A stretch of 64,000 nt of DNA from Asterias rubens. Lineage: Eukaryota. The position numbers and the translations under genes are program-made. The DNA is taken from positions 5,394,001 to 5,458,000 of the forward strand of contig NC_047071.1 of NCBI RefSeq assembly GCF_902459465.1. Direction: 5' to 3'. Shown here one piece after another: positions 1-64,000 of the stretch (within the stretch, counting starts at the first letter, position 1; the number at the start of each line of letters is the position of its first letter). The notes under the pieces are model-generated. The model was not told where the DNA came from, ran no database searches, and saw nothing but the letters and a program-made list of their open reading frames with translations.

Positions 1-494
1 TATGTATTATCTTGTACATTTACGGTGGATTTAACCATTTGTACCATTTTGTCAAGTAATCGTTATTATTTTCATATTATTGTATGTTTGTATATTCTCT
101 AAATATTTTTATATGGAGTTGGTCTACTGTTGTAATTGCCTGTAAGGGATGATTAATTCTTTTTTAATTGAATTGAATTGAATAAGTAAATCACCTCAGC
201 AAGTAATATTTTAATTATCATTATCTTCAACCCATTTACGATGGGTTGTGTGTCATCAACCAAATCCTTCAAGAGAGGCTCCAATCTTAGTTCCAGTTTG
301 GGTACCAATTAATGTTTAACTAGCTAGAGTTCTCATCAAATGAAAAGACAAATTTTAGACCAAGGAGAAGTCTTTAATGTACAGTAAAAAGGAAGGCGAG
401 GTGATTCACTAATTTTCCAGGCTGCTGAGTTTCACTTATGTCACCACCAAATAAAATACAAAATAAATAAAAATTCAAAATGATTATGTAATAT

Positions 495-1047
495 TTACAC
501 TTTTTTGGATCCATCATCATCTTCTTCATCTCTATCCTCACGTCGATCCTCGTTGTCTCCATCATCTTCAAAGTCCTCGTCGTCTGCATCATCCTCGTCG
601 TCTGCATCATCTTCATCGTCCTCGCCTGCATCATCTTCATAGTCCTCGTCTGCATCATCTTCATCGTCCTCGTCTGCATCATCTTCATAGTCCTTGTCGG
701 CATCATCTTCATAGTCCTCGTCTGCATCATCTTCATAGTCCTCGTCACGATGATCTTGGTCGTCTGCATCATCTTCAAAGTCCTTGTCACGTCGATCCCT
801 GTCGTCTCCATCATCTTCAAAGTCCTCGTCGTCTGCATCATCTTCATCGTCCTTGTCTGCATCATCTTCATAGTCCTTGTCACGTCGATCCCTGATGTCT
901 GCATCATATTCATAGTCCTCGTCACGTCGATCCCTGTCGTCTGCATCATCTTCATAGTCCTCGTCACGTTGATCTTTGTCGTCCACATCATCATCAACAT
1001 CTTCCTCTTCCTTATCTACATGATCGTCATCCCCATCTTTCCTGGCA
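495..1047 (-). CDS. Acidic repeat exon (DEDYEDDA-type repeats)
   Basis: Part of ORF 495..1097. Polypyrimidine acceptor tttctcctttgttctccag lies immediately upstream of 1047. The ORF-track N-terminus MGVFTT... is intronic in this model. Confidence 0.75.
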
Positions 1048-4000
1048 CTGGAGAACAAAGGAGAAACTATAGGGTAAACTGTGGTAAAAACGCCCACCTG
1101 ACATGTTTCTACCTTAACTAAAAAATTACAAGATGAATTATTGAATGGGATTTATTTCTATTGAGTAGCCCTTGTATAAAAACTAATAATACAAAGGCTA
1201 TCTCCAATTCCAAAGGAGTCTCTTACCGAAAAAAGTTTGAAAATCGATTTTGTCCCACTTCGGGTAGATCCGGAAGTGGAGGTCAACTTGAGGTCACGTG
1301 TTTTCAAAATTAGTCTATAACTACAGTCTAAAAATCGAGTACTTCTTAAGATATGGTCCCACTTCCGGGTGAAAAATCTTGACGGTAGGTCGGAACAGCT
1401 AATAAAAATCTAGACGAAAACAAAACCTGTTTGACGGTAGGTCGGAACATCTTATAATAAAGACACTAACAAATCTGGAAGAAAATAACACCTATTCTGA
1501 TAGTAGGCCAGAACAGTTAAAAAATACTTATTTCGGTTACAGTATTTCCATCTTGGTTTTTTCCAGTCTCCCTTTTAATAATTTTTTGTTTTTCCAAACT
1601 TGATATTTTTTAGCAGGTTTGGGGTTTTAATGTGTGATGTGTGTTTGGGCTGCTCAAATAAAACAGACTGCTATTTCAACTGATCAATACAATGATAACC
1701 CATATGAGCTTTATCATCAAGAAATATTACACACTGATTTATTAGCGAATCACAAAAACGATTATGACAGGAGGGCAACTAATGAAGCATTCAGAACAAA
1801 CAAATATTAGATGATATTGGTAGTAAACTAATCTGTTGACCAAAAATAAGGTGAAGAAGATCATTCTAAATCTAAATTACCTTTTCTCCTGCTCGTTGTG
1901 ATCAGTTGCCTCATCAGCAATAGGGGAGCTTAAACAAAATAATGAAAATGCATGTAAGAATTGCTTCCTTAGTAACTTAATATTGGTTTTTAAAGACTCT
2001 TGAGGTTGAGCTTTAAAAGGTCTGGATACTTATTGTAGCACAATACACATTGGCCACAGATTTACCTAAACCTTTTTCGGTTTGCAGATAATTATTATAG
2101 AAGCTTCCAATAAAGTATTACTTGCTGTGGTGCTGTAGTTTTTTAGAATTAAAAATTAATATCTGTGAAAAAATAAATCAAACATTACCAGAACTGGTAT
2201 TGAATAGCAACACAATACCTTTTTGCATGCCGCTTATTTATTGTTCATCTAGCTTAGACAACAATTATTTTTTGACACTATATTTGGGAAACAATTAATT
2301 AGATTGTTAAGGCCTCCCATTTCACTTGAAACGAATTATAACCAGAAAGGCTTGATTTTTTGCATTACACAGAAATGAACCACAGAAATGGCCAAATAAC
2401 AGTGCACCTTCTCGGTGGAATATACAGCTAGATAGTGCGAAGGTTCGCTGGTCCGAAGATTCGTTAGTCCGAAGGTTCCATAGTCCAAATTGAGCATAAG
2501 GTTCGATTGTCGGTTCAGACTATCAGACCTTAATTGTCAATTCGGACTATGGAACCTTCTGACATCGAGCCTTTTGGGACTACTGAACCTTCGGACTAAC
2601 AGACCTTCGGACGTCTATCGGGTGGACACCTTCTTAGTGAACATTGACCTTGACAACAGTGTCCCACAACTGTTATCTTCCACAAATTGTATATCCGGAT
2701 CAAAATTATTTGTGGATACTTAATTGAAATTTGTATTTTGCCCATTTTTGGTTGCCACAGCAATGAATTATTTTTTTGTATGCGCGCTGCAAACCTGTGT
2801 ACATTAGGCCAACTTCAACTGATCTCAATGTGTGGTATACAACATGTAATCTGACAATTGAAACATTTTTACTGTAAAATAATGATTTAATCTGATCTTA
2901 CCACACAAATAACAGATTAAATAATAATTTTATAATAAAATGCTACAAATCGAAATAAATAGAAATACAAAAGTAAATACAACCTGTAGGCTACATGAAG
3001 TACAGGCCTATATTTGGAATGCAATTGCTATGGCAATTGAAAATTTGAAAACGGCCCACATTTCAAGTCATTGATGTTTAATATTTTGTGCCTGGAGCAA
3101 AATTTGATGGGGCCCTGCAAAAATTGTATAAAATGATTTTGGTTATTATATATACAACTCTTCGACAGTTCTACCAAAACAAGTAACGATAGTGAAAGAC
3201 TTAAAATGATAGTACAAAGCTTCCCTTGGTACCATTGTTATTTTTTTTTATGAGTTATAATAAAGAATGTCACAACATTATGTATTTGGTAGACTATATG
3301 AATCAATGTTCAATTTGAACTTACTCTTCTTCACCAGTCAATATCTTGCCTCCAGCAGCCAACTCTTCAAGTATATTCATTGCCTAAAGTGTCACTTGAA
3401 ATTGTGTGGTTTTCTTTTTACCATACTATTAACTTGGTCGGCCATTTATGGGAGTCAAATTTCCATGGAAATGTAAACCTTCATGCCAACATTTTTAAAT
3501 TGCACAAATGGGACAAATGAGAAATCATTTTGTAGCTTTGTATGATTTTGAACAAAATATAATTGTTACTATAATGTTTAGCGGCTTAGGTGATATTTTG
3601 AAGTGAAAAACAATGACATCGGCACAGAAATAATGTTTGCAAAATTTATCCAATAAATGTGCTTGTTTTGGTTTTGTACCTGGTCACGGTCAGAGTTTGC
3701 AACAACACAATGTTGGGAAGGGGGGAAAATTCATTAATGGTTTTCAATATTTTACTTTTCTGATGTATGTACATTTATTAAATGGCAGAAAATGTTCAAA
3801 TTTACATTACAAAAGACTATTGGTACAATACCCTCTTTATATACATGGAATTATTATTTTAAAAAATCTTCTGAATTTTACACAAAATATCATTAAAATT
3901 TAATTACTTCCAAAATTCAATAGGTGACCTTTGACTTTGGCACCGTTCACCCACCAACTTTAAACTTTCACAATTTTTAAATACATCAGTCAAATCTATA

Positions 4001-7000
4001 TGTATCTGGACCAAATTGTGGTTAAGGGGACTCTTTTAAGGTAAGGCAACATTTTGAAGTTGAGGTTATTTTCGGTTGCCACATATGCATTTATGCATAC
4101 AACTTGGATTAAAACTGTTTCTTAATACACACCAATTGAATTAATTTACACTTAAAATAAAGTCCAATAATATGGTTATAAGGCCAAGTAAAATAAATAA
4201 CATGTTGCTCTTCCGGACTTTTTCAAAAAGTTTGTGAGGGAGGTCCTTGTTATTTTTTATTTTCAAATTTTTTGTTGTTATTTTTTTCAAGATGGCCACC
4301 ATGTCTAAGATGGCCGCAATATCGTATTTGAAGATGGTTTTATGGTTTTATGAGTATGTTCTGTATGTCGTGAAATTCTGTGTGTGTTTCTGTGTCTATT
4401 TTGATTAAATGTTTTAAAATACCAAGTTTCTCATTAAAGCCATTATACACTCGGTAAACAGTATGGTCCAAATCCCACACTTTGTGTATCACAACTTATA
4501 TATAAAATAACAGACTTGTGAAAATTTAGGTTCAAGTCGGAAGAAAATAACGGGAAAACCCTTTTTTTTTTCTCGCGCGTTTCGCCGTGTCATGACATGT
4601 GTTTAAAATAAATTCGCAATTCTCGCTAACAAGAATTTATATTGTAGGCCTACATGTAAGAAAGATGATGATATCGCTCAATAAAAATGAAGGGTACAAT
4701 TGAAATAGCTATCAATAACATGAAAATGTGCCTAAATTTTTTTACATTTTTTATAAACAAAAACAACCAAAAATCGGTGCGGCTACCGTAAATCGAGGTG
4801 GGTGGGGACAAGCAACATGTTATTTATTTTTCTTGGCCTATAAAAATTATTTGAAATGTGGGTATGTATTTATCCTATGTTTTCCCACAGCAATTAATGC
4901 ATGTATAGGCCTACTGTGTACCGTGTACGTCATGTACATCATCATGTACCAGTACTTGCATTACATGGGCACAAAATTATAATATACTATAGTTTGCAAA
5001 CAATTGTCCAAATGCATTGCTAATGCTGTTGCAATTGAAAATGGGCAAAAAAAAAAAAAAATTCACAAATGGCTTAAAGATGCTTAAAGTTTGGATTCAA
5101 TAGGTATTTTGATGATGAGGGTCGAGAAAGTTAAAAGCTTACATTTTGAGCCGACAATACATCACGTGACCAATTCTTTAATGTGTTTTATTTATATAAG
5201 AAACACTTTCCATTTGTGTTATGATTCCTGGCCATTAAAAGTAAAAGTTTTTTTCGTTAGAGCAGGTGATACTCTTTGAAATACCATCTACTCAAAAAAA
5301 TTTATTGTTTAATGTTTGGGGCCAAAAATCTGCGTAGCATCATCAATACAGCCAATGTACAGTGTTGGGTAATGATGCAACGTGTGTGACCCTATGGCAT
5401 CTGAAAAATGGGCAACCCCAATTAAAAAATGGTTTCATAAATGAAAATTATAATGAAAAAAATAAAAAATTAACACCATCCTTTGTATCATAAGAAGTTT
5501 CTAAATCGTTGCAAAATTTCATTTTGAACACTTAAGTCTCATTCATGGATTTAATGCAAGTATGTTTAAAAGTTTCCACACCAGTTTATGCATATTATAG
5601 GCCTACTGTGTAATACCTTGTACATGTACATCATGTACCAGTACTTGCCTTACATGGGCACAAAATTATTTCTAGGTATGACCTCAATTAGGGTGGTATG
5701 TCATGTGGGCATTTGTAACACTTTTGTTATACATTAACAATTTTATCTACATTTGGTTTTGTACATGTAGTAACATAACATTTTATTTTTAGGACATGAT
5801 CAATATGAGCAAATTAAATGTAGGCCTACTAGTGATTATAGGGGTTTATTCAAGGTATATAGGAATTAAAACACTGCATGTCCAAATGCATTGCGGTGGC
5901 AACCAATAATGGGCAAAATACCCAAACTCAAAAATGGTTTAATACATAAATGAAAATAAAAAAAGTTTTTTAAATTAACTCCATTTATATAATTAGAAGT
6001 CAAATCTAAATCTTTACAAAAATTAATTTTGAAGCTTGTCTCATTCATGGTGTTTATAATGCAATTATTTGAAATGTGTGTACATGTTTGTTATTATCCT
6101 GAGTGCAACAGCAGTTATTGCGTACGTAGGCCTACAGTGTATACATTGTACATCATGTACCAGTACTTGCATGACGTGGGCAAAACATTATTTCTAGATT
6201 ATCTCATTTGGTTGTATTTAATGTGTGGCCAAGAACACTTTTATTGTACAATACTGATTTTATCTTCCATATGGTGTGTAGTAACTTTTTAGAACAATAT
6301 GCAAGCCTTTTGAAGTGATATGTGCATGCAGCAGCAACCTTATACGGTACACACTATGCAATTTATTCATTGTCCAAATGCATTGCTGTGACAACCGCAA
6401 TTTAAAAATGGTTTAATGATCAATATAGCCAAGTGTAAGGCTAGTGATTGATGCAATGTGTTTTTTACACTATATGCATATGTCCAAATGTCTTGCTGTG
6501 GCAATTGTAAATGGGCAAAATACCCCAATTCAAAAATGGTTTAAATAAATGACAGTTAAAAAGTTTTTATTAACAACATTTTAATAACAAGTCCTATCTA
6601 ATCTTATTCATGGTTATAATGCAATTATTTGAAATGCGTCTGTAAATCCTATAGATGTTTTAGATGCCACAGCAATGCATGTGTACATACTGTACATTAC
6701 ATGTTTGCATTATGGACACAAAATTCAATTTAGATGATCTCAATTGGTGGTATTTGTATTATCTTCCAGTAAGCGCTTATCCACCAATCAGGGCCCAATT
6801 TCATAGAGCTGCTAAGCATAAAAATCTGCTACGCATGAAATTTCTTCCTTGATAAAAACAGGATTGTACCAACCGTCACAGTACTATACAAGGGGTAAAA
6901 ATACCATGTACTGTGTACATCAATGAACCAGTACGTGCATTACATGGGCACAAAATTATTTATATATATGATCTCAATTGGTGGTGTTTAATATGTGGCC

Positions 7001-7862
7001 ATGAACACTTTCATTGTCGTATAACAATTTTATCTTCCATGGTGTGGTACATGTCGTAACATAAGTTTTTAGAACATGATCATGTTAAAATTGCACCAAA
7101 TTTTTTTTGTATGACACTCTTTTACTCATTTTTCAAAACCAACAGCACCTAAATAGCAAGTAATATTTTAAGGAAAGCTTTTTACCATCATTATCTTTAA
7201 ATTGTGCTTCAGTTTAATGTAAGTTTTACTTGCTGAGGATGACGTACATGTAGTTTTCAAGAAATGAGTAAAACAATGTGCTGAAAATAATTTTTGAGAC
7301 CTCTTAATAATATCTTAAAAAAAATCTTGACACACTCATTACAAATGAAATTTATACATTGGTTCAAGAAGACATTTTAATATGTTTTCTTTTAATTGTT
7401 CAGCGCCCAGGAGCATGTTTACATGGATAGGCGCTATATAAATTTCCATTATTATTATTATTATTATTAAATCTATCATTTACTAAACAGCACAAGTTTG
7501 AAAGTTAAATACATACTTAGTAGAATTTGTAAAAATGCACAATACAAAAAGCAGGCCTGGCTCCAATTAAAATTGGAGCTATGCGCATCATTGCTGTTGT
7601 ATGAAACTAGCAATCAATCAGGGATGAACTGTTGTTGTAAACAACAATTTGTAAAATGCATGACTATACATGTATTTTGATGGTTTGACGTCAAATTTCG
7701 ATCACATTCCTTTTAAAGTAACAAATAATAATTTCAAGGTGTATGGTTAATAAGGACACGCCTAAAATGTCAACATCATATCAATATTTAACATATGTAT
7801 GAACCTACAAAAGAACACCCCCCCCCCCAAGTAAAAAAACGAAAAAACTCTGAACTTACCAT
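495..7862 (-). CDS. Spliced gene model, ~220-aa Asp/Glu-rich, probably disordered protein (CDS exons 7860-7862, 3325-3383, 1881-1928, 495-1047)
   Basis: Three GT-AG introns with matching phases: ATG|gtaagt ... ctttag|GCA (phase 0); GA|gtaagt ... tttaag|C (phase 2); AG|gtaatt ... ctccag|T (phase 2). The joined frame is stop-free: MAMNILEELAAGGKILTGEEDSPIADEATDHNEQEKSARKDGDDDHV...DDDGSKKV*. The 3' end could instead use a donor near 498. Confidence 0.65.
1240..1520 (-). mobile_element. Diverged copy of a hairpin-ended, HINE-like non-autonomous element
   Basis: Reverse complement of the GTTCCGACCTACCGTC hairpin motifs at 9473/9538, joined to one ACTTCCGG/GTTGACCTC unit of the 130-bp repeat at 13.1-13.5 kb. 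Confidence 0.45.
1881..1928 (-). CDS. 48-bp internal exon (SPIADEATDHNEQEK)
   Basis: Acceptor tttcattattttgtttaag and donor gtaatt; phase 2-2; in frame with the acidic exon. Confidence 0.65.
2425..2615. mobile_element. Short foldback MITE built from ~15-bp TAGTCCGAAGGTTC subrepeats
   Basis: Left half carries GTCCGAAGGTTC units and right half their complement GAACCTTCGGAC. Same family as 14541-14918. Confidence 0.6.
3325..3383 (-). CDS. 59-bp internal exon (AMNILEELAAGGKILTGEE)
   Basis: Acceptor gacactttag and consensus donor gtaagt; phase 0-2; stop-free. Confidence 0.6.
4850..7080. repeat. Degenerate tandem repeat, unit several hundred bp
   Basis: CATCATGTACCAGTACTTGC..ACATGGGCACAAAATTAT, GTCCAAATGCATTGC and AAAAATGGTTT recur at about 4.9, 5.6, 6.15 and 6.9 kb. 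Confidence 0.7.
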
Positions 7863-7990
7863 ATTTACTTGAATCTTTTCAAAGTCACTTGAAAGTTAGG
7901 AAGCACAAGTACGATCTGAAGCTCTTGAGATCCACACTCGGTGAGATATTCAAGTCAGAATGAATGTCTACAGCAAGCGTGATACATTAT
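7860..7990 (-). other. Putative first exon: 5'UTR ending in the start ATG
   Basis: AATATG|gtaagt at 7862-7854. TATA-like TATAAT near 7990 and an ATTGG box further upstream. The transcription start is approximate. Confidence 0.45.
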
Positions 7991-8032
7991 ATCATGGAGC
8001 AATGATCATATGGTGGTTGTGAAATGGAAGAT

Positions 8033-8145
8033 TAAACCAAAGTTACATGCTCTGATTCGTCGAAATGGGGGACTAAACCAAAGTTACATGCTCTGATTCG
8101 TCGAAATGGGGGACTAAACCAAAGTTACATGCTCTGATTGGTCGA
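8033..8145. repeat. 41-bp tandem repeat (~2.7 copies)
   Basis: TAAACCAAAGTTACATGCTCTGATTCGTCGAAATGGGGGAC starts at 8033, 8074 and 8115. Confidence 0.9.
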
Positions 8146-9153
8146 TCGGTGAAACTATAATCCCAAAGCAATAAAAATCAAAGCACAATTAAGAGACATG
8201 ATACATCTTCAAATAAATAGAGAGTTCCAGCCAGCCAGGAGCCTGCTGGCCTACTCCAGTCAAAAGAATTAAAAAAAAAATTGACACCTCATCAAACCAA
8301 TCTAAGGGTTTATACCTATAATCCTGAAGCAATAAACATCTTAGCACCTTGGAGGTCCTCTTTGTGCTTTCAAGAAACAAAGGGTGTCAGCCAGCCAGGA
8401 GCCTACTGGCTTCTTTTCAAGTCAAAGTAATTAACAAACACTGCCACACCATAAAACCTATGAAAGGGTTTATTAGACTGAAGAGTACTGACTATTTGAT
8501 GCCTATAGGGAAGTCTTAAATGCTATCATTGGTCGATTCACATATTATTTTGCATTAGATCAACCATCTGGGATTCTGCAACTCAGATTTTGCTAACTGG
8601 GGAGAACTTTCAAGACCCCCGTTCAATCTTCAAAGCTGGTTGCTCCGTCACTCATTGACACAAAACTATCAGCCCCAACTCCAAAAATCACTGTCAAGGC
8701 TGTGGGAACAGAGCCTTGAAACAATAAAAACAGAAGAAATTTTGAAGGGCACTGGTAACTCTTCCAATCAGACCCACAATTACCAAATGTTCAAGTTTAC
8801 TTTGCTGAAAGCCTTTTATGGGGTTAACCATTTACGAATTCTAAAATGGGTTTCTCACTGCCTATATGAAACACACAGACTGTCCAGACAATCAGATTTA
8901 TGAACTCTATTAAAAATATAAAGGAGGGCAAGTTCTATTTACCAACGTCATCTATAATCCTGAAGCAATCAAAATCATAGCACCTTAGAGGTACATCTTT
9001 CATGCTTTAAAAAAATAAAGGGTGTCAGCCAGCCAGGAGCCAACTTGCTTCTTTTTCAGTTAATAAAAGAGTTTACAAACATTGCCACACATTAATTCAA
9101 TGAAATATATTGTTAACAAAGTATTTATATTTTGATAACTCCCCATTGCTTAA

Positions 9154-9382
9154 AGGAACATGTTTTTACCCCTTTGACCTCGAAATTGCGTGGTTTTTGC
9201 GAACCAACACAGACGGCGATTTATAATGGCCGGCCGTGCTTGTCAACGAGGTAAAAAGAACACCCCGCAATTTCGAGTGATACTTGTGTTGATCATTATA
9301 TTCAAATTTCTAAATATTCCAATGCATTTTGTAATAAACGGTTACAAAGAACAACTAGACCTGTCCAAGGCAACGTGTTCCT
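9154..9382. mobile_element. TTAA-flanked MITE (Kolobok/piggyBac-type target site)
   Basis: TTAA at 9150-9153 and 9383-9386; TIR AGGAACATGTT / AACGTGTTCCT. Confidence 0.7.
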
Positions 9383-9464
9383 TTAAAAGTGCAACATTCA
9401 CAAGCTGCCATCCATGGATTATTCCAATTGCGTCATGGTTCATCCATGTGCTGCATGCATTTAG

Positions 9465-9589
9465 ATCATTAGCTGTTCCGACCTACCGTCGGAACAGGTA
9501 TTGTTTTCGTCGAGATTTTTATTGTTTTTATTATTAGCTGTTCCGACCTACCGTCGGAACAGGTATTGTTTTCGTCGAGATTGTTATTA

Positions 9590-9637
<48 letters not shown>

Positions 9638-9800
9638 TTTGTTTCCGCCAAAACCCCATAGCATTTGTACACGCTCTTTATTTAAGTCTATTCTCCCAGA
9701 CCATAAGTTCAAAAGAGTGAAATCATATACCAAATTGAAGCTTAGAACATAAGCTTTACTCTAAATGTAAACAAAATTAAAAATCTTACCTAATTAGCCA
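9465..9800 (+). mobile_element. Hairpin- and (TTA)n-bearing end of a HINE-like element
   Basis: Two 10-bp-stem hairpins CTGTTCCGAC-CTACC-GTCGGAACAG (9473-9497, 9538-9562), then (TTA)n at ~9583-9636, then a segment similar to 12900-12990. Confidence 0.45.
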
Positions 9801-9813
9801 CGTAATCTTCATT

Positions 9814-10040
9814 TGAACATAACTGGATGCAGTCGCTTCCATGTTATTGTTAAATATTCTCTTTGGTAAATGCCATACAGTATGTACCTATCATGAGTTG
9901 TGCCTTCTTGAGATGAGTCTACGCGTTTGAATATAACTGGATGCAGTCACTTCCATGTTATTGTTAAACATTCTCTATGGTAAATGCCATACAGTATGTA
10001 ACTATCATGAGTTGTGACTTCTTGAGAGGAAGTCTACTCA
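9814..10040. repeat. ~115-bp tandem duplication
   Basis: TGAA(C/T)ATAACTGGATGCAGTC...CTTCTTGAGA occurs twice (about 9814 and 9929). Confidence 0.85.
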
Positions 10041-10088
10041 TTCTGTTTTCCCACCATCGTTCAGAACCCATAACAATCTAACCGAGTT

Positions 10089-10578
10089 CCGGTGTGGCGG
10101 TTTCAGACTTCCGCCGTGTTCAGTTTTCCGAGTGACGTAGCCGGAAATTTCGACACGTTGGTCAAACGGTTTTAGCTTTCCGGCGTGTTCAGTTTTCCGG
10201 GTGACCTGTCAGATACCGCCGCGAGTACCCTGGCGAGTACTGTAGTTCTCTCAGCAGTGACCCCCAAATTGTTTATATTACGATTCTTTTCTGTGTAGTC
10301 ACATAATCTCTTGCCCCATCTTTACATGTATTCATGGGTACAACTTTAGGCAGGTCCCACTCTGCTTGTATAAAAAACAACTCATACGATCCACGCGTTT
10401 GCCGCTAGCGACTCGTGGACGCCGCCATGACAGCTACCGGAGGGTGATGGATGACTCAATACGGCACTAAAAACGGACTACTTTCGCTTGCTGTGCGCAG
10501 GCATCGCATGACGTAATGCTACCGTATTTGGTCATTCGGAAAACTGAACACAGCGGAAAGTTGAAACCGCCACACCGG
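10089..10578. mobile_element. MITE with ~48-bp imperfect TIRs
   Basis: CCGGTGTGGCGGTTTCAGACTTCCGCCGTGTTCAGTTTTCCGAGTGAC pairs with GTCATTCGGAAAACTGAACACAGCGGAAAGTTGAAACCGCCACACCGG. No clear TSD. Confidence 0.7.
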
Positions 10579-11610
10579 GCCCATATACTTTGCACGCGAC
10601 AAAGTACGAAGGTTTAGGGATTTCGTTCAAACGAACGTGCGTAATTGAATAGGGGTTTTTGACGACGACGACACACCATCGTGTCCACAGATTTACACTA
10701 AACTTAAACAGTTTGAAGATAATGATACTTGAAAGCTTCCCTTAAAATATTACTTGCTGTGGTGTTGTAGTTTTTGAGAAATTAGTGAACAAACTGTCAA
10801 CGTATGACTGGGACCGAGTTGGTTTGGGACCGAGTTGACCGGGTTCGTTTTTGAGAAACGAGTGAAAAAACTGTCAACGTATGACTGGGACCGAGTTGAT
10901 TTGGGACCGAGTTGACCGGGTTCGTTTCAGGCGACGAGCGTGGACGACGAAAATAGAACGCCTGGGATTTTGACTCATTTACGGGTGAAGTCACCTTGTT
11001 TGCGCCGGGGACCATTTTGCCTAAACTAATTCAAGTATTTCGCTTTCTTTTCGGAAATTATACCATGCCATACAAAAGCTCTTTGGCAGGAATACAAAAG
11101 CAGCGATTTTATTATGCTGACGTTTCTCTTGTGGTTGAGTGGGTCATTTGTTTAGAGCTGCTTATAATAAATAGGCAAAACATTTTGCTTTATAAAAATG
11201 CAGAAATTGAGCAGAATACCTGGATTCACGACTTGTACAAAATGAGGAATGGTATTTGCTGTGTTTAGCTGCTTTTTGTGTTTTAAAAGCTATATGTAGT
11301 TTGGTCTGGTCCTGTGCCAATGACTTTTTAAAGGAAGAAACGCAGCGCTTACGTAATCAGGGAATTGTGCTTACGCTAAGCGTAATTAACAGCTTAGCAG
11401 GGAATGTGTTCTTGAGCGTCACAATTCGCAACAAAATATTTACTACAGTTGACTAATTGTGCTCAATTCCTGTGAAACTGTCACTACAAAAACAGTGACT
11501 TAAAAATTTGATTTGCATTCACAGGACAACCGTGCTTTATAACTAGTTGTGCAAAAGTAGGCCGGGCGACTAGTGTGCTTAAGTGTTAAAGTCGCGACTA
11601 CAAATTATTA

Positions 11611-12075
11611 GAGAGGTTTCGCAAGCGTGCAGATACAGATACAGATACGGATATGATAACCGTAACCGTTCACATCAGCCATGTGTTGAATTTTGTTTCG
11701 CAAACTATAGGTATGTTTCACTTGAGTCGCTCGCATTCATCATGAGTGTTTTTCTGACATACGTATGACCGATTAGAGACCCCGTGTTTTATACACTACA
11801 TTTTCGCATCTTTTTGCTTGCAAATGACTAAACAAATTCTATCTATATCAAGCACGATGTGAAAGCTATTCCGTGGAAAATATTTTTGATCGAGGACAAA
11901 AATACAACTAAAAATCTGCAAAACAGTATCCATTTATCTACGACGTGTATAAGCTCCCGTATCCTGTACGAACGTATATGCAAAATACGATAGTCGCGGA
12001 TACGCGTCACTTGAACACACAAAGTGTCGACGTATCGGTATCTGTATGTTTATCTGTACACTTGCGAAACCTCTG
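11611..12075. mobile_element. MITE with TA flanks (Tc1/mariner-like), nested in another repeat
   Basis: TIR (G)AGAGGTTTCGCAAGCGTGCAGATA / TATCTGTACACTTGCGAAACCTCT(G); TA on both sides; the flanks share GTCGCGACTAC. Confidence 0.6.
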
Positions 12076-13139
12076 TATTATTTGAGTCGCGACTACTGTT
12101 TTTCTCTACTCCATTATAATCATGCCCACACGTTGACTACAAAACTAGTCCTGACTACCTGTTTGGTGAAACAGTTGTGTTGCTTACTACTAATCGCAAC
12201 ATAATTAATGTTGCGCTTGCAGCACATTGCGGCACAAATCTTGAGAATCCGTAATTTATCTCGACTAGTGTCGTAGTTGGGTTTGAGGTGCGACTAGTCG
12301 AGTAGTAAATTTCACTAGTCACCTAGGCCTATCATGATGGGAACTTGCATACTGAAAAATCCTGTGCGAATGGGCCCAATATGCTCTGCTCTGGAAGCAA
12401 ATATTCAGTGCTATCAGAAGCAGTGTTTTCTGCGCTTACGTCAAGCGAAATAGACTACTAAGCAGGGATTTATTTTGTTTGTGTGCTTCCAAGCTCGCAC
12501 TTTGTATTCCGTGCTTGCACAGTAAGCAGAAAATGGTGATCGTAAGCGCAGAGTTTGGTGGCCGTTAAGAGTTAAGCGAAATCCACTCGTGCTAAATCAA
12601 ACATCAAACCACTGACCAAATACAAGGAATTTATCCTTTATGTAGTTTTTTGTGACATGACATTGGACTCTTAAATTACTGCATTAAACTCAAGAAACCA
12701 ACAAATCAAACAATCCTGAGTCAAATATTAGTTTTATTTACATTTATTAAACTTTTTAATTGAACTTTTTGAGATAAACATTTCAACTGAACATTTGAAT
12801 AGTAATAACATCTCTAGTATGACAGACCACTCATATTACATACCGCCCTCTAGTGACAGTAAAAAATATTTAATGGAAGACAACAAAAGCAATTTTGTAA
12901 ACGCTTTTTTTCAGCCTGTTCTCCTAAACCATAACTTGAAAAGAGTTATATCATATATCAAATTAAAGACGACTAGGACCTAAGCATAATTCCTCATGTA
13001 ATTTTGTTTTTAAATTCTTGATTAATTAACCACGTGACCCTCATTTGCATATTTAATGGGGAATCTTTGTAACACCATATCTCTAGAAGTTCACGGCAGA
13101 TTCTTACCCTGTTTGTTGGTATAGACTCCTTGGGGACTG

Positions 13140-13520
13140 GAGATTAATTTTGAAAAACCGTGACCTCGAGTTGACCTCTACTTCCGGGTTAACCGGAAGT
13201 GGGACTATATCTCAAGTACTATACAACCGATTTTCAAACTTTTTTCAGTTTTAGACCCCTTGGGCGTTAAAAATAAACTTTGAAAAACCGTGACCTCAAG
13301 TTGACCTCTACTTCCGGTTCAACTGGAAGTGGGACCATATCTCAAGTATTTTACAACCGATTTTCAAACTTTTTTTAGCTTTAGAACCCTTAGGCGTTAA
13401 AAATAAACTTTAAAAAACCGTGACCTCAAGTTGACCTCTACTTCCGGGTTAACCAGAAGTGGCACCATAACTTAAGACACTGTTCAACATTTCAAACTTT
13501 TTTTCAGTTATAGACTCCTT
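13140..13520. repeat. 130-bp tandem repeat x3 (central repeats of the HINE-like family)
   Basis: CCGTGACCTC(G/A)AGTTGACCTCTACTTCCGG at 13158, 13288 and 13418. Confidence 0.85.
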
Positions 13521-13649
13521 GGTAATTTTAGCACATAATCCGAGCAACAGAACATGGAACAGCTTTGTGTTTGTTCACAAACACCTAATGTCTAGTTTAA
13601 ATTTGTGTTTTTAACTTAGTCTTTTGTAAAATTACTGTTTGTGCTTGTT

Positions 13650-13900
13650 TATAAATGGTGTCAGAAGAATATTCCATAATTCTGCTGCCGCTGCTGTTGC
13701 AAGAGCTCTTGCCCCATAACAATTAGTGAAAGTTGAGGTGAACAGAAGAGAACTGGATTTATAGCGGAGATTACAAACTTGAATGATGCTATTCTTGGAT
13801 GAGTTCTCTGAGATAACAGGGCCCAAACTTTGTAAATATAAGAACGTCACCAATCTAGCAGCCGTGTTTTGGATTCTTTGAAGCGTGTTAATGTATCAGG
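13650..13900 (-). pseudogene. Decayed L2/CR1-type LINE 3' fragment
   Basis: Minus translation QRIQNTAARLVT...LRYKSSSLLF..YGARALATAAAAELWNIL resembles the post-RT C-terminus of L2 ORF2 (QNAAARLV...GxRAFSxAAPxLWN). Confidence 0.55.
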
Positions 13901-14121
13901 ATGTCCATTTACAAAATGCTATACAAAAATCAATGCGTGTTATTACATGTGCATTGACGGAGAACGAAAGTAATTAGGGTAGGAAGGTTGCTGGAAGGTA
14001 GGCTTACAGTTTGAGTGCAACTCAACTAGAGATAACTAAGAGAGCGGTAGAAAAAACATACTTCAACAGCGAATTCCAAGTCTTCTTGGGAAAAAAGGCT
14101 TTAATATCAGTGAGTTATTAA

Positions 14122-14448
14122 AGGCAGTGGACACTCTCAAAATAATTATTAGCACAAAACCTTGCTTGGTAATGAGTAATGGGGAGAGGTTGATAGTAAA
14201 ATACATCGTGAGAAACGGCGGGCTCCCTCTGAAGGGACGTAGTTTTAGAGAAAGAAGTAATTTTCAGCGAATTTGATTTCAAGACCAAAGATTTACAATT
14301 TGAGGTCTTGAAATCAAGCATCTGAAAGCACACAACTTCGTGTGACACAGTGTCTTTTCTTTCTCATTATTATCTCGCAACTTCGTTGACAAATTGAGCT
14401 CGTCAAGAACGTCTGGTCTTTGACAATTATCAATAGTGTCAAGTTTCT
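14122..14448. mobile_element. TTAA-flanked MITE, family AGGCAGTGGACACT
   Basis: TTAA at 14118-14121 and 14449-14452. Reverse-orientation homologue of 17084-17445. Confidence 0.8.
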
Positions 14449-14540
14449 TTAAGATTCTGCTCATTTTCTAAAGAGTAACTTCAATCCCAAGCAACATGCC
14501 TGTGATTTTTTCACAGAACTCAGTAAAGTACAGAGTATAC

Positions 14541-14918
14541 GGTGTCTGCCTGTTAATCCAAGGTCCGTTAGTCCGAAGGTTCAATAGGTCGAAGGTTCGA
14601 TAGTCCGAACGCACAAATTTCCCATAACAGGGGGTTCATTAGTCCAAAAGTGAAATAGGGTTTGTACGAACATTTGATGGGATAGTCTGAAGGTTCATTA
14701 GTCCAAAGTTCATTGATACGAATGTTCACTGGTCCGAAGGTTCGGTAGTTCGAATCGACGATAAGGTCAGATAGTCCGAGTCAACGATCGAACCTTAATG
14801 TCCATACACGGACTGTCGGACCTTTGTCAATTTGGACTATCGAACCTTCAGACTATCAAGCCTTCGGACTAACAAACTTTCTGACAAATGAACTTTGGAC
14901 TAACAAGCCTTCCGACTC
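14541..14918. mobile_element. Foldback MITE (15-bp subrepeats) inserted in a SINE-like tail
   Basis: Flanked by the 8-bp direct repeat GAGTATAC (14533-14540, 14919-14926). GTCCGAAGGTTC arrays are inverted between the two halves. Confidence 0.65.
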
Positions 14919-15071
14919 GAGTATACAGTAGTGCTATACTCATCAGTGTAAGGGTGAAACCAAACTTAATTGTCTTTAATAACACGATGCAAATGTATCA
15001 GCTATTAAATCGTTGTGGTACACGCTGGCAAAACATAGGAATAAAACTGCCTCTAGCTACCATGCAAACTC

Positions 15072-15185
15072 GCTGGCCTAGTTGGTAGACACTGCCCAAG
15101 AATTGCAAGTGTCGTAGGTTTGAATTCCACCCAAGTATCATATGCCTGGGATTTGTTCACAGGAGTCGAGGGAAATTAAGTACTG
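15072..15185 (+). mobile_element. Decayed tRNA-derived SINE
   Basis: A-box-like TAGTTGGTAG and B-box-like GGTTTGAATTCC, then TATGCCTG.GATTT..TCACAG tail also seen at ~14495 and ~22680. Confidence 0.55.
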
Positions 15186-15248
15186 AATTTTACCCCTTTG
15201 ACCTCTCTGTGGCACACTGTGGACATACTCCAACATCAGAGAAAATAA

Positions 15249-15938
15249 GTACTTTCCAAAGGACCAAAGAAACAACAGAGTCCTACGGGGAAAGTTCCTT
15301 TTGTTGTCACTTTCCACCCCTCACTTCCTCCCATTCGTAAAATAACCAGTTCTAACCATCATATTCTTCACACATCAGATCGACTTCAACGTGCTGTGCA
15401 GGAAGAACCCATAGTTGCCTACAGACGCCCACCAAGTCTCAGGGATCTCATTGTCCGAGCAGAAGTCCCTCCCATTAATGATGATGTTAATCCCCCTCTA
15501 CCACAGGGAACTTTTAGGTGTTCCAACATCTCCAAATGCATCGTCTGTAGACAACACATCAGGGAATCGGACTCCTTCACCAGTAACACCGGCGGTACCA
15601 CCCATAAGACAAGGGGTCATGTCACCTGCACCACCACTAATCTCATTTATCTCATATCTTGCAGAGTCTGTGGTGTTCAATATATAGGTGAAACAAGAAC
15701 TACATTCAAGAGGCGTTTCTACGGCCACAGATCTACAGTCAAGACCCAAAAGCTAGATACACCTGTAGGTCATCACTTCAATCTTCCTAATCACTCCATT
15801 TCTGACATGATCTTACAGGGCATAGAGGCACTAGGCAACCACAGAGAGACTGTGCGTTTGAGTAGGGAGAAACTCTGGATTAGACGCCTCCAGACCATTC
15901 AACCCCATGGTCTGAACATCCAAGAAGGAAACGACTAA
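15249..15938 (+). pseudogene. 5'-truncated Penelope-like element: linker plus GIY-YIG endonuclease
   Basis: Open frame KVPFVVTFHP...IVAYRRPPSLRDLIVRA...CSNISKCIVC...CTTTNLIYLISCRVCGVQYIGET...GHHFN...REKLWIRRLQTIQPHGLN. No RT domain is present. Confidence 0.9.
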
Positions 15939-16237
15939 TAAACCTTTTGTTTTGCCGTCTCCTTTTTTTTCCCCATAGCCTTTTAGCCTGAGCCTCATTC
16001 ACTAGAATAAATTACTTTTTACCCATCCTCACCACCCTTGATGTTGTCCTTTGTGTTTCCATATTCTTGCTTGTGGCCAAGCCAGCCCCTTCCCTTCACC
16101 CCCCCCCTTGTTTGTCCCCCTATTCATTGTTTACCCCCTGCTTTTTTATGTATGCTTTCTAACCCCATTCATGTATTTCCACTTCACTGCTTATGTTTCA
16201 CTTAGTTACCTGTTCATGTTTGTTGTGTTGTCATTTA

Positions 16238-16276
16238 GCCTTCGAGAAAGACTCTGCTAGGGTCGAAACGTCAGGC
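16238..16276 (+). ncRNA. Minimal type I hammerhead ribozyme motif in the Penelope terminal repeat
   Basis: GCCT-TCGAGAA-A-GACTCT(GCT)AGGGTC-GAA-ACGT-C-AGGC: stem I GCCT/AGGC, stem II, GAAA core, palindromic stem III, GUC cleavage triplet. Variant core. Confidence 0.65.
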
Positions 16277-17083
16277 CATTAACAATTTTTTGCATCAGAG
16301 AAAATACTAAGAGAAAGAGGGAAGCCAAGTGAAATGAACCATTTAGCAATTCCATAAAATGAAAAAAGTCTTGTCGTGGATGTAAAACAGTCAGTTTTGG
16401 GTTAGAGGATCAATATTTTATCTTTTAAACCTAAGGCAGCTTTTCTAGCATGTGTGGGCTCAATCCTCCCTAAATTCTTTTGGTAAGTTATCACACACAA
16501 AATTGATTGAATGCATAAGTTAATGCTAGGCCCTATCAGTATGAAGCCATTGTTATTCAGGCCTAAATTGCCCCTTTATAAGGCTGAATGGGTGTTCTAT
16601 AAGGCAGTCGTAAATGGTACACAGTGGTCCATGAAGTACACTCAATTAGGGGTAATAAATTTGTATGGATAAGCTTTAAACCCTTTTATGAGAGCTCCTG
16701 AACAGGTGATTAAGTTGAACAATCTGTAGAAAGCCCATTGTTGTGTAGCAGGCTTCTATTAAACCCTTGCTTCTAAGAAGACTGGCTCCATATGAAACAA
16801 ATCTCCTGGTTGTTAATTTTAGTTTTAACCATAAACTAATGTGAGTAACAGTTGTTTACTCAGTGACTGCTTTATATTCCCACACCCCCACGTTCTCACA
16901 CCCCTTCCCATTGCCTTTATCCTAATACACCCTCATGTTCTGAGAACATGCATTATCAGTTCCTTTTAGCCACTATGTTTTAAGGGAACAAAATGTGCGA
17001 TCAGCTGGTACGCACCAGCCCCTGTAATAGCTTTATTCTTGGTGTGTGCGTTTGCTCGCATGGTGTTAAAAACTACCATTTAA

Positions 17084-17445
17084 AGACAGTGTACACTATT
17101 GGTAATTATCAATGACCAGTCTTCTCACTTGGTGTATCTCAACATATGCACAAAATAACAAACCTGTGAAAATTTGAGCTCGATCGGTCGTTCGGAGTTG
17201 CGATATAACTATGAAAGAAAAAACACCCTTGTCACACGAAGTTGTGTGCTTTCAGATGCTTGATTTCGGGACCTCAAATTCTAAACTTGAGGTCTCGAAA
17301 TCAACTTTGTGGAAAATTACTTCTTTTTCGAAAACTACTCCACTTCATAATGTTTTATACTACCAACCTCTCCCCATTACTCGTCACCAAGTAAGGTTTT
17401 GTGCTAATAATTATTTTGAGTAATTACCAATAGTGTCCACTGCCT
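17084..17445. mobile_element. TTAA-flanked MITE with 24-bp TIRs
   Basis: TTAA at 17080-17083 and 17446-17449; AGACAGTGTACACTATTGGTAATT / AATTACCAATAGTGTCCACTGCCT (2 mismatches). Confidence 0.85.
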
Positions 17446-17789
17446 TTAAGCAGTCTCTTAATACTTAAAAAGGTCGCCAGTCCTAAATTGTACATATTGC
17501 AAGCTTACTGGAGTGAATTTGATAACATTACTTTTGAAAGTAGTGAATACAAATTATGCTTTTGAATGGTTAATGTGTAGTAAGAGAAATGTCTGAATGA
17601 AAAGAACGAAATGCACATTTAAACAAAATTGAGTGCACTTATAGCTAACTGAGTTTCAAGTGCATTATGTGGATATGCATTCCATTTAATCATGTTAATG
17701 AAACTGAATGAAGTTTTTCGAAACTGGCAAATAACTTGTCAACACAATCATGTAGGGTGTTGCAACATAGTGGCCGGTGTCGAACGGTG

Positions 17790-18050
17790 GACTGAGCCAA
17801 TCTGAGTCTTTTAGTATTTTGGAAACACTGGAGTTTGTGTATTTTTGTCAGCCACTCTGAGTTTTTGGTGTTTTGGGGAAACTGGACTGCGTGGTATTTT
17901 TGTGAGCCAATCTGATTTTTTTTTTTGTATTTTGGGAACATTTACTTTGGTGTATTTGTGTCAGTCAATCTGAGTTTGTTGGTATTTTGGGAACACTTAC
18001 TTTGGTGGTATTTTGTCTGCCAATCTGAGTTTTGGTATTTTTGGAACACT
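17790..18050 (+). repeat. ~45-55-bp minisatellite (CCAATCTGAG...TTTTGGGAACACT)
   Basis: About 6 degenerate units; reverse complement of the array at 24100-24650. Confidence 0.7.
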
Positions 18051-18059
18051 GGACTCATG

Positions 18060-18530
18060 CACAAATTCTTCATGCCTATATACTGTATCCCTGACCACGC
18101 AACAACATTGGCAAGAACTTATTCACAAACGTCGACCTTCTAAAAACTTCCAACCCCCCAATCACAATCTCTTCTTGGCAGCAGCTTCAACTAAAAACGG
18201 CCAACAAGCATTGTCTACGCCTTCTCCTACTCTTTGGAAAAACTCCCCCGCAACATCAAAGACGCACAAAGTCTGGATCAATTCAAATGACTTCTCGAAA
18301 CTCATTTGCTAAACTCTAACTAATTTTGTAGCTTGTTCTCTGTTTACCTTGTACAGCGAATCTGAACTAACATAAATTTGGATTTCTCGTGAAATGCACT
18401 TTATAATGAGACTGGTTTACTAATATGTTTATTATTATAAACATTATTATTATTAGTATTATTATTACCATTATTATTATTACTATTATCGATGTAAAAG
18501 GGTAAACAAAAACAAATTATTATTATTTAT
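18060..18530 (+). pseudogene. Decayed L2/CR1-type LINE 3' end with (ATT)n-rich tail
   Basis: Frameshifted GQQALSTPSPTLW / LPRNIKDAQSLDQFK*LLETHL resembles an L2 C-terminus, followed by TTA-rich simple sequence. Confidence 0.55.
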
Positions 18531-21500
18531 CACAATAAAATTTGTACAAAATCGCCTGGTTGTTATTTCCAAACTAGCGTTGAACTGTTTGATGTGTATC
18601 TGAGTAAGGTACACAGAGTGTGATTTGTGTTGTCACTGCATGTTTTTTTATTAGAGGGTTTTTAATATTCATTCAAACAATACAAACGGACATCTATGAA
18701 TGCAATCGATTAAACAACTTTGAAACAATTTTGGACAGGGTGCGTCTTATCACTGTGTTCATACATTCATCCTACTACATGCACAAGAACTGTTATGTGA
18801 TAAATATTCAGTATACTGGCCTTCATGTATTTGTATTTGTTTGTTTATTTGTTTTTTGATAAATCGTTTTTGATTTTAAAATCAAACTTTGGATAGTTTA
18901 TTTTTGTAGGTCTATGTGTTTGTTTTGTTTTCTAACCATTTTCATAAACTTACACAGTTTGAAGATTATGATAGTAGAAAGCTTCCCTTGAACTTTTAGT
19001 TGCGGAGGTGCTGTAGTTTTGAGAAATCAGTAAACAATGTCCTAAAATTTGCTTTTTCATACTAAAACAATTTTGTCTCATACCACTGAGGTGTTGTAGT
19101 TTTTTACAAATGAGTAAAACAAATAATTTTCTTCTAAGTTTTAGCATGTAAAAACGTATTGACCAGTTATGCTATGGTTTTGGTATCACTAACTGGTTAA
19201 TGGGAATTTACATCCTAAAATAATTTTCATCTTCCTGAGACAAAATAGCTTTGTGTGACTCGTTTTACTCATTTCTCAAAAACTCCACAACCTCAGTTAG
19301 TAATATTTGAAGGGTTAGCTTTCCACTATCATCTTCAAACTCTGTAAGTTTAATGTTACCATGTGGACATTTTGAGAGTTGCCCAAAACTTCTGCCTCAA
19401 TGGAGTATACAACTACTAAGATGGTGGTCCATTACACAGAACATAGAACAATTAGTTTGGGGTTATGAGGATAAATATTTTATCTTTTAAACCTAAGGCA
19501 GCTTTTCTAGCATGTGTGGGCTCAATCCTCCCTAAATTCTTTTGGTAAGTTATCACACACAAAATTGATTGAATGCATAAGTTAATGCTAGGCCCTATCA
19601 GTATGAAGCCATTGTTATTCAGGCCTAAATTGCCCCTTTATAAGGCTGAATGGGTGTTCTATAAGGCAGTCGTAAATGGTACACAGTGGTCCATGAAGTA
19701 CACTCAATTAGGGGTAATACATTTTTACGGATTAGCTTGGTTTTAAAACCAATGGAGGAAGAAATAGCCCTTTCATAAAAGCTCCTGAACATTGATGGTG
19801 TGTGTCCTTGCTCTTAAAAAGCAGACAGCTTAAGATTCTGACTGATAATTAAACCCCATGTTTCTATGAAAACTGGCTCCATAGGGAAATAATCACCTGG
19901 TTGTTATTTCTAAACTGTGTTGAGCTGTTTGATGTGTGAAACCAAGGTTGTCCATGTTTTTGCAAAGGGTTTCATCCATTCCATTTTGTCCATAAACTGA
20001 GTTGGGACTCAAACTCTACCTTCAAGAAAACTTCCCATCCCCAATTATATTTTCTCAGTCTTGTTAATTTGGAATTACAAAAGCACTACATGTGTGATGT
20101 GATGATCAGTTTGGATGTACTGTAAATATCAAAACAATAGATCTATGTTTCATCCAAAAAAATGTTTGTTTGTTCTATCTACATGTGTTGTCTTTTCTGG
20201 TTGATCCATTTTTTTATACAAAATTTGCTGCCAGGCCCTTTCGGGGAATTTTATTGAATTTTCTAAAGATTTTATAGATATTCAGATTGTATTTGATGTG
20301 CTATTTTCAAAATTTTTGTGCCGTTTTTGTCCTTGTACCATTTTGGAGCCTTTGTTACTTTTATTGTCTGGATCACCTTTAGATAGTGATTATTTTCGCT
20401 TTTTGGTTATCCGCAGGCTTGTTCTCTGTGTAGTCAAATTTTTTATTGCCTATTCTTTGTATATAGTGTTTGCCTGGAAATATATAAATAAAAATAAATA
20501 ATAAATACTAATAGGCTTATATTCCAACACCCCATAAGTCATGTATGTTCTGACACCCAAATTCTGACACCCCTATGCTCTGCACGCACCCCCATGTAGT
20601 GGGTGTCTCGTTTAGCTTTCCTGGGTCGACCCCAGTGTGTGGCGTTTTTTTTCCCAGGACGAACGTGTGCAGATAATTACCCACGTTTGTCCTGGAAAAA
20701 AAACACGCCACACACCGGAGCTAAACGAACGCACCCATTATGTTCTAACACCCCTATCCCTTCACAACTCCCTCCTAGGCCATGTTCGGACACCCCTATT
20801 TTCGGACACATACTCGGACACGGGTTGTTCTAAAACCCCCTCGACCCACGACTCTTCGACGTCTGCCCTGTATTCGAAGCATGTCCCAACTAGGAATTCA
20901 TAAACGGCCTTAGAACTCACAGTGTGTGATATAAAGAACAGGCAACGCAACTTCCTAAAATCCAAATCAATGTAAAATTCTGTGCCAACACCAAAATTTC
21001 GAAAAGAAATGGTCTGCATATTTTCACCAGGACAAATATGAGGCCACTTGGCAAAAAATTTGAGTATTTACTCCGCTTCCACACATCACGTGCACACCAA
21101 TCTTGCCCTTGTTGGCCGTACAGGCGGTATGAGCAGTAGGCCCTGAGTGGCCGGGGGTGTGTGGAAGACAACGTGGGCCATTTGATCGGTCTGGTCTCCA
21201 ACCTCGAGCTACGCATCTATCAAGTAATACACGTGACCGGAGCCCGCAAATGTACTCGGGCGGTAAATGCAGGTTCCCAGCTGGGATATAATCTTTATTC
21301 AGGCTCGGGTCGGCCAAGAGATACGCGTTGTAATTGCGCGCTTCTTTTTATATCAACATTGCCACAGGTCCCCATCTCAGCCAATCACGCGCAGTTTTCT
21401 TCGTGCTTACCATGTGTGTACTTTATGGTGTGTGTTGTATGCTGTGTGATGTGCGGATGCATGGTAATGTATGAAGTCTAAGTCAACTTCAGCATACAAT

Positions 21501-22120
21501 TGTGTGCGTGATTGGCTGAGATTGTGAACAGCACTGGCAATTTCGGTGTACAGGAAAAAAGATGTACAAAAGTCGAGTGGGTCGTGCGTCGGGGGGGTCG
21601 AGGCATTTTAGACACTCATGAGACGTTCAGACACTCCCCACATTCTGACAATTCTAAGTTCCAACACCCCTAATGTTAACACCCTTAAAGTCTTGTCTTT
21701 GGACTCCCATAAATATCCTCTGTATTCGGACACCCAAATATTCCGACACAATATTTTTGGGACATTATTACTTTGTTTTGGACGGTAATAAAAATAAAAC
21801 TTGTACTACAGGTTTCCCATAATGTAAGTTGTAAGTCTTGTTTTATTGCATTCAAATTGTGTGCATACATGATTTCGTTCTTCTAATTTATTCATATTTT
21901 CCATGTTGACCATTCCGTAGTTATTGCTCCAGATAGGTAAGCTGATGGCAATAGCTAATTTTTCAGCACTTGTTCTTTATCATCCAAATCTTCACAACAT
22001 TCCCCCGTGTCTTTGTAAGCGTTGATAACAAATTCAGAACATTCACAAGTCAATTTAGGAAGCGCTTTCTAAATTTCAGCAAATGTTGTGAATGATTTGG
22101 GGGTTGAACAAAGAAAAATT

Positions 22121-22191
22121 GACTAGAGCGGGATATGAACCAACGACCTCCGGTTTAATGTGCCGGCGCTCTACCAACTGAGCTATCTAGC
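22121..22191 (-). mobile_element. tRNA-derived SINE-like region
   Basis: GCTAGATAGCTCAGTTGGTAGAGCGCCGGCACATTAAACCGGAGGTCGTTGGTTCATATCCCGCTCTAGTC: D-arm and A/B boxes present; anticodon loop non-canonical. Confidence 0.65.
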
Positions 22192-24099
22192 CCCATGTTG
22201 GTGGTCTGCCAATTTTGTCAATAGCTTTGTTCGGGGGGTGCCTGTCAGAAGCCATTCAACCACAAACTGCCGTGTAGCCAGGGATCACACCCAGGTAACG
22301 ATACAACCTGGGAAGCGGCAGACAGATGATCACCTTAAGGTTGTGAAAGACGGTCAAATGTTGTGAAGACGGTCATTCACAGAAATTTTTGCAAACATTG
22401 GTTAGCCATTAGTAACATTGGTAAAGCGTTGGCATTCCGTCGTATGCTATTCCTAAGGCATTGGTAAGCATTCTCAATATATTCGTGATGAGAGGTTGAC
22501 GGACGACCAAGGACAACCAAAAATAAAATTCAATAGGCCTATTCAATCGCAACTTTTTGGCAAATTCACTGCGGAATTAAATAAACCATATTCGCAAGAA
22601 TATTAGCCACAGTGTGAGAGCAGCATCAGACACTGCTCTACAAATTGCATTGGTCAAGGGCTGGAATCCCACCAGAGTATTATGCCTAATGATTGTTTTC
22701 ACAGGACTTTTGAAATTACTGAGTATAAACACAAAAGTAGAGTGCTACATTTGTAACACACACCGTTGTAAGGGGGACAAAAGATAATCCCAATGCAAAT
22801 CTTAAAAATCTTCTGGTTTGAAATTACTGAGTATAAAGTACAATAGAGTGCTACATTTGTAACACAAACTAGTGCAAGGGGGACAAATGATAATAGTTAT
22901 ATCCCAATGCAAATCTTACCAAATCTTCTGGGCCAGTTGTTATTTCTAAAGTAGTGTTGAACTGTTTGTTGTGTATCTGAGTAAGGAACACGAAGTTTTG
23001 TAACGGTTTTGGACAAATGTTTTCAAAACTGAAAGGAGAGTTGCCCAAAACCCCTGCCTCCGTGGAGGGCTAGTGTGGCATGGCTGTACAAATGATGGTG
23101 GCCCATTACAAAGAACATGTAGAACAATTAGTTTTGCTAAGGCAGTTTTGCTAGCATGTGTGGGTTCAATCCTCCCCAAATCCTTAAAGTGATGTTAATT
23201 TATCACACACAAAATTAATTGAAAGTACATGTTTGTATTGAATTTATAAGTAAATGCTTGGCTCTATCAGTATGAAGCCAAATTGTTATCCAGGCCTAGA
23301 TTGCCCCTGTAAGGCTGAATGAGCATTCACTTCTATAAGGCAGTTGCAAATCACAGTGGCCCATGAAGCACACTCAATTAGGGGTAATAAACTTGTAATG
23401 ATTAGCTTGGAGCTCCTAAACTTTGATGACATTGGTGGTGTGTGTGTACTTGCTCTTAAAAAAGTAGACAACTTAAGAATCTGACTCATAATTAAACCCC
23501 ATATTTCTAAGAAGACTGGCTCCAGAAGAAACTAATCTCCTGGTTGTTATTTCTAAACTGTGTTGAGCTGTTTGATGTGTTTCTCTGATTGCTATTGTAA
23601 GTGTATGTTTATGCAGAGAAGGCTTTCATCCGTCCCCTCATTGAGTTCCTTCTGTTCTGAGTTGGGACTCAACTGTTCTGCCATCAAAAACCTTTCTTTT
23701 TCCTAGTTCCCCTTTCTTGTTTTTTTTAAATACAGTAGCACTGCATGATAAATGAGTATCTTTCTTCAACTGATTAGTTTGTTTATTGTAAAGAATAATC
23801 AAACCAAGGTGAGGGGGGTGGGGGGTCTTCGCACATTGGGCACTCAAACATTTTGTGCCATGTTTTGTACAATGGGCAGTTATAGATGTCTTATTAACTC
23901 ACTTGGTTGTTTGAATTCGTTTTGCTGATTGTTTAAGTTTTTAATTGTTTTGTCAAACAAATCATGGATTAAAGCATTTTCAATATAAACTGTTGACCTG
24001 ATGCATTTATTCTAGTTTTCTGACATAAAAATTAGAGTTTATAAAAATACCCAAAACTAAGGTTGGCAGGCAAGTCAAAAAGTTAAGTGTTCCCACAAT

Positions 24100-24650
24100 A
24101 CCAAAGACACCGATTGGTTGACAAAAATACCATTGAAATCTAGTGTTCCTAAAATACCAAACCTCAGATTGGCTAACAAAAATACCATTGAAATCTAGTG
24201 TTCCCAAAATACCAAAGATTCAGATTGGCTAACAAAAATACCATTGAAATCTAGTGTTCTCAAAATACTTGAAACTCAGATTGGTTAACAAAAATACCCC
24301 CTTAGGAAAGTGTTCCCAAAATGCTTCAAACTCAGATCAAATCACATAAATACGCCAAACTCCAGTCCAGTGTTCCCAAAATACTAAAGACTCGCATTGG
24401 CCGACAAAAATACCTTATAATTACAAAATACCAAGAACTCAGCATGGCTTACAAAAACGCCCTTATGTTCCCAAAACACCAAGAACTCAGAATAGCTGAC
24501 AAAAATACCGTGTGTTCCCCAAATACTTAAAACTCAGATTTGCTAACAAAAATACCTTGTGTTCCCAAAACACCAAGAACTCAGAATAGCTGACAAAAAT
24601 ACCTTGTGTTCCCAAAATACCCAAAACTCAGATTGGCTGACAACAGTATG
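24100..24650 (-). repeat. Minisatellite array (CTCAGATTGGCT.ACAAAAATACC...GTGTTCCCAAAATAC)
   Basis: About 11 degenerate units, inverted relative to 17790-18050. Confidence 0.75.
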
Positions 24651-24917
24651 AACAACTTAAAATGACACTCAAAAAGACCCCTCACTGACAACTTTCACAA
24701 GTAAATGGATAAATCTAGGTTTCTAACCAACTCTCTACACATTTCAAAGTTCAAAGTATTACCTTTAGCTTGTTTTTTGGGGGGTATATGCTCAGGAAAA
24801 AGGGGCTTTTTTCAGTCAAAAACAGGGTGCAAAACATTAAAATTGGCAAAGTCATTGGAGGTCAACACGATTATTGACCATTTTCCGGTGGTTTACCTCA
24901 CTGAATTGAACGGCACA

Positions 24918-25697
24918 GGGCTAAAGCCAAAAGTATCGTTTGTGTGACAGGACGGAATTTGACATATACTCTCACCTACAGAAAAAGAATACTTTTTGCA
25001 TGTTTCTTTCTCTCAATTACTGGAGGATTAATTATGATATACATGCGACAGGACGGAAATGTGACAGGACGGAATTTCGTTCACATGGTTTAAATCAACT
25101 ATAACCATTAAAAAAATGGGTCTAATTAAATGTTTTTAATCCAATTGTTATCAAGTGTATAAATAACCATAAAAACAAAACATACAATGGGAAACTGGCT
25201 CAATAATTCTGTCCAGTCGGACTTGTTTTCAGTCCTGTCGCACCTATTTCCGTCCTGTCACTCTAGTTTTTGTCCTGTTATGAACACTACAGATTGCCTT
25301 ATTAAGTTAATTGGAGGAATTAATTGAAAGCAATTATGCTTAAAGTGTCAAACACACTTGTGATTGATAGTTTGGAAGAATTCATACAAATAAATACAAA
25401 ATTAAGCATTTGAATATTAATTAATAGATTAACAAATGCGATAGGACGGAATTGATACCTTTAAATTTACATATTTGCATTAATTATTTTAAGTATTTGG
25501 TTTAGATACATGTGCTCCATGACCAGCTAGTCTATATACAAAAATAACAAAACTGAATAAATCTGTTAATTAAGTTATTGTAGTTTTAATTACCGGTAAT
25601 CATTCAATCCTGTCGCACTCTAAGTGCCTGTTTCTCGTTTAAATCACTTCATAATTAGCATTATAGAGCTCAGGATGACCACTTTTGGCTTTGGTCC
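24918..25697. mobile_element. 780-bp non-autonomous DNA transposon inserted in the left foldback arm
   Basis: 17-bp TIR GGGCTAAAGCCAAAAGT / ACTTTTGGCTTTGGTCC; TSD CACA(G); the empty site is visible in the right arm; internal GACAGGACGGAA subrepeats. Confidence 0.8.
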
Positions 25698-27039
25698 CAC
25701 AGTCAGTCCTTTTGTCCCACAGATTCAACCCGCACATCTGAATAAAGAAGATTTCCGTTCCACAAGTATAAGAATTATTATGATTGGACTAGGGGGAAAA
25801 GGGGCTTTTTTGCTTCCAATCAATCATCGTCTCTTTTCTAAGACATGACCCGATTACCATAATGCAAAGTATTTTTAGAGTCTGGCACTATTATTCTATA
25901 TAATGAAGGTTGAACTAGATCAGACCACGCAGTAATTTCGTCGAAGACGAAGCACACCGGACGGGTGTTGGTTTTGCCCCCTTCAATGTTCGTTTTTCAT
26001 TGATTCAATGGCTCAAAACTAAGTTCAGTGTAGGAATATAGATCTTACAACATAGGGTTTCTGTTATTTTCATAACATTCACTGGATATCGGCAAAATGA
26101 GTCTTTTTTGTTGTCGATAGTAGTCGGCCGTATCATTTTTCTTCGAGGAGTGACTGTTGAGTGTTGTTGTGATAGTCGCTATTGTCGCGTGTTTCCCCGT
26201 CTCGCCCACACATATACATGTGCAATACGTGGATAGGTAAGATTCAATTTAAAGAATTTGTTTGTTTCTTAAACAATAAAAGAATGTTTCTGCCTAGCAT
26301 GACATTACTTTTAGGTAGTAATTTACAAACATGACATGATGGGTCTTGTAAAAAAACATAATCGTGCAATTTTGCATTGCTATTAACTATCAAGCCAACC
26401 AAACCTAATCATTCAATCATCCCAAGCAAACATCTATTAACAAGCAACAGTTAGCAATGCATTTTTGTTTTGTAACTGTGTTAATTAATATTTGCATTTG
26501 TGATTTTCTTAACAGGCTTTTTTTATGGCTGATAAGAAAGGAGTTGACGCAAAAGACAGCAGCATGACTATCGGCAACTCCACATCGGACCAGCAGTGCC
26601 AATCGTAGTTGGGATAACAAAACCCTGTACCAGTCGGCGAAGCCAGAGGGTTAATACGAACAGCAAACAGCAATCTGGTCCAACACGTACAATTTCGACA
26701 GCTAGTCAACAGATTTGCCCCATTTTTACCACCTTCGAAAATAAAGACACAAGCTTGATCCTCAATGTCTTATGCATCAGTTCATCACACTCAAAACATC
26801 ATTGAGGAAATATTTTATAGAAAAGGGACAACAACTTACCAGCTTACCTTATATAGATGTATTTTGTACATGTGATTATTTTGTTTTCAATTATTAGTCA
26901 TTTGTAATTGTGTTCATGTGACTCAGTCGTAATTTTGATTAGAAAGTGTACCAGAATTTTGGGAGACAGCGGCTTGAACTCAGGAACCATTTTTAAAATT
27001 GGCTAAGAGACAATTAGATGAACCAGTGAATATTTTACA

Positions 27040-28356
27040 AATTAACACTACAAAGCACAATTGATGCCCTCTATCTAAACATGGAATTATTTCTTTAAAA
27101 CAATCTCAAGTTCTTAATCGTACAAAATCCTGGTGTCGGACGTGCATTGTGTTCGTACGTCCGACACCAGTACGTCCGACACCTCCAAAATAATTATGTG
27201 AAAGCCTTTTTGAATGCCTTTAAAATATCATACAAAGCTATAAATTGGTACCTGGGGTAACTCTCACCCAAATCACAAAACAAGTGTATTTCATTCCCCA
27301 TTTTCCTACTGGCTGCTAAAAACACAATCATTTTAATCCGCAGAAAATTTTAATTTCCATTTCCAAAACCCACTGGTACTTATAATTAATATAAGAAAAG
27401 CTTGGTTTTTGCAATATATTTGTTAAATTCAGGTACAGGTGGTTACCCCCAAGCAAGGATAGAGCGCTTATTCATTTAGTAAACTGTAGACAATGCTCTA
27501 AAGTTGGTTTTTGAGAGAAAATATCAAAACATTTAACACCAAAATTCTTGGTGACCTTTGACCTTGGCAACAGTTACCCACCAAGAACTTTAAACTTTAA
27601 TTTTTTTTAAACACAAGTCCAATCTACAATATATTTGGACCAAATAATATTTTGCAGACTCATATCTTTCATTGTTAGGCAACATTTTGAAACTTGGGTG
27701 TTTTGCCAGTTTTGGTTGCCACAGCAATGCATAAGGATAGCATGTACATCATGTACAAGTTGCATTACACATGCACATTGTTTCTATTGATCTCAAAACG
27801 TGGTATAGTTTGACAATTAAACCACTTTTTTCAACAAATATTTATTTAATCTGATATACAACACCAAATTGGTAGATGAAATCATTATTTTATAACAAAA
27901 GTGAAAAGTTGAACTGATTGTTACCTATTTTTGAATGCAATTTCGGACAAGTACGTCCGACACTGTGAAATGTACGTCCGACACCAATATATTAAATGCC
28001 ATTCCTTAAAATTCAAATTTAAAAACCAAATGTCTTATGGTAAAGTGTAATGACAGAGGTCTGATGAATCCATAAATAAGAAAAAATTGCATTTAAGTTC
28101 AAACACATCACAGAGTTTGAACTACAAATATTGGTTTTCATAAAAAGGCATTTCTCTGAGTACGTCCGACACCATGGTGTTTTGGGCGAATGGCGTCTAT
28201 ATCCAAAGACATGGATGAATAATTTGTTGTTAAAATAACTTTAGTGACTGCCTTATACCTCTATCCAGAATAAAAATTCCTTTTATTTATACCACTGTAA
28301 TAATACACTCTGTTAAAGTGTCCGAAATGTACGTCCGACCCCGTGGAACTGCCCTG
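27040..28356. mobile_element. Second insertion in the left arm: DNA-transposon remnant with TACGTCCGACACC subrepeats
   Basis: Absent from the right arm. Right end ...GGAACTGCCCTG. Interior at 27550-27900 is similar to 2740-2940 and 3930-4100. Left end not resolved. Confidence 0.55.
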
Positions 28357-31337
28357 CTTCATTTTAGATCATGTTTGTCAGTTGAAATCATTTCAACTGT
28401 TTTAAAATGCAAAAAAAAAAAAAAAACTTGATAAAATGTGTGTGCTATTGTTGGCCACATATGCCATTACATCATTCGTGCAAAGTATTGTTGTTACTTG
28501 TACCACTAAATTTTTTGTCAACTTTTACTATTTATCATCATTCATATCTAAACTAAACCATTATGAACAACTTGGCCTTGGTTTCGTACAACAAATCCCA
28601 TTTCCTCTGTGTGTGTGCGCACAGTGTGGAGATTTGACCTTGTGTACAAAGCACAGACATTCTTTGTAAAACAGGTCAATGGACTGGACCATTTCACACA
28701 ATGGGGGGGGGGGGACTTATGTACACGGTCTTAGTACACAATACAAGATGTTGGAGTTAAACAGTTCAACTAAATGAAGTTTTATTTTATAAGTACATGT
28801 TCTCATGTTTTCTTCAGCACATTAACAAAGGTATGAATACAATAACAACCACTTATTCAATCGTGTGATATATAAATATTACAGGAATGGTTACAGGAAT
28901 GGTTGAAAATAAACTGTTCATGCTTGGTATTGCTGACTCTTCCTCCAAGCTCCAGTTTAGTTTAGATATGAATGATGATAAATAGTAAACGTTGACAAAA
29001 AAATATAGTGGTACAAGTAACAACAATACTTTGCACGAATGAGATGTCATGTAATGGCATATGTGACAAAAAATAGCACAAGAATTGGCATTTTAAAACA
29101 GTTGAAATGATTTCAAAAAAATACTGTATGATCCAGTAACATTAACCGAAAAACATGAATGAAGCACAAAAAGTTAGCTGCTTGTAAAATAATCACTGGT
29201 TCATCTAATGTATCTTAGCCAATTTGAGAAATGGTTCCTGAGTTCAAGCCGTTGTCTCCAAAAGTCTGGTACACTTTCTAATCCAAATTACGACTGAGTC
29301 AAATGAACACAATTACAAATGACTAAATAGTATAATCAAAAACAAATAAATACATGTACAAAATACATGTTTATAAGGTAATCTGGTAAGTTGTTGTCCC
29401 TCTTCTTTAAAATATTTCCTCAATGGTGTTTTCAGTGTTATGAACTGATGCATAAGAAATTGAGGATCAAGCTCGTGTCCTTAAAAATTGTGTCAACATT
29501 TTCGAAGGTGGTAAAAATGGGGCAATTCTGTTAACTAGCTGTCAAAATTGTACGTGTTGGACCAGATTGCCGTTTGCGGTTCGTATTAACCCTCTGGCTT
29601 CGCCGATTGGTACGGGGTTTTGTTATCGCAACTACGGTTGGCACTGCTGGTCCGATGTGAAGTTGCTGATAGTCATGCTGCTGTCTTTTGCGTCGACTCC
29701 TTCTTAGGTGGTCCCTTATCAGCCATCAAAAAAGGCTGTTAAGAAAATTACAAATGCAAAAATAAATTAACACAGTTACAAAACAAAAATGCACATTGCT
29801 AACTTACGTCGACAGGAATGTGCACTGATGATCGAGCCACCATGTTACTCCGAAATGTTGAGGGTTAGCATTAATAGGTCCAAATTAAGTTTAAAGTCAA
29901 ATATACTGTTGTTTTTTAATAGTTGTTTGCTTGGGATGATTGAATGATTAGGTTTGGTTGGCTTGATAGTTAATAGCAATGCAAAATTGCATGATTATGT
30001 TTTTGTACAAGACCCATCATGTCATGTTTGTAAATTACTACTTAAAAGTAATGTCATGCCAGACAGAAACATTTTTTTTTAATTTAAAAAACAAACAAAT
30101 TCTTTAAGTTGAACCTTACCTCTCCACGTATTGCACATGTATATGTGTGGGCGAGACGGGGAAACACGCAACAATAGCGACTATCACAACAACACTCAAC
30201 AGTCACCCCTCGAAGAAAAATGATATGGCCCGACTACTATTGACGACAAAAAAGACTCATTTTGCTGATCCGGTGAATGTTATGAAAATAACAGAAACCC
30301 TATGTTGTAAGATCTATAATTATTCCTACACTGAACTTAGTTTTGAGCCATTGAATCAATGAAAAACGAACATTGAAGGGGGCAAAACTAACAACCGCCC
30401 GGCGTGCTTCGTCTTCGACGAAATGACTGCGTGGTCTGATCTAGTTCCCCGTTCAACCTACATTATACGTGTGTTTACAAGAGATTATATATGGAGCCAG
30501 ACTATAGAAATACTTTGCATTATGGTAATCGGGTCATGTCTTAGAAGAGAGACGTTGCATGATTGGAAGCAAAAAAGCCCCTTTTTCCCCTAGTCCAATC
30601 AGAATGATTCTTATATGAGTGGAACGGAAATCTTATGTACTTTATTCAGAAGTGCGAGTTGAATCTGTGGGACAAAAGGAACGACTGTGCTGTTCAATTC
30701 AGTGAGGCAACCCACCGGAAAATGGTCAATAATCATGTTGACCTCCATTGACTTTGCCGATTTTGAGGTTTTACACCCCGTTTTTGACTGAAAAAAGCCC
30801 CCTTTTTCCAGAGCATAATAAATATCAAAAAATTAACCAAGCTAAAGGTAATACTTTGAACTTTGAAATGCGTAGCGAGTTGGTGAGAAACCTAGGCGTA
30901 CTATTCATTTACTTGCGAAAGTTGTCAGTGAGTGTCATTTTCCTGCGCTGAGCGTAGTTCATCTTTTGACAAAAAGTAATATATAATCATAACAGCAATA
31001 ACTTATTTCAAACTGGTTTGTTCTTTGATATCACATGCCCATGAATAATTTCTTTAGACCTGATTTCAATGGAAATGATCATGACCTGTTAGAATGATTA
31101 TGGGCAATGCGTGAAATTTTATGGGTTCAAAATACCTCATATTTGAACTGAGAACACAGATATGTATGCATAATTATTATATATAATGAATAGAGTAGAT
31201 GGCCTTATTAATTATTATATACAAAAACGTACACATAGCATAACTGTATTTTTTTCTCATATTAAAAAATCGGTTCATTTGCTGACATGGATGGCTTTTT
31301 AATATAAAGTCAATTTATGAGATAGTTCAACAAACAA

Positions 31338-32473
31338 TTATTTATGTGTTGGGTCTGTATAAGGAATGACCAACCGATATGTATTTTTTCGCAGTAGCGC
31401 AGGGGCAATTTTCTGGAAAGAAAGTGCGCACCAGTACCGCGCCAGAGTTTTCCACTTTGCTACTTCGTTGCCGACTGTTTGTTTAACATGTATACCTTGC
31501 ATTGCAGCCACCCTGTCTTCGATGTTAATTACCCCCAGCCCTCCTCTGGAGGGTGGAAGGAACATGGTGGCTCGGTCGACAAACTCGCCTTTATGTCCCC
31601 AGATAAAGGGAAAAATCAAGCGATTGATTCGCTTAACTTCTCCCCTCTGGGGCGGGTCAACTTCAGCTAAATACCACATTTTTGATAAAATGTAAGTGTT
31701 GGCAACTGTGACTCTACCCTTCATGGTAAGATCACATTCATTCCATTCTTTTATGCCGTTCTCAAGTTGTTTTATCTTTGCCTCCCAGTTTTGCTGGTGG
31801 GGCTCTTTGTAACCGAAATTGATCCCTAGAATTTTGGCTGAATTTACCCATGCGATGTCGACCGGGCCATTCCGTTTATCCTTCCACTTGCCGAGGTAGA
31901 CACCGTGAGATTTCTGCTGATTTAGCTTAGCACCGGACGCGCGCCCGTATCTCTCGATCATCTCAAAACTTTTCACAATAGATCTGTCGTCCGACAGGAT
32001 CAGGGTGGTATCATCAGCATACATAGAAATTTTGGCTTCGGTCCCCCCGGGTAATTTGATCCCATGGATTTTTGGATCCGCCCTTAACGCACACCCGAGG
32101 GGTTCCAGTGCTAAGATGTATAGCAGTGGTGACAGGGGGCACCCCTGCCTTACCCCCCGGGAGAGTGGAAAGGGCTCGGATATGTTCCCGTTACAAATCA
32201 CGGAACTTTTAATGTCACTATATAGAATTTTCACCCACTGACGAAAATTAGGGCCGATACCAAACTTCTCCAATACCTGCTGCAGATACCCCCAATCGAC
32301 CCTATCAAACGCTTTTTGCTGATCGAGGGACACGAACGCAGCGCCCATATTCTTCTGGTCAACGTAATCCTGAATATTCCTTAGCAAGTGGGCATTGTCC
32401 AGTATGGTTCTACCCGCCACCGAACAGGTTTGGTCGATATTTATGATTTTGTGTAAAACCTTACGCAGTCTGG
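31338..32473 (-). pseudogene. Tx1 ORF2 3' part: RT core, C-terminally truncated
   Basis: RKVLHKII...LDQQKAFDRVDW, GVRQGCPLSPLLY, YADDTT, KILGINFG. Joins the 5' part in frame once the insertion and one TSD are removed. Confidence 0.9.
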
Positions 32474-35400
32474 TATGGGCGGCCAAAAGGGCCAAAACTA
32501 ACAAATTTATAAACTAAAGGACAAAACAGTAATCGAAGAAAGAAGTTGTTCAACAAACACAACGTCGAAACGTAGGTAACAAAACTCAACAACAATCAAA
32601 GCAAACTGTTTTTAAACAATGAACAATTCCCAAATCAAGCTTTATAGCCCAACAACAATCAAACACTTGTTTTTAACAAGAGGAACTCTGAATCAAACTA
32701 ATAAAACAAAACGCAATCAAATATAAAATAAAAACAAAACAAAGGCAGCCAAACGCTAAAAGAATGAATCCTTAAAAAGAACAAACACAACCAGTACAAA
32801 GTCAAATAGGGACGAATACTAACACAGTAACAATAAAGACAAATCATCAATCGGCTATCGTTGAAAACGAAAATCAAACTAACTATTACAAAATGTTTAG
32901 GGCGGTTGTCAAAGCTACGGACAAAATGCAAACCGTATCAGTCTCCCGAGCATGTAATCAACATTTTACGACAAACTAAGGACTGAATGAAAATCATCGT
33001 TGGTGGCGTATGTACAGTTGTGATTGAGACCCGGCCGAACGTGGGCAATTTACATAAAATGGGCGTGTTTTTGGCCGAAAAATACTCTCGCGCATGCACG
33101 AACTTAGTAAGTGATGACCGCAAGGGACCTTGGGCCACTGGTGGTATGTGGAATGAAAATAGTTGTTGCATGGATGAGAAATAAATGGGGAACACACAAC
33201 CTGCTTTTCTTCTACTATCGCTTCACACAATGGTGTACAAGGCTGGTTGTGATGAACCAGTCTACCTCCTATTTCTTCCTCCATCGCTAACCATGGAGAT
33301 ATAGCATCCATGGTCTACAAAAAAGCAATTATTTTTTAAACTGGACACATTTGGTAATTATTGTCGAAGACCAGTATTTTCACTTGATGTATCCCAACAT
33401 GCATAAAATAACAAACCTGTGAACAAAAAACACATTAATTTTGTTGCATAATTTTGTGTGCTTCCAGATGTATAACTGCTGTTTGTAATTTCATCAAAAA
33501 ACATTTAGGACCACAGCCGTTCATTATGACCGTCAGTCTATTGTGTAACCCTTATAATTAGGAGGAATGACTAAACATCCAGTGAAAAAAGAGGCCGGAG
33601 TTATACAGCCTTGCCTGTTATCTCCTTTTCCAAACAGTGGACTCTAATCTATAATTGAATCTTCGTGCACAGTATATGAAAACATTTTGTGGGTTTTACC
33701 ATGGTTTAACATTGTTAAAACCTACTAGTTCCATGTGATAATTATTATTTAAAAACCGCCAGCCAGTTTGTTGCTGACTGCAGGATTACTGCTCATCCAG
33801 TTTGTTGATTCAACCCTAGCTCTACGATTCAACCTAGGAGGTAGAAATAGTTCAACAAGGATGTCAATATAAAAACACCCTCGAGCTGAAAAAGAAGGGG
33901 GATACATTCCGAGTTTTTTCAGACAAAACACGGGAAAACTTAATGGAGCTTACCCGTATGCATTGGAAATCTTGTTATAGCGTGGCAAGATCCAAGTGAC
34001 GTTAATTTTTTGCGATGTTTTTTTAATTGTTCTTAAAAATTGTCTTTCCATAAATGTTTGCTTTTTCTAAAACTGTTATTGTAATTTTCACTATACTTCT
34101 GTTAATTCATATATTATGTACAACTTCGGTTGGACTTCTTGAACTGTGATTGATGATCTCACAATTCCATTTTGTCACTTTTATCGTGATACATTTTACT
34201 TGCACAAATTTGCGTAGTTTATTGATTTTATGACTATTGCTCTTTTTGATGATTAACGGTAAGTTGTATAATTTCACTTTAACAACTTAAAAATAGGGCA
34301 ATTTCATTCCCCCAGATAAATGTAATGTGAGGAAGAATTCCCAGCAGTATTTGTAAACATCCATATAACAAGTGGCACAAATCATGACAAGTCTCACCCC
34401 CAATTTTACACAAAAAACAAAAGCACTTTCCCAAGCCACTGGGTAAGGATGATTTCCCACTATTTTATCTCTAGAGTAGAATTCTCAAATCGTTCCATTG
34501 TCCTTTCTCTATGGTTGTTCACACTTCAACAGGTGGCCCATATCCTCTGTAAGCCCATGTCCAGTATTAGCCCCCCCTAACATTCCTGACCTCCCACCCT
34601 TACCCCCCCCCCCCCCGTTGAACATTACATCATCTCACTTCTAGAATCTAGGTGTCACCAATCTTATACCATTTCTAAATTTAGAGTTCCCCCACCACCA
34701 AAACCCTATTATAAGCTCTGCCCAACATTCACTCTGGTGGAGAATTAGCATTCAAGAACATTATTTCCTGCGTTACATCGTCACATTAATATTTATTATC
34801 TGCGATGGCATCAAAACACATTTAGTGGTCGTCACACTTGGTCTCGTCATGGTCTCGTGTTATCAGAACTAAACCATTTCCCATGATTTTACCACATCAC
34901 AGCCTTGCAATAGACCATGCTACCTTTGTTTACATGGTGACCTTGTACATTCTAAAGCGTTTCCTGGAGGGGGCATACTACACACAGGCTATGGGAAAAA
35001 TTAAATTTTGTAATTTTCACATAAATTCAAAATTTACAAAAGCAACCTGTACAGTTTTTAAGATGTGCCCCCTTTCTTCATATCAAAAGTTGAGAAAAAT
35101 CAGACAATGCAATCTCCATAAAACATAAGATTTGTTATTTTCTTCAGTTGATCTGTGTACAATCATACTCTATGGTACAATGCGCCTGCAGGAAGTCCAG
35201 ACTCTGTGGCTGTTTTGTAAACATGTGACGACACAGTTCACATCGTCTATACCCGGGGCCCTACAACAATAGTCACAACTGTACATGTACATACGCCACC
35301 AACGATGATTTTCAGCCAGTCCTTAGTTTGTCGTAAATGTTGATTACATGCTCAGGAGACTGATACGGTTTGCATTTTGTCCTTAGCTTTGACAACCGCC

Positions 35401-35828
35401 CTCAACATTTTGTAATAGTTAGTTTGATTTTCGTTTTCAACGATAGCCGATTGATGATTTCTCTTTATTTTTACTGTGTTAGTATTCGTCCCGATTTGAC
35501 GTTTTAGTGTCTGTGTTTGTTTTTTGTAAGGATTCATTCTTTAAGCGTTTGGCTGTTTTTGTTTTGTTTTTATTTTATTTTTGATTGCGTTTTGTTTTAT
35601 TAGTTTGATTCAGAGTACTTCTTGTTAAAAAACAAGTGTTTGATTGTTGTTGCGCTTTAAAGCTTGATTGGGGAATTGTTCATTGTTTGAAAACAATTTT
35701 CTTTGATTGTTGTTGAGTTTTGTTACCTAAGTTTCTACTTGGTGTTTGTTGAACAGTTTCTTTCTTTGATTATTGTTTTGTCCTTTAGTTTATAAATGTA
35801 TTAGTTTTGGCCCTATTGGCCGCCCATA
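32474..35828. mobile_element. 3355-bp DNA transposon with ~550-bp TIRs; termini and TSD fit IS3EU-like
   Basis: Ends TATGGGCGGCC...GGCCGCCCATA; GTCTGG duplicated at 32468-32473 and 35829-35834 (alternatively 8-bp AGTCTGGT); TIRs ~32474-33023 and ~35273-35828; no long internal ORF. Confidence 0.8.
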
Positions 35829-37494
35829 GTCTGGTGGCGAGTATTTTGCTAATTATCTTGTAATCTACATTTAACAATGAGATCGGGCGCCAATTTGTCA
35901 GTTCCTCTCGGCTACCTTTGCCCTTGAAAATTAGGGTTATCAACCCGCCTTTTTGCGAGGCGCTCAACCCCTCCTGTTTGAAAACGGAGCTAAGTACCTC
36001 GCAAATATCTGGCCCAATCTCATTGAAAAACGTTCGGTAAAATTCGGCGGACAAGCCATCCGAACCGGGTGTTTTGCCCGCCTCCATACTAGACAACGCC
36101 TCACTAACTTCGGACAAAGTCACCGGGCCCTCGAGTAAATTTTGTTCCTCGTGGCTCAGCGACTTATCAATGGAGCCCAGAAAGAACTCAATCTCTTGTT
36201 GTTCAACCGGGACGGCCGTGTAAAGATCCCCATAGAAATGACGACAAGTGTCAGTCATTTGAACGGGGTCGTTGATCACACAGCCGTCTCGGCCTTTCAA
36301 ACTCTGCATTCTTTTAGAATCCGGGTCTTTTGAATTGAGCACTTGCACATTGTCCTCGCCCGTAATCTTAGGTGAAAGACCCGGGCGAGGACAGCTACCG
36401 TGTTGTTTTTTGGCCATGTCGTGCATACTAATTTCGGCCAGTTTTAGTTGGGGAAGAAGGTTTTCTTCCCCATTGTCGACCCGGATTTGCAGATGATTGA
36501 GTTCCATCAGGGCCCCCTTATACTCAGAATTACGTTTCCTAGCCGCCTCAGCAGAGAATGAGATAACCGCTCTCTTGATTTGGGTTTTACCCTCGTCCCA
36601 CCACTCTAAAGGATTCTCGTAATCTTGTTTGTGATTTCCCCATTCTTCCCAAACCCCCTTAACCATACCCTTGAAATTTTCTTCCTCCAGAAAGCTGTTA
36701 TTTAGTTTCCAAAAACCCCTCCCTGCATTTTGTATTTGCGTTTGAATTTTGGTTTTGACCAAATCGTGGTCAGACAAGGGGAAAGCGGTTATCTCATTAC
36801 ATGAACCAGCAGACAATTCCCGGGAAAGATAAATTCTATCAATACGGGTCGCTTTGGTGCCGTCACCACTGTGCCAAGTGAAACGTTTTTTTTGTGGATT
36901 TTGTCCACGCCAACCATCTACCAGACCGTGTTGTTTAATGGTGCGGAGGAGTTCAAAACTCCCCCGCGTTCCCTGATGGTTGGCGCTAGTGTTTTTCGAG
37001 TCCAAGCCCGGGTCGGTGATACAATTGAAATCGCCCCCAAGAATCACATGCCTCATGCCTTTTGTGTGCCTCGGGAGGCTTTCTTTGAAAAATTTCTGTC
37101 TTTCAGCCGGGTCATTGGGGGCATAACAATTGATCACTCTAACCCGGGTCTTGGAATTCGGCACAGTAATTGTGACAGAGACCAAACGACCCGCATTGTC
37201 CCGCAAATAGTCCGCTGGTCTCCACGAATGTCTTTTGGAAAACAAGATGGCTACCCCACAACTAGAATTTGTCCCGAAAGACCAAAACCCTTTGCCGCCA
37301 AACTCTCTCTCCCATCCCCTGGTCTCGTAGAGGCCAGAAGCGTGAGTCTCCTGCAACAGTAAAACATCAGCGTTTTCACTGTTGCAGGAGGCGAGGGTCT
37401 GACGGCGTTTAATACAATCTCTAAGGCCGTTTACATTTATACTACATACATGAAAAGAGCACATCAGAAAAATTAAAATGCGTAACAAATCCAT
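35829..37494 (-). pseudogene. Tx1 ORF2 5' part: APE endonuclease plus start of RT
   Basis: SINVNGL, LLQETH, NCYAPN, GGDFNC, RIDRIY, SDHDLV; KTPGSDGLSAEFY; WRPISLLNVDYKIISKILATRL, then broken by an insertion. Confidence 0.9.
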
Positions 37495-37508
37495 TGTAAA
37501 GTTTAAAT

Positions 37509-38606
37509 TCAAGCAGACTGTTCATTGTTCATGTTCTGACCTTTCTTGTGCTGTTTTTTGTTTCTGCGTTTTACCTCTGTGTACCCTTGGGAAGGGAGAC
37601 TCTCATCCAGTGATGATGATTGAGGTGAGCTACTGTTCTTTTTTGTCGAAGTGTTGGAAACTATTGACATCTCCGAGACTTCAGAGTCAAACAGCCTGGC
37701 CGCCATGTCCTCAGCTAGTTGGGCGTCGATATCTGGTGTGGGGTTGTTGGGTTTTCTCTCCTTTGGTTTTACTTCGGGTTTTGAATCGTTTTCTTCGGTC
37801 GGGTTTCCGCGTCCTCTCTTCGCGATCTTTTTTCTCCGTGGTTTGGGTTGTTCCGTTTCTGTGGTGGATTTTGTAGTGGGCGGCGGGGGGAACGTCATGG
37901 TTGCCTTTCTGTCGGTAATCATCTCCTCTTCATCGTCTGAGGATTCGCTCAGTCGTGGGTGGCCTCTTGTTCTGTTTGCGAAGGAGGTTGGGCACTGGGT
38001 GGAAATGTGTCCCTCCTGATGGCATGCTCGGCAAATCGGTGGTGAGGGGCACTCCGCCGCCCGATGTCCCGCCTCCCCGCAGTTGTGACATTTAAAGTTC
38101 GGACAGTCAGCAGCCTTGTGCCCGGGACCTCCACAACGCCTGCAGGTTTCCACTTGCCCGTTGTATTTTACAACCAACCTGTAGGGTCCAACCTGAAGGT
38201 AGGATGGAATTGGCCGGTCCATCTCCATTTTCACATGTCTGTTCCCATTTTCCCAAAGAGGGTGTTGCTGCCAATGTCCTCGACGTACGTTTATCACTTT
38301 CCCGTATGGCGAAAGAGCGGTGGTAATCGGCTGGTCTCCCATCTCACACGGTGCATACAGGAGCGTCACGAACGTGATGGGTCGTCCTGCTCCAGCCGTG
38401 TGTATGGCGTTCTCTCCGATACGAAGACTCTTTTTCTTCAGACTCTCACTGGCTTGGTCGCTTTTCAGGGTGACCACCCAGGTCTTTTCCCCTGTTTGCT
38501 GCAAACACTTCACCTCCTTGCCTGCCTCCTGCTCCATCAAGTTGCATACCTCCTGGTACGACGCTCTCTTGTCTAGCGACAGGTTTACGCTTTTCTCTCG
38601 ATTCAT
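37509..38606 (-). CDS. Tx1 ORF1p (RRM-like region plus 3 CCHC zinc knuckles)
   Basis: 365 aa; CRRCGGPGHKAADC, CHNCGEAGHRAAEC, CRACHQEGHISTQC; low-complexity basic C-terminus. Confidence 0.9.
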   Translation of the reverse strand: MNREKSVNLSLDKRASYQEVCNLMEQEAGKEVKCLQQTGEKTWVVTLKSDQASESLKKKSLRIGENAIHTAGAGRPITFVTLLYAPCEMGDQPITTALSPYGKVINVRRGHWQQHPLWENGNRHVKMEMDRPIPSYLQVGPYRLVVKYNGQVETCRRCGGPGHKAADCPNFKCHNCGEAGHRAAECPSPPICRACHQEGHISTQCPTSFANRTRGHPRLSESSDDEEEMITDRKATMTFPPPPTTKSTTETEQPKPRRKKIAKRGRGNPTEENDSKPEVKPKERKPNNPTPDIDAQLAEDMAARLFDSEVSEMSIVSNTSTKKNSSSPQSSSLDESLPSQGYTEVKRRNKKQHKKGQNMNNEQSA

Positions 38607-38670
38607 AGTGATTAATTATTGTAGGTAGGATATATCTCGAACTTCCTAAGAATATAGGGGCTCAGACCAA

Positions 38671-38699
38671 TGATCTTAGCCAAAAGGCCGAGAAGCGAT
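38671..38699 (-). ncRNA. U2: U2 snRNA 5' fragment (nt 1-29) fused to the Tx1 5' end
   Basis: Minus strand reads ATCGCTTCTCGGCCTTTTGGCTAAGATCA, the conserved U2 5' end. The branch-point pairing region (AGTGTAGTA) and the rest of U2 were not found. Confidence 0.9.
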
Positions 38700-39557
38700 A
38701 CTCACCACAGGTTTCTCAAGAATAACCCACCTTTCGACATGGCACGAATCACAAGACATGCTGGGTGTCACAAGAGGGCGGTGTGACTTTTTTGACAACT
38801 TTTCACACACGGCGAACATTCGTTGTATCGAAAATAGAGCATCTCTGACCGCACACAAAGCAAGAGCTTGCACCAAAACTCAAATACATCCACGTGTAAA
38901 CGTATGCAACACGCAAGTGCATGTTATTCTAAGTTTATGTTTACGTTATACAGGGTTGCCTGGTTGGGCTCGTCCCGCGCGTTTGTACACGCGGGTTAAG
39001 ACAATGGACATTACAAGCGCGCGGAACACAACAATGCGTCACATTGCAGTACGCAAAACATTGTACATAGAAACAGCGTGCTGTGTGCATTGTCACATGC
39101 ACCGCATGCAGTACGTTAACACACACACACGGGCTACATTCGGCTTGCGACATCGTGATGGAAGGAATGATGTGTGATGATTATACACACATGAAGAGAT
39201 AACAGAAATTAAAGTAGAATACTTTATCTTTTAGTATTTCATCTCCCGGTATCGGCGTTAGGTTGTGCCAAACAATTAGTGTGTAAATATTTCGGAGAAC
39301 TTTTGTTCTATGTCTATTGATACAGCTTTGAACTTTTTTGTTCTAAACCGTTGCTCTACTACAGTTAGCATCGCAACGAAAATAAAGCTTTGGTCTGACT
39401 TATGTGTGGTTTATAGGGTACCAAACAACTTGTTGGATGATTGGTTACGCACGGAAAACAAATAGTATTCAATGAATTCAATATATATGTGTGGGGGGGG
39501 GGGGGTTGTCTTACAAACGCAGTTCATGTTTAGAATCTCTCTTTGGATTGATGTGGT

Positions 39558-39572
39558 GGCTCCGTAAGAGCC
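39558..39572 (-). terminator. Aberrant histone 3' stem-loop of H2A
   Basis: GGCTCTTACGGAGCC (15 nt versus canonical 16-nt GGCTCTTTTCAGAGCC), followed by ACCA and a CAAAGAGAGA downstream element. Confidence 0.75.
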
Positions 39573-39603
39573 GTTTGGTTTATCAGTGTAGCAAGAGCTG
39601 AGT

Positions 39604-40200
<597 letters not shown>

Positions 40201-40300
40201 GGGGAAGGTAGGGATAATTACTGCGGCGGTCCCCCCACCGTCAACACCCCTCTGAAAACAAGATAAGATTCCGAGAAAAAAAAACCTAACCCCAACAACG

Positions 40301-40340
<40 letters not shown>

Positions 40341-40959
40341 AAACAAAGCAAAAGCAAATATTTACAGAAACTGAAAAACATCATGTTTGTTTGTTTTTGC
40401 GTGCACATGTTTTTGTTGATTTTTCAAAATAAAACTATTACCAAATTCATAATTTCAAGTTAACTCTGGCGTATAGAGTCGCTGTTGTTGTTGTGTTGTA
40501 TGTTATTAAAGTAATACGGTGTCATGAACAAGGCACTTACTCAATGTACGTCTTTCTTTCTTTCTTCAAGTCCAATCTTGTGAACCCTCACTCGACTCGG
40601 TGACACATTTGAGCGTTGTCTTTTATAACTGACTGTAAAAGTAGAATAACAATCAACGAGAAAGATGTTTAGTGATCGCTAAAAATTATAGTGGACAAAG
40701 TTATCAAGATGATTTGAACTTCGTAAACAATGTTGTTGAGTTGTTCTACGGAGATATATAAAGAAGGCAGAAATATTTTGAATAACCCTTTAATATAATA
40801 TAGCATTATTGTAAACCCTGTTGATTTTAATTAATATTATTAAATGGGGAGGGTTGGTGTTACGGTGGCCACTTAATTCACGCATGTTTTGAATCTCTCT
40901 TTGGGAAATGTGTTGGCTCTGAAAAGAGCCGTTTGGATTGTGCTTGACGCCGGACCTGC

Positions 40960-41328
40960 TTATTTTGAAGTTGTGTACTTGGTGACCGCCTTGGTGCCCT
41001 CGCTGACAGCGTGTTTGGCCAGCTCACCGGGGAGAAGGAGACGGACTGCAGTCTGGACCTCTCGGCTGGAGATGGTTGATTTCTTGTTGTAGTGGGCCAA
41101 TCTAGAAGACTCGGCGGCAATGCGCTCGAAAATGTCGTTGACGAAGCTGTTCATAATCGACATGGCCTTGCTGGAAATGCCCGTGTCTGGATGAACCTGC
41201 TTCATGACCTTGTAGATGTAAATGCCGTAGCTCTCCTTGCGGCGACGACGTCTCTTCTTGTCTGTCCGGATTGGCCCCTTGGTGTTACCGGCTTTCTTCT
41301 GTCCCTTTCCACTTGCTTTGGGAGGCAT
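40960..41328 (-). CDS. H2B: Histone H2B, full-length ORF
   Basis: 122 aa; canonical stem-loop at 40915-40930 with CAAAGAGA element; promoter has GGATCC and TATAAA. The N-tail resembles sea-star gonadal H2B as recalled (not database-checked). Confidence 0.95.
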
Positions 41329-41863
41329 GACTATAGAGTGCTGTGTTGCTGAGTTGGTAGAATAAATCAGACTGATGACTGGTACACCGGAGAAGGCTTA
41401 GCTTTATACTGCGAGTCGGGGATCCGGCGGCCATTAGGGCATTGTTAGCATTCGCGCGCCTCGCTGTGAGCAGTGAAGCGGTCCACCAGAAAAGTTGCGT
41501 GTCTGCAAGGATGGGTGTCTGAATAACGGGCAGGCAACCATTGGAGGATGATTGGTTACGCACGGAAAACAAATAGTATTCAATGAATTCAATATATATG
41601 TGTGGGGGGGGGGGTTGTCTTACAAACGCAGTTCATGTTTAGAATCTCTCTTTGGATTGATGTGGTGGCTCCGTAAGAGCCGTTTGGTTTATCAGTGTAG
41701 CAAGAGCTGAGTTTAAGAGCTTGACTTGGCGGTTTTCTTTGAATTTAACTTCTGACTGCCATCGTAGCGGGCGCTATACAACATTCGTATAAGTAGGCAC
41801 GGTCCTCTATTATACCGAAAGTTATGTTTACACTGCAAGGTGTATACATTAGTTCGTCGTGTG

Positions 41864-41903
41864 CCCGGCAAAAGGGCGTAAGGCCTTACGCCCTTTTGCC
41901 GGG
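41864..41903. repeat. Perfect 40-bp spacerless palindrome within a small subrepeat-bearing element (~41855-42169)
   Basis: CCCGGCAAAAGGGCGTAAGG|CCTTACGCCCTTTTGCCGGG. Confidence 0.9.
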
Positions 41904-42185
41904 AACATAAAGTAGTTCGTCCCAGTAACAAAAGGACGTAAGCAACAAAATGGCTCCTGACATGAAAAATATGTAATTTTTGTTTGTTCTTTTGCTAGAA
42001 TTACCCTGAAGACATGTTTCCCCATTCCCCATGCAGAATTCATTCTAGAATGACTTTTGCATGGCAACAAATTTACCAAACTTTCCCGCTCATAATTCTT
42101 GAAACACAAATTTTAACATAAATTGCTTACGTCCTTCTGCCGGGAACTTTCCCTTACGTCCTTTTGCCGCGGAGCTCTGGAATCG

Positions 42186-42242
42186 CTTTCGTGGGGCTTT
42201 TCCCCCGGTGCTCTTGCGTGCTGTCTGCTTGGTACGAGCCAT
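42186..42242 (-). pseudogene. H3: Histone H3 N-terminal fragment (M + residues 1-18), fused to H3 residues 83-88
   Basis: ATG GCT CGT ACC AAG CAG...CCA CGA AAG = MARTKQTARKSTGGKAPRK, then CGATTCCAGAGCTCCGCGG (RFQSSA) at 42167-42185. Confidence 0.9.
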
Positions 42243-42269
42243 TATCTTCGCTTACTGTTTACGATGTTG

Positions 42270-42573
42270 TGGTGACACCGCTGAGCAACTTGTTCAACTC
42301 TTCATCGTTTCGGATAGCGAGCTGTAGATGACGGGGGTTGATTCTTGATTTCTTGTTGTCTCGAGCAGTATTACCAGTCAGTTCCAGTATTTCTGCCGTG
42401 AGGTACTCCATGACTGCCGCCAAGTAGACAGGGGCGCCAGCACCAACGCGCTGAGCGTAGTTGCCCTTCCTCAAGAAGCGGTGTACTCTACCAACGGGAA
42501 ATTGAAGTCCGGCCCTGGCGGATCGACTCTTTGCCTTGCTTCTGGCCTTACCGCTCTTTCCGCGTCCAGACAT
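42270..42573 (-). pseudogene. H2A: 3'-truncated H2A copy
   Basis: Matches the 39604 gene up to LLSGVT except LTGNTA versus LAGNAA, then joins the H3 5' flank; no stem-loop. Confidence 0.9.
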
Positions 42574-43459
42574 GACTGAATTGATATACTGAGCAAAGAG
42601 ACTGAAAGAACTGCTGGGTGCTTTGAATCTGTGTGAATGACTGCAGAGACTGCCAGTGGTGTACTTATGGCGTTAGGGTGGATCCCCAATGCACCAATCA
42701 GGTTTCTCCTCGCATGGACGCGCCCGGGTTCAGCGGAGCATTCTGGGCGGGGGTGGACCACCAGCGGCGGGCGGGGGCGGCACGCAGTTCGAGGGGAAGG
42801 TAGGGATAATTACTGCGGCGGTCCCCCCACCGTCAACACCCCTCTGAAAACAAGATAAGATTCCGAGAAAAAAAACCTAACCCCAACAACGACAACAACA
42901 ACAACAACAACAAAAACAAAGCAAAAGCAAATATTTACAGAAACTGAAAAACATCATGTTTGTTTGTTTGTTTTTGCGTGCACATGTTTTTGTTGATTTT
43001 TCAAAATAAAACTATTATCAAATTCATAATTTCAAGTTAACTCTGGCGTATAGAGTCGCTGTTGTTGTTGTGTTGTATGTTATTAAAGTAATACGGTGTC
43101 ATGAACAAGGCACTTACTCAATGTACGTCTTTCTTTCTTTCTTCAAGTCCAATCTTGTGAACCCTCACTCGACTCGGTGACACATTTGAGCGTTGTCTTT
43201 TATAACTGACTGTAAAAGTAGAATAACAATCAACGAGAAAGATGTTTAGTGATCGCTAAAAATTATAGTGGACAAAGTTATCAAGATGATTTGAACTTCG
43301 TAAACAATGTTGTTGAGTTGTTCTACGGAGATATATAAAGAAGGCAGAAATATTTTGAATAACCCTTTAATATAATATAGCATTATTGTAAACCCTGTTG
43401 ATTTTAATTAATATTATTAAATGGGGAGGGTTGGTGTTACGGTGGCCACTTAATTCACG

Positions 43460-43601
43460 GTACTTGGTGACCGCCTTGGTGCCCTCGCTGACAGCGTGTT
43501 TGGCCAGCTCACCGGGGAGAAGGAGACGGACTGCAGTCTGGACCTCTCGGCTGGAGATGGTTGATTTCTTGTTGTAGTGGGCCAATCTAGAAGACTCGGC
43601 G
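43460..43601 (-). pseudogene. H2B: Internal H2B fragment (AESSRL...AVTKY) behind an H2A promoter
   Basis: Matches 40975-41116; C-terminus and stem-loop deleted; joined to the H2A start by a short templated insertion. Confidence 0.85.
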
Positions 43602-44403
43602 ACTAGAAGACTAGAAGACATGACTGAATTGATATACTGAGCAAAGAGACTGAAAGAACTGCTGGGTGCTTTGAATCTGTGTGAATGACTGCAGAGACTG
43701 CCAGTGGTGTACTTATGGCGTTAGGGTGGATCCCCAATGCACCAATCAGGTTTCTCCTCGCATGGACGCGCCCGGGTTCAGCGGAGCATTCTGGGCGGGG
43801 GTGGACCACCAGCGGCGGGCGGGGGCGGCACGCAGTTCGAGGGGAAGGTAGGGATAATTACTGCGGCGGTCCCCCCACCGTCAACACCCCTCTGAAAACA
43901 AGATAAGATTCCGAGAAAAAAAACCTAACCCCAACAACGACAACAACAACAACAACAACAACAAAAACAAAGCAAAAGCAAATATTTACAGAAACTGAAA
44001 AACATCATGTTTGTTTGTTTTTGCGTGCACATGTTTTTGTTGATTTTTCAAAATAAAACTATTACCAAATTCATAATTTCAAGTTAACTCTGGCGTATAG
44101 AGTCGCTGTTGTTGTTGTGTTGTATGTTATTAAAGTAATACGGTGTCATGAACAAGGCACTTACTCAATGTACGCCTTTCTTTCTTTCTTCAAGTCCAAT
44201 CTTGTGAACCCTCACTCGACGACACATTTGAGCGTTGTTTTTTATAACTGACTGTAAAAGTAGAATAACAATCAACGAGAAAGATGTTTAGTGATCGCTA
44301 AAAATTATAGTGGACAAGTTATCAAGATGATTTGAACTTCGTAAACAATGTTGTTGAGTTGTTCTACGGAGATATATAAAGAAGGCAGAAATATTTTGAA
44401 TAA

Positions 44404-44697
<294 letters not shown>

Positions 44698-45566
44698 TGA
44701 TGACTGGTACACCGGAGAAGGCTTAGCTTTATACTGCGAGTCGGGGATCCGGCGGCCATTAGGGCATTGTTAGCATTCGCGCGCCTCGCTGTGAGCAGTG
44801 AAGCGGTCCACCAGAAAAGTTGCGTGTCTGCAAGGATGGGTGTCTGAATAATGGGCAGGCAACCATTGGAAAGGAGTTTTATACTCTGGTTAGAACTAAA
44901 ACACGAATATAGTGTAACCCAAAACAAGTATCCAAAAATAATAATGAGAGAAACTTATCAAAAAAAACAAAAACAAAATCTGCAATGGCCCGAGCATGCA
45001 TAGTACGTTAATTTTGAAGAAAACGATACCATTAAATTATGGAGTAAAACCAAAGCAAGAGATTGACCTAACCAACCCGACTAGACTGATAGAACGACCG
45101 ACCCAATAAAAGAATGGCGGTGCTGCGTAAAGATAAAAAACAACTGTTTTGTTACAGCTAGCAGGTTTTGGGGTATTGTTTTTTTCGTTCATGCTGTTTT
45201 GAATTTAACTTCTGACTGCCATCGTAGCGGGCGCTATACAACATTCGTATAAGTAGGCACGGTCCTCTATTATACCGAAAGTTATGTTTACACTGCAAGG
45301 TGTATACATTAGTTTGTCAAATTTCTAAGGTTCTTGTTTGTTTGTTGCTTGTTTGTTTATTTATTTATTTGTTTGTTTGTTTGTTTGTTTGTTTGTTTGT
45401 TTGTCTATTGGTTCGTTTATTGGTTTGTTTTTGTTTTGTTGAAGGATGGAGTGTGGAAGAGGAAAAATTGGAAGAAATAACGAATACACGGACGTGATTA
45501 ACATCTCTGTTAAGAAGTGGTGGCTCTGAAAAGAGCCGTTGTGTTTTGAGAAAGGAACGAATCCTC

Positions 45567-45641
45567 TCAGGCTCGTTCGCCACGAATTCGGCGGGCGAGT
45601 TGGATGTCCTTGGGCATGATGGTGACCCGCTTGGCGTGGAT
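45567..45641 (-). pseudogene. H3: Histone H3 C-terminal fragment (I112-A135, stop) with canonical stem-loop at 45522-45537
   Basis: IHAKRVTIMPKDIQLARRIRGERA*; joined through GATAC to the H1-array spacer. Confidence 0.9.
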
Positions 45642-46019
45642 ACATTCTTACTATTTCCGCCCTTCTGTGTACCCCCCGTGTCTCTACTGCCCCCCTTCAG
45701 AAAACAAACAAACAAACTAACAAACACCGCATTTTTATGTAAATTGGTACGTTTGTTTACATCAAATTCATCGTGTTTCGCCATTTTGTTTTGTTGCATA
45801 ATGCCCCCCTACACCACCGCTGCTTTTATGTAAACTTGTGGGTTTGTTTTTATTAGATCCATCGTTTTTCGCCATTTTGTTTCTGTTACTTAGTGTTTTT
45901 GATCAAACTAGTTACTTATTTATGTAATGTTTATGTATTTAATATTTTGGATGTATTTTTTTTATCGAAACAAATAAATTATCTGCCGATGTGATTATTT
46001 AATTTTTCAATTATTTTTC

Positions 46020-46706
46020 CTAGACAAATGCAGGTAATAGTCTCTTTTTGTAAGTTGTGGCTCTGAAAAGAGCCGTTTGGTTTGGTTGATTGTCCCGGGT
46101 GGGAACTGACTGCTTCTTTGGCTTGGTGGTCTTCTTCGGCTTTGCTGCTTTGGTGGCCTTCTTTGCCTTTGGCTTTGGACTCTTTGCGCCTTTGCTGGGC
46201 TTGGCGACTTTCTTTGATGGCTTGGCTGCTGTTTTCTTGGCTGCAACTTTCTTGGTGGGTGGATTCTTGACGATTTTCTTTGGAGTCTTCTGCTTGGTTA
46301 TCTTGGTTTTCTTGGCCTTCTCCTTCTTGGCTGCGGCTTTCTCTGCTTTCTTGGCTTTCATCTCTGCTTTCTTTGCTTGATCCTTCTCTTTCTTGGCCTT
46401 GGCTCGTTCTTTGACCTTCTCCGCCTGCTCCTTGGCCTTGTCCTTTGCTGGGTCCAATTTGAATGAACCGGAAGCTCCCTTGCCCTTGGTCTGGATAAGA
46501 ACTCCCTTCTGCACACCGGTATTGAGGGCTTTTCGGATGAAAACGGCCTGCCTGTCCATGTCGACTTGGAATGTGTCCTTGATGTACTTTCTGATGGCTT
46601 GACTGGACGAACCGTTTTTCTCCTTCAGTGCCACGATAGCGGCAACCACCATCTTGATTGCTGGAGGGTGGGCCCGAACGGTTGCAGACTTTTTCACGGT
46701 AGCCAT
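46020..46706 (-). pseudogene. H1: Histone H1 copy 1: stop-loss (TAG>CAG) and promoterless
   Basis: 228-aa ORF reads through the stem-loop at 46059-46074; only ~20 nt of upstream sequence retained. Confidence 0.8.
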
Positions 46707-47080
46707 GATGATAGAGAGAGATGATGTTTACATCAAATTCATCGTATTTCGCCATTTTGTTTTGTTGCATAATGCCCCCCTACATCACCGCTCCTTGTAT
46801 GTAAACTTGTGAGTTTGTTTTTATTAGATCCATCGTTTTTCGCCAGTTTGTTTCTGTTACATAGTGTTTTTGATCAAACTAGTTACTTATTTATGTAATG
46901 TTTATGTATTTAATATTTTGGATGTATTTTTTTTATCGAAACAAATAAATTATCTGCCGATGTGATTATTTACTTTTTCAATTATTTTTCCTAGACAAAT
47001 GCAGGTAATAGTCTCTTTTTGTAAGTTGTGGCTCTGAAAAGAGCCGTTTGGTTTGGTTGATTGTCCCGGGTGGGAACTGA

Positions 47081-47677
47081 CTACTTCTTTGGCTTGGTGG
47101 TCTTCTTCGGCTTTGCTGCTTTGGTGGCCTTCTTTGCCTTTGGCTTTGGACTCTTTGCGGCTTTGCTGGGCTTGGCGACTTTCTTTGATGGCTTGGCTGC
47201 TGTTTTCTTGGCTGCAACTTTCTTGGTGGGTGTCATCTTGACGATTTTCTTTGGAGTCTTCTTCTTGGTTTTCTTGGTTTTCTTGGCCTTCTCCTTCTTG
47301 GCTGCGGCTTTCTCTGCTTTCTTGGCTTTCATCTCTGCTTTCTTTGCTTGATCCTTCTCTTTCTTGGCCTTGGCTCGTTCTTTGACCTTCTCCGCCTGTT
47401 CCTTGGCCTTGTCCTTTGCTGGGTCCAATTTGAATGAACCGGAAGCTCCCTTGCCCTTGGTCTGGATAAGAACTCCCTTCTGCACACCGGTATTGAGGGC
47501 TTTTCGGATGAAAACGGCCTGCCTGTCCATGTCGACTTGGAATGTGTCCTTGATGTACTTTCTGATGGCTTGACTGGACGAACCGTTTTTCCCCTTCAGT
47601 GCCACGATAGCGGCAACCACCATCTTGATTGCTGGAGGGTGGGCCCGAACGGTTGCAGACTTTTTCACGGTAGCCAT
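47081..47677 (-). CDS. H1: Histone H1 copy 2
   Basis: 198 aa; winged-helix globular domain HPP...KGASGSFKL; Lys/Ala/Pro tail; canonical stem-loop; promoter present. Confidence 0.92.
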
Positions 47678-47890
47678 GATGATAGAGAGAGATGATGCAA
47701 GGGAATCGTTTCGTAAGAAGCTTTACAGCGAGCAATACTGATGAGACCCACCGGACCGTCAGCCTTTTTCAAGGGTCACGGGTGGCTCTGAGCAGCCCCT
47801 GGGTCCATTCACGCTGCTCAATCAACCGGCGAGGCTCGGCGGTTCGCGTGGAGCTGGAATTTACTCCAATATTAGTGTGTTTCATTTTTC
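47678..47890 (-). promoter_or_regulatory. H1 promoter (repeated in every long unit)
   Basis: AAACACA H1-box-like element at 47876-47882 and a GC-rich block; no canonical TATAA seen. Confidence 0.5.
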
Positions 47891-48739
47891 TTCTGATTTG
47901 CAAAATTCTTGTTTCAAATAGCATCGGACAATTTCCCCATAACTGTAGATGTGTTGGTCAAGTTCTAACCTTTCCATGCATACAATTTTCTTTTACGAGG
48001 TCTCATTATCTAAGCCTGAAACGACCACTATGAAATGACATTGTTTCCGATAGTGAAATTTTATTCATTTTTTTGTCGCATATAATGTTACATCGATTTA
48101 TGTAACATTATGATTATTGCTTCAAATAATGAGGATGATCTTAGCAAGTCAATTAATCCAATCACGCAATAGTTGTTGTAAAATTGTCTTGCGACAATTT
48201 CGAGAAACAAACTCGTTTTTGTTATTTGGGCATTATTGGTGCTTAAGGCAGTGGAGTCGCATGCAAGTTGATACATTCTTACTATTTCCGCCCTTCTGTG
48301 TACCCCCCGTGTCTCTACTGCCCCCCTTCAGAAAACAAACAAACAAACTAACAAACACCGCATATTTATGTAAATTGGTACGTTTGTTTACATCAAATTC
48401 ATCGTGTTTCGCCATTTTGTTTTGTTGCATAATGCCCCCCTACATCACCGCTGCTTTTATGTAAACTTATGGGTTTGTTTTTATTAGATCCATCGTTTTT
48501 CGCCATTTTGTTTCTGTTACATAGTGTTTTTGATCAAACTAGTTACTTATTTATGTAATATTTATGTATTTAATATTTTAGATGTATTTTTTTATCGAAA
48601 CAAATAAATTATCTGTCGATGTGATTATTTAATTTTTCAATTATTTTTCCTAGACAAATGCAGGTAATAGTCTCTTTTTGTAAAATGTGGCTCTGAAAAG
48701 AGCCGTTTGGTTTGGTTGATTGTCCCGGGTGGGAACTGA

Positions 48740-49336
48740 CTACTTCTTTGGCTTGGTGGTCTTCTTCGGCTTTGCTGCTTTGGTGGCCTTCTTTGCCTTT
48801 GGCTTTGGACTCTTTGCGGCTTTGCTGGGCTTGGCGACTTTCTTTGATGGCTTGGCTGCTGTTTTCTTGGCTGCAACTTTCTTGGTGGGTGTCTTCTTGA
48901 CGATTTTCTTTGGAGTCTTCTGCTTGGTTATCTTGGTTTTCTTGGCCTTCTCCTTCTTGGCTGCGGCTTTCTCTGCTTTCTTGGCTTTCATCTCTGCTTT
49001 CTTTGCTTGATCCTTCTCTTTCTTGGCCTTGGCTCGTTCTTTGACCTTCTCCGCCTGCTCCTTGGCCTTGTCCTTTGCTGGGTCCAATTTGAATGAACCG
49101 GAAGCTCCCTTGCCCTTGGTCTGGATAAGAACTCCCTTCTGCACACCGGTATTGAGGGCTTTTCGGATGAAAACGGCCTGCCTGTCCATGTCGACTTGGA
49201 ATGTGTCCTTGATGTACTTTCTGATGGCTTGACTGGACGAACCGTTTTTCTCCTTCAGTGCCACGATAGCGGCAACCACCATCTTGATTGCTGGAGGGTG
49301 GGCCCGAACGGTTGCAGACTTTTTCACGGTAGCCAT
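48740..49336 (-). CDS. H1: Histone H1 copy 3 (intact ORF, promoter deleted)
   Basis: 198 aa; upstream junction GATGATG|TTTACATC at ~49356, identical to copy 1. Confidence 0.8.
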
Positions 49337-49710
49337 GATGATAGAGAGAGATGATGTTTACATCAAATTCATCGTGTTTCGCCATTTTGTTTTGTTGCAT
49401 AATGCCCCCCTACATCACCGCTCCTTTTATGTAAACTTGTGAGTTTGTTTTTATTAGATCCATCGTTTTTCGCCATTTTGTTTCTGTTACATAGTGTTTT
49501 TGATCAAACTAGTTACTTATTTATGTAATGTTTATGTATTTAATATTTTGGATGTATTTTTTTTATCGAAACAAATAAATTATCTGCCGATGTGATTATT
49601 TAATTTTTCAATTATTTTTCCTAGACAAATGCAGGTAATAGTCTCTTTTTGTAAGTTGTGGCTCTGAAAAGAGCCGTTTGGTTTGGTTGATTGTCCCGGG
49701 TGGGAACTGA

Positions 49711-50307
49711 CTACTTCTTTGGCTTGGTGGTCTTCTTCGGCTTTGCTGCTTTGGTGGCCTTCTTTGCCTTTGGCTTTGGACTCTTTGCGGCTTTGCTGGG
49801 CTTGGCGACTTTCTTTGATGGCTTGGCTGCTGTTTTCTTGGCTGCAACTTTCTTGGTGGGTGTCATCTTGACGATTTTCTTTGGAGTCTTCTTCTTGGTT
49901 ATCTTGGTTTTCTTGGCCTTCTCCTTCTTGGCTGCGGCTTTCTCTGCTTTCTTGGCTTTCATCTCTGCTTTCTTTGCTTGATCCTTCTCTTTCTTGGCCT
50001 TGGCTCGTTCTTTGACCTTCTCCGCCTGTTCCTTGGCCTTGTCCTTTGCTGGGTCCAATTTGAATGAACCGGAAGCTCCCTTGCCCTTGGTCTGGATAAG
50101 AACTCCCTTCTGCACACCGGTATTGAGGGCTTTTCGGATGAAAACGGCCTGCCTGTCCATGTCGACTTGGAATGTGTCCTTGATGTACTTTCTGATGGCT
50201 TGACTGGACGAACCGTTTTTCTCCTTCAGTGCCACGATAGCGGCAACCACCATCTTGATTGCTGGAGGGTGGGCCCGAACGGTTGCAGACTTTTTCACGG
50301 TAGCCAT
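49711..50307 (-). CDS. H1: Histone H1 copy 4
   Basis: 198-aa ORF with stem-loop and promoter. Confidence 0.92.
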
Positions 50308-51369
50308 GATGATAGAGAGAGATGATGCAAGGGAATCGTTTCGTAAGAAGCTTTACAGCGAGCAATACTGATGAGACCCACCGGACCGTCAGCCTTTTTC
50401 AAGGGTCACGGGTGGCTCTGAGCAGCCCCTGGGTCCATTCACGCTGCTCAATCAACCGGCGAGGCTCGGCGGTTCGCGTGGAGCTGGAATTTACTCCAAT
50501 ATTAGTGTGTTTCATTTTTCTTCTGATTTGCAAAATTCTTGTTTAAAATAGCATCGGACAATTTCCCCATAACTGTAGATGTGTTGGTCAAGTTCTAACC
50601 TTTCCATGCATACAATTTTCTTTTACGAGGTCTCAATATCTAAGCCTGAAACGACCACTATGAAATGACATTGTTTCCGATAGTGAAATTTTATTCATTT
50701 TTTTGTCGCATATAATGTTACATCGATTTATGTAACATATGATTATTGCTTCAAATAATGATGATGATCTTAGCAAGTCAATTAATCCAATCACGCAATA
50801 GTTGTTGTAAAATTGTCTTGCGACAATTTCGAGAAACAAACTCGTTTTTGTTATTTGGGCATTATTGGTGCTTAAGGCAGTGGAGTCGCATGCAAGTTGA
50901 TACATTCTTACTATTTCCGCCCTTCTGTGTACCCCCCGTGTCTCTACTGCCCCCCTTCAGAAAACAAACAAACAAACTAACAAACACCGCATAGTTATGT
51001 AAATTGGTACGTTTGTTTACATCAAATTCATCGTGTTTCGCCATTTTGTTTTGTTGCATAATGCCCCCCTACATCACCGCTGCTTTTATGTAAACTTGTG
51101 AGTTTGTTTTTATTAGATCCATCGTTTTTCGCCATTTTGTTTCTGTTACATAGTGTTTTTGATCAAACTAGTTACTTATTTATGTAATGTTTATGTATTT
51201 AATATTTAGGATGTATTTTTTTTATCGAAACAAATAAATTATCTGCCGATGTGATTATTTAATTTTTCAATTATTTTTCCTAGACAAATGCAGGTAATAG
51301 TCTCTTTTTGTAAGTTGTGGCTCTGAAAAGAGCCGTTTGGTTTGGTTGATTGTCCCGGGTGGGAACTGA

Positions 51370-51966
51370 CTACTTCTTTGGCTTGGTGGTCTTCTTCGGC
51401 TTTGCTGCTTTGGTGGCCTTCTTTGCCTTTGGCTTTGGACTCTTTGCGGCTTTGCTGGGCTTGGCGACTTTCTTTGATGGCTTGGCTGCTGTTTTCTTGG
51501 CTGCAACTTTCTTGGTGGGTGTCTTCTTGACGATTTTCTTTGGAGTCTTCTTCTTGGTTATCTTGGTTTTCTTGGCCTTCTCCTTCTTGGCTGCGGCTTT
51601 CTCTGCTTTCTTGGCTTTCATCTCTGCTTTCTTTGCTTGATCCTTCTCTTTCTTGGCCTTGGCTCGTTCTTTGACCTTCTCCGCCTGTTCCTTGGCCTTG
51701 TCCTTTGCTGGGTCCAATTTGAATGAACCGGAAGCTCCCTTGCCCTTGGTCTGGATAAGAACTCCCTTCTGCACACCGGTATTGAGGGCTTTTCGGATGA
51801 AAACGGCCTGCCTGTCCATGTCGACTTGGAATGTGTCCTTGATGTACTTTCTGATGGCTTGACTGGACGAACCGTTTTTCTCCTTCAGTGCCACGATAGC
51901 GGCAACCACCATCTTGATTGCTGGAGGGTGGGCCCGAACGGTTGCAGACTTTTTCACGGTAGCCAT
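51370..51966 (-). CDS. H1: Histone H1 copy 5
   Basis: 198-aa ORF with stem-loop and promoter. Confidence 0.93.
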
Positions 51967-53030
51967 GATGATAGAGAGAGATGATGCGAGGGAATCGTTT
52001 CGTAAGAAGCTTTACAGCGAGCAATACTGATGAGACCCACCGGACCGTCAGCCTTTTTCAAGGGTCACGGGTGGCTCTGAGCAGCCCCTGGGTCCATTCA
52101 CGCTGCTCAATCAACCGGCGAGACTCGGCGGTTCGCGTGGAGCTGGAATTTACTCCAATATTAGTGTGTTTCATTTTTCTTCTGATTTGCAAAATTCTTG
52201 TTTAAAATAGCATCGGACAATTTCCCCATAACTGTAGATGTGTTGGTCAAGTTCTAACCTTTCCATGCATACAATTTTCTTTTACGAGGTCTCAATATCT
52301 AAGCCTGAAACGACCACTATGAAATGACATTGTTTCCGATAGTGAAATTTTATTCATTTTTTTGTCGCATATAATGTTACATCGATTTATGTAACATATG
52401 ATTATTGCTTCAAATAATGATGATGATCTTAGCAAGTCAATTAATCCAATCACGCAATAGTTGTTGTAAAATTGTCTTGCGACAATTTCGAGAAACAAAC
52501 TCGTTTTTGTTATTTGGGCATTATTGGTGCTTAAGGCAGTGGAGTCGCATGCAAGTTGATACATTCTTACTATTTCCGCCCTTCTGTGTACCCCCCCCGT
52601 GTCTCTACTGCCCCCCTTCAGAAAACAAACAAACAAACTAACAAACACCGCATAGTTATGTAAATTGGTACGTTTGTTTACATCAAATTCATCGTGTTTC
52701 GCCATTTTGTTTTGTTGCATAATGCCCCCCTACATCACCGCTGCTTTTATGTAAACTTGTGAGTTTGTTTTTATTAGATCCATCGTTTTTCGCCATTTTG
52801 TTTCTGTTACATAGTGTTTTTGATCAAACTAGTTACTTATTTATGTAATGTTTATGTATTTAATATTTAGGATGTATTTTTTTTATCGAAACAAATAAAT
52901 TATCTGCCGATGTGATTATTTAATTTTTCAATTATTTTTCCTAGACAAATGCAGGTAATAGTCTCTTTTTGTAAGTTGTGGCTCTGAAAAGAGCCGTTTG
53001 GTTTGGTTGATTGTCCCGGGTGGGAACTGA

Positions 53031-53627
53031 CTACTTCTTTGGCTTGGTGGTCTTCTTCGGCTTTGCTGCTTTGGTGGCCTTCTTTGCCTTTGGCTTTGGA
53101 CTCTTTGCGGCTTTGCTGGGCTTGGCGACTTTCTTTGATGGCTTGGCTGCTGTTTTCTTGGCTGCAACTTTCTTGGTGGGTGTCTTCTTGACGATTTTCT
53201 TTGGAGTCTTCTTCTTGGTTATCTTGGTTTTCTTGGCCTTCTCCTTCTTGGCTGCGGCTTTCTCTGCTTTCTTGGCTTTCATCTCTGCTTTCTTTGCTTG
53301 ATCCTTCTCTTTCTTGGCCTTGGCTCGTTCTTTGACCTTCTCCGCCTGTTCCTTGGCCTTGTCCTTTGCTGGGTCCAATTTGAATGAACCGGAAGCTCCC
53401 TTGCCCTTGGTCTGGATAAGAACTCCCTTCTGCACACCGGTATTGAGGGCTTTTCGGATGAAAACGGCCTGCCTGTCCATGTCGACTTGGAATGTGTCCT
53501 TGATGTACTTTCTGATGGCTTGACTGGACGAACCGTTTTTCTCCTTCAGTGCCACGATAGCGGCAACCACCATCTTGATTGCTGGAGGGTGGGCCCGAAC
53601 GGTTGCAGACTTTTTCACGGTAGCCAT
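53031..53627 (-). CDS. H1: Histone H1 copy 6
   Basis: 198-aa ORF with stem-loop and promoter. Confidence 0.93.
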
Positions 53628-54219
53628 GATGATAGAGAGAGATGATGCAAGGGAATCGTTTCGTAAGAAGCTTTACAGCGAGCAATACTGATGAGACCCA
53701 ACGGACCGTCAGCCTTTTTCAAGGGTCACGGGTGGCTCTGAGCAGCCCCTGGGTCCATTCACGCTGCTCAATCAACCGGCGAGACTCGGCGGTTCGCGTG
53801 GAGCTGGAATTTACTCCAATATTAGTGTGTTTCATTTTTCTTCTGATTTGCAAAATTCTTGTTTAAAATAGCATCGGACAATTTCCCCATAACTGTAGAT
53901 GTGTTGGTCAAGTTCTAACCTTTCCATGCATACAATTTTCTTTAACGAGGTCTCAATATCTAAGACTGAAACGACCACTATGAAATGACATTGTTTCCGA
54001 TAGTGAAATTTTATTCATTTTTTTGTCGCATATAATGTTACATCGATTTATGTAACATATGATTATTGCTTCAAATAATGATGATGATCTTAGCAAGTCA
54101 ATTAATCCAATCACGCAATAGTTGTTGTAAAATTGTCTTGCGACAATTTCGAGAAACAAACTCGTTTTTGTTATTTGGGCATTATTGGTGCTTAGGGCAG
54201 AAGTATGCAAGTTGATACA

Positions 54220-54345
54220 TTTCTTTGGCTTGGTGGTCTTCTTCGGCTTTGCTGCTTTGGTGGCCTTTTTTGCCTTTGGCTTTGGACTCTTTGCGGCTTT
54301 GCTGGGCTTGGCGACTTTCTTTGATGGCTTTTTCACGGTAGCCAT
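54220..54345 (-). pseudogene. H1: Histone H1 copy 7: in-frame deletion of residues 7-162; stop and stem-loop lost
   Basis: MATVKK|PSKKVAK...KPKK, then reads into spacer sequence; the promoter is intact. Confidence 0.9.
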
Positions 54346-55406
54346 GATGATAGAGAGAGATGATGCGAGGGAATCGTTTCGTAAGAAGCTTTACAGCGAG
54401 CAATACTGATGAGACCCACCGGACCGTCAGCCTTTTTCAAGGGTCACGGGTGGCTCTGAGCAGCCCCTGGGTCCATTCACGCTGCTCAATCAACCGGCGA
54501 GACTCGGCGGTTCGCGTGGAGCTGGAATTTACTCCAATATTAGTGTGTTTCATTTTTCTTCTGATTTGCAAAATTCTTGTTTAAAATAGCATCGGACAAT
54601 TTCCCCATAACTGTAGATGTGTTGGTCAAGTTCTAACCTTTCCATGCATACAATTTTCTTTTACGAGGTCTCAATATCTAAGCCTGAAACGACCACTATG
54701 AAATGACATTGTTTCCGATAGTGAAATTTTATTCATTTTTTTGTCGCATATAATGTTACATCGATTTATGTAACATATGATTATTGCTTCAAATAATGAT
54801 GATGATCTTGGCAAGTCAATTAATCCAATCACGCAATAGTTGTTGTAAAATTGTCTTGCGACTATTTCGAGAAACAAACTCGTTTTTGTTATTTGGGCAT
54901 TATTGGTGCTTAAGGCAGTGGAGTCGCATGCAAGTTGATACATTCTTACTATTTCCGCCCTTCTGTGTACCCCCCGTGTCTCTACTGCCCCCCTTCAGAA
55001 AACAAACAAACAAACTAACAAACACCGCATAGTTATGTAAATTGGTACGTTTGTTTACATCAAATTCATCGTGTTTCGCCATTTTGTTTTGTTGCATAAT
55101 GCCCCCCTACATCACCGCTGCTTTTATGTAAACTTGTGAGTTTGTTTTTATTAGATCCATCGTTTTTCGCCATTTTGTTTCTGTAACATAGTGTTTTTGA
55201 TCAAACTAGTTACTTATTTATGTAATGTTTATGTATTTGATATTAAGGATGTATTTTTTTTATCGAAACAAATAAATTATCTGCCGATGTGATTATTTAA
55301 TTTTTCAATTATTTTTCCTAGACAAATGCAGGTAATAGTCTCTTTTTGTAAGTTGTGGCTCTGAAAAGAGCCGTTTGGTTTGGTTGATTGTCCCTGTGGG
55401 AACTGA

Positions 55407-56003
55407 CTACTTCTTTGGCTTGGTGGTCTTCTTCGGCTTTGCTGCTTTGGTGGCCTTCTTTGCCTTTGGCTTTGGACTCTTTGCGGCTTTGCTGGGCTTG
55501 GCGACTTTCTTTGATGGCTTGGCTGCTGTTTTCTTGGCTGCAACTTTCTTGGTGGGTGTCTTCTTGACGATTTTCTTTGGAGTCTTCTTCTTGGTTATCT
55601 TGGTTTTCTTGGCCTTCTCCTTCTTGGCTGCGGCTTTCTCTGCTTTCTTGGCTTTCATCTCTGCTTTCTTTGCTTGATCCTTCTCTTTCTTGGCCTTGGC
55701 TCGTTCTTTGACCTTCTCCGCCTGTTCCTTGGCCTTGTCCTTTGCTGGGTCCAATTTGAATGAACCGGAAGCTCCCTTGCCCTTGGTCTGGATAAGAACT
55801 CCCTTCTGCACACCGGTATTGAGGGCTTTTCGGATGAAAACGGCCTGCCTGTCCATGTCGACTTGGAATGTGTCCTTGATGTACTTTCTGATGGCTTGAC
55901 TGGACGAACCGTTTTTCTCCTTCAGTGCCACGATAGCGGCAACCACCATCTTGATTGCTGGAGGGTGGGCCCGAACGGTTGCAGACTTTTTCACGGTAGC
56001 CAT
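55407..56003 (-). CDS. H1: Histone H1 copy 8
   Basis: 198-aa ORF with stem-loop and promoter. Confidence 0.93.
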
Positions 56004-57064
56004 GATGATAGAGAGAGATGATGCAAGGGAATCGTTTCGTAAGAAGCTTTACAGCGAGCAATACTGATGAGACCCACCGGACCGTCAGCCTTTTTCAAGG
56101 GTCACGGGTGGCTCTGAGCAGCCCCTGGGTCCATTCACGCTGCTCAATCAACCGGCGAGACTCGGCGGTTCGCGTGGAGCTGGAATTTACTCCAATATTA
56201 GTGTGTTTCATTTTTCTTCTGATTTGCAAAATTCTTGTTTAAAATAGCATCGGACAATTTCCCCATAACTGTAGATGTGTTGGTCAAGTTCTAACCTTTC
56301 CATGCATACAATTTTCTTTAACGAGGTCTCAATATCTAAGCCTGAAACGACCACTATGAAATGACATTGTTTCCGATAGTGAAATTTTATTCATTTTTTT
56401 GTCGCATATAATGTTACATCGATTTATGTAACATATGATTATTGCTTCAAATAATGATGATGATCTTAGCAAGTCAATTAATCCAATCACGCAATAGTTG
56501 TTGTAAAATTGTCTTGCGACAATTTCGAGAAACAAACTCGTTTTTGTTATTTGGGCATTATTGGTGCTTAAGGCAGTGGAGTCGCATGCAAGTTGATACA
56601 TTCTTACTATTTCCGCCCTTCTGTGTACCCCCCGTGTCTCTACTGCCCCCCTTCAGAAAACAAACAAACAAACTAACAAACACCGCATAGTTATGTAAAT
56701 TGGTACGTTTGTTTACATCAAATTCATCGTGTTTCGCCATTTTGTTTTGTTGCATAATGCCCCCCTACATCACCGCTGCTTTTATGTAAACTTGTGAGTT
56801 TGTTTTTATTAGATCCATCGTTTTTCGCCATTTTGTTTCTGTAACATAGTGTTTTTGATCAAACTAGTTACTTATTTATGTAATGTTTATGTATTTAATA
56901 TTTGGATGTATTTTTTTTAACGAAACAAATAAATTATCTGCCGATGTGATTATTTAATTTTTCAATTATTTTTCCTAGACAAATGCAGGTAATAGTCTCT
57001 TTTTGTAAGTTGTGGCTCTGAAAAGAGCCGTTTGGTTTGGTTGATTGTCCCGGGTGGGAACTGA

Positions 57065-57661
57065 CTACTTCTTTGGCTTGGTGGTCTTCTTCGGCTTTGC
57101 TGCTTTGGTGGCCTTCTTTGCCTTTGGCTTTGGACTCTTTGCGGCTTTGCTGGGCTTGGCGACTTTCTTTGATGGCTTGGCTGCTGTTTTCTTGGCTGCA
57201 ACTTTCTTGGTGGGTGTCTTCTTGACGATTTTCTTTGGAGTCTTCTTCTTGGTTATCTTGGTTTTCTTGGCCTTCTCCTTCTTGGCTGCGGCTTTCTCTG
57301 CTTTCTTGGCTTTCATCTCTGCTTTCTTTGCTTGATCCTTCTCTTTCTTGGCCTTGGCTCGTTCTTTGACCTTCTCCGCCTGTTCCTTGGCCTTGTCCTT
57401 TGCTGGGTCCAATTTGAATGAACCGGAAGCTCCCTTGCCCTTGGTCTGGATAAGAACTCCCTTCTGCACACCGGTATTGAGGGCTTTTCGGATGAAAACG
57501 GCCTGCCTGTCCATGTCGACTTGGAATGTGTCCTTGATGTACTTTCTGATGGCTTGACTGGACGAACCGTTTTTCTCCTTCAGTGCCACGATAGCGGCAA
57601 CCACCATCTTGATTGCTGGAGGGTGGGCCCGAACGGTTGCAGACTTTTTCACGGTAGCCAT
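57065..57661 (-). CDS. H1: Histone H1 copy 9
   Basis: 198-aa ORF with stem-loop and promoter. Confidence 0.93.
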
Positions 57662-58697
57662 GATGATAGAGAGAGATGATGCAAGGGAATCGTTTCGTAA
57701 GAAGCTTTACAGCGAGCAATACTGATGAGACCCACCGGACCGTCAGCCTTTTTCAAGGGTCACGGGTGGCTCTGAGCAGCCCCTGGGTCCATTCACGCTG
57801 CTCAATCAACCGGCGAGACTCGGTGGTTCGCGTGGAGCTGGAATTTACTCCAATATTAGTGTGTTTCATTTTTCTTCTGATTTGCAAAATTCTTGTTTAA
57901 AATAGCATCGGACAATTTCCCCATAACTGTAGATGTGTTGGTCAAGTTCTAACCTTTCCATGCATACAATTTTCTTTACCGACCACTATGAAATGACATT
58001 GTTTCCGATAGTGAAATTTTATTCATTTTTTTGTCGCATATAATGTTACATCGATTTATGTAACATATGATTATTGCTTCAAATAATGATGATGATCTTA
58101 GCAAGTCAATTAATCCAATCACGCAATAGTTGTTGTAAAATTGTCTTGCGACAATTTCGAGAAACAAACTCGTTTTTGTTATTTGGGCATTATTGGTGCT
58201 TAAGGCAGTGGAGTCGCATGCAAGTTGATACATTCTTACTATTTCCGCCCTTCTGTGTACCCCCCGTGTCTCTACTGCCCCCCTTCAGAAAACAAACAAA
58301 CAAACTAACAAACACCGCATAGTTATGTAAATTGGTACGTTTGTTTACATCAAATTCATCGTGTTTCGCCATTTTGTTTTGTTGCATAATGCCCCCCTAC
58401 ATCACCGCTGCTTTTATGTAAACTTGTGAGTTTGTTTTTATTAGATCCATCGTTTTTCGCCATTTTGTTTCTGTTACATAGTGTTTTTGATCAAACTAGT
58501 TACTTATTTATGTAATGTTTATGTATTTAATATTTTGGATGTATTTTTTTTATCGAAACAAATAAATTATCTGCCGATGTGATTATTTAATTTTTCAATT
58601 ATTTTTCCTAGACAAATGCAGGTAATAGTCTCTTTTTGTAAGTTGTGGCTCTGAAAAGAGCCGTTTGGTTTGGTTGATTGTCCCGGGTGGGAACTGA

Positions 58698-59294
58698 CTA
58701 CTTCTTTGGCTTGGTGGTCTTCTTCGGCTTTGCTGCTTTGGTGGCCTTCTTTGCCTTTGGCTTTGGACTCTTTGCGGCTTTGCTGGGCTTGGCGACTTTC
58801 TTTGATGGCTTGGCTGCTGTTTTCTTGGCTGCAACTTTCTTGGTGGGTGTCTTCTTGACGATTTTCTTTGGAGTCTTCTTCTTGGTTATCTTGGTTTTCT
58901 TGGCCTTCTCCTTCTTGGCTGCGGCTTTCTCTGCTTTCTTGGCTTTCATCTCTGCTTTCTTTGCTTGATCCTTCTCTTTCTTGGCCTTGGCTCGTTCTTT
59001 GACCTTCTCCGCCTGTTCCTTGGCCTTGTCCTTTGCTGGGTCCAATTTGAATGAACCGGAAGCTCCCTTGCCCTTGGTCTGGATAAGAACTCCCTTCTGC
59101 ACACCGGTATTGAGGGCTTTTCGGATGAAAACGGCCTGCCTGTCCATGTCGACTTGGAATGTGTCCTTGATGTACTTTCTGATGGCTTGACTGGACGAAC
59201 CGTTTTTCTCCTTCAGTGCCACGATAGCGGCAACCACCATCTTGATTGCTGGAGGGTGGGCCCGAACGGTTGCAGACTTTTTCACGGTAGCCAT
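58698..59294 (-). CDS. H1: Histone H1 copy 10
   Basis: 198-aa ORF with stem-loop and promoter. Confidence 0.93.
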
Positions 59295-60355
59295 GATGAT
59301 AGAGAGAGATGATGCAAGGGAATCGTTTCGTAAGAAGCTTTACAGCGAGCAATACTGATGAGACCCACCGGACCGTCAGCCTTTTTCAAGGGTCACGGGT
59401 GGCTCTGAGCAGCCCCTGGGTCCATTCACGCTGCTCAATCAACCGGCGAGACTCGGCGGTTCGCGTGGAGCTGGAATTTACTCCAATATTAGTGTGTTTC
59501 ATTTTTCTTCTGATTTGCAAAATTCTTGTTTAAAATAGCATCGGACAATTTCCCCATAACTGTAGATGTGTTGGTCAAGTTCTAACCTTTCCATGCATAC
59601 AATTTTCTTTAACGAGGTCTCAATATCTAAGCCTGAAACGACCACTATGAAATGACATTGTTTCCGATAGTGAAATTTTATTCATTTTTTTGTCGCATAT
59701 AATGTTACATCGATTTATGTAACATATGATTATTGCTTCAAATAATGATGATGATCTTAGCAAGTCAATTAATCCAATCACGCAATAGTTGTTGTAAAAT
59801 TGTCTTGCGACAATTTCGAGAAACAAACTCGTTTTTGTTATTTGGGCATTATTGGTGCTTAAGGCAGTGGAGTCGCATGCAAGTTGATACATTCTTACTA
59901 TTTCCGCCCTTCTGTGTACCCCCCGTGTCTCTACTGCCCCCCTTCAGAAAACAAACAAACAAACTAACAAACACCGCATATTTATGTAAATTGGTACGTT
60001 TGTTTACATCAAATTCATCGTGTTTCGCCATTTTGTTTTGTTGCATAATGCCCCCCTACATCACCGCTGCTTTTATGTAAACTTGTGGTTTGTTTTTATT
60101 AGATCCATCGTTTTTCGCCATTTTGTTTCTGTTACATAGTGTTTTTGATCAAACTAGTTACTTATTTATGTAATGTTTATGTATTTAATATTTTGGATGT
60201 ATTTTTTTTATCGAAACAAATAAATTATCTGCCGATGTGATTATTTAATTTTTCAATTATTTTTCCTAGACAAATGCAGGTAATAGTCTCTTTTTGTAAG
60301 TTGTGGCTCTGAAAAGAGCCGTTTGGTTTGGTTGATTGTCCCGGGTGGGAACTGA

Positions 60356-60952
60356 CTACTTCTTTGGCTTGGTGGTCTTCTTCGGCTTTGCTGCTTTGGT
60401 GGCCTTCTTTGCCTTTGGCTTTGGACTCTTTGCGGCTTTGCTGGGCTTGGCGACTTTCTTTGATGGCTTGGCTGCTGTTTTCTTGGCTGCAACTTTCTTG
60501 GTGGGTGTCTTCTTGACGATTTTCTTTGGAGTCTTCTTCTTGGTTATCTTGGTTTTCTTGGCCTTCTCCTTCTTGGCTGCGGCTTTCTCTGCTTTCTTGG
60601 CTTTCATCTCTGCTTTCTTTGCTTGATCCTTCTCTTTCTTGGCCTTGGCTCGTTCTTTGACCTTCTCCGCCTGTTCCTTGGCCTTGTCCTTTGCTGGGTC
60701 CAATTTGAATGAACCGGAAGCTCCCTTGCCCTTGGTCTGGATAAGAACTCCCTTCTGCACACCGGTATTGAGGGCTTTTCGGATGAAAACGGCCTGCCTG
60801 TCCATGTCGACTTGGAATGTGTCCTTGATGTACTTTCTGATGGCTTGACTGGACGAACCGTTTTTCTCCTTCAGTGCCACGATAGCGGCAACCACCATCT
60901 TGATTGCTGGAGGGTGGGCCCGAACGGTTGCAGACTTTTTCACGGTAGCCAT
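60356..60952 (-). CDS. H1: Histone H1 copy 11
   Basis: 198-aa ORF with stem-loop and promoter. Confidence 0.93.
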
Positions 60953-62016
60953 GATGATAGAGAGAGATGATGCGAGGGAATCGTTTCGTAAGAAGCTTTA
61001 CAGCGAGCAATACTGATGAGACCCACCGGACCGTCAGCCTTTTTCAAGGGTCACGGGTGGCTCTGAGCAGCCCCTGGGTCCATTCACGCTGCTCAATCAA
61101 CCGGCGAGACTCGGCGGTTCGCGTGGAGCTGGAATTTACTCCAATATTAGTGTGTTTCATTTTTCTTCTGATTTGCAAAATTCTTGTTTAAAATAGCATC
61201 GGACAATTTCCCCATAACTGTAGATGTGTTGGTCAAGTTCTAACCTTTCCATGCATACAATTTTCTTTAACGAGGTCTCAATATCTAAGCCTGAAACGAC
61301 CACTATGAAATGACATTGTTTCCGATAGTGAAATTTTATTCATTTTTTTGTCGCATATAATGTTACATCGATTTATGTAACATATGATTATTGCTTTAAA
61401 TAATGATGATGATCTTAGCAAGTCAATTAATCCAATCACGCAATAGTTGTTGTAAAATTGTCTTGCGACAATTTCGAGAAACAAACTCGTTTTTGTTATT
61501 TGGGCATTATTGGTGCTTAAGGCAGTGGAGTCGCATGCAAGTTGATACATTCTTACTATTTCCGCCCTTCTGTGTACCCCCCCCGTGTCTCTACTGCCCC
61601 CCTTCAGAAAACAAACAAACAAACTAACAAACACCGCATAGTTATGTAAATTGGTACGTTTGTTTACATCAAATTCATCGTGTTTCGCCATTTTGTTTTG
61701 TTGCATAATGCCCCCCTACATCACCGCTGCTTTTATGTAAACTTGTGAGTTTGTTTTTATTAGATCCATCGTTTTTCGCCATTTTGTTTCTGTTACATAG
61801 TGTTTTTGATCAAACTAGTTACTTATTTATGTAATGTTTATGTATTTAATATTTTGGATGTATTTTTTTTATCGAAACAAATAAATTATCTGCCGATGTG
61901 ATTATTTAATTTTTCAATTATTTTTCCTAGACAAATGCAGGTAATAGTCTCTTTTTGTAAGTTGTGGCTCTGAAAAGAGCCGTTTGGTTTGGTTGATTGT
62001 CCCGGGTGGGAACTGA

Positions 62017-62613
62017 CTACTTCTTTGGCTTGGTGGTCTTCTTCGGCTTTGCTGCTTTGGTGGCCTTCTTTGCCTTTGGCTTTGGACTCTTTGCGGCTTT
62101 GCTGGGCTTGGCGACTTTCTTTGATGGCTTGGCTGCTGTTTTCTTGGCTGCAACTTTCTTGGTGGGTGTCTTCTTGACGATTTTCTTTGGAGTCTTCTTC
62201 TTGGTTATCTTGGTTTTCTTGGCCTTCTCCTTCTTGGCTGCGGCTTTCTCTGCTTTCTTGGCTTTCATCTCTGCTTTCTTTGCTTGATCCTTCTCTTTCT
62301 TGGCCTTGGCTCGTTCTTTGACCTTCTCCGCCTGTTCCTTGGCCTTGTCCTTTGCTGGGTCCAATTTGAATGAACCGGAAGCTCCCTTGCCCTTGGTCTG
62401 GATAAGAACTCCCTTCTGCACACCGGTATTGAGGGCTTTTCGGATGAAAACGGCCTGCCTGTCCATGTCGACTTGGAATGTGTCCTTGATGTACTTTCTG
62501 ATGGCTTGACTGGACGAACCGTTTTTCTCCTTCAGTGCCACGATAGCGGCAACCACCATCTTGATTGCTGGAGGGTGGGCCCGAACGGTTGCAGACTTTT
62601 TCACGGTAGCCAT
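62017..62613 (-). CDS. H1: Histone H1 copy 12
   Basis: 198-aa ORF with stem-loop and promoter. Confidence 0.93.
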
Positions 62614-63676
62614 GATGATAGAGAGAGATGATGCGAGGGAATCGTTTCGTAAGAAGCTTTACAGCGAGCAATACTGATGAGACCCACCGGACCGTCAGCC
62701 TTTTTCAAGGGTCACGGGTGGCTCTGAGCAGCCCCTGGGTCCATTCACGCTGCTCAATCAACCGGCGAGACTCGGCGGTTCGCGTGGAGCTGGAATTTAC
62801 TCCAATATTAGTGTGTTTCATTTTTCTTCTGATTTGCAAAATTCTTGTTTAAAATAGCATCGGACAATTTCCCCATAACTGTAGATGTGTTGGTCAAGTT
62901 CTAACCTTTCCATGCATACAATTTTCTTTAACGAGGTCTCAATATCTAAGCCTGAAACGACCACTATGAAATGACATTGTTTCCGATAGTGAAATTTTAT
63001 TCATTTTTTTGTCGCATATAATGTTACATCGATTTATGTAACATATGATTATTGCTTCAAATAATGATGATGATCTTAGCAAGTCAATTAATCCAATCAC
63101 GCAATAGTTGTTGTAAAATTGTCTTGCGACAATTTCGAGAAACAAACTCGTTTTTGTTATTTGGGCATTATTGGTGCTTAAGGCAGTGGAGTCGCATGCA
63201 AGTTGATACATTCTTACTATTTCCGCCCTTCTGTGTACCCCCCCGTGTCTCTACTGCCCCCCTTCAGAAAACAAACAAACAAACTAACAAACACCGCATA
63301 TTTATGTAAATTGGTACGTTTGTTTACATCAAATTCATCGTGTTTCGCCATTTTGTTTTGTTGCATAATGCCCCCCTACATCACCGCTGCTTTTATGTAA
63401 ACTTGTGGGTTTGTTTTTATTAGATCCATCGTTTTTCGCCATTTTGTTTCTGTTACATAGTGTTTTTGATCAAACTAGTTACTTATTTATGTAATGTTTA
63501 TGTATTTAATATTTTGGATGTATTTTTTTTATCGAAACAAATAAATTATCTGCCGATGTGATTATTTAATTTTTCAATTATTTTTCCTAGACAAATGCAG
63601 GTAATAGTCTCTTTTTGTAAGTTGTGGCTCTGAAAAGAGCCGTTTGGTTTGGTTGATTGTCCCGGGTGGGAACTGA

Positions 63677-64000
63677 CTACTTCTTTGGCTTGGTGGTCTT
63701 CTTCGGCTTTGCTGCTTTGGTGGCCTTCTTTGCCTTTGGCTTTGGACTCTTTGCGGCTTTGCTGGGCTTGGCGACTTTCTTTGATGGCTTGGCTGCTGTT
63801 TTCTTGGCTGCAACTTTCTTGGTGGGTGTCTTCTTGACGATTTTCTTTGGAGTCTTCTTCTTGGTTATCTTGGTTTTCTTGGCCTTCTCCTTCTTGGCTG
63901 CGGCTTTCTCTGCTTTCTTGGCTTTCATCTCTGCTTTCTTTGCTTGATCCTTCTCTTTCTTGGCCTTGGCTCGTTCTTTGACCTTCTCCGCCTGTTCCTT
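63677..64000 (-). CDS. H1: Histone H1 copy 13 (partial, cut by the window edge)
   Basis: C-terminal half identical to the other copies; stem-loop present. Confidence 0.9.
   Translation of the reverse strand, partial: KEQAEKVKERAKAKKEKDQAKKAEMKAKKAEKAAAKKEKAKKTKITKKKTPKKIVKKTPTKKVAAKKTAAKPSKKVAKPSKAAKSPKPKAKKATKAAKPKKTTKPKK

What the first reader, a model, noticed from the sequence alone, without database searches (positions are those of the whole stretch)
38607..39180. Tx1 retrotransposon fused to U2 snRNA nt 1-29: a U2-targeting or U2-headed element
Seen: an exact 29-nt U2 5' end lies 64 nt upstream of the ORF1 ATG, same strand, with a CpG-rich region further upstream. Established: Keno (Tx1 clade) and Utopia insert specifically into U2 genes; as recalled, the site is ~37-38 nt from the 5' end, not 29. 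Inference: either a new U2 target site in an echinoderm lineage that lets the element use the U2 promoter, or a U2 head carried as the element's own 5' end (U2 stem I included).
Basis: partly seen in the sequence, partly recalled or inferred. Interest (0 to 1): 0.72.

Follow-up and report, generated by a model that had tools for sequence, protein, structure and literature searches.

The report
Starfish jumping gene with U2 head
A full-length but dead LINE-type jumping gene in the common starfish carries the first 30 letters of U2 spliceosomal RNA on its front end. The U2 piece most likely came in with this one copy and is not part of a U2 gene that was hit, which makes it a new example of a quirk already described in crocodilian Tx1 elements.

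Summary
On the minus strand, window 38699->38670 equals nt 1-30 of this genome's own U2, which has T at nt 30, so the match is 30 nt and not 29. It lies 63 nt upstream of the ORF1 start of an APE+RT non-LTR retrotransposon (38699->30955). A 3.35-kb DNA transposon interrupts the RT.

The head is not part of a resident U2 gene:
- The upstream flank is unique DNA at the edge of a histone cluster.
- That flank lacks the two promoter boxes shared by all four U2 genes and a U5 gene; 38% of random segments score as well.
- No other U2 piece lies in the 64 kb.
- Neither of the family's two independent 3' junctions is U2. One abuts a truncated repeat; the other lies between RAG2-like and RAG1-like genes.
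- No other full-length copy exists in the 417.6-Mb genome.

The best reading is that the head arrived with this retrocopy. Template switching of the RT onto U2 snRNA is most likely. Transcription from a lost master copy inside a U2 gene is the main rival. Crocodilian Tx1-Mar families with U1/U2 heads are the published precedent.

A sister ORF1-only family has one copy inserted at U5 nt 42 inside a U5 array, so the clade does touch snRNA genes.

The parts
38670..38699 (-). U2 snRNA head: exact copy of nt 1-30 of this genome's U2, including stem-loop I, at the extreme 5' end of the element
   Evidence: Only this place and the four true U2 genes match in the genome.
38607..38669 (-). 63-nt 5' UTR of the retrotransposon, single copy in the genome
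37509..38606 (-). ORF1, 365 aa, intact, with three CCHC zinc knuckles by eye (Pfam scores two)
   Evidence: A 100%-identical protein cluster occurs on about 21 public contigs.
35828..37521 (-). ORF2 first part: APE endonuclease plus the start of the RT, open up to the transposon insertion
   Evidence: Pfam Exo_endo_phos E 1e-14. Aligns to aa 7-546 of roughly 1150-aa relatives.
32475..35827 (.). Foreign 3353-bp non-autonomous DNA transposon inserted into the RT. It has terminal inverted repeats of about 125 bp and an 8-bp target duplication ACCAGACT (32467-32474 and 35828-35835). It kills this copy.
   Evidence: The RT reading frame continues exactly across the insertion.
31341..32474 (-). ORF2 second part: the rest of the RT up to the stop codon at 31341-31343. 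There is no zf-RVT domain.
   Evidence: Pfam RVT_1 E 1e-29. Aligns to aa 545-903 of relatives; their last 250 aa or so have no counterpart anywhere in the window.
30955..31340 (-). 3' UTR of 386 nt with no poly(A). The element ends at 30955.
   Evidence: A second, independent 5'-truncated copy (C12, with a duplicate on C8) is 96-98% identical and diverges from the window at exactly this base.
38705..39312 (.). Upstream flank: DNA unique in the genome between the head and the end of a histone-cluster repeat (39313 onward; H2A gene at 39604-39981). CpG is not depleted and there is no snRNA-type promoter.
28384..30954 (-). Downstream flank: a copy of a mid-copy repeat ('TE-X') that lacks the first 43 nt or so of its terminus. 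An inverted partner lies at 24671-27040. No target-site duplication with the upstream flank.

Best explanation
The 30-nt U2 piece is a head that entered the locus as part of the retrocopy. It is not the stump of a U2 gene that the element hit. The element is an APE-type, Tx1-like LINE.

The proposed sequence of events is as follows. A full-length RNA of the element was reverse-transcribed at a nick at the edge of a histone cluster, next to or inside a copy of another repeat. When the RT reached the 5' end of its own RNA it jumped onto a U2 snRNA at about nt 30. It then copied U2 to its capped 5' end (nt 1). The finished cDNA was joined to the upstream DNA with loss of some target sequence, so no target duplication was made. 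A DNA transposon later landed in the RT and killed the copy.

Shown here: the anatomy, the absence of a U2 promoter and of any U2 remainder, the non-U2 3' junctions, and single-copy status. Inferred: the template switch itself and the order of events.
For: - The head starts exactly at U2 nt 1 and is 100% identical to the local U2. That is expected if a mature or nascent U2 RNA was copied to its end.
- The upstream flank is unique DNA adjoining a histone repeat. It has no similarity to the four U2 promoters. On a two-box promoter model built from the U2 and U5 genes it scores -1.3, and 38% of random window segments do as well or better; the true promoters score 21-31.
- No further U2 piece lies in 64 kb.
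- The true 3' end (30955) is defined by two independent insertions, and both have non-U2 flanks.
- All four U2 genes of the genome are intact, and there is no second full-length copy.
- Eight other related LINE families in the genome show no snRNA head in their 5' regions.
- The sister family B, which can land in U5, carries no U5 head on its full-length off-target copy.
- Precedent: in the Keno-related Tx1-Mar lineage of crocodilians, U1 and U2 sequences were repeatedly added to the 5' ends of Tx1 and SINEU elements. The truncation points vary and junction microhomology occurs, and the author attributes this to template switching (PMC4494074).
Against: - With one full-length copy, a template switch cannot be told apart from a head inherited from a master transcript.
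- In the classic L1 chimeras, as I recall them, the snRNA part is usually full length and the whole is flanked by target duplications. Here only 30 nt are present and no duplication is found.
- The 5' UTR is only 63 nt, which would suit an element that relies on an outside promoter.
- A sister family has a copy inside a U5 gene. An ORF1 relic also lies 0.5 kb from a U2 gene. The clade therefore has real dealings with snRNA genes.
- Copies in other samples could not be inspected.
Confidence: 0.5

Rival explanations
1. The head is inherited from a U2-resident master copy. On this reading the family normally sits in a U2 gene about 30 nt from the start and is transcribed from the U2 promoter, so its RNA begins with U2 nt 1-30. 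The window copy would then be an off-target retrocopy of that RNA, and the master has been lost or is not in this assembly.
For: - The head begins at the U2 transcription start.
- The 5' UTR is very short at 63 nt.
- Relatives do land in snRNA genes: a family B copy joins U5 at nt 42 inside a U5 tandem array, and Tx1 families with U2 and U5 targets are on record (PMC4494074 Fig. 3 legend).
- Keno and Utopia cut U2 at nt 38/39 with variable 5' junctions (PMC4640811). A 5' junction at nt 30 could therefore be a small target deletion.
- Co-transcription with the target is the rule for R2-type elements (PMC4494074).
Against: - No copy of the family lies in or next to any of the four U2 genes, and all four are intact.
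- Both independent 3' junctions of the family are non-U2, so there is no sign of U2 specificity in this family.
- Sister family B carries no U5 head on its full-length off-target copy.
Confidence: 0.28
2. In-situ Keno-like insertion. The element hit a U2 gene or U2 pseudogene that lay at this spot. The 30 nt are what is left of the target, and the rest of U2 was lost by later rearrangement.
For: - Keno-type elements exist, and the RLE-type U2-targeting Utopia occurs in a starfish, Patiria (PMC4640811).
- The 5' junction lies only 8 nt from the known Keno site.
- Three bases just upstream of the head equal those of one true U2 gene. With four genes to match, this has about a 6% chance.
- There is no target duplication, and the downstream flank is a truncated repeat. 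Target sequence was therefore lost, and the lost part could have included a U2 remainder.
Against: - There is no snRNA promoter upstream.
- The flank continues into histone-cluster DNA, and the histone-repeat stretches compared here show no U2 gene beside them.
- The element's 3' end is intact at 30955 and abuts non-U2 DNA. A 3' U2 remainder would have had to be removed exactly at the junction.
- The element is young (open ORFs, head 100% identical), so a decayed promoter is unlikely.
Confidence: 0.12
3. Chance match or assembly chimera.
For: None beyond the fact that only one copy exists.
Against: - A 30/30 match beginning exactly at nt 1 is expected about 1e-13 times in the window.
- Words across the stretch are held by 17 runs from 9 studies.
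- An identical ORF1 occurs on many public contigs.
Confidence: 0.02

Closest known systems
Tx1-Mar families with snRNA heads (Tx1-11_Crp with a U2 head; Tx1-2_Crp, Tx1-2B_Crp and Tx1-4_AMi with U1 heads) and SINEU, crocodilians (Kojima 2015, PMC4494074)
   Same: - An APE-type LINE carries a short U2-derived sequence at its extreme 5' end.
- The head is tens of nt long. SINEU-3's first U2 block is 32 bp.
- The head is attributed to 5' addition by template switching.
- Those elements tend to land in other transposons; here the 3' flank is another repeat.
   Different: - There the heads are family-level features, seen in consensus sequences with many old copies. Here there is one young copy in an echinoderm.
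- Clade membership was not verified.
- No SINE partner with the same head was found.
Keno (Tx1 clade, U2-specific) and Utopia (RLE type, U2-specific)
   Same: - A LINE is physically joined to U2 sequence near the branch-point-binding region.
- Keno has the same ORF1 plus APE+RT layout.
- Utopia is known from echinoderms, including a starfish.
   Different: - Their defining feature is a 3' flank starting at U2 nt 39 inside real U2 genes.
- Here the 3' flanks are non-U2 in both independent insertions, the upstream flank is not a U2 promoter, and the junction is at nt 30.
U6/L1-type chimeric retrocopies of mammals (Buzdin 2002 and Garcia-Perez 2007, as cited in PMC4494074)
   Same: An snRNA 5' part is fused in the same orientation to LINE sequence, which is explained by an RT template switch during target-primed reverse transcription.
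   Different: From my own recollection of that literature (the passages read here do not say it):
- There the snRNA part is usually full length.
- The LINE part is 5'-truncated.
- Target duplications flank the whole.
Here only 30 nt of U2 are joined to a full-length LINE, without a duplication.
U5-targeting Tx1 families (listed in PMC4494074, Fig. 3 legend)
   Same: Sister family B in this genome has a copy whose 3' end joins U5 at nt 42 (loop I) inside a U5 tandem array.
   Different: - Only one of three independent family B copies is in U5.
- Family B has ORF1 only.
- This concerns the sister family and not the window element.

Membership tests
Keno (U2-specific Tx1-clade LINE) | 3' end of the element followed by U2 from nt 39, with a precise 3' junction | tested here: not met
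   The window 3' end at 30955 abuts a truncated repeat. The only other independent insertion abuts RAG-like intergenic DNA. No U2 piece was found.
Keno (U2-specific Tx1-clade LINE) | Sits inside a real U2 gene, so the upstream flank is a U2 promoter | tested here: not met
   No similarity to the four U2 upstream regions. The two-box promoter model scores -1.3, and 38% of random segments do as well.
Keno (U2-specific Tx1-clade LINE) | ORF1 plus ORF2 with an APE endonuclease and an RT | tested here: met
   Pfam zf-CCHC, Exo_endo_phos and RVT_1.
Keno / Tx1 clade | RT groups with Keno or Tx1 in a phylogeny | not testable with these tools
   No named Tx1 or Keno reference sequences could be brought in. 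The best public relatives are unnamed. The nearest long relatives are APE+RVT_1+zf-RVT proteins of about 1150 aa, one of them from lancelet.
Tx1/L1-group ORF2 architecture | C-terminal zinc-binding domain (zf-RVT, PF13966) after the RT | tested here: inconclusive
   Relatives carry it. The window ORF2 stops at the equivalent of about aa 903 of 1155, and no remnant lies in the window. The stop codon lies before a 3' UTR that a second insertion confirms, so the loss looks native to the family.
snRNA-headed Tx1 (Tx1-Mar type) | snRNA-derived sequence at the extreme 5' end of the LINE, in the same orientation | tested here: met
   U2 nt 1-30 directly precede the 63-nt 5' UTR.
snRNA-headed Tx1 (Tx1-Mar type) | Head shared by the copies of the family (present in the consensus) | tested here: inconclusive
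   Only one full-length copy exists in the genome. Contigs from other samples could not be read.
Template-switch chimeric retrocopy (U6/L1 type) | Target-site duplication flanking the whole chimera | tested here: not met
   The sequences flanking the head and the 3' end at 30955 share nothing. The downstream repeat lacks its first 43 nt or so, which points to a target deletion.
Template-switch chimeric retrocopy (U6/L1 type) | The snRNA part starts at nt 1 of the snRNA | tested here: met

The most novel reading that the evidence does not exclude
Sea stars may harbour a lineage of Tx1-like LINEs that lives on spliceosomal snRNA genes, with U2 for this family and U5 loop I for its ORF1-only sister. 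On this reading the U2 head marks a U2 landing site at nt 30/31, distinct from the Keno/Utopia site at nt 38/39. Master copies there would be driven by the U2 promoter, and off-target copies such as this one would carry the co-transcribed head.
Probability: 0.2. Interest if true: 0.55.

Novelty: new member of a known kind. Interest (0 to 1): 0.38.

Why it matters
The copy is young, with open reading frames and a head that is still identical to U2. It shows in an echinoderm the same 5' capture of U2 sequence that gave rise to U1- and U2-headed Tx1 and SINEU families in crocodilians. The habit may therefore be an old property of this kind of reverse transcriptase and not a reptile oddity.

Together with the sister family's insertion in U5 loop I, it gives a concrete place to test how snRNA-associated LINEs are transcribed and how they choose targets.

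It does not reveal a new mechanism, and this copy is dead.

Tried and rejected
- **Read evidence.** No read evidence on RNA starts, empty alleles or other flanks was obtained.
- **Public contigs.** The roughly 21 public contigs with the identical or 93%-identical ORF1 could not be read.
- **Genome letters.** The nearest RT relatives in the genome (39-40% identity, for example on C33, C15 and C8) could not be inspected for snRNA flanks.
- **Metagenome scans.**
  - The scan with ORF1 alone found nothing.
  - The scan with an ORF1 alignment found one 38% relative, L081, with no snRNA head.
- **Naming the clade.** Best hits and the protein atlas gave only unnamed APE/RT clusters.
- **C12 and C8 3'-UTR copies as two independent site-specific insertions.** Rejected. 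They lie in paralogous RAG1-like/RAG2-like loci and share 1.2 kb of downstream DNA, so they are one insertion that was later duplicated.
- **Loss of the element's 3' end.** Considered because ORF2 lacks zf-RVT. Set aside because the stop codon precedes a 3' UTR that a second insertion confirms, and the two copies diverge at the same base.
- **A shifted pair of promoter-like motifs upstream of the head.** Rejected after the PWM control.
- **The C4 and C6 U5-linked copies as independent events.** Rejected. The two 9.9-kb loci are 96% identical, so this is a segmental duplication.
- **An 11-nt match to U2 nt 20-30 in every H1 repeat.** This is at chance level and multiplied by the tandem array.

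Full report
**What is there**

Everything lies on the minus strand. Rfam's U2 model aligns its first 29 positions to window 38699->38671 (30.8 bits). The genome (G000, 417.6 Mb, 150 contigs) has four full-length U2 genes, three on C8 and one on C10. Their nt 30 is T, so BLAST with the local U2 gives 30/30 identity to nt 1-30 at 38699->38670. The head therefore spans the whole of stem-loop I. By my own numbering of the local U2 sequence printed, it stops just before the branch-point-binding box.

After the head the element runs as follows:
- 63 nt of 5' UTR.
- ORF1 (38606->37509, 365 aa, three CCHC knuckles by eye).
- ORF2 with an APE endonuclease and the start of the RT (37521->35828).
- A foreign 3353-bp DNA transposon at 32475-35827, with inverted ends of about 125 bp and an 8-bp duplication ACCAGACT.
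- The rest of the RT up to a stop at 31341.
- A 386-nt 3' UTR ending at 30955.

These parts rest. The RT frame continues exactly across the transposon, so the copy was intact until that hit. The earlier notes of the scan name the genome as the common starfish.

**Where the element ends**

The 3' UTR (31305->30955) recurs at 96% identity on C12. There it is preceded by a 34-bp inverted piece that is contiguous in element coordinates, which has the look of twin priming. The last 64 bp recur on C8.

The two places share 1.2 kb of downstream DNA. The C12 place encodes a RAG1-like protein (Pfam RAG1, E 6e-73) next to a Kelch+PHD, RAG2-like ORF. I read them as paralogous gene loci carrying one old insertion.

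That insertion and the window copy diverge at the same base. I therefore take 30955 as the true 3' end.

In the window the next base belongs to a mid-copy repeat that lacks the first 43 nt or so of its own terminus. The two flanks of the insertion share no target-site duplication. ORF2 lacks the C-terminal zf-RVT domain of its relatives of about 1150 aa. Because the stop codon precedes a confirmed 3' UTR, I read this as native to the family.

**Is the head part of a U2 gene?**

It is not, as far as the sequence shows.
- The upstream flank (38705-39312) is unique in the genome. It runs into a histone-cluster repeat at 39313, and an H2A gene lies at 39604-39981.
- The flank does not align with any of the four U2 upstream regions.
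- The four U2 genes and a U5 gene share two boxes, one near -58 (CAACCATG-like) and one near -28 (ACTACCnnnGG-like).
- A position-weight model of the pair scores the true promoters at 21-31. These scores are by construction, since the model was built from them. It scores the window flank at -1.3, and 38% of random window segments reach that value.
- No other U2 fragment lies in the 64 kb.
- All four U2 genes are intact, and none has this family beside it.

**Is it a family feature?**

That cannot be shown here.
- The 5' part is single copy.
- The next-best RT in the genome is only 39-40% identical.
- The only other insertion of the family is the 5'-truncated one described above.
- Thirteen loci of other ORF1 relatives, among them eight loci of more distant LINE families, show no partial snRNA head near ORF1. 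One search did find full-length U5 genes upstream of ORF1 in two of these loci; these are described under 'Relatives and snRNA genes'.

**Relatives and snRNA genes**

ORF1 relatives at 45-48% identity form an ORF1-only family, which I call family B. It has a 115-nt 5' UTR, a 360-aa ORF1 and a 340-nt 3' UTR. Its copies are 97-98% alike.

One copy sits in the U5 tandem array on C6, and a 96% segmental duplicate lies on C4.
- Its 3' end joins U5 exactly at nt 42, in loop I.
- Its 5' end lies in the spacer, 319 nt upstream of where the next U5 should start. That amounts to a target deletion of about 360 bp.

Two further copies, on C7 and C14, are not in U5. The full-length copy on C7 has no U5 head.

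U5 genes make up about 3 kb of 417 Mb. One hit in three independent copies is therefore not chance.

A third, decayed ORF1 relic lies 0.5 kb from a true U2 gene, but it is not in the gene.

**Literature**

- Keno (Tx1 clade) and Utopia (RLE type) share one U2 site. Their 3' flank starts at U2 nt 39, and the 5' boundaries vary. Utopia occurs in sea urchins and in the starfish Patiria (PMC4640811).
- Kojima 2015 (PMC4494074) reports several relevant points.
  - Tx1-Mar families, which cluster with Keno, carry U1 or U2 heads. Tx1-11_Crp has a U2 head.
  - U1 and U2 pieces were added to 5' ends many times, with variable truncation points and junction microhomology. The author ascribes this to template switching.
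  - The paper's tree legend lists Tx1 families with U2, U5 and 5S targets.

snRNA-headed and snRNA-targeting Tx1 elements are therefore a known kind.

**Reading**

The head came in with the retrocopy.

I favour a template switch onto U2 snRNA at the end of reverse transcription (0.5).
- It needs no lost master copy.
- It matches the published behaviour of the nearest described elements.
- It fits the absence of U2 at any junction of the family.

The main rival is a head inherited from a master copy transcribed from a U2 promoter (0.28). The short UTR and the clade's dealings with snRNA genes keep it alive.

An in-situ hit on a U2 gene or pseudogene (0.12) would need the promoter to be absent and the 3' U2 part to have been removed exactly at an intact element end.

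**Limits**

I did not send those letters to any search tool afterwards and worked beside them.
- Clade placement by tree was not possible.
- Several small runs (99-152 million letters) hold 94-98% of the words of the stretch. That hints at more copies or expression in other samples. This is the first thing to look at next.

Noticed in passing
L079 (G000:C6:17137500-17147400) 6557-8095 minus strand; duplicate in L080 (C4:15007500-15017400): An ORF1-only retroelement (family B) is inserted in the U5 snRNA tandem array. Its 3' end joins U5 at nt 42 (loop I). Its 5' end lies 319 nt upstream of the expected U5 start. The whole 9.9-kb locus is duplicated at 96% identity between C6 and C4.
   Followed up: yes
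L015 (C7:963618-967220) 951-2497 and L012 (C14:5736902-5740549) 1479-2931: Two further young copies of family B (97-98% identity) lie at non-U5 sites. They have no snRNA head and no clear target duplication. No matching ORF2 exists in the genome other than the window element's.
   Followed up: partly
window 32475-35827: A 3.35-kb non-autonomous DNA transposon with inverted ends of about 125 bp and an 8-bp duplication (ACCAGACT). It also contains a high-copy MITE-like piece at 33377-33423.
   Followed up: partly
L054 (G000:C12:11105386-11109786) 336-3849; paralogues at C8:17069128 and C8:17166306: A RAG2-like ORF (Kelch+PHD) and a RAG1-like ORF (Pfam RAG1, E 6e-73) lie tail to tail. A 384-bp fragment of the window element's 3' UTR, with a 34-bp inverted 5' piece, sits between them.
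   Followed up: partly
L001-L004 and L079, from -70 to -15 upstream of the U2 and U5 starts: Starfish U2 and U5 genes share two upstream boxes, one near -58 (CAACCATG-like) and one near -28 (ACTACCnnnGG-like). The U2 genes otherwise fall into two unrelated promoter types.
   Followed up: partly
L078 (G000:C8:11212000-11221999) 7224-8108: A decayed ORF1 relic of a third related family ends about 0.5 kb from the 3' end of a true U2 gene, on the opposite strand. Its 3' terminal motif resembles family B's.
   Followed up: partly
window 24671-27040 and 29182-30958: Two copies of a mid-copy repeat lie in inverted orientation with their termini facing outward. Both have small deletions near the terminus. 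This may be one element with very long inverted ends.
   Followed up: no
L081 (JACSEG010015155.1) 1-141: A contig from another organism holds a 38% ORF1 relative. Just upstream of its 5' UTR lies a 3'-end motif like that of family B, so the elements appear to be arranged head to tail.
   Followed up: no
window 39313-45600: The histone-cluster repeat ends at 39313. A 98% paralogue of 39313-40952 lies at C11:5480589 with a different flank. The H2A, H2B and H3 pieces and the H1 array follow, as noted earlier in the scan.
   Followed up: partly
runs X5, X8, X9, X16: Runs of only 99-152 million letters hold 94-98% of the sampled words of 37509-38800. That is more than single-copy DNA at such depth should give, so the cause may be expression or higher copy number in those samples.
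   Followed up: no

Follow-up and report, generated by a model that had tools for sequence, protein, structure and literature searches.

A homogenized tandem array of H1 genes is joined to core-histone repeat sequence in the sea star Asterias rubens

In the sea star Asterias rubens, we find linker-histone H1 genes arranged head to tail in a homogenized array that is not a separate H1 locus, as partial core-histone repeats lie on either side of it. This array probably represents the replication-dependent H1 family of the species, maintained as a homogenized tandem sub-array within the core-histone locus. The protein it encodes and the signals that follow each gene fit an ordinary replication-dependent H1, a reading based on the lack of an N-terminal SPKK-type extension, the presence of two CDK-type sites, and a standard predicted 3' stem-loop and downstream element.

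Results

Extent and composition of the H1 array

Coordinates below refer to the window, the whole 64,000-nucleotide stretch of A. rubens DNA that was analyzed (LR699101.1:5394001-5458000). A BLAST search of the window with one unit placed the in-window part of the H1-only array at 45636-64000 on the minus strand, where all of its units lie; TRF, run with periods capped at 500, did not pick it up. Beyond the window, the array continues as far as the equivalent of position 75097; there, two bases past an ATG, it runs into a 500-N assembly gap. Eighteen full H1 coding sequences and two truncated copies are assembled up to this gap, and because the array stops there, the count is a lower bound on copy number. 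An earlier, sequence-only reading of this DNA had named collapse of the array in assembly as grounds for doubt, and the terminal gap bears this out in part.

The window itself contains 13 H1-derived copies: 11 complete 597-nt coding sequences (98.99-100% identity by BLAST), one truncated by the end of the window (63677-64000), and one with an internal deletion (ORF 53953-54345). The sequence-only reading described at least 13 head-to-tail units of ~1.66 kb, a number that these copies bear out, but only eight units are full-length (1633-1661 bp). Two others measure 971 bp, one is a 2376-bp composite, and both ends carry partial units. Of the 11 complete coding sequences in the window, seven specify one and the same 198-aa protein, in keeping with the earlier statement that most do. 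ORF calls and BLAST found no core histone between H1 units of the in-window array, and no core gene was found inside the 29.5 kb of assembled array. The absence of core histones claimed earlier therefore holds inside the array but not for the window, in which H2A, H2B, and H3/H2A/H2B fragments occupy 39.6-45.6 kb.

The units are described here from the downstream edge inward. The terminal partial unit (45636-46109) consists of the 474 bp of 3' spacer following the last H1, including its stem-loop (46034-46079), and matches unit positions 1186-1661 at 98.3% identity (BLAST). Next come short unit A (46110-47080; H1 coding sequence 46110-46706) and, beyond full unit B, short unit C (48740-49710; coding sequence 48740-49336), both of which have lost the same 688 bp of spacer, promoter included. 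Unit A retains only ~20 bp of native 5' flank, without the upstream H1-box/CCAAT module, and its stop codon is mutated from TAG to CAG, producing a 228-aa ORF that extends to 46020. Unit B, at the 3' edge (47081-48739; coding sequence 47081-47677), is the most diverged full unit, with 19 differences from the consensus and three amino-acid changes. Unit D (49711-51369; coding sequence 49711-50307) carries one amino-acid change, and unit E (51370-53030; coding sequence 51370-51966) encodes the consensus 198-aa protein. Composite unit F (53031-55406) combines an intact H1 (53031-53627) with the mini-H1 ORF, each with a promoter module of its own. Coding nucleotides 115-579 are deleted from the mini-H1, which has lost its globular domain and its stop codon, lacks a stem-loop, and has no Pfam domain. 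The next five full units, G-K (55407-57064, 57065-58697, 58698-60355, 60356-62016, and 62017-63676), share one identical 198-aa H1 product; the second of them has a 28-bp spacer deletion. The window end falls within the coding sequence of unit L (63677-64000), all of which is present in the sequence extended beyond the window (L003).

Each full unit carries sequence features of a replication-dependent H1 gene

The 198-aa protein matches the Pfam linker-histone family (PF00538, Linker_histone; E=9.8e-28) over residues 13-84. It begins with a 12-residue N-tail devoid of S/T-P-K-K and ends in a strongly basic C-terminal tail of 113 residues, 49 of them K, 24 A, and 9 P; overall, K makes up 61 of 198 residues and the pI is 10.7. 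Only two CDK-type S/T-P-x-K sites are present, TPKK at 141 and TPTK at 149. The 597-nt ORF is unbroken, and hence intronless, in all full units. ORFs of 261-263 aa that overlap each H1 in another frame were set aside as by-products of lysine-codon-rich sequence rather than genes.

Predicted processing signals follow the coding sequences. The Rfam model of the histone 3' stem-loop, RF00032, has 12 matches inside the in-window array, one behind every H1 except the mini-H1, each above the gathering score (35.5-36.7 bits; cutoff 34). The exact stem GGCTCTTTTCAGAGCC and the element CAAAAAGAGA likewise occur 12 times each. In a representative copy (60280-60325, minus strand), the stem occupies 60305-60320 and CAAAAAGAGA lies at 60287-60296; the other 11 matches, on the same strand, are at 46034, 47005, 48664, 49635, 51294, 52955, 55332, 56989, 58622, 61941, and 63601. 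The stem begins 35 nt past the stop codon, and in all copies CAAAAAGAGA, a candidate purine-rich histone downstream element of the U7 snRNP type, lies 8 nt past the stem. The 3' ends of sea-urchin early histone genes are of the same type, with a stem-loop and a CAAGAAAGA-like downstream element.

The units also carry a putative promoter module. Its representative (61141-61158, minus strand) comprises GAAACACAC, which contains the heptamer AAACACA, followed by an inverted CCAAT (ATTGG). The heptamer, which we take to be the H1-gene box, sits at -205 to -199 from the ATG. The window has 10 copies of this module, which is found in every full unit but is missing upstream of the H1 ORFs in units A and C.

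Sea-urchin histone genes are divided into early and late types, and in echinoid sperm H1 proteins the N-terminal tail is lengthened and contains repeated SPKK-type motifs. The array could, as the sequence-only reading proposed, be a specialized H1 subtype amplified for a burst of demand in early cleavage or spermatogenesis; like the early genes of sea urchins, it would then have no expression in ordinary somatic cycles. The occurrence of the unit in many seawater metagenomes (103 collection blocks) would fit an element present in many copies and a plentiful supply of gametes or larvae, and one review places the early embryonic histones of sea urchins in high-copy homogeneous tandem arrays (PMC13525598). 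We nevertheless regard this specialization as unlikely. The arrayed protein is a plain 198-aa H1 whose short N-tail bears no SPKK-type sperm extension, and its basic tail is unlike the acid-rich oocyte type. Moreover, two protein searches and a look-up of close copies found no second intact canonical H1 gene in A. rubens that could serve somatic cells; the other close copies that turned up are decayed orphans, one a 1.5-kb fragment and one frameshifted. Judging from the two protein searches, the array would appear to be "the" H1 family of this species.

Searched against metagenome loci, the H1 protein matched the known unit and otherwise distant H1s alone, with no second asteroid array among them. 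One relative (P0005), 71-75% identical, comes from a 20-kb contig whose gene list has H1 repeating at 4.36 kb, and a protein search seeded with it yielded no named asteroid H1. Single H1 genes of a brittle star and a sea urchin showed no array at the places looked up, which do not amount to a survey.

Homogenization and recovery in independent assemblies

Units of the array share a mean pairwise identity of 99.65%. Among 12 inner units, variable columns number 15 of 1063 in the spacer versus 1 of 597 in the coding sequence (Fisher p=0.015), and shared variants are scattered among non-adjacent units. The tandem order is seen again in metagenome contigs from other samples, each of which runs through more than one unit. 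The heads and tails of such contigs overlap by the assembler's k (141, 123, or 55), giving a period of 1659, and an independent long contig (L015) carries 2.3 H1 units. The description of a homogenized H1-only array in the sequence-only reading is thereby confirmed. Runs guessed to be RNA, from one organism, contain 22-30% of the unit's sampled words, less than the ~44% that mRNA would fill, and DNA carry-over could explain this share.

These data bear on whether the array is largely a product of assembly, over-expanded or mis-joined, or else a mostly dead relic that supplies little H1. Its end at a 500-N gap just beyond an ATG would be consistent with such an origin, as would the visible damage to 5 of the 20 assembled copies, which includes deletions in units A and C and in a copy at 70319, the internal deletion of the mini-H1, and the loss of the stop codon in unit A. 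Annotated models for the arrayed genes are also chimeric, with lengths of 185-462 aa; there are also models that remove the stem-loop by a GC-AG intron, which H1 coding does not need. Against this, SNPs, indels, and deletions are individual to units and mosaic, as in distinct real copies, and the head-to-tail period was recovered in at least six independent assemblies. The coding sequence varies far less than the spacer, and promoter, ORF, and 3' signals are kept in every full unit. An artifact or relic is accordingly very unlikely.

Both borders of the array lie in core-histone sequence

The canonical A. rubens core repeat is 5385 bp long and encodes H2A-U2 snRNA-H4-H3-H2B on one strand, without H1. 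At the downstream border of the array, a 3' fragment of H3 (45497-45641, minus strand), comprising about the last 23-24 codons, the stop, and its own stem-loop, joins H1 spacer directly at 45636/45637-45641. Adjacent to it are rearranged partial duplicates of the core repeat (42090-45496, no single strand assigned) with four histone pieces: an H3 N-terminal piece (42090-42242), a truncated H2A (42259-42573), and an H2B C-terminal piece (43367-43621), all on the minus strand, and an H3 middle piece on the plus strand from 44416. Farther out, on the minus strand, are an intact 122-aa H2B (40960-41328) with an exact stem-loop (40915-40930), the same protein that canonical core repeats encode, and an intact 125-aa H2A (39604-39981). 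The core-repeat tail downstream of H2A (38670-39603, minus strand) stops within the U2 snRNA gene of the repeat, ~29-30 nt in, at the site of a Tx1-type LINE insertion (ORFs 37509-38606, 35785-37512, and 31338-32504).

The opposite edge is similar. In L015, a segment consisting of H3-H2B and a further 605 bp is joined to H1 fragments, forming the 5' edge of the array, and the chromosome assembly has a second partial core repeat (an H3'-H2B-H2A fragment) ~11-14 kb past the gap. Derivation of the H1 unit from the core repeat by deletion was considered and rejected; the two resemble each other only in their stem-loop regions and in a single short stretch of simple sequence.

A stand-alone Mytilus-type H1 locus with no linkage to core histone genes is scarcely credible here: 29.5 kb without a core gene would suit it, but both borders are fused to core-repeat sequence, the array edge is 4-6 kb away from intact H2B and H2A genes, and the exact H2B protein occurs in the chromosome assembly at only two places, both flanking the array. 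Because the array is joined to core-repeat sequence at both edges, the proposal in the sequence-only reading that H1 dosage is uncoupled from core histones applies to copy number at most, where it holds in principle, and fails for location.

Discussion

The arrangement of H1 genes in an H1-only head-to-tail array is already known from mussels, and A. rubens is a further case. Mussels had been proposed earlier as the precedent, and they are the right comparison: Mytilus edulis and other Mytilus spp. have H1-only tandem clusters (Drabent et al. 1999; Eirin-Lopez et al. 2002, as summarized in PMC4106214). As in Mytilus, head-to-tail units in A. rubens contain one H1 apiece and no core gene, and separate core repeats lack H1. 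Mussel H1 and core clusters, however, lie on different chromosome pairs by FISH (PMC4106214), whereas in A. rubens, a member of a different phylum, a single chromosome carries the array with core-repeat sequence fused to either border, and the H1 genes do not form a cluster apart from the core genes.

Other histone loci resemble that of A. rubens in part. Sea-star core histone clusters were described by Cool et al. 1988 (cited in PMC13525598), and they share with A. rubens the class of animal and genes on one strand; the A. rubens core repeat has the four core genes and no H1. The U2 snRNA gene of this repeat goes without mention in the review text consulted. The early quintet of sea urchins, given there as H2A-H3-H2B-H4-H1 (PMC13525598), is also an echinoderm tandem array with same-strand polarity. 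In the quintet, H1 alternates with core genes and the ratio is fixed at 1:1, whereas A. rubens has separate H1 and core sub-arrays, the core repeat having no H1 and the H1 units no core gene. Loci of the Drosophila virilis group mix quartet and quintet units, according to the same source (PMC13525598). They are like A. rubens in that H1 and core gene numbers differ within a single locus; H1 is missing from some of their units, but the source describes no H1-only units of the kind seen in A. rubens.

We propose that every 1.66-kb unit would act as a self-contained gene, with an H1-box/CCAAT promoter lying ~200 bp ahead of an intronless ORF of 198 codons, which is followed by a stem-loop and a purine-rich downstream element. 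This 3' signal would yield an SLBP/U7-dependent, non-polyadenylated, S-phase-coupled mRNA. Inner units are probably held ~99.7-99.9% identical by unequal exchange and gene conversion, with the coding part kept near-invariant by purifying selection. This hold would fail at the downstream (3') edge and in a few internal units, leading to decay by promoter deletions, stop loss, and amino-acid changes. Since the core repeat (H2A-U2-H4-H3-H2B) lacks H1, the supply of H1 would come from the sub-array, whose copy number could drift independently of the core genes even as the locus is shared. Replication-coupled H1 and core genes have stem-loop processing and the histone locus body in common, and an H1-specific regulator, CRAMP1/Cramped, is conserved across bilaterians (PMC12979687). 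The H1 sub-array and the core genes of A. rubens are presumably housed in one histone locus body.

The annotated models raise a further, rather improbable scenario, in which the arrayed H1 genes use two 3'-end modes: stem-loop cleavage and a spliced, polyadenylated read-through usable outside S phase, for example in stored maternal mRNA. The modeled GC-AG intron spans 472 nt; with it go the final 57 nucleotides of coding sequence, the stop codon, and both 3' signals, stem-loop and downstream element. As modeled, translation of the spliced read-through form would give an H1 of 210 aa ending in a tail of 29 new residues. If the intron is real, a share of H1 transcripts would not be processed classically. 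Were both modes in use, the H1 sub-array, nested in a core-histone/U2 array, would form part of a compound histone locus, one where H1 gene dosage and H1 mRNA type are both set apart from the core genes.

A literature search covering sea-star H1, Pisaster histone genes, starfish sperm, and A. rubens H1 found no description of where sea-star H1 genes are placed. For this species the location is now answered: H1 genes occupy a concerted-evolution array of their own that is attached to core/U2 repeat sequence. The reference assembly is broken at the array, and the chimeric public H1 gene models are unreliable. Besides the urchin quintet, the arrangement represents a third way of organizing these genes in echinoderms, one that parallels the H1-only clusters of mussels but keeps H1 and core genes linked. 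It offers a natural system for asking how unequal exchange within one locus sets the ratio of H1 to core genes, and how H1-specific control works inside a shared histone locus body.

Anatomy of the H1-only array

By its annotated products, the window maps to LR699101.1:5394001-5458000 in Asterias rubens assembly GCA_902459465.3. When one H1 coding sequence and one entire unit were compared with the window by BLAST, a minus-strand H1 array emerged that begins at 45636 and reaches the window end. It includes 11 complete H1 coding sequences, each of 597 nt and 98.99%–100% identical, along with one truncated by the window end at 64000 and an internally deleted copy (ORF 53953-54345, minus strand). 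The 198-aa product matches the Pfam Linker_histone domain (PF00538, E=1e-27, residues 13-84), is lysine-rich (61 K, pI 10.7), and includes two sites of the CDK type (TPKK and TPTK). Of the 11 complete copies, seven code for this protein without any change. A histone 3' stem-loop scores above the Rfam gathering threshold at 12/12 in-window H1 3' ends, and the in-window array holds 12 exact copies each of the stem GGCTCTTTTCAGAGCC and of the CAAAAAGAGA element, which is located 8 nt past the stem. Because BLAST copies, protein match, stem-loops and motif counts agree, we consider the sequence-only reading correct in describing an H1-only array with stem-loop and downstream element that encodes mostly one 198-aa protein. 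Its description of head-to-tail units of ~1.66 kb holds in part: the array is present, but of the in-window units just eight have the full length of 1633–1661 bp, the others being deleted or composite.

In gene orientation, the stop codon of each unit is followed by a 35-nt 3' UTR, the 16-nt stem-loop, ACAACTTA and CAAAAAGAGA, and then by an AT-rich spacer of ~0.8 kb that holds two diverged ~67-bp direct repeats. A promoter module composed of GAAACACAC and an inverted CCAAT lies upstream of the ATG, from -205 to about -190; AAACACA in this promoter is presumably the H1-gene-specific box. The stretch between the module and the intronless ORF is G+C-rich, and no canonical TATAAA was found in it.

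Annotated 210-aa H1 models (12 copies) each require one 472-nt GC-AG intron, whose excision takes out the final 57 coding nt together with the stop codon, the stem-loop and the downstream element. In the array unit just past the window end (L003:10001-11105), the donor is CCAAAG/GCAAAG and the acceptor TTTTCTGAAG/GGGGGC, and all full units have the same sites; in the gene at 60356-60952, for example, the donor lies near 60413 and the acceptor near 59941. AATAAA lies ~180 nt past the stop of the 210-aa model. These models may represent read-through poly(A)+ transcripts picked up by the annotation pipeline, or an annotation artefact. Evidence on expression is indirect: in sequencing runs of one organism that were presumed to be RNA, 22–30% of the H1 unit's sampled words are present, versus ~44% for a full mRNA; DNA runs contain ~90%.

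Extent and reliability of the assembled array

The array runs on in L003, the adjoining chromosome locus, to window-equivalent position 75097, which adds seven full H1 coding sequences and one 5'-truncated copy and brings the total as assembled to 18 full coding sequences over 29.5 kb. At 75097, two bases beyond an ATG, a 500-N gap opens; the sequence after it is unrelated, and the upstream array border is absent from the reference assembly. Since the array runs into this gap, the assembled copy number is a lower bound. The concern that assembly had collapsed the array stands in part, for copy number, but not for the tandem arrangement, which other contigs reproduce and which did not arise through assembly. 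L015, an independent contig of 7.4 kb, contains 2.3 H1 units, and short-read metagenome contigs from other samples are colinear with an H1 unit dimer at 98.9–99.7%. The head-tail overlap equals the assembler k (141, 123, 55) in five of eight metagenome contigs, leaving a period of 1659. In the public sequence collection, 103 blocks contain the exact 198-aa protein.

Protein searches yielded only two further A. rubens H1 matches, both decayed orphans on the same chromosome and far from the array. One is a 1.5-kb fragment at 3.19 Mb (L001:11363-12926, LR699101.1 about 3.20 Mb) that runs across the boundary between two consecutive units, retains a stem-loop and has a spacer 94% identical. The other is a frameshifted copy at 0.9 Mb (L002:9805-11595, about 0.92 Mb), patched by annotation into 'H1.1, embryonic-like', a model whose protein includes alternative-frame peptides; no stem-loop was detected at this locus at the Rfam threshold. 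In a relative with 71–75% identity, H1 recurs at 4.36 kb on a single contig.

Homogenization and decay of units

Alignment of 14 full units gave a mean pairwise identity of 99.65%. The full unit closest to the array 3' edge (47081) carries 19 differences, including three amino-acid changes; inner full units have 2–6 each. Among the 12 inner units, variable columns number 15/1063 in the spacer versus 1/597 in the coding sequence (Fisher p=0.015), and identical variants recur in non-adjacent units. A 688-bp deletion common to units 46110-47080 and 48740-49710 leaves only ~20 bp of 5' flank, and therefore genes without a promoter module; the former has also lost its stop codon. Unit 53031-55406 is a composite of an intact H1 gene and a mini-H1 without the globular domain. 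This pattern is what unequal exchange, gene conversion and purifying selection are expected to leave, with units decaying where homogenization fails.

The array adjoins a core-histone/U2 repeat

The sequence-only reading had placed the H1 array apart from core genes, a claim contradicted by core histone material that directly adjoins it in the window: intact H2A (39604-39981) and H2B (40960-41328), followed by rearranged H3, H2A and H2B pieces (42090-45640). At the downstream border (45636/45637-45641), H1 spacer is fused cleanly to approximately the last 23–24 codons of H3, after which comes the H3 stem-loop. From the array to the intact H2B (42090-45496), we observed ~3.2 kb of overlapping partial core-repeat duplicates, with H2B-H2A segments present three times and H3 in pieces, one of them inverted.

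From contigs 98–99% identical to the window region, and apparently long-read by their names, we derived a canonical A. rubens core repeat of 5385 bp with H2A, U2 snRNA, H4, H3 and H2B on one strand and no H1. The core unit is thus a histone quartet plus U2. Every canonical repeat (L009:1740-1933 and 7125-7318; L012:111-304) has a full U2 gene (Rfam RF00004, 175 bits) that is flanked by H2A and H4 and shares their strand, and a partial one ends the last core repeat at window 38670. We found no mention of U2 in the sea-star histone repeat in the accessible portion of a 2026 review (PMC13525598). The possibility that the H1 unit is a trimmed quintet was rejected because it resembles the core repeat only in the stem-loop regions and in a single short, simple stretch.

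A minus-strand Tx1-type LINE (31338-38670; zf-CCHC ORF1 at 37509-38606, endonuclease/RT ORFs at 35785-37512 and 31338-32504) interrupts the last core repeat ~29–30 nt into its U2 gene. LINEs occupy the same point in two independent contigs (L007:~6630-11292 and L012:~5500-8792), one copy being diverged, which is consistent with a U2-site-specific LINE resident in the histone/U2 repeat. The LINE-bearing repeat of L012 joins intact H3 and H4 instead of the rearranged duplicates; this is a short-read contig that may follow a high-copy path. The left part of the window, rich in repeats, contains a tRNA gene (22120-22192, minus strand; Rfam 48 bits).

The upstream border is captured in L015, where a core repeat (H3, H2B and 605 bp past them) leads into two H1 coding fragments and then full units. 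The reference has a further partial core repeat (H3 from ~codon 74, H2B, H2A) ~11–14 kb past the gap; a piggyBac-type transposase gene (PF13843; L005:2925-9082, window-equivalent ~89.5–95.7 kb) is found immediately upstream of it. Within the chromosome assembly, the exact H2B protein is encoded only at the two array flanks. We infer that the core array is largely missing from the assembly and that the window region is the species' main histone locus.

Discussion

Mytilus is an established case of tandem clusters that hold only H1 beside core clusters without H1 (Drabent 1999; Albig 2003; Eirin-Lopez 2002; summarized in PMC4106214), and the 2026 review (PMC13525598) also names turtles and trypanosomes; for sea-star core clusters, it refers to Cool et al. 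1988. We found no description of sea-star H1 gene organization in the searchable literature. The A. rubens array joins these known clusters and shares H1-only tandem units with Mytilus; however, H1 and core genes lie on different chromosomes there, whereas in A. rubens they form contiguous sub-arrays, which is the twist here.

It is possible that the array serves a burst of demand in sperm or cleavage, as the sequence-only reading proposed, but our results lend this no support. The H1 protein lacks sperm-type or acid-rich oocyte-type features. On the sequence evidence, the most economical reading is that the array represents the ordinary replication-dependent H1 family of A. rubens, held in its own sub-array within the core-histone/U2 locus. 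Transcriptional independence of H1 would be available anyway through CRAMP1/Cramped, an H1-specific factor of the histone locus body conserved in bilaterians (PMC12979687). With each unit acting as an autonomous stem-loop gene, recombination would homogenize the units, and H1 copy number would be free to change apart from core copy number.
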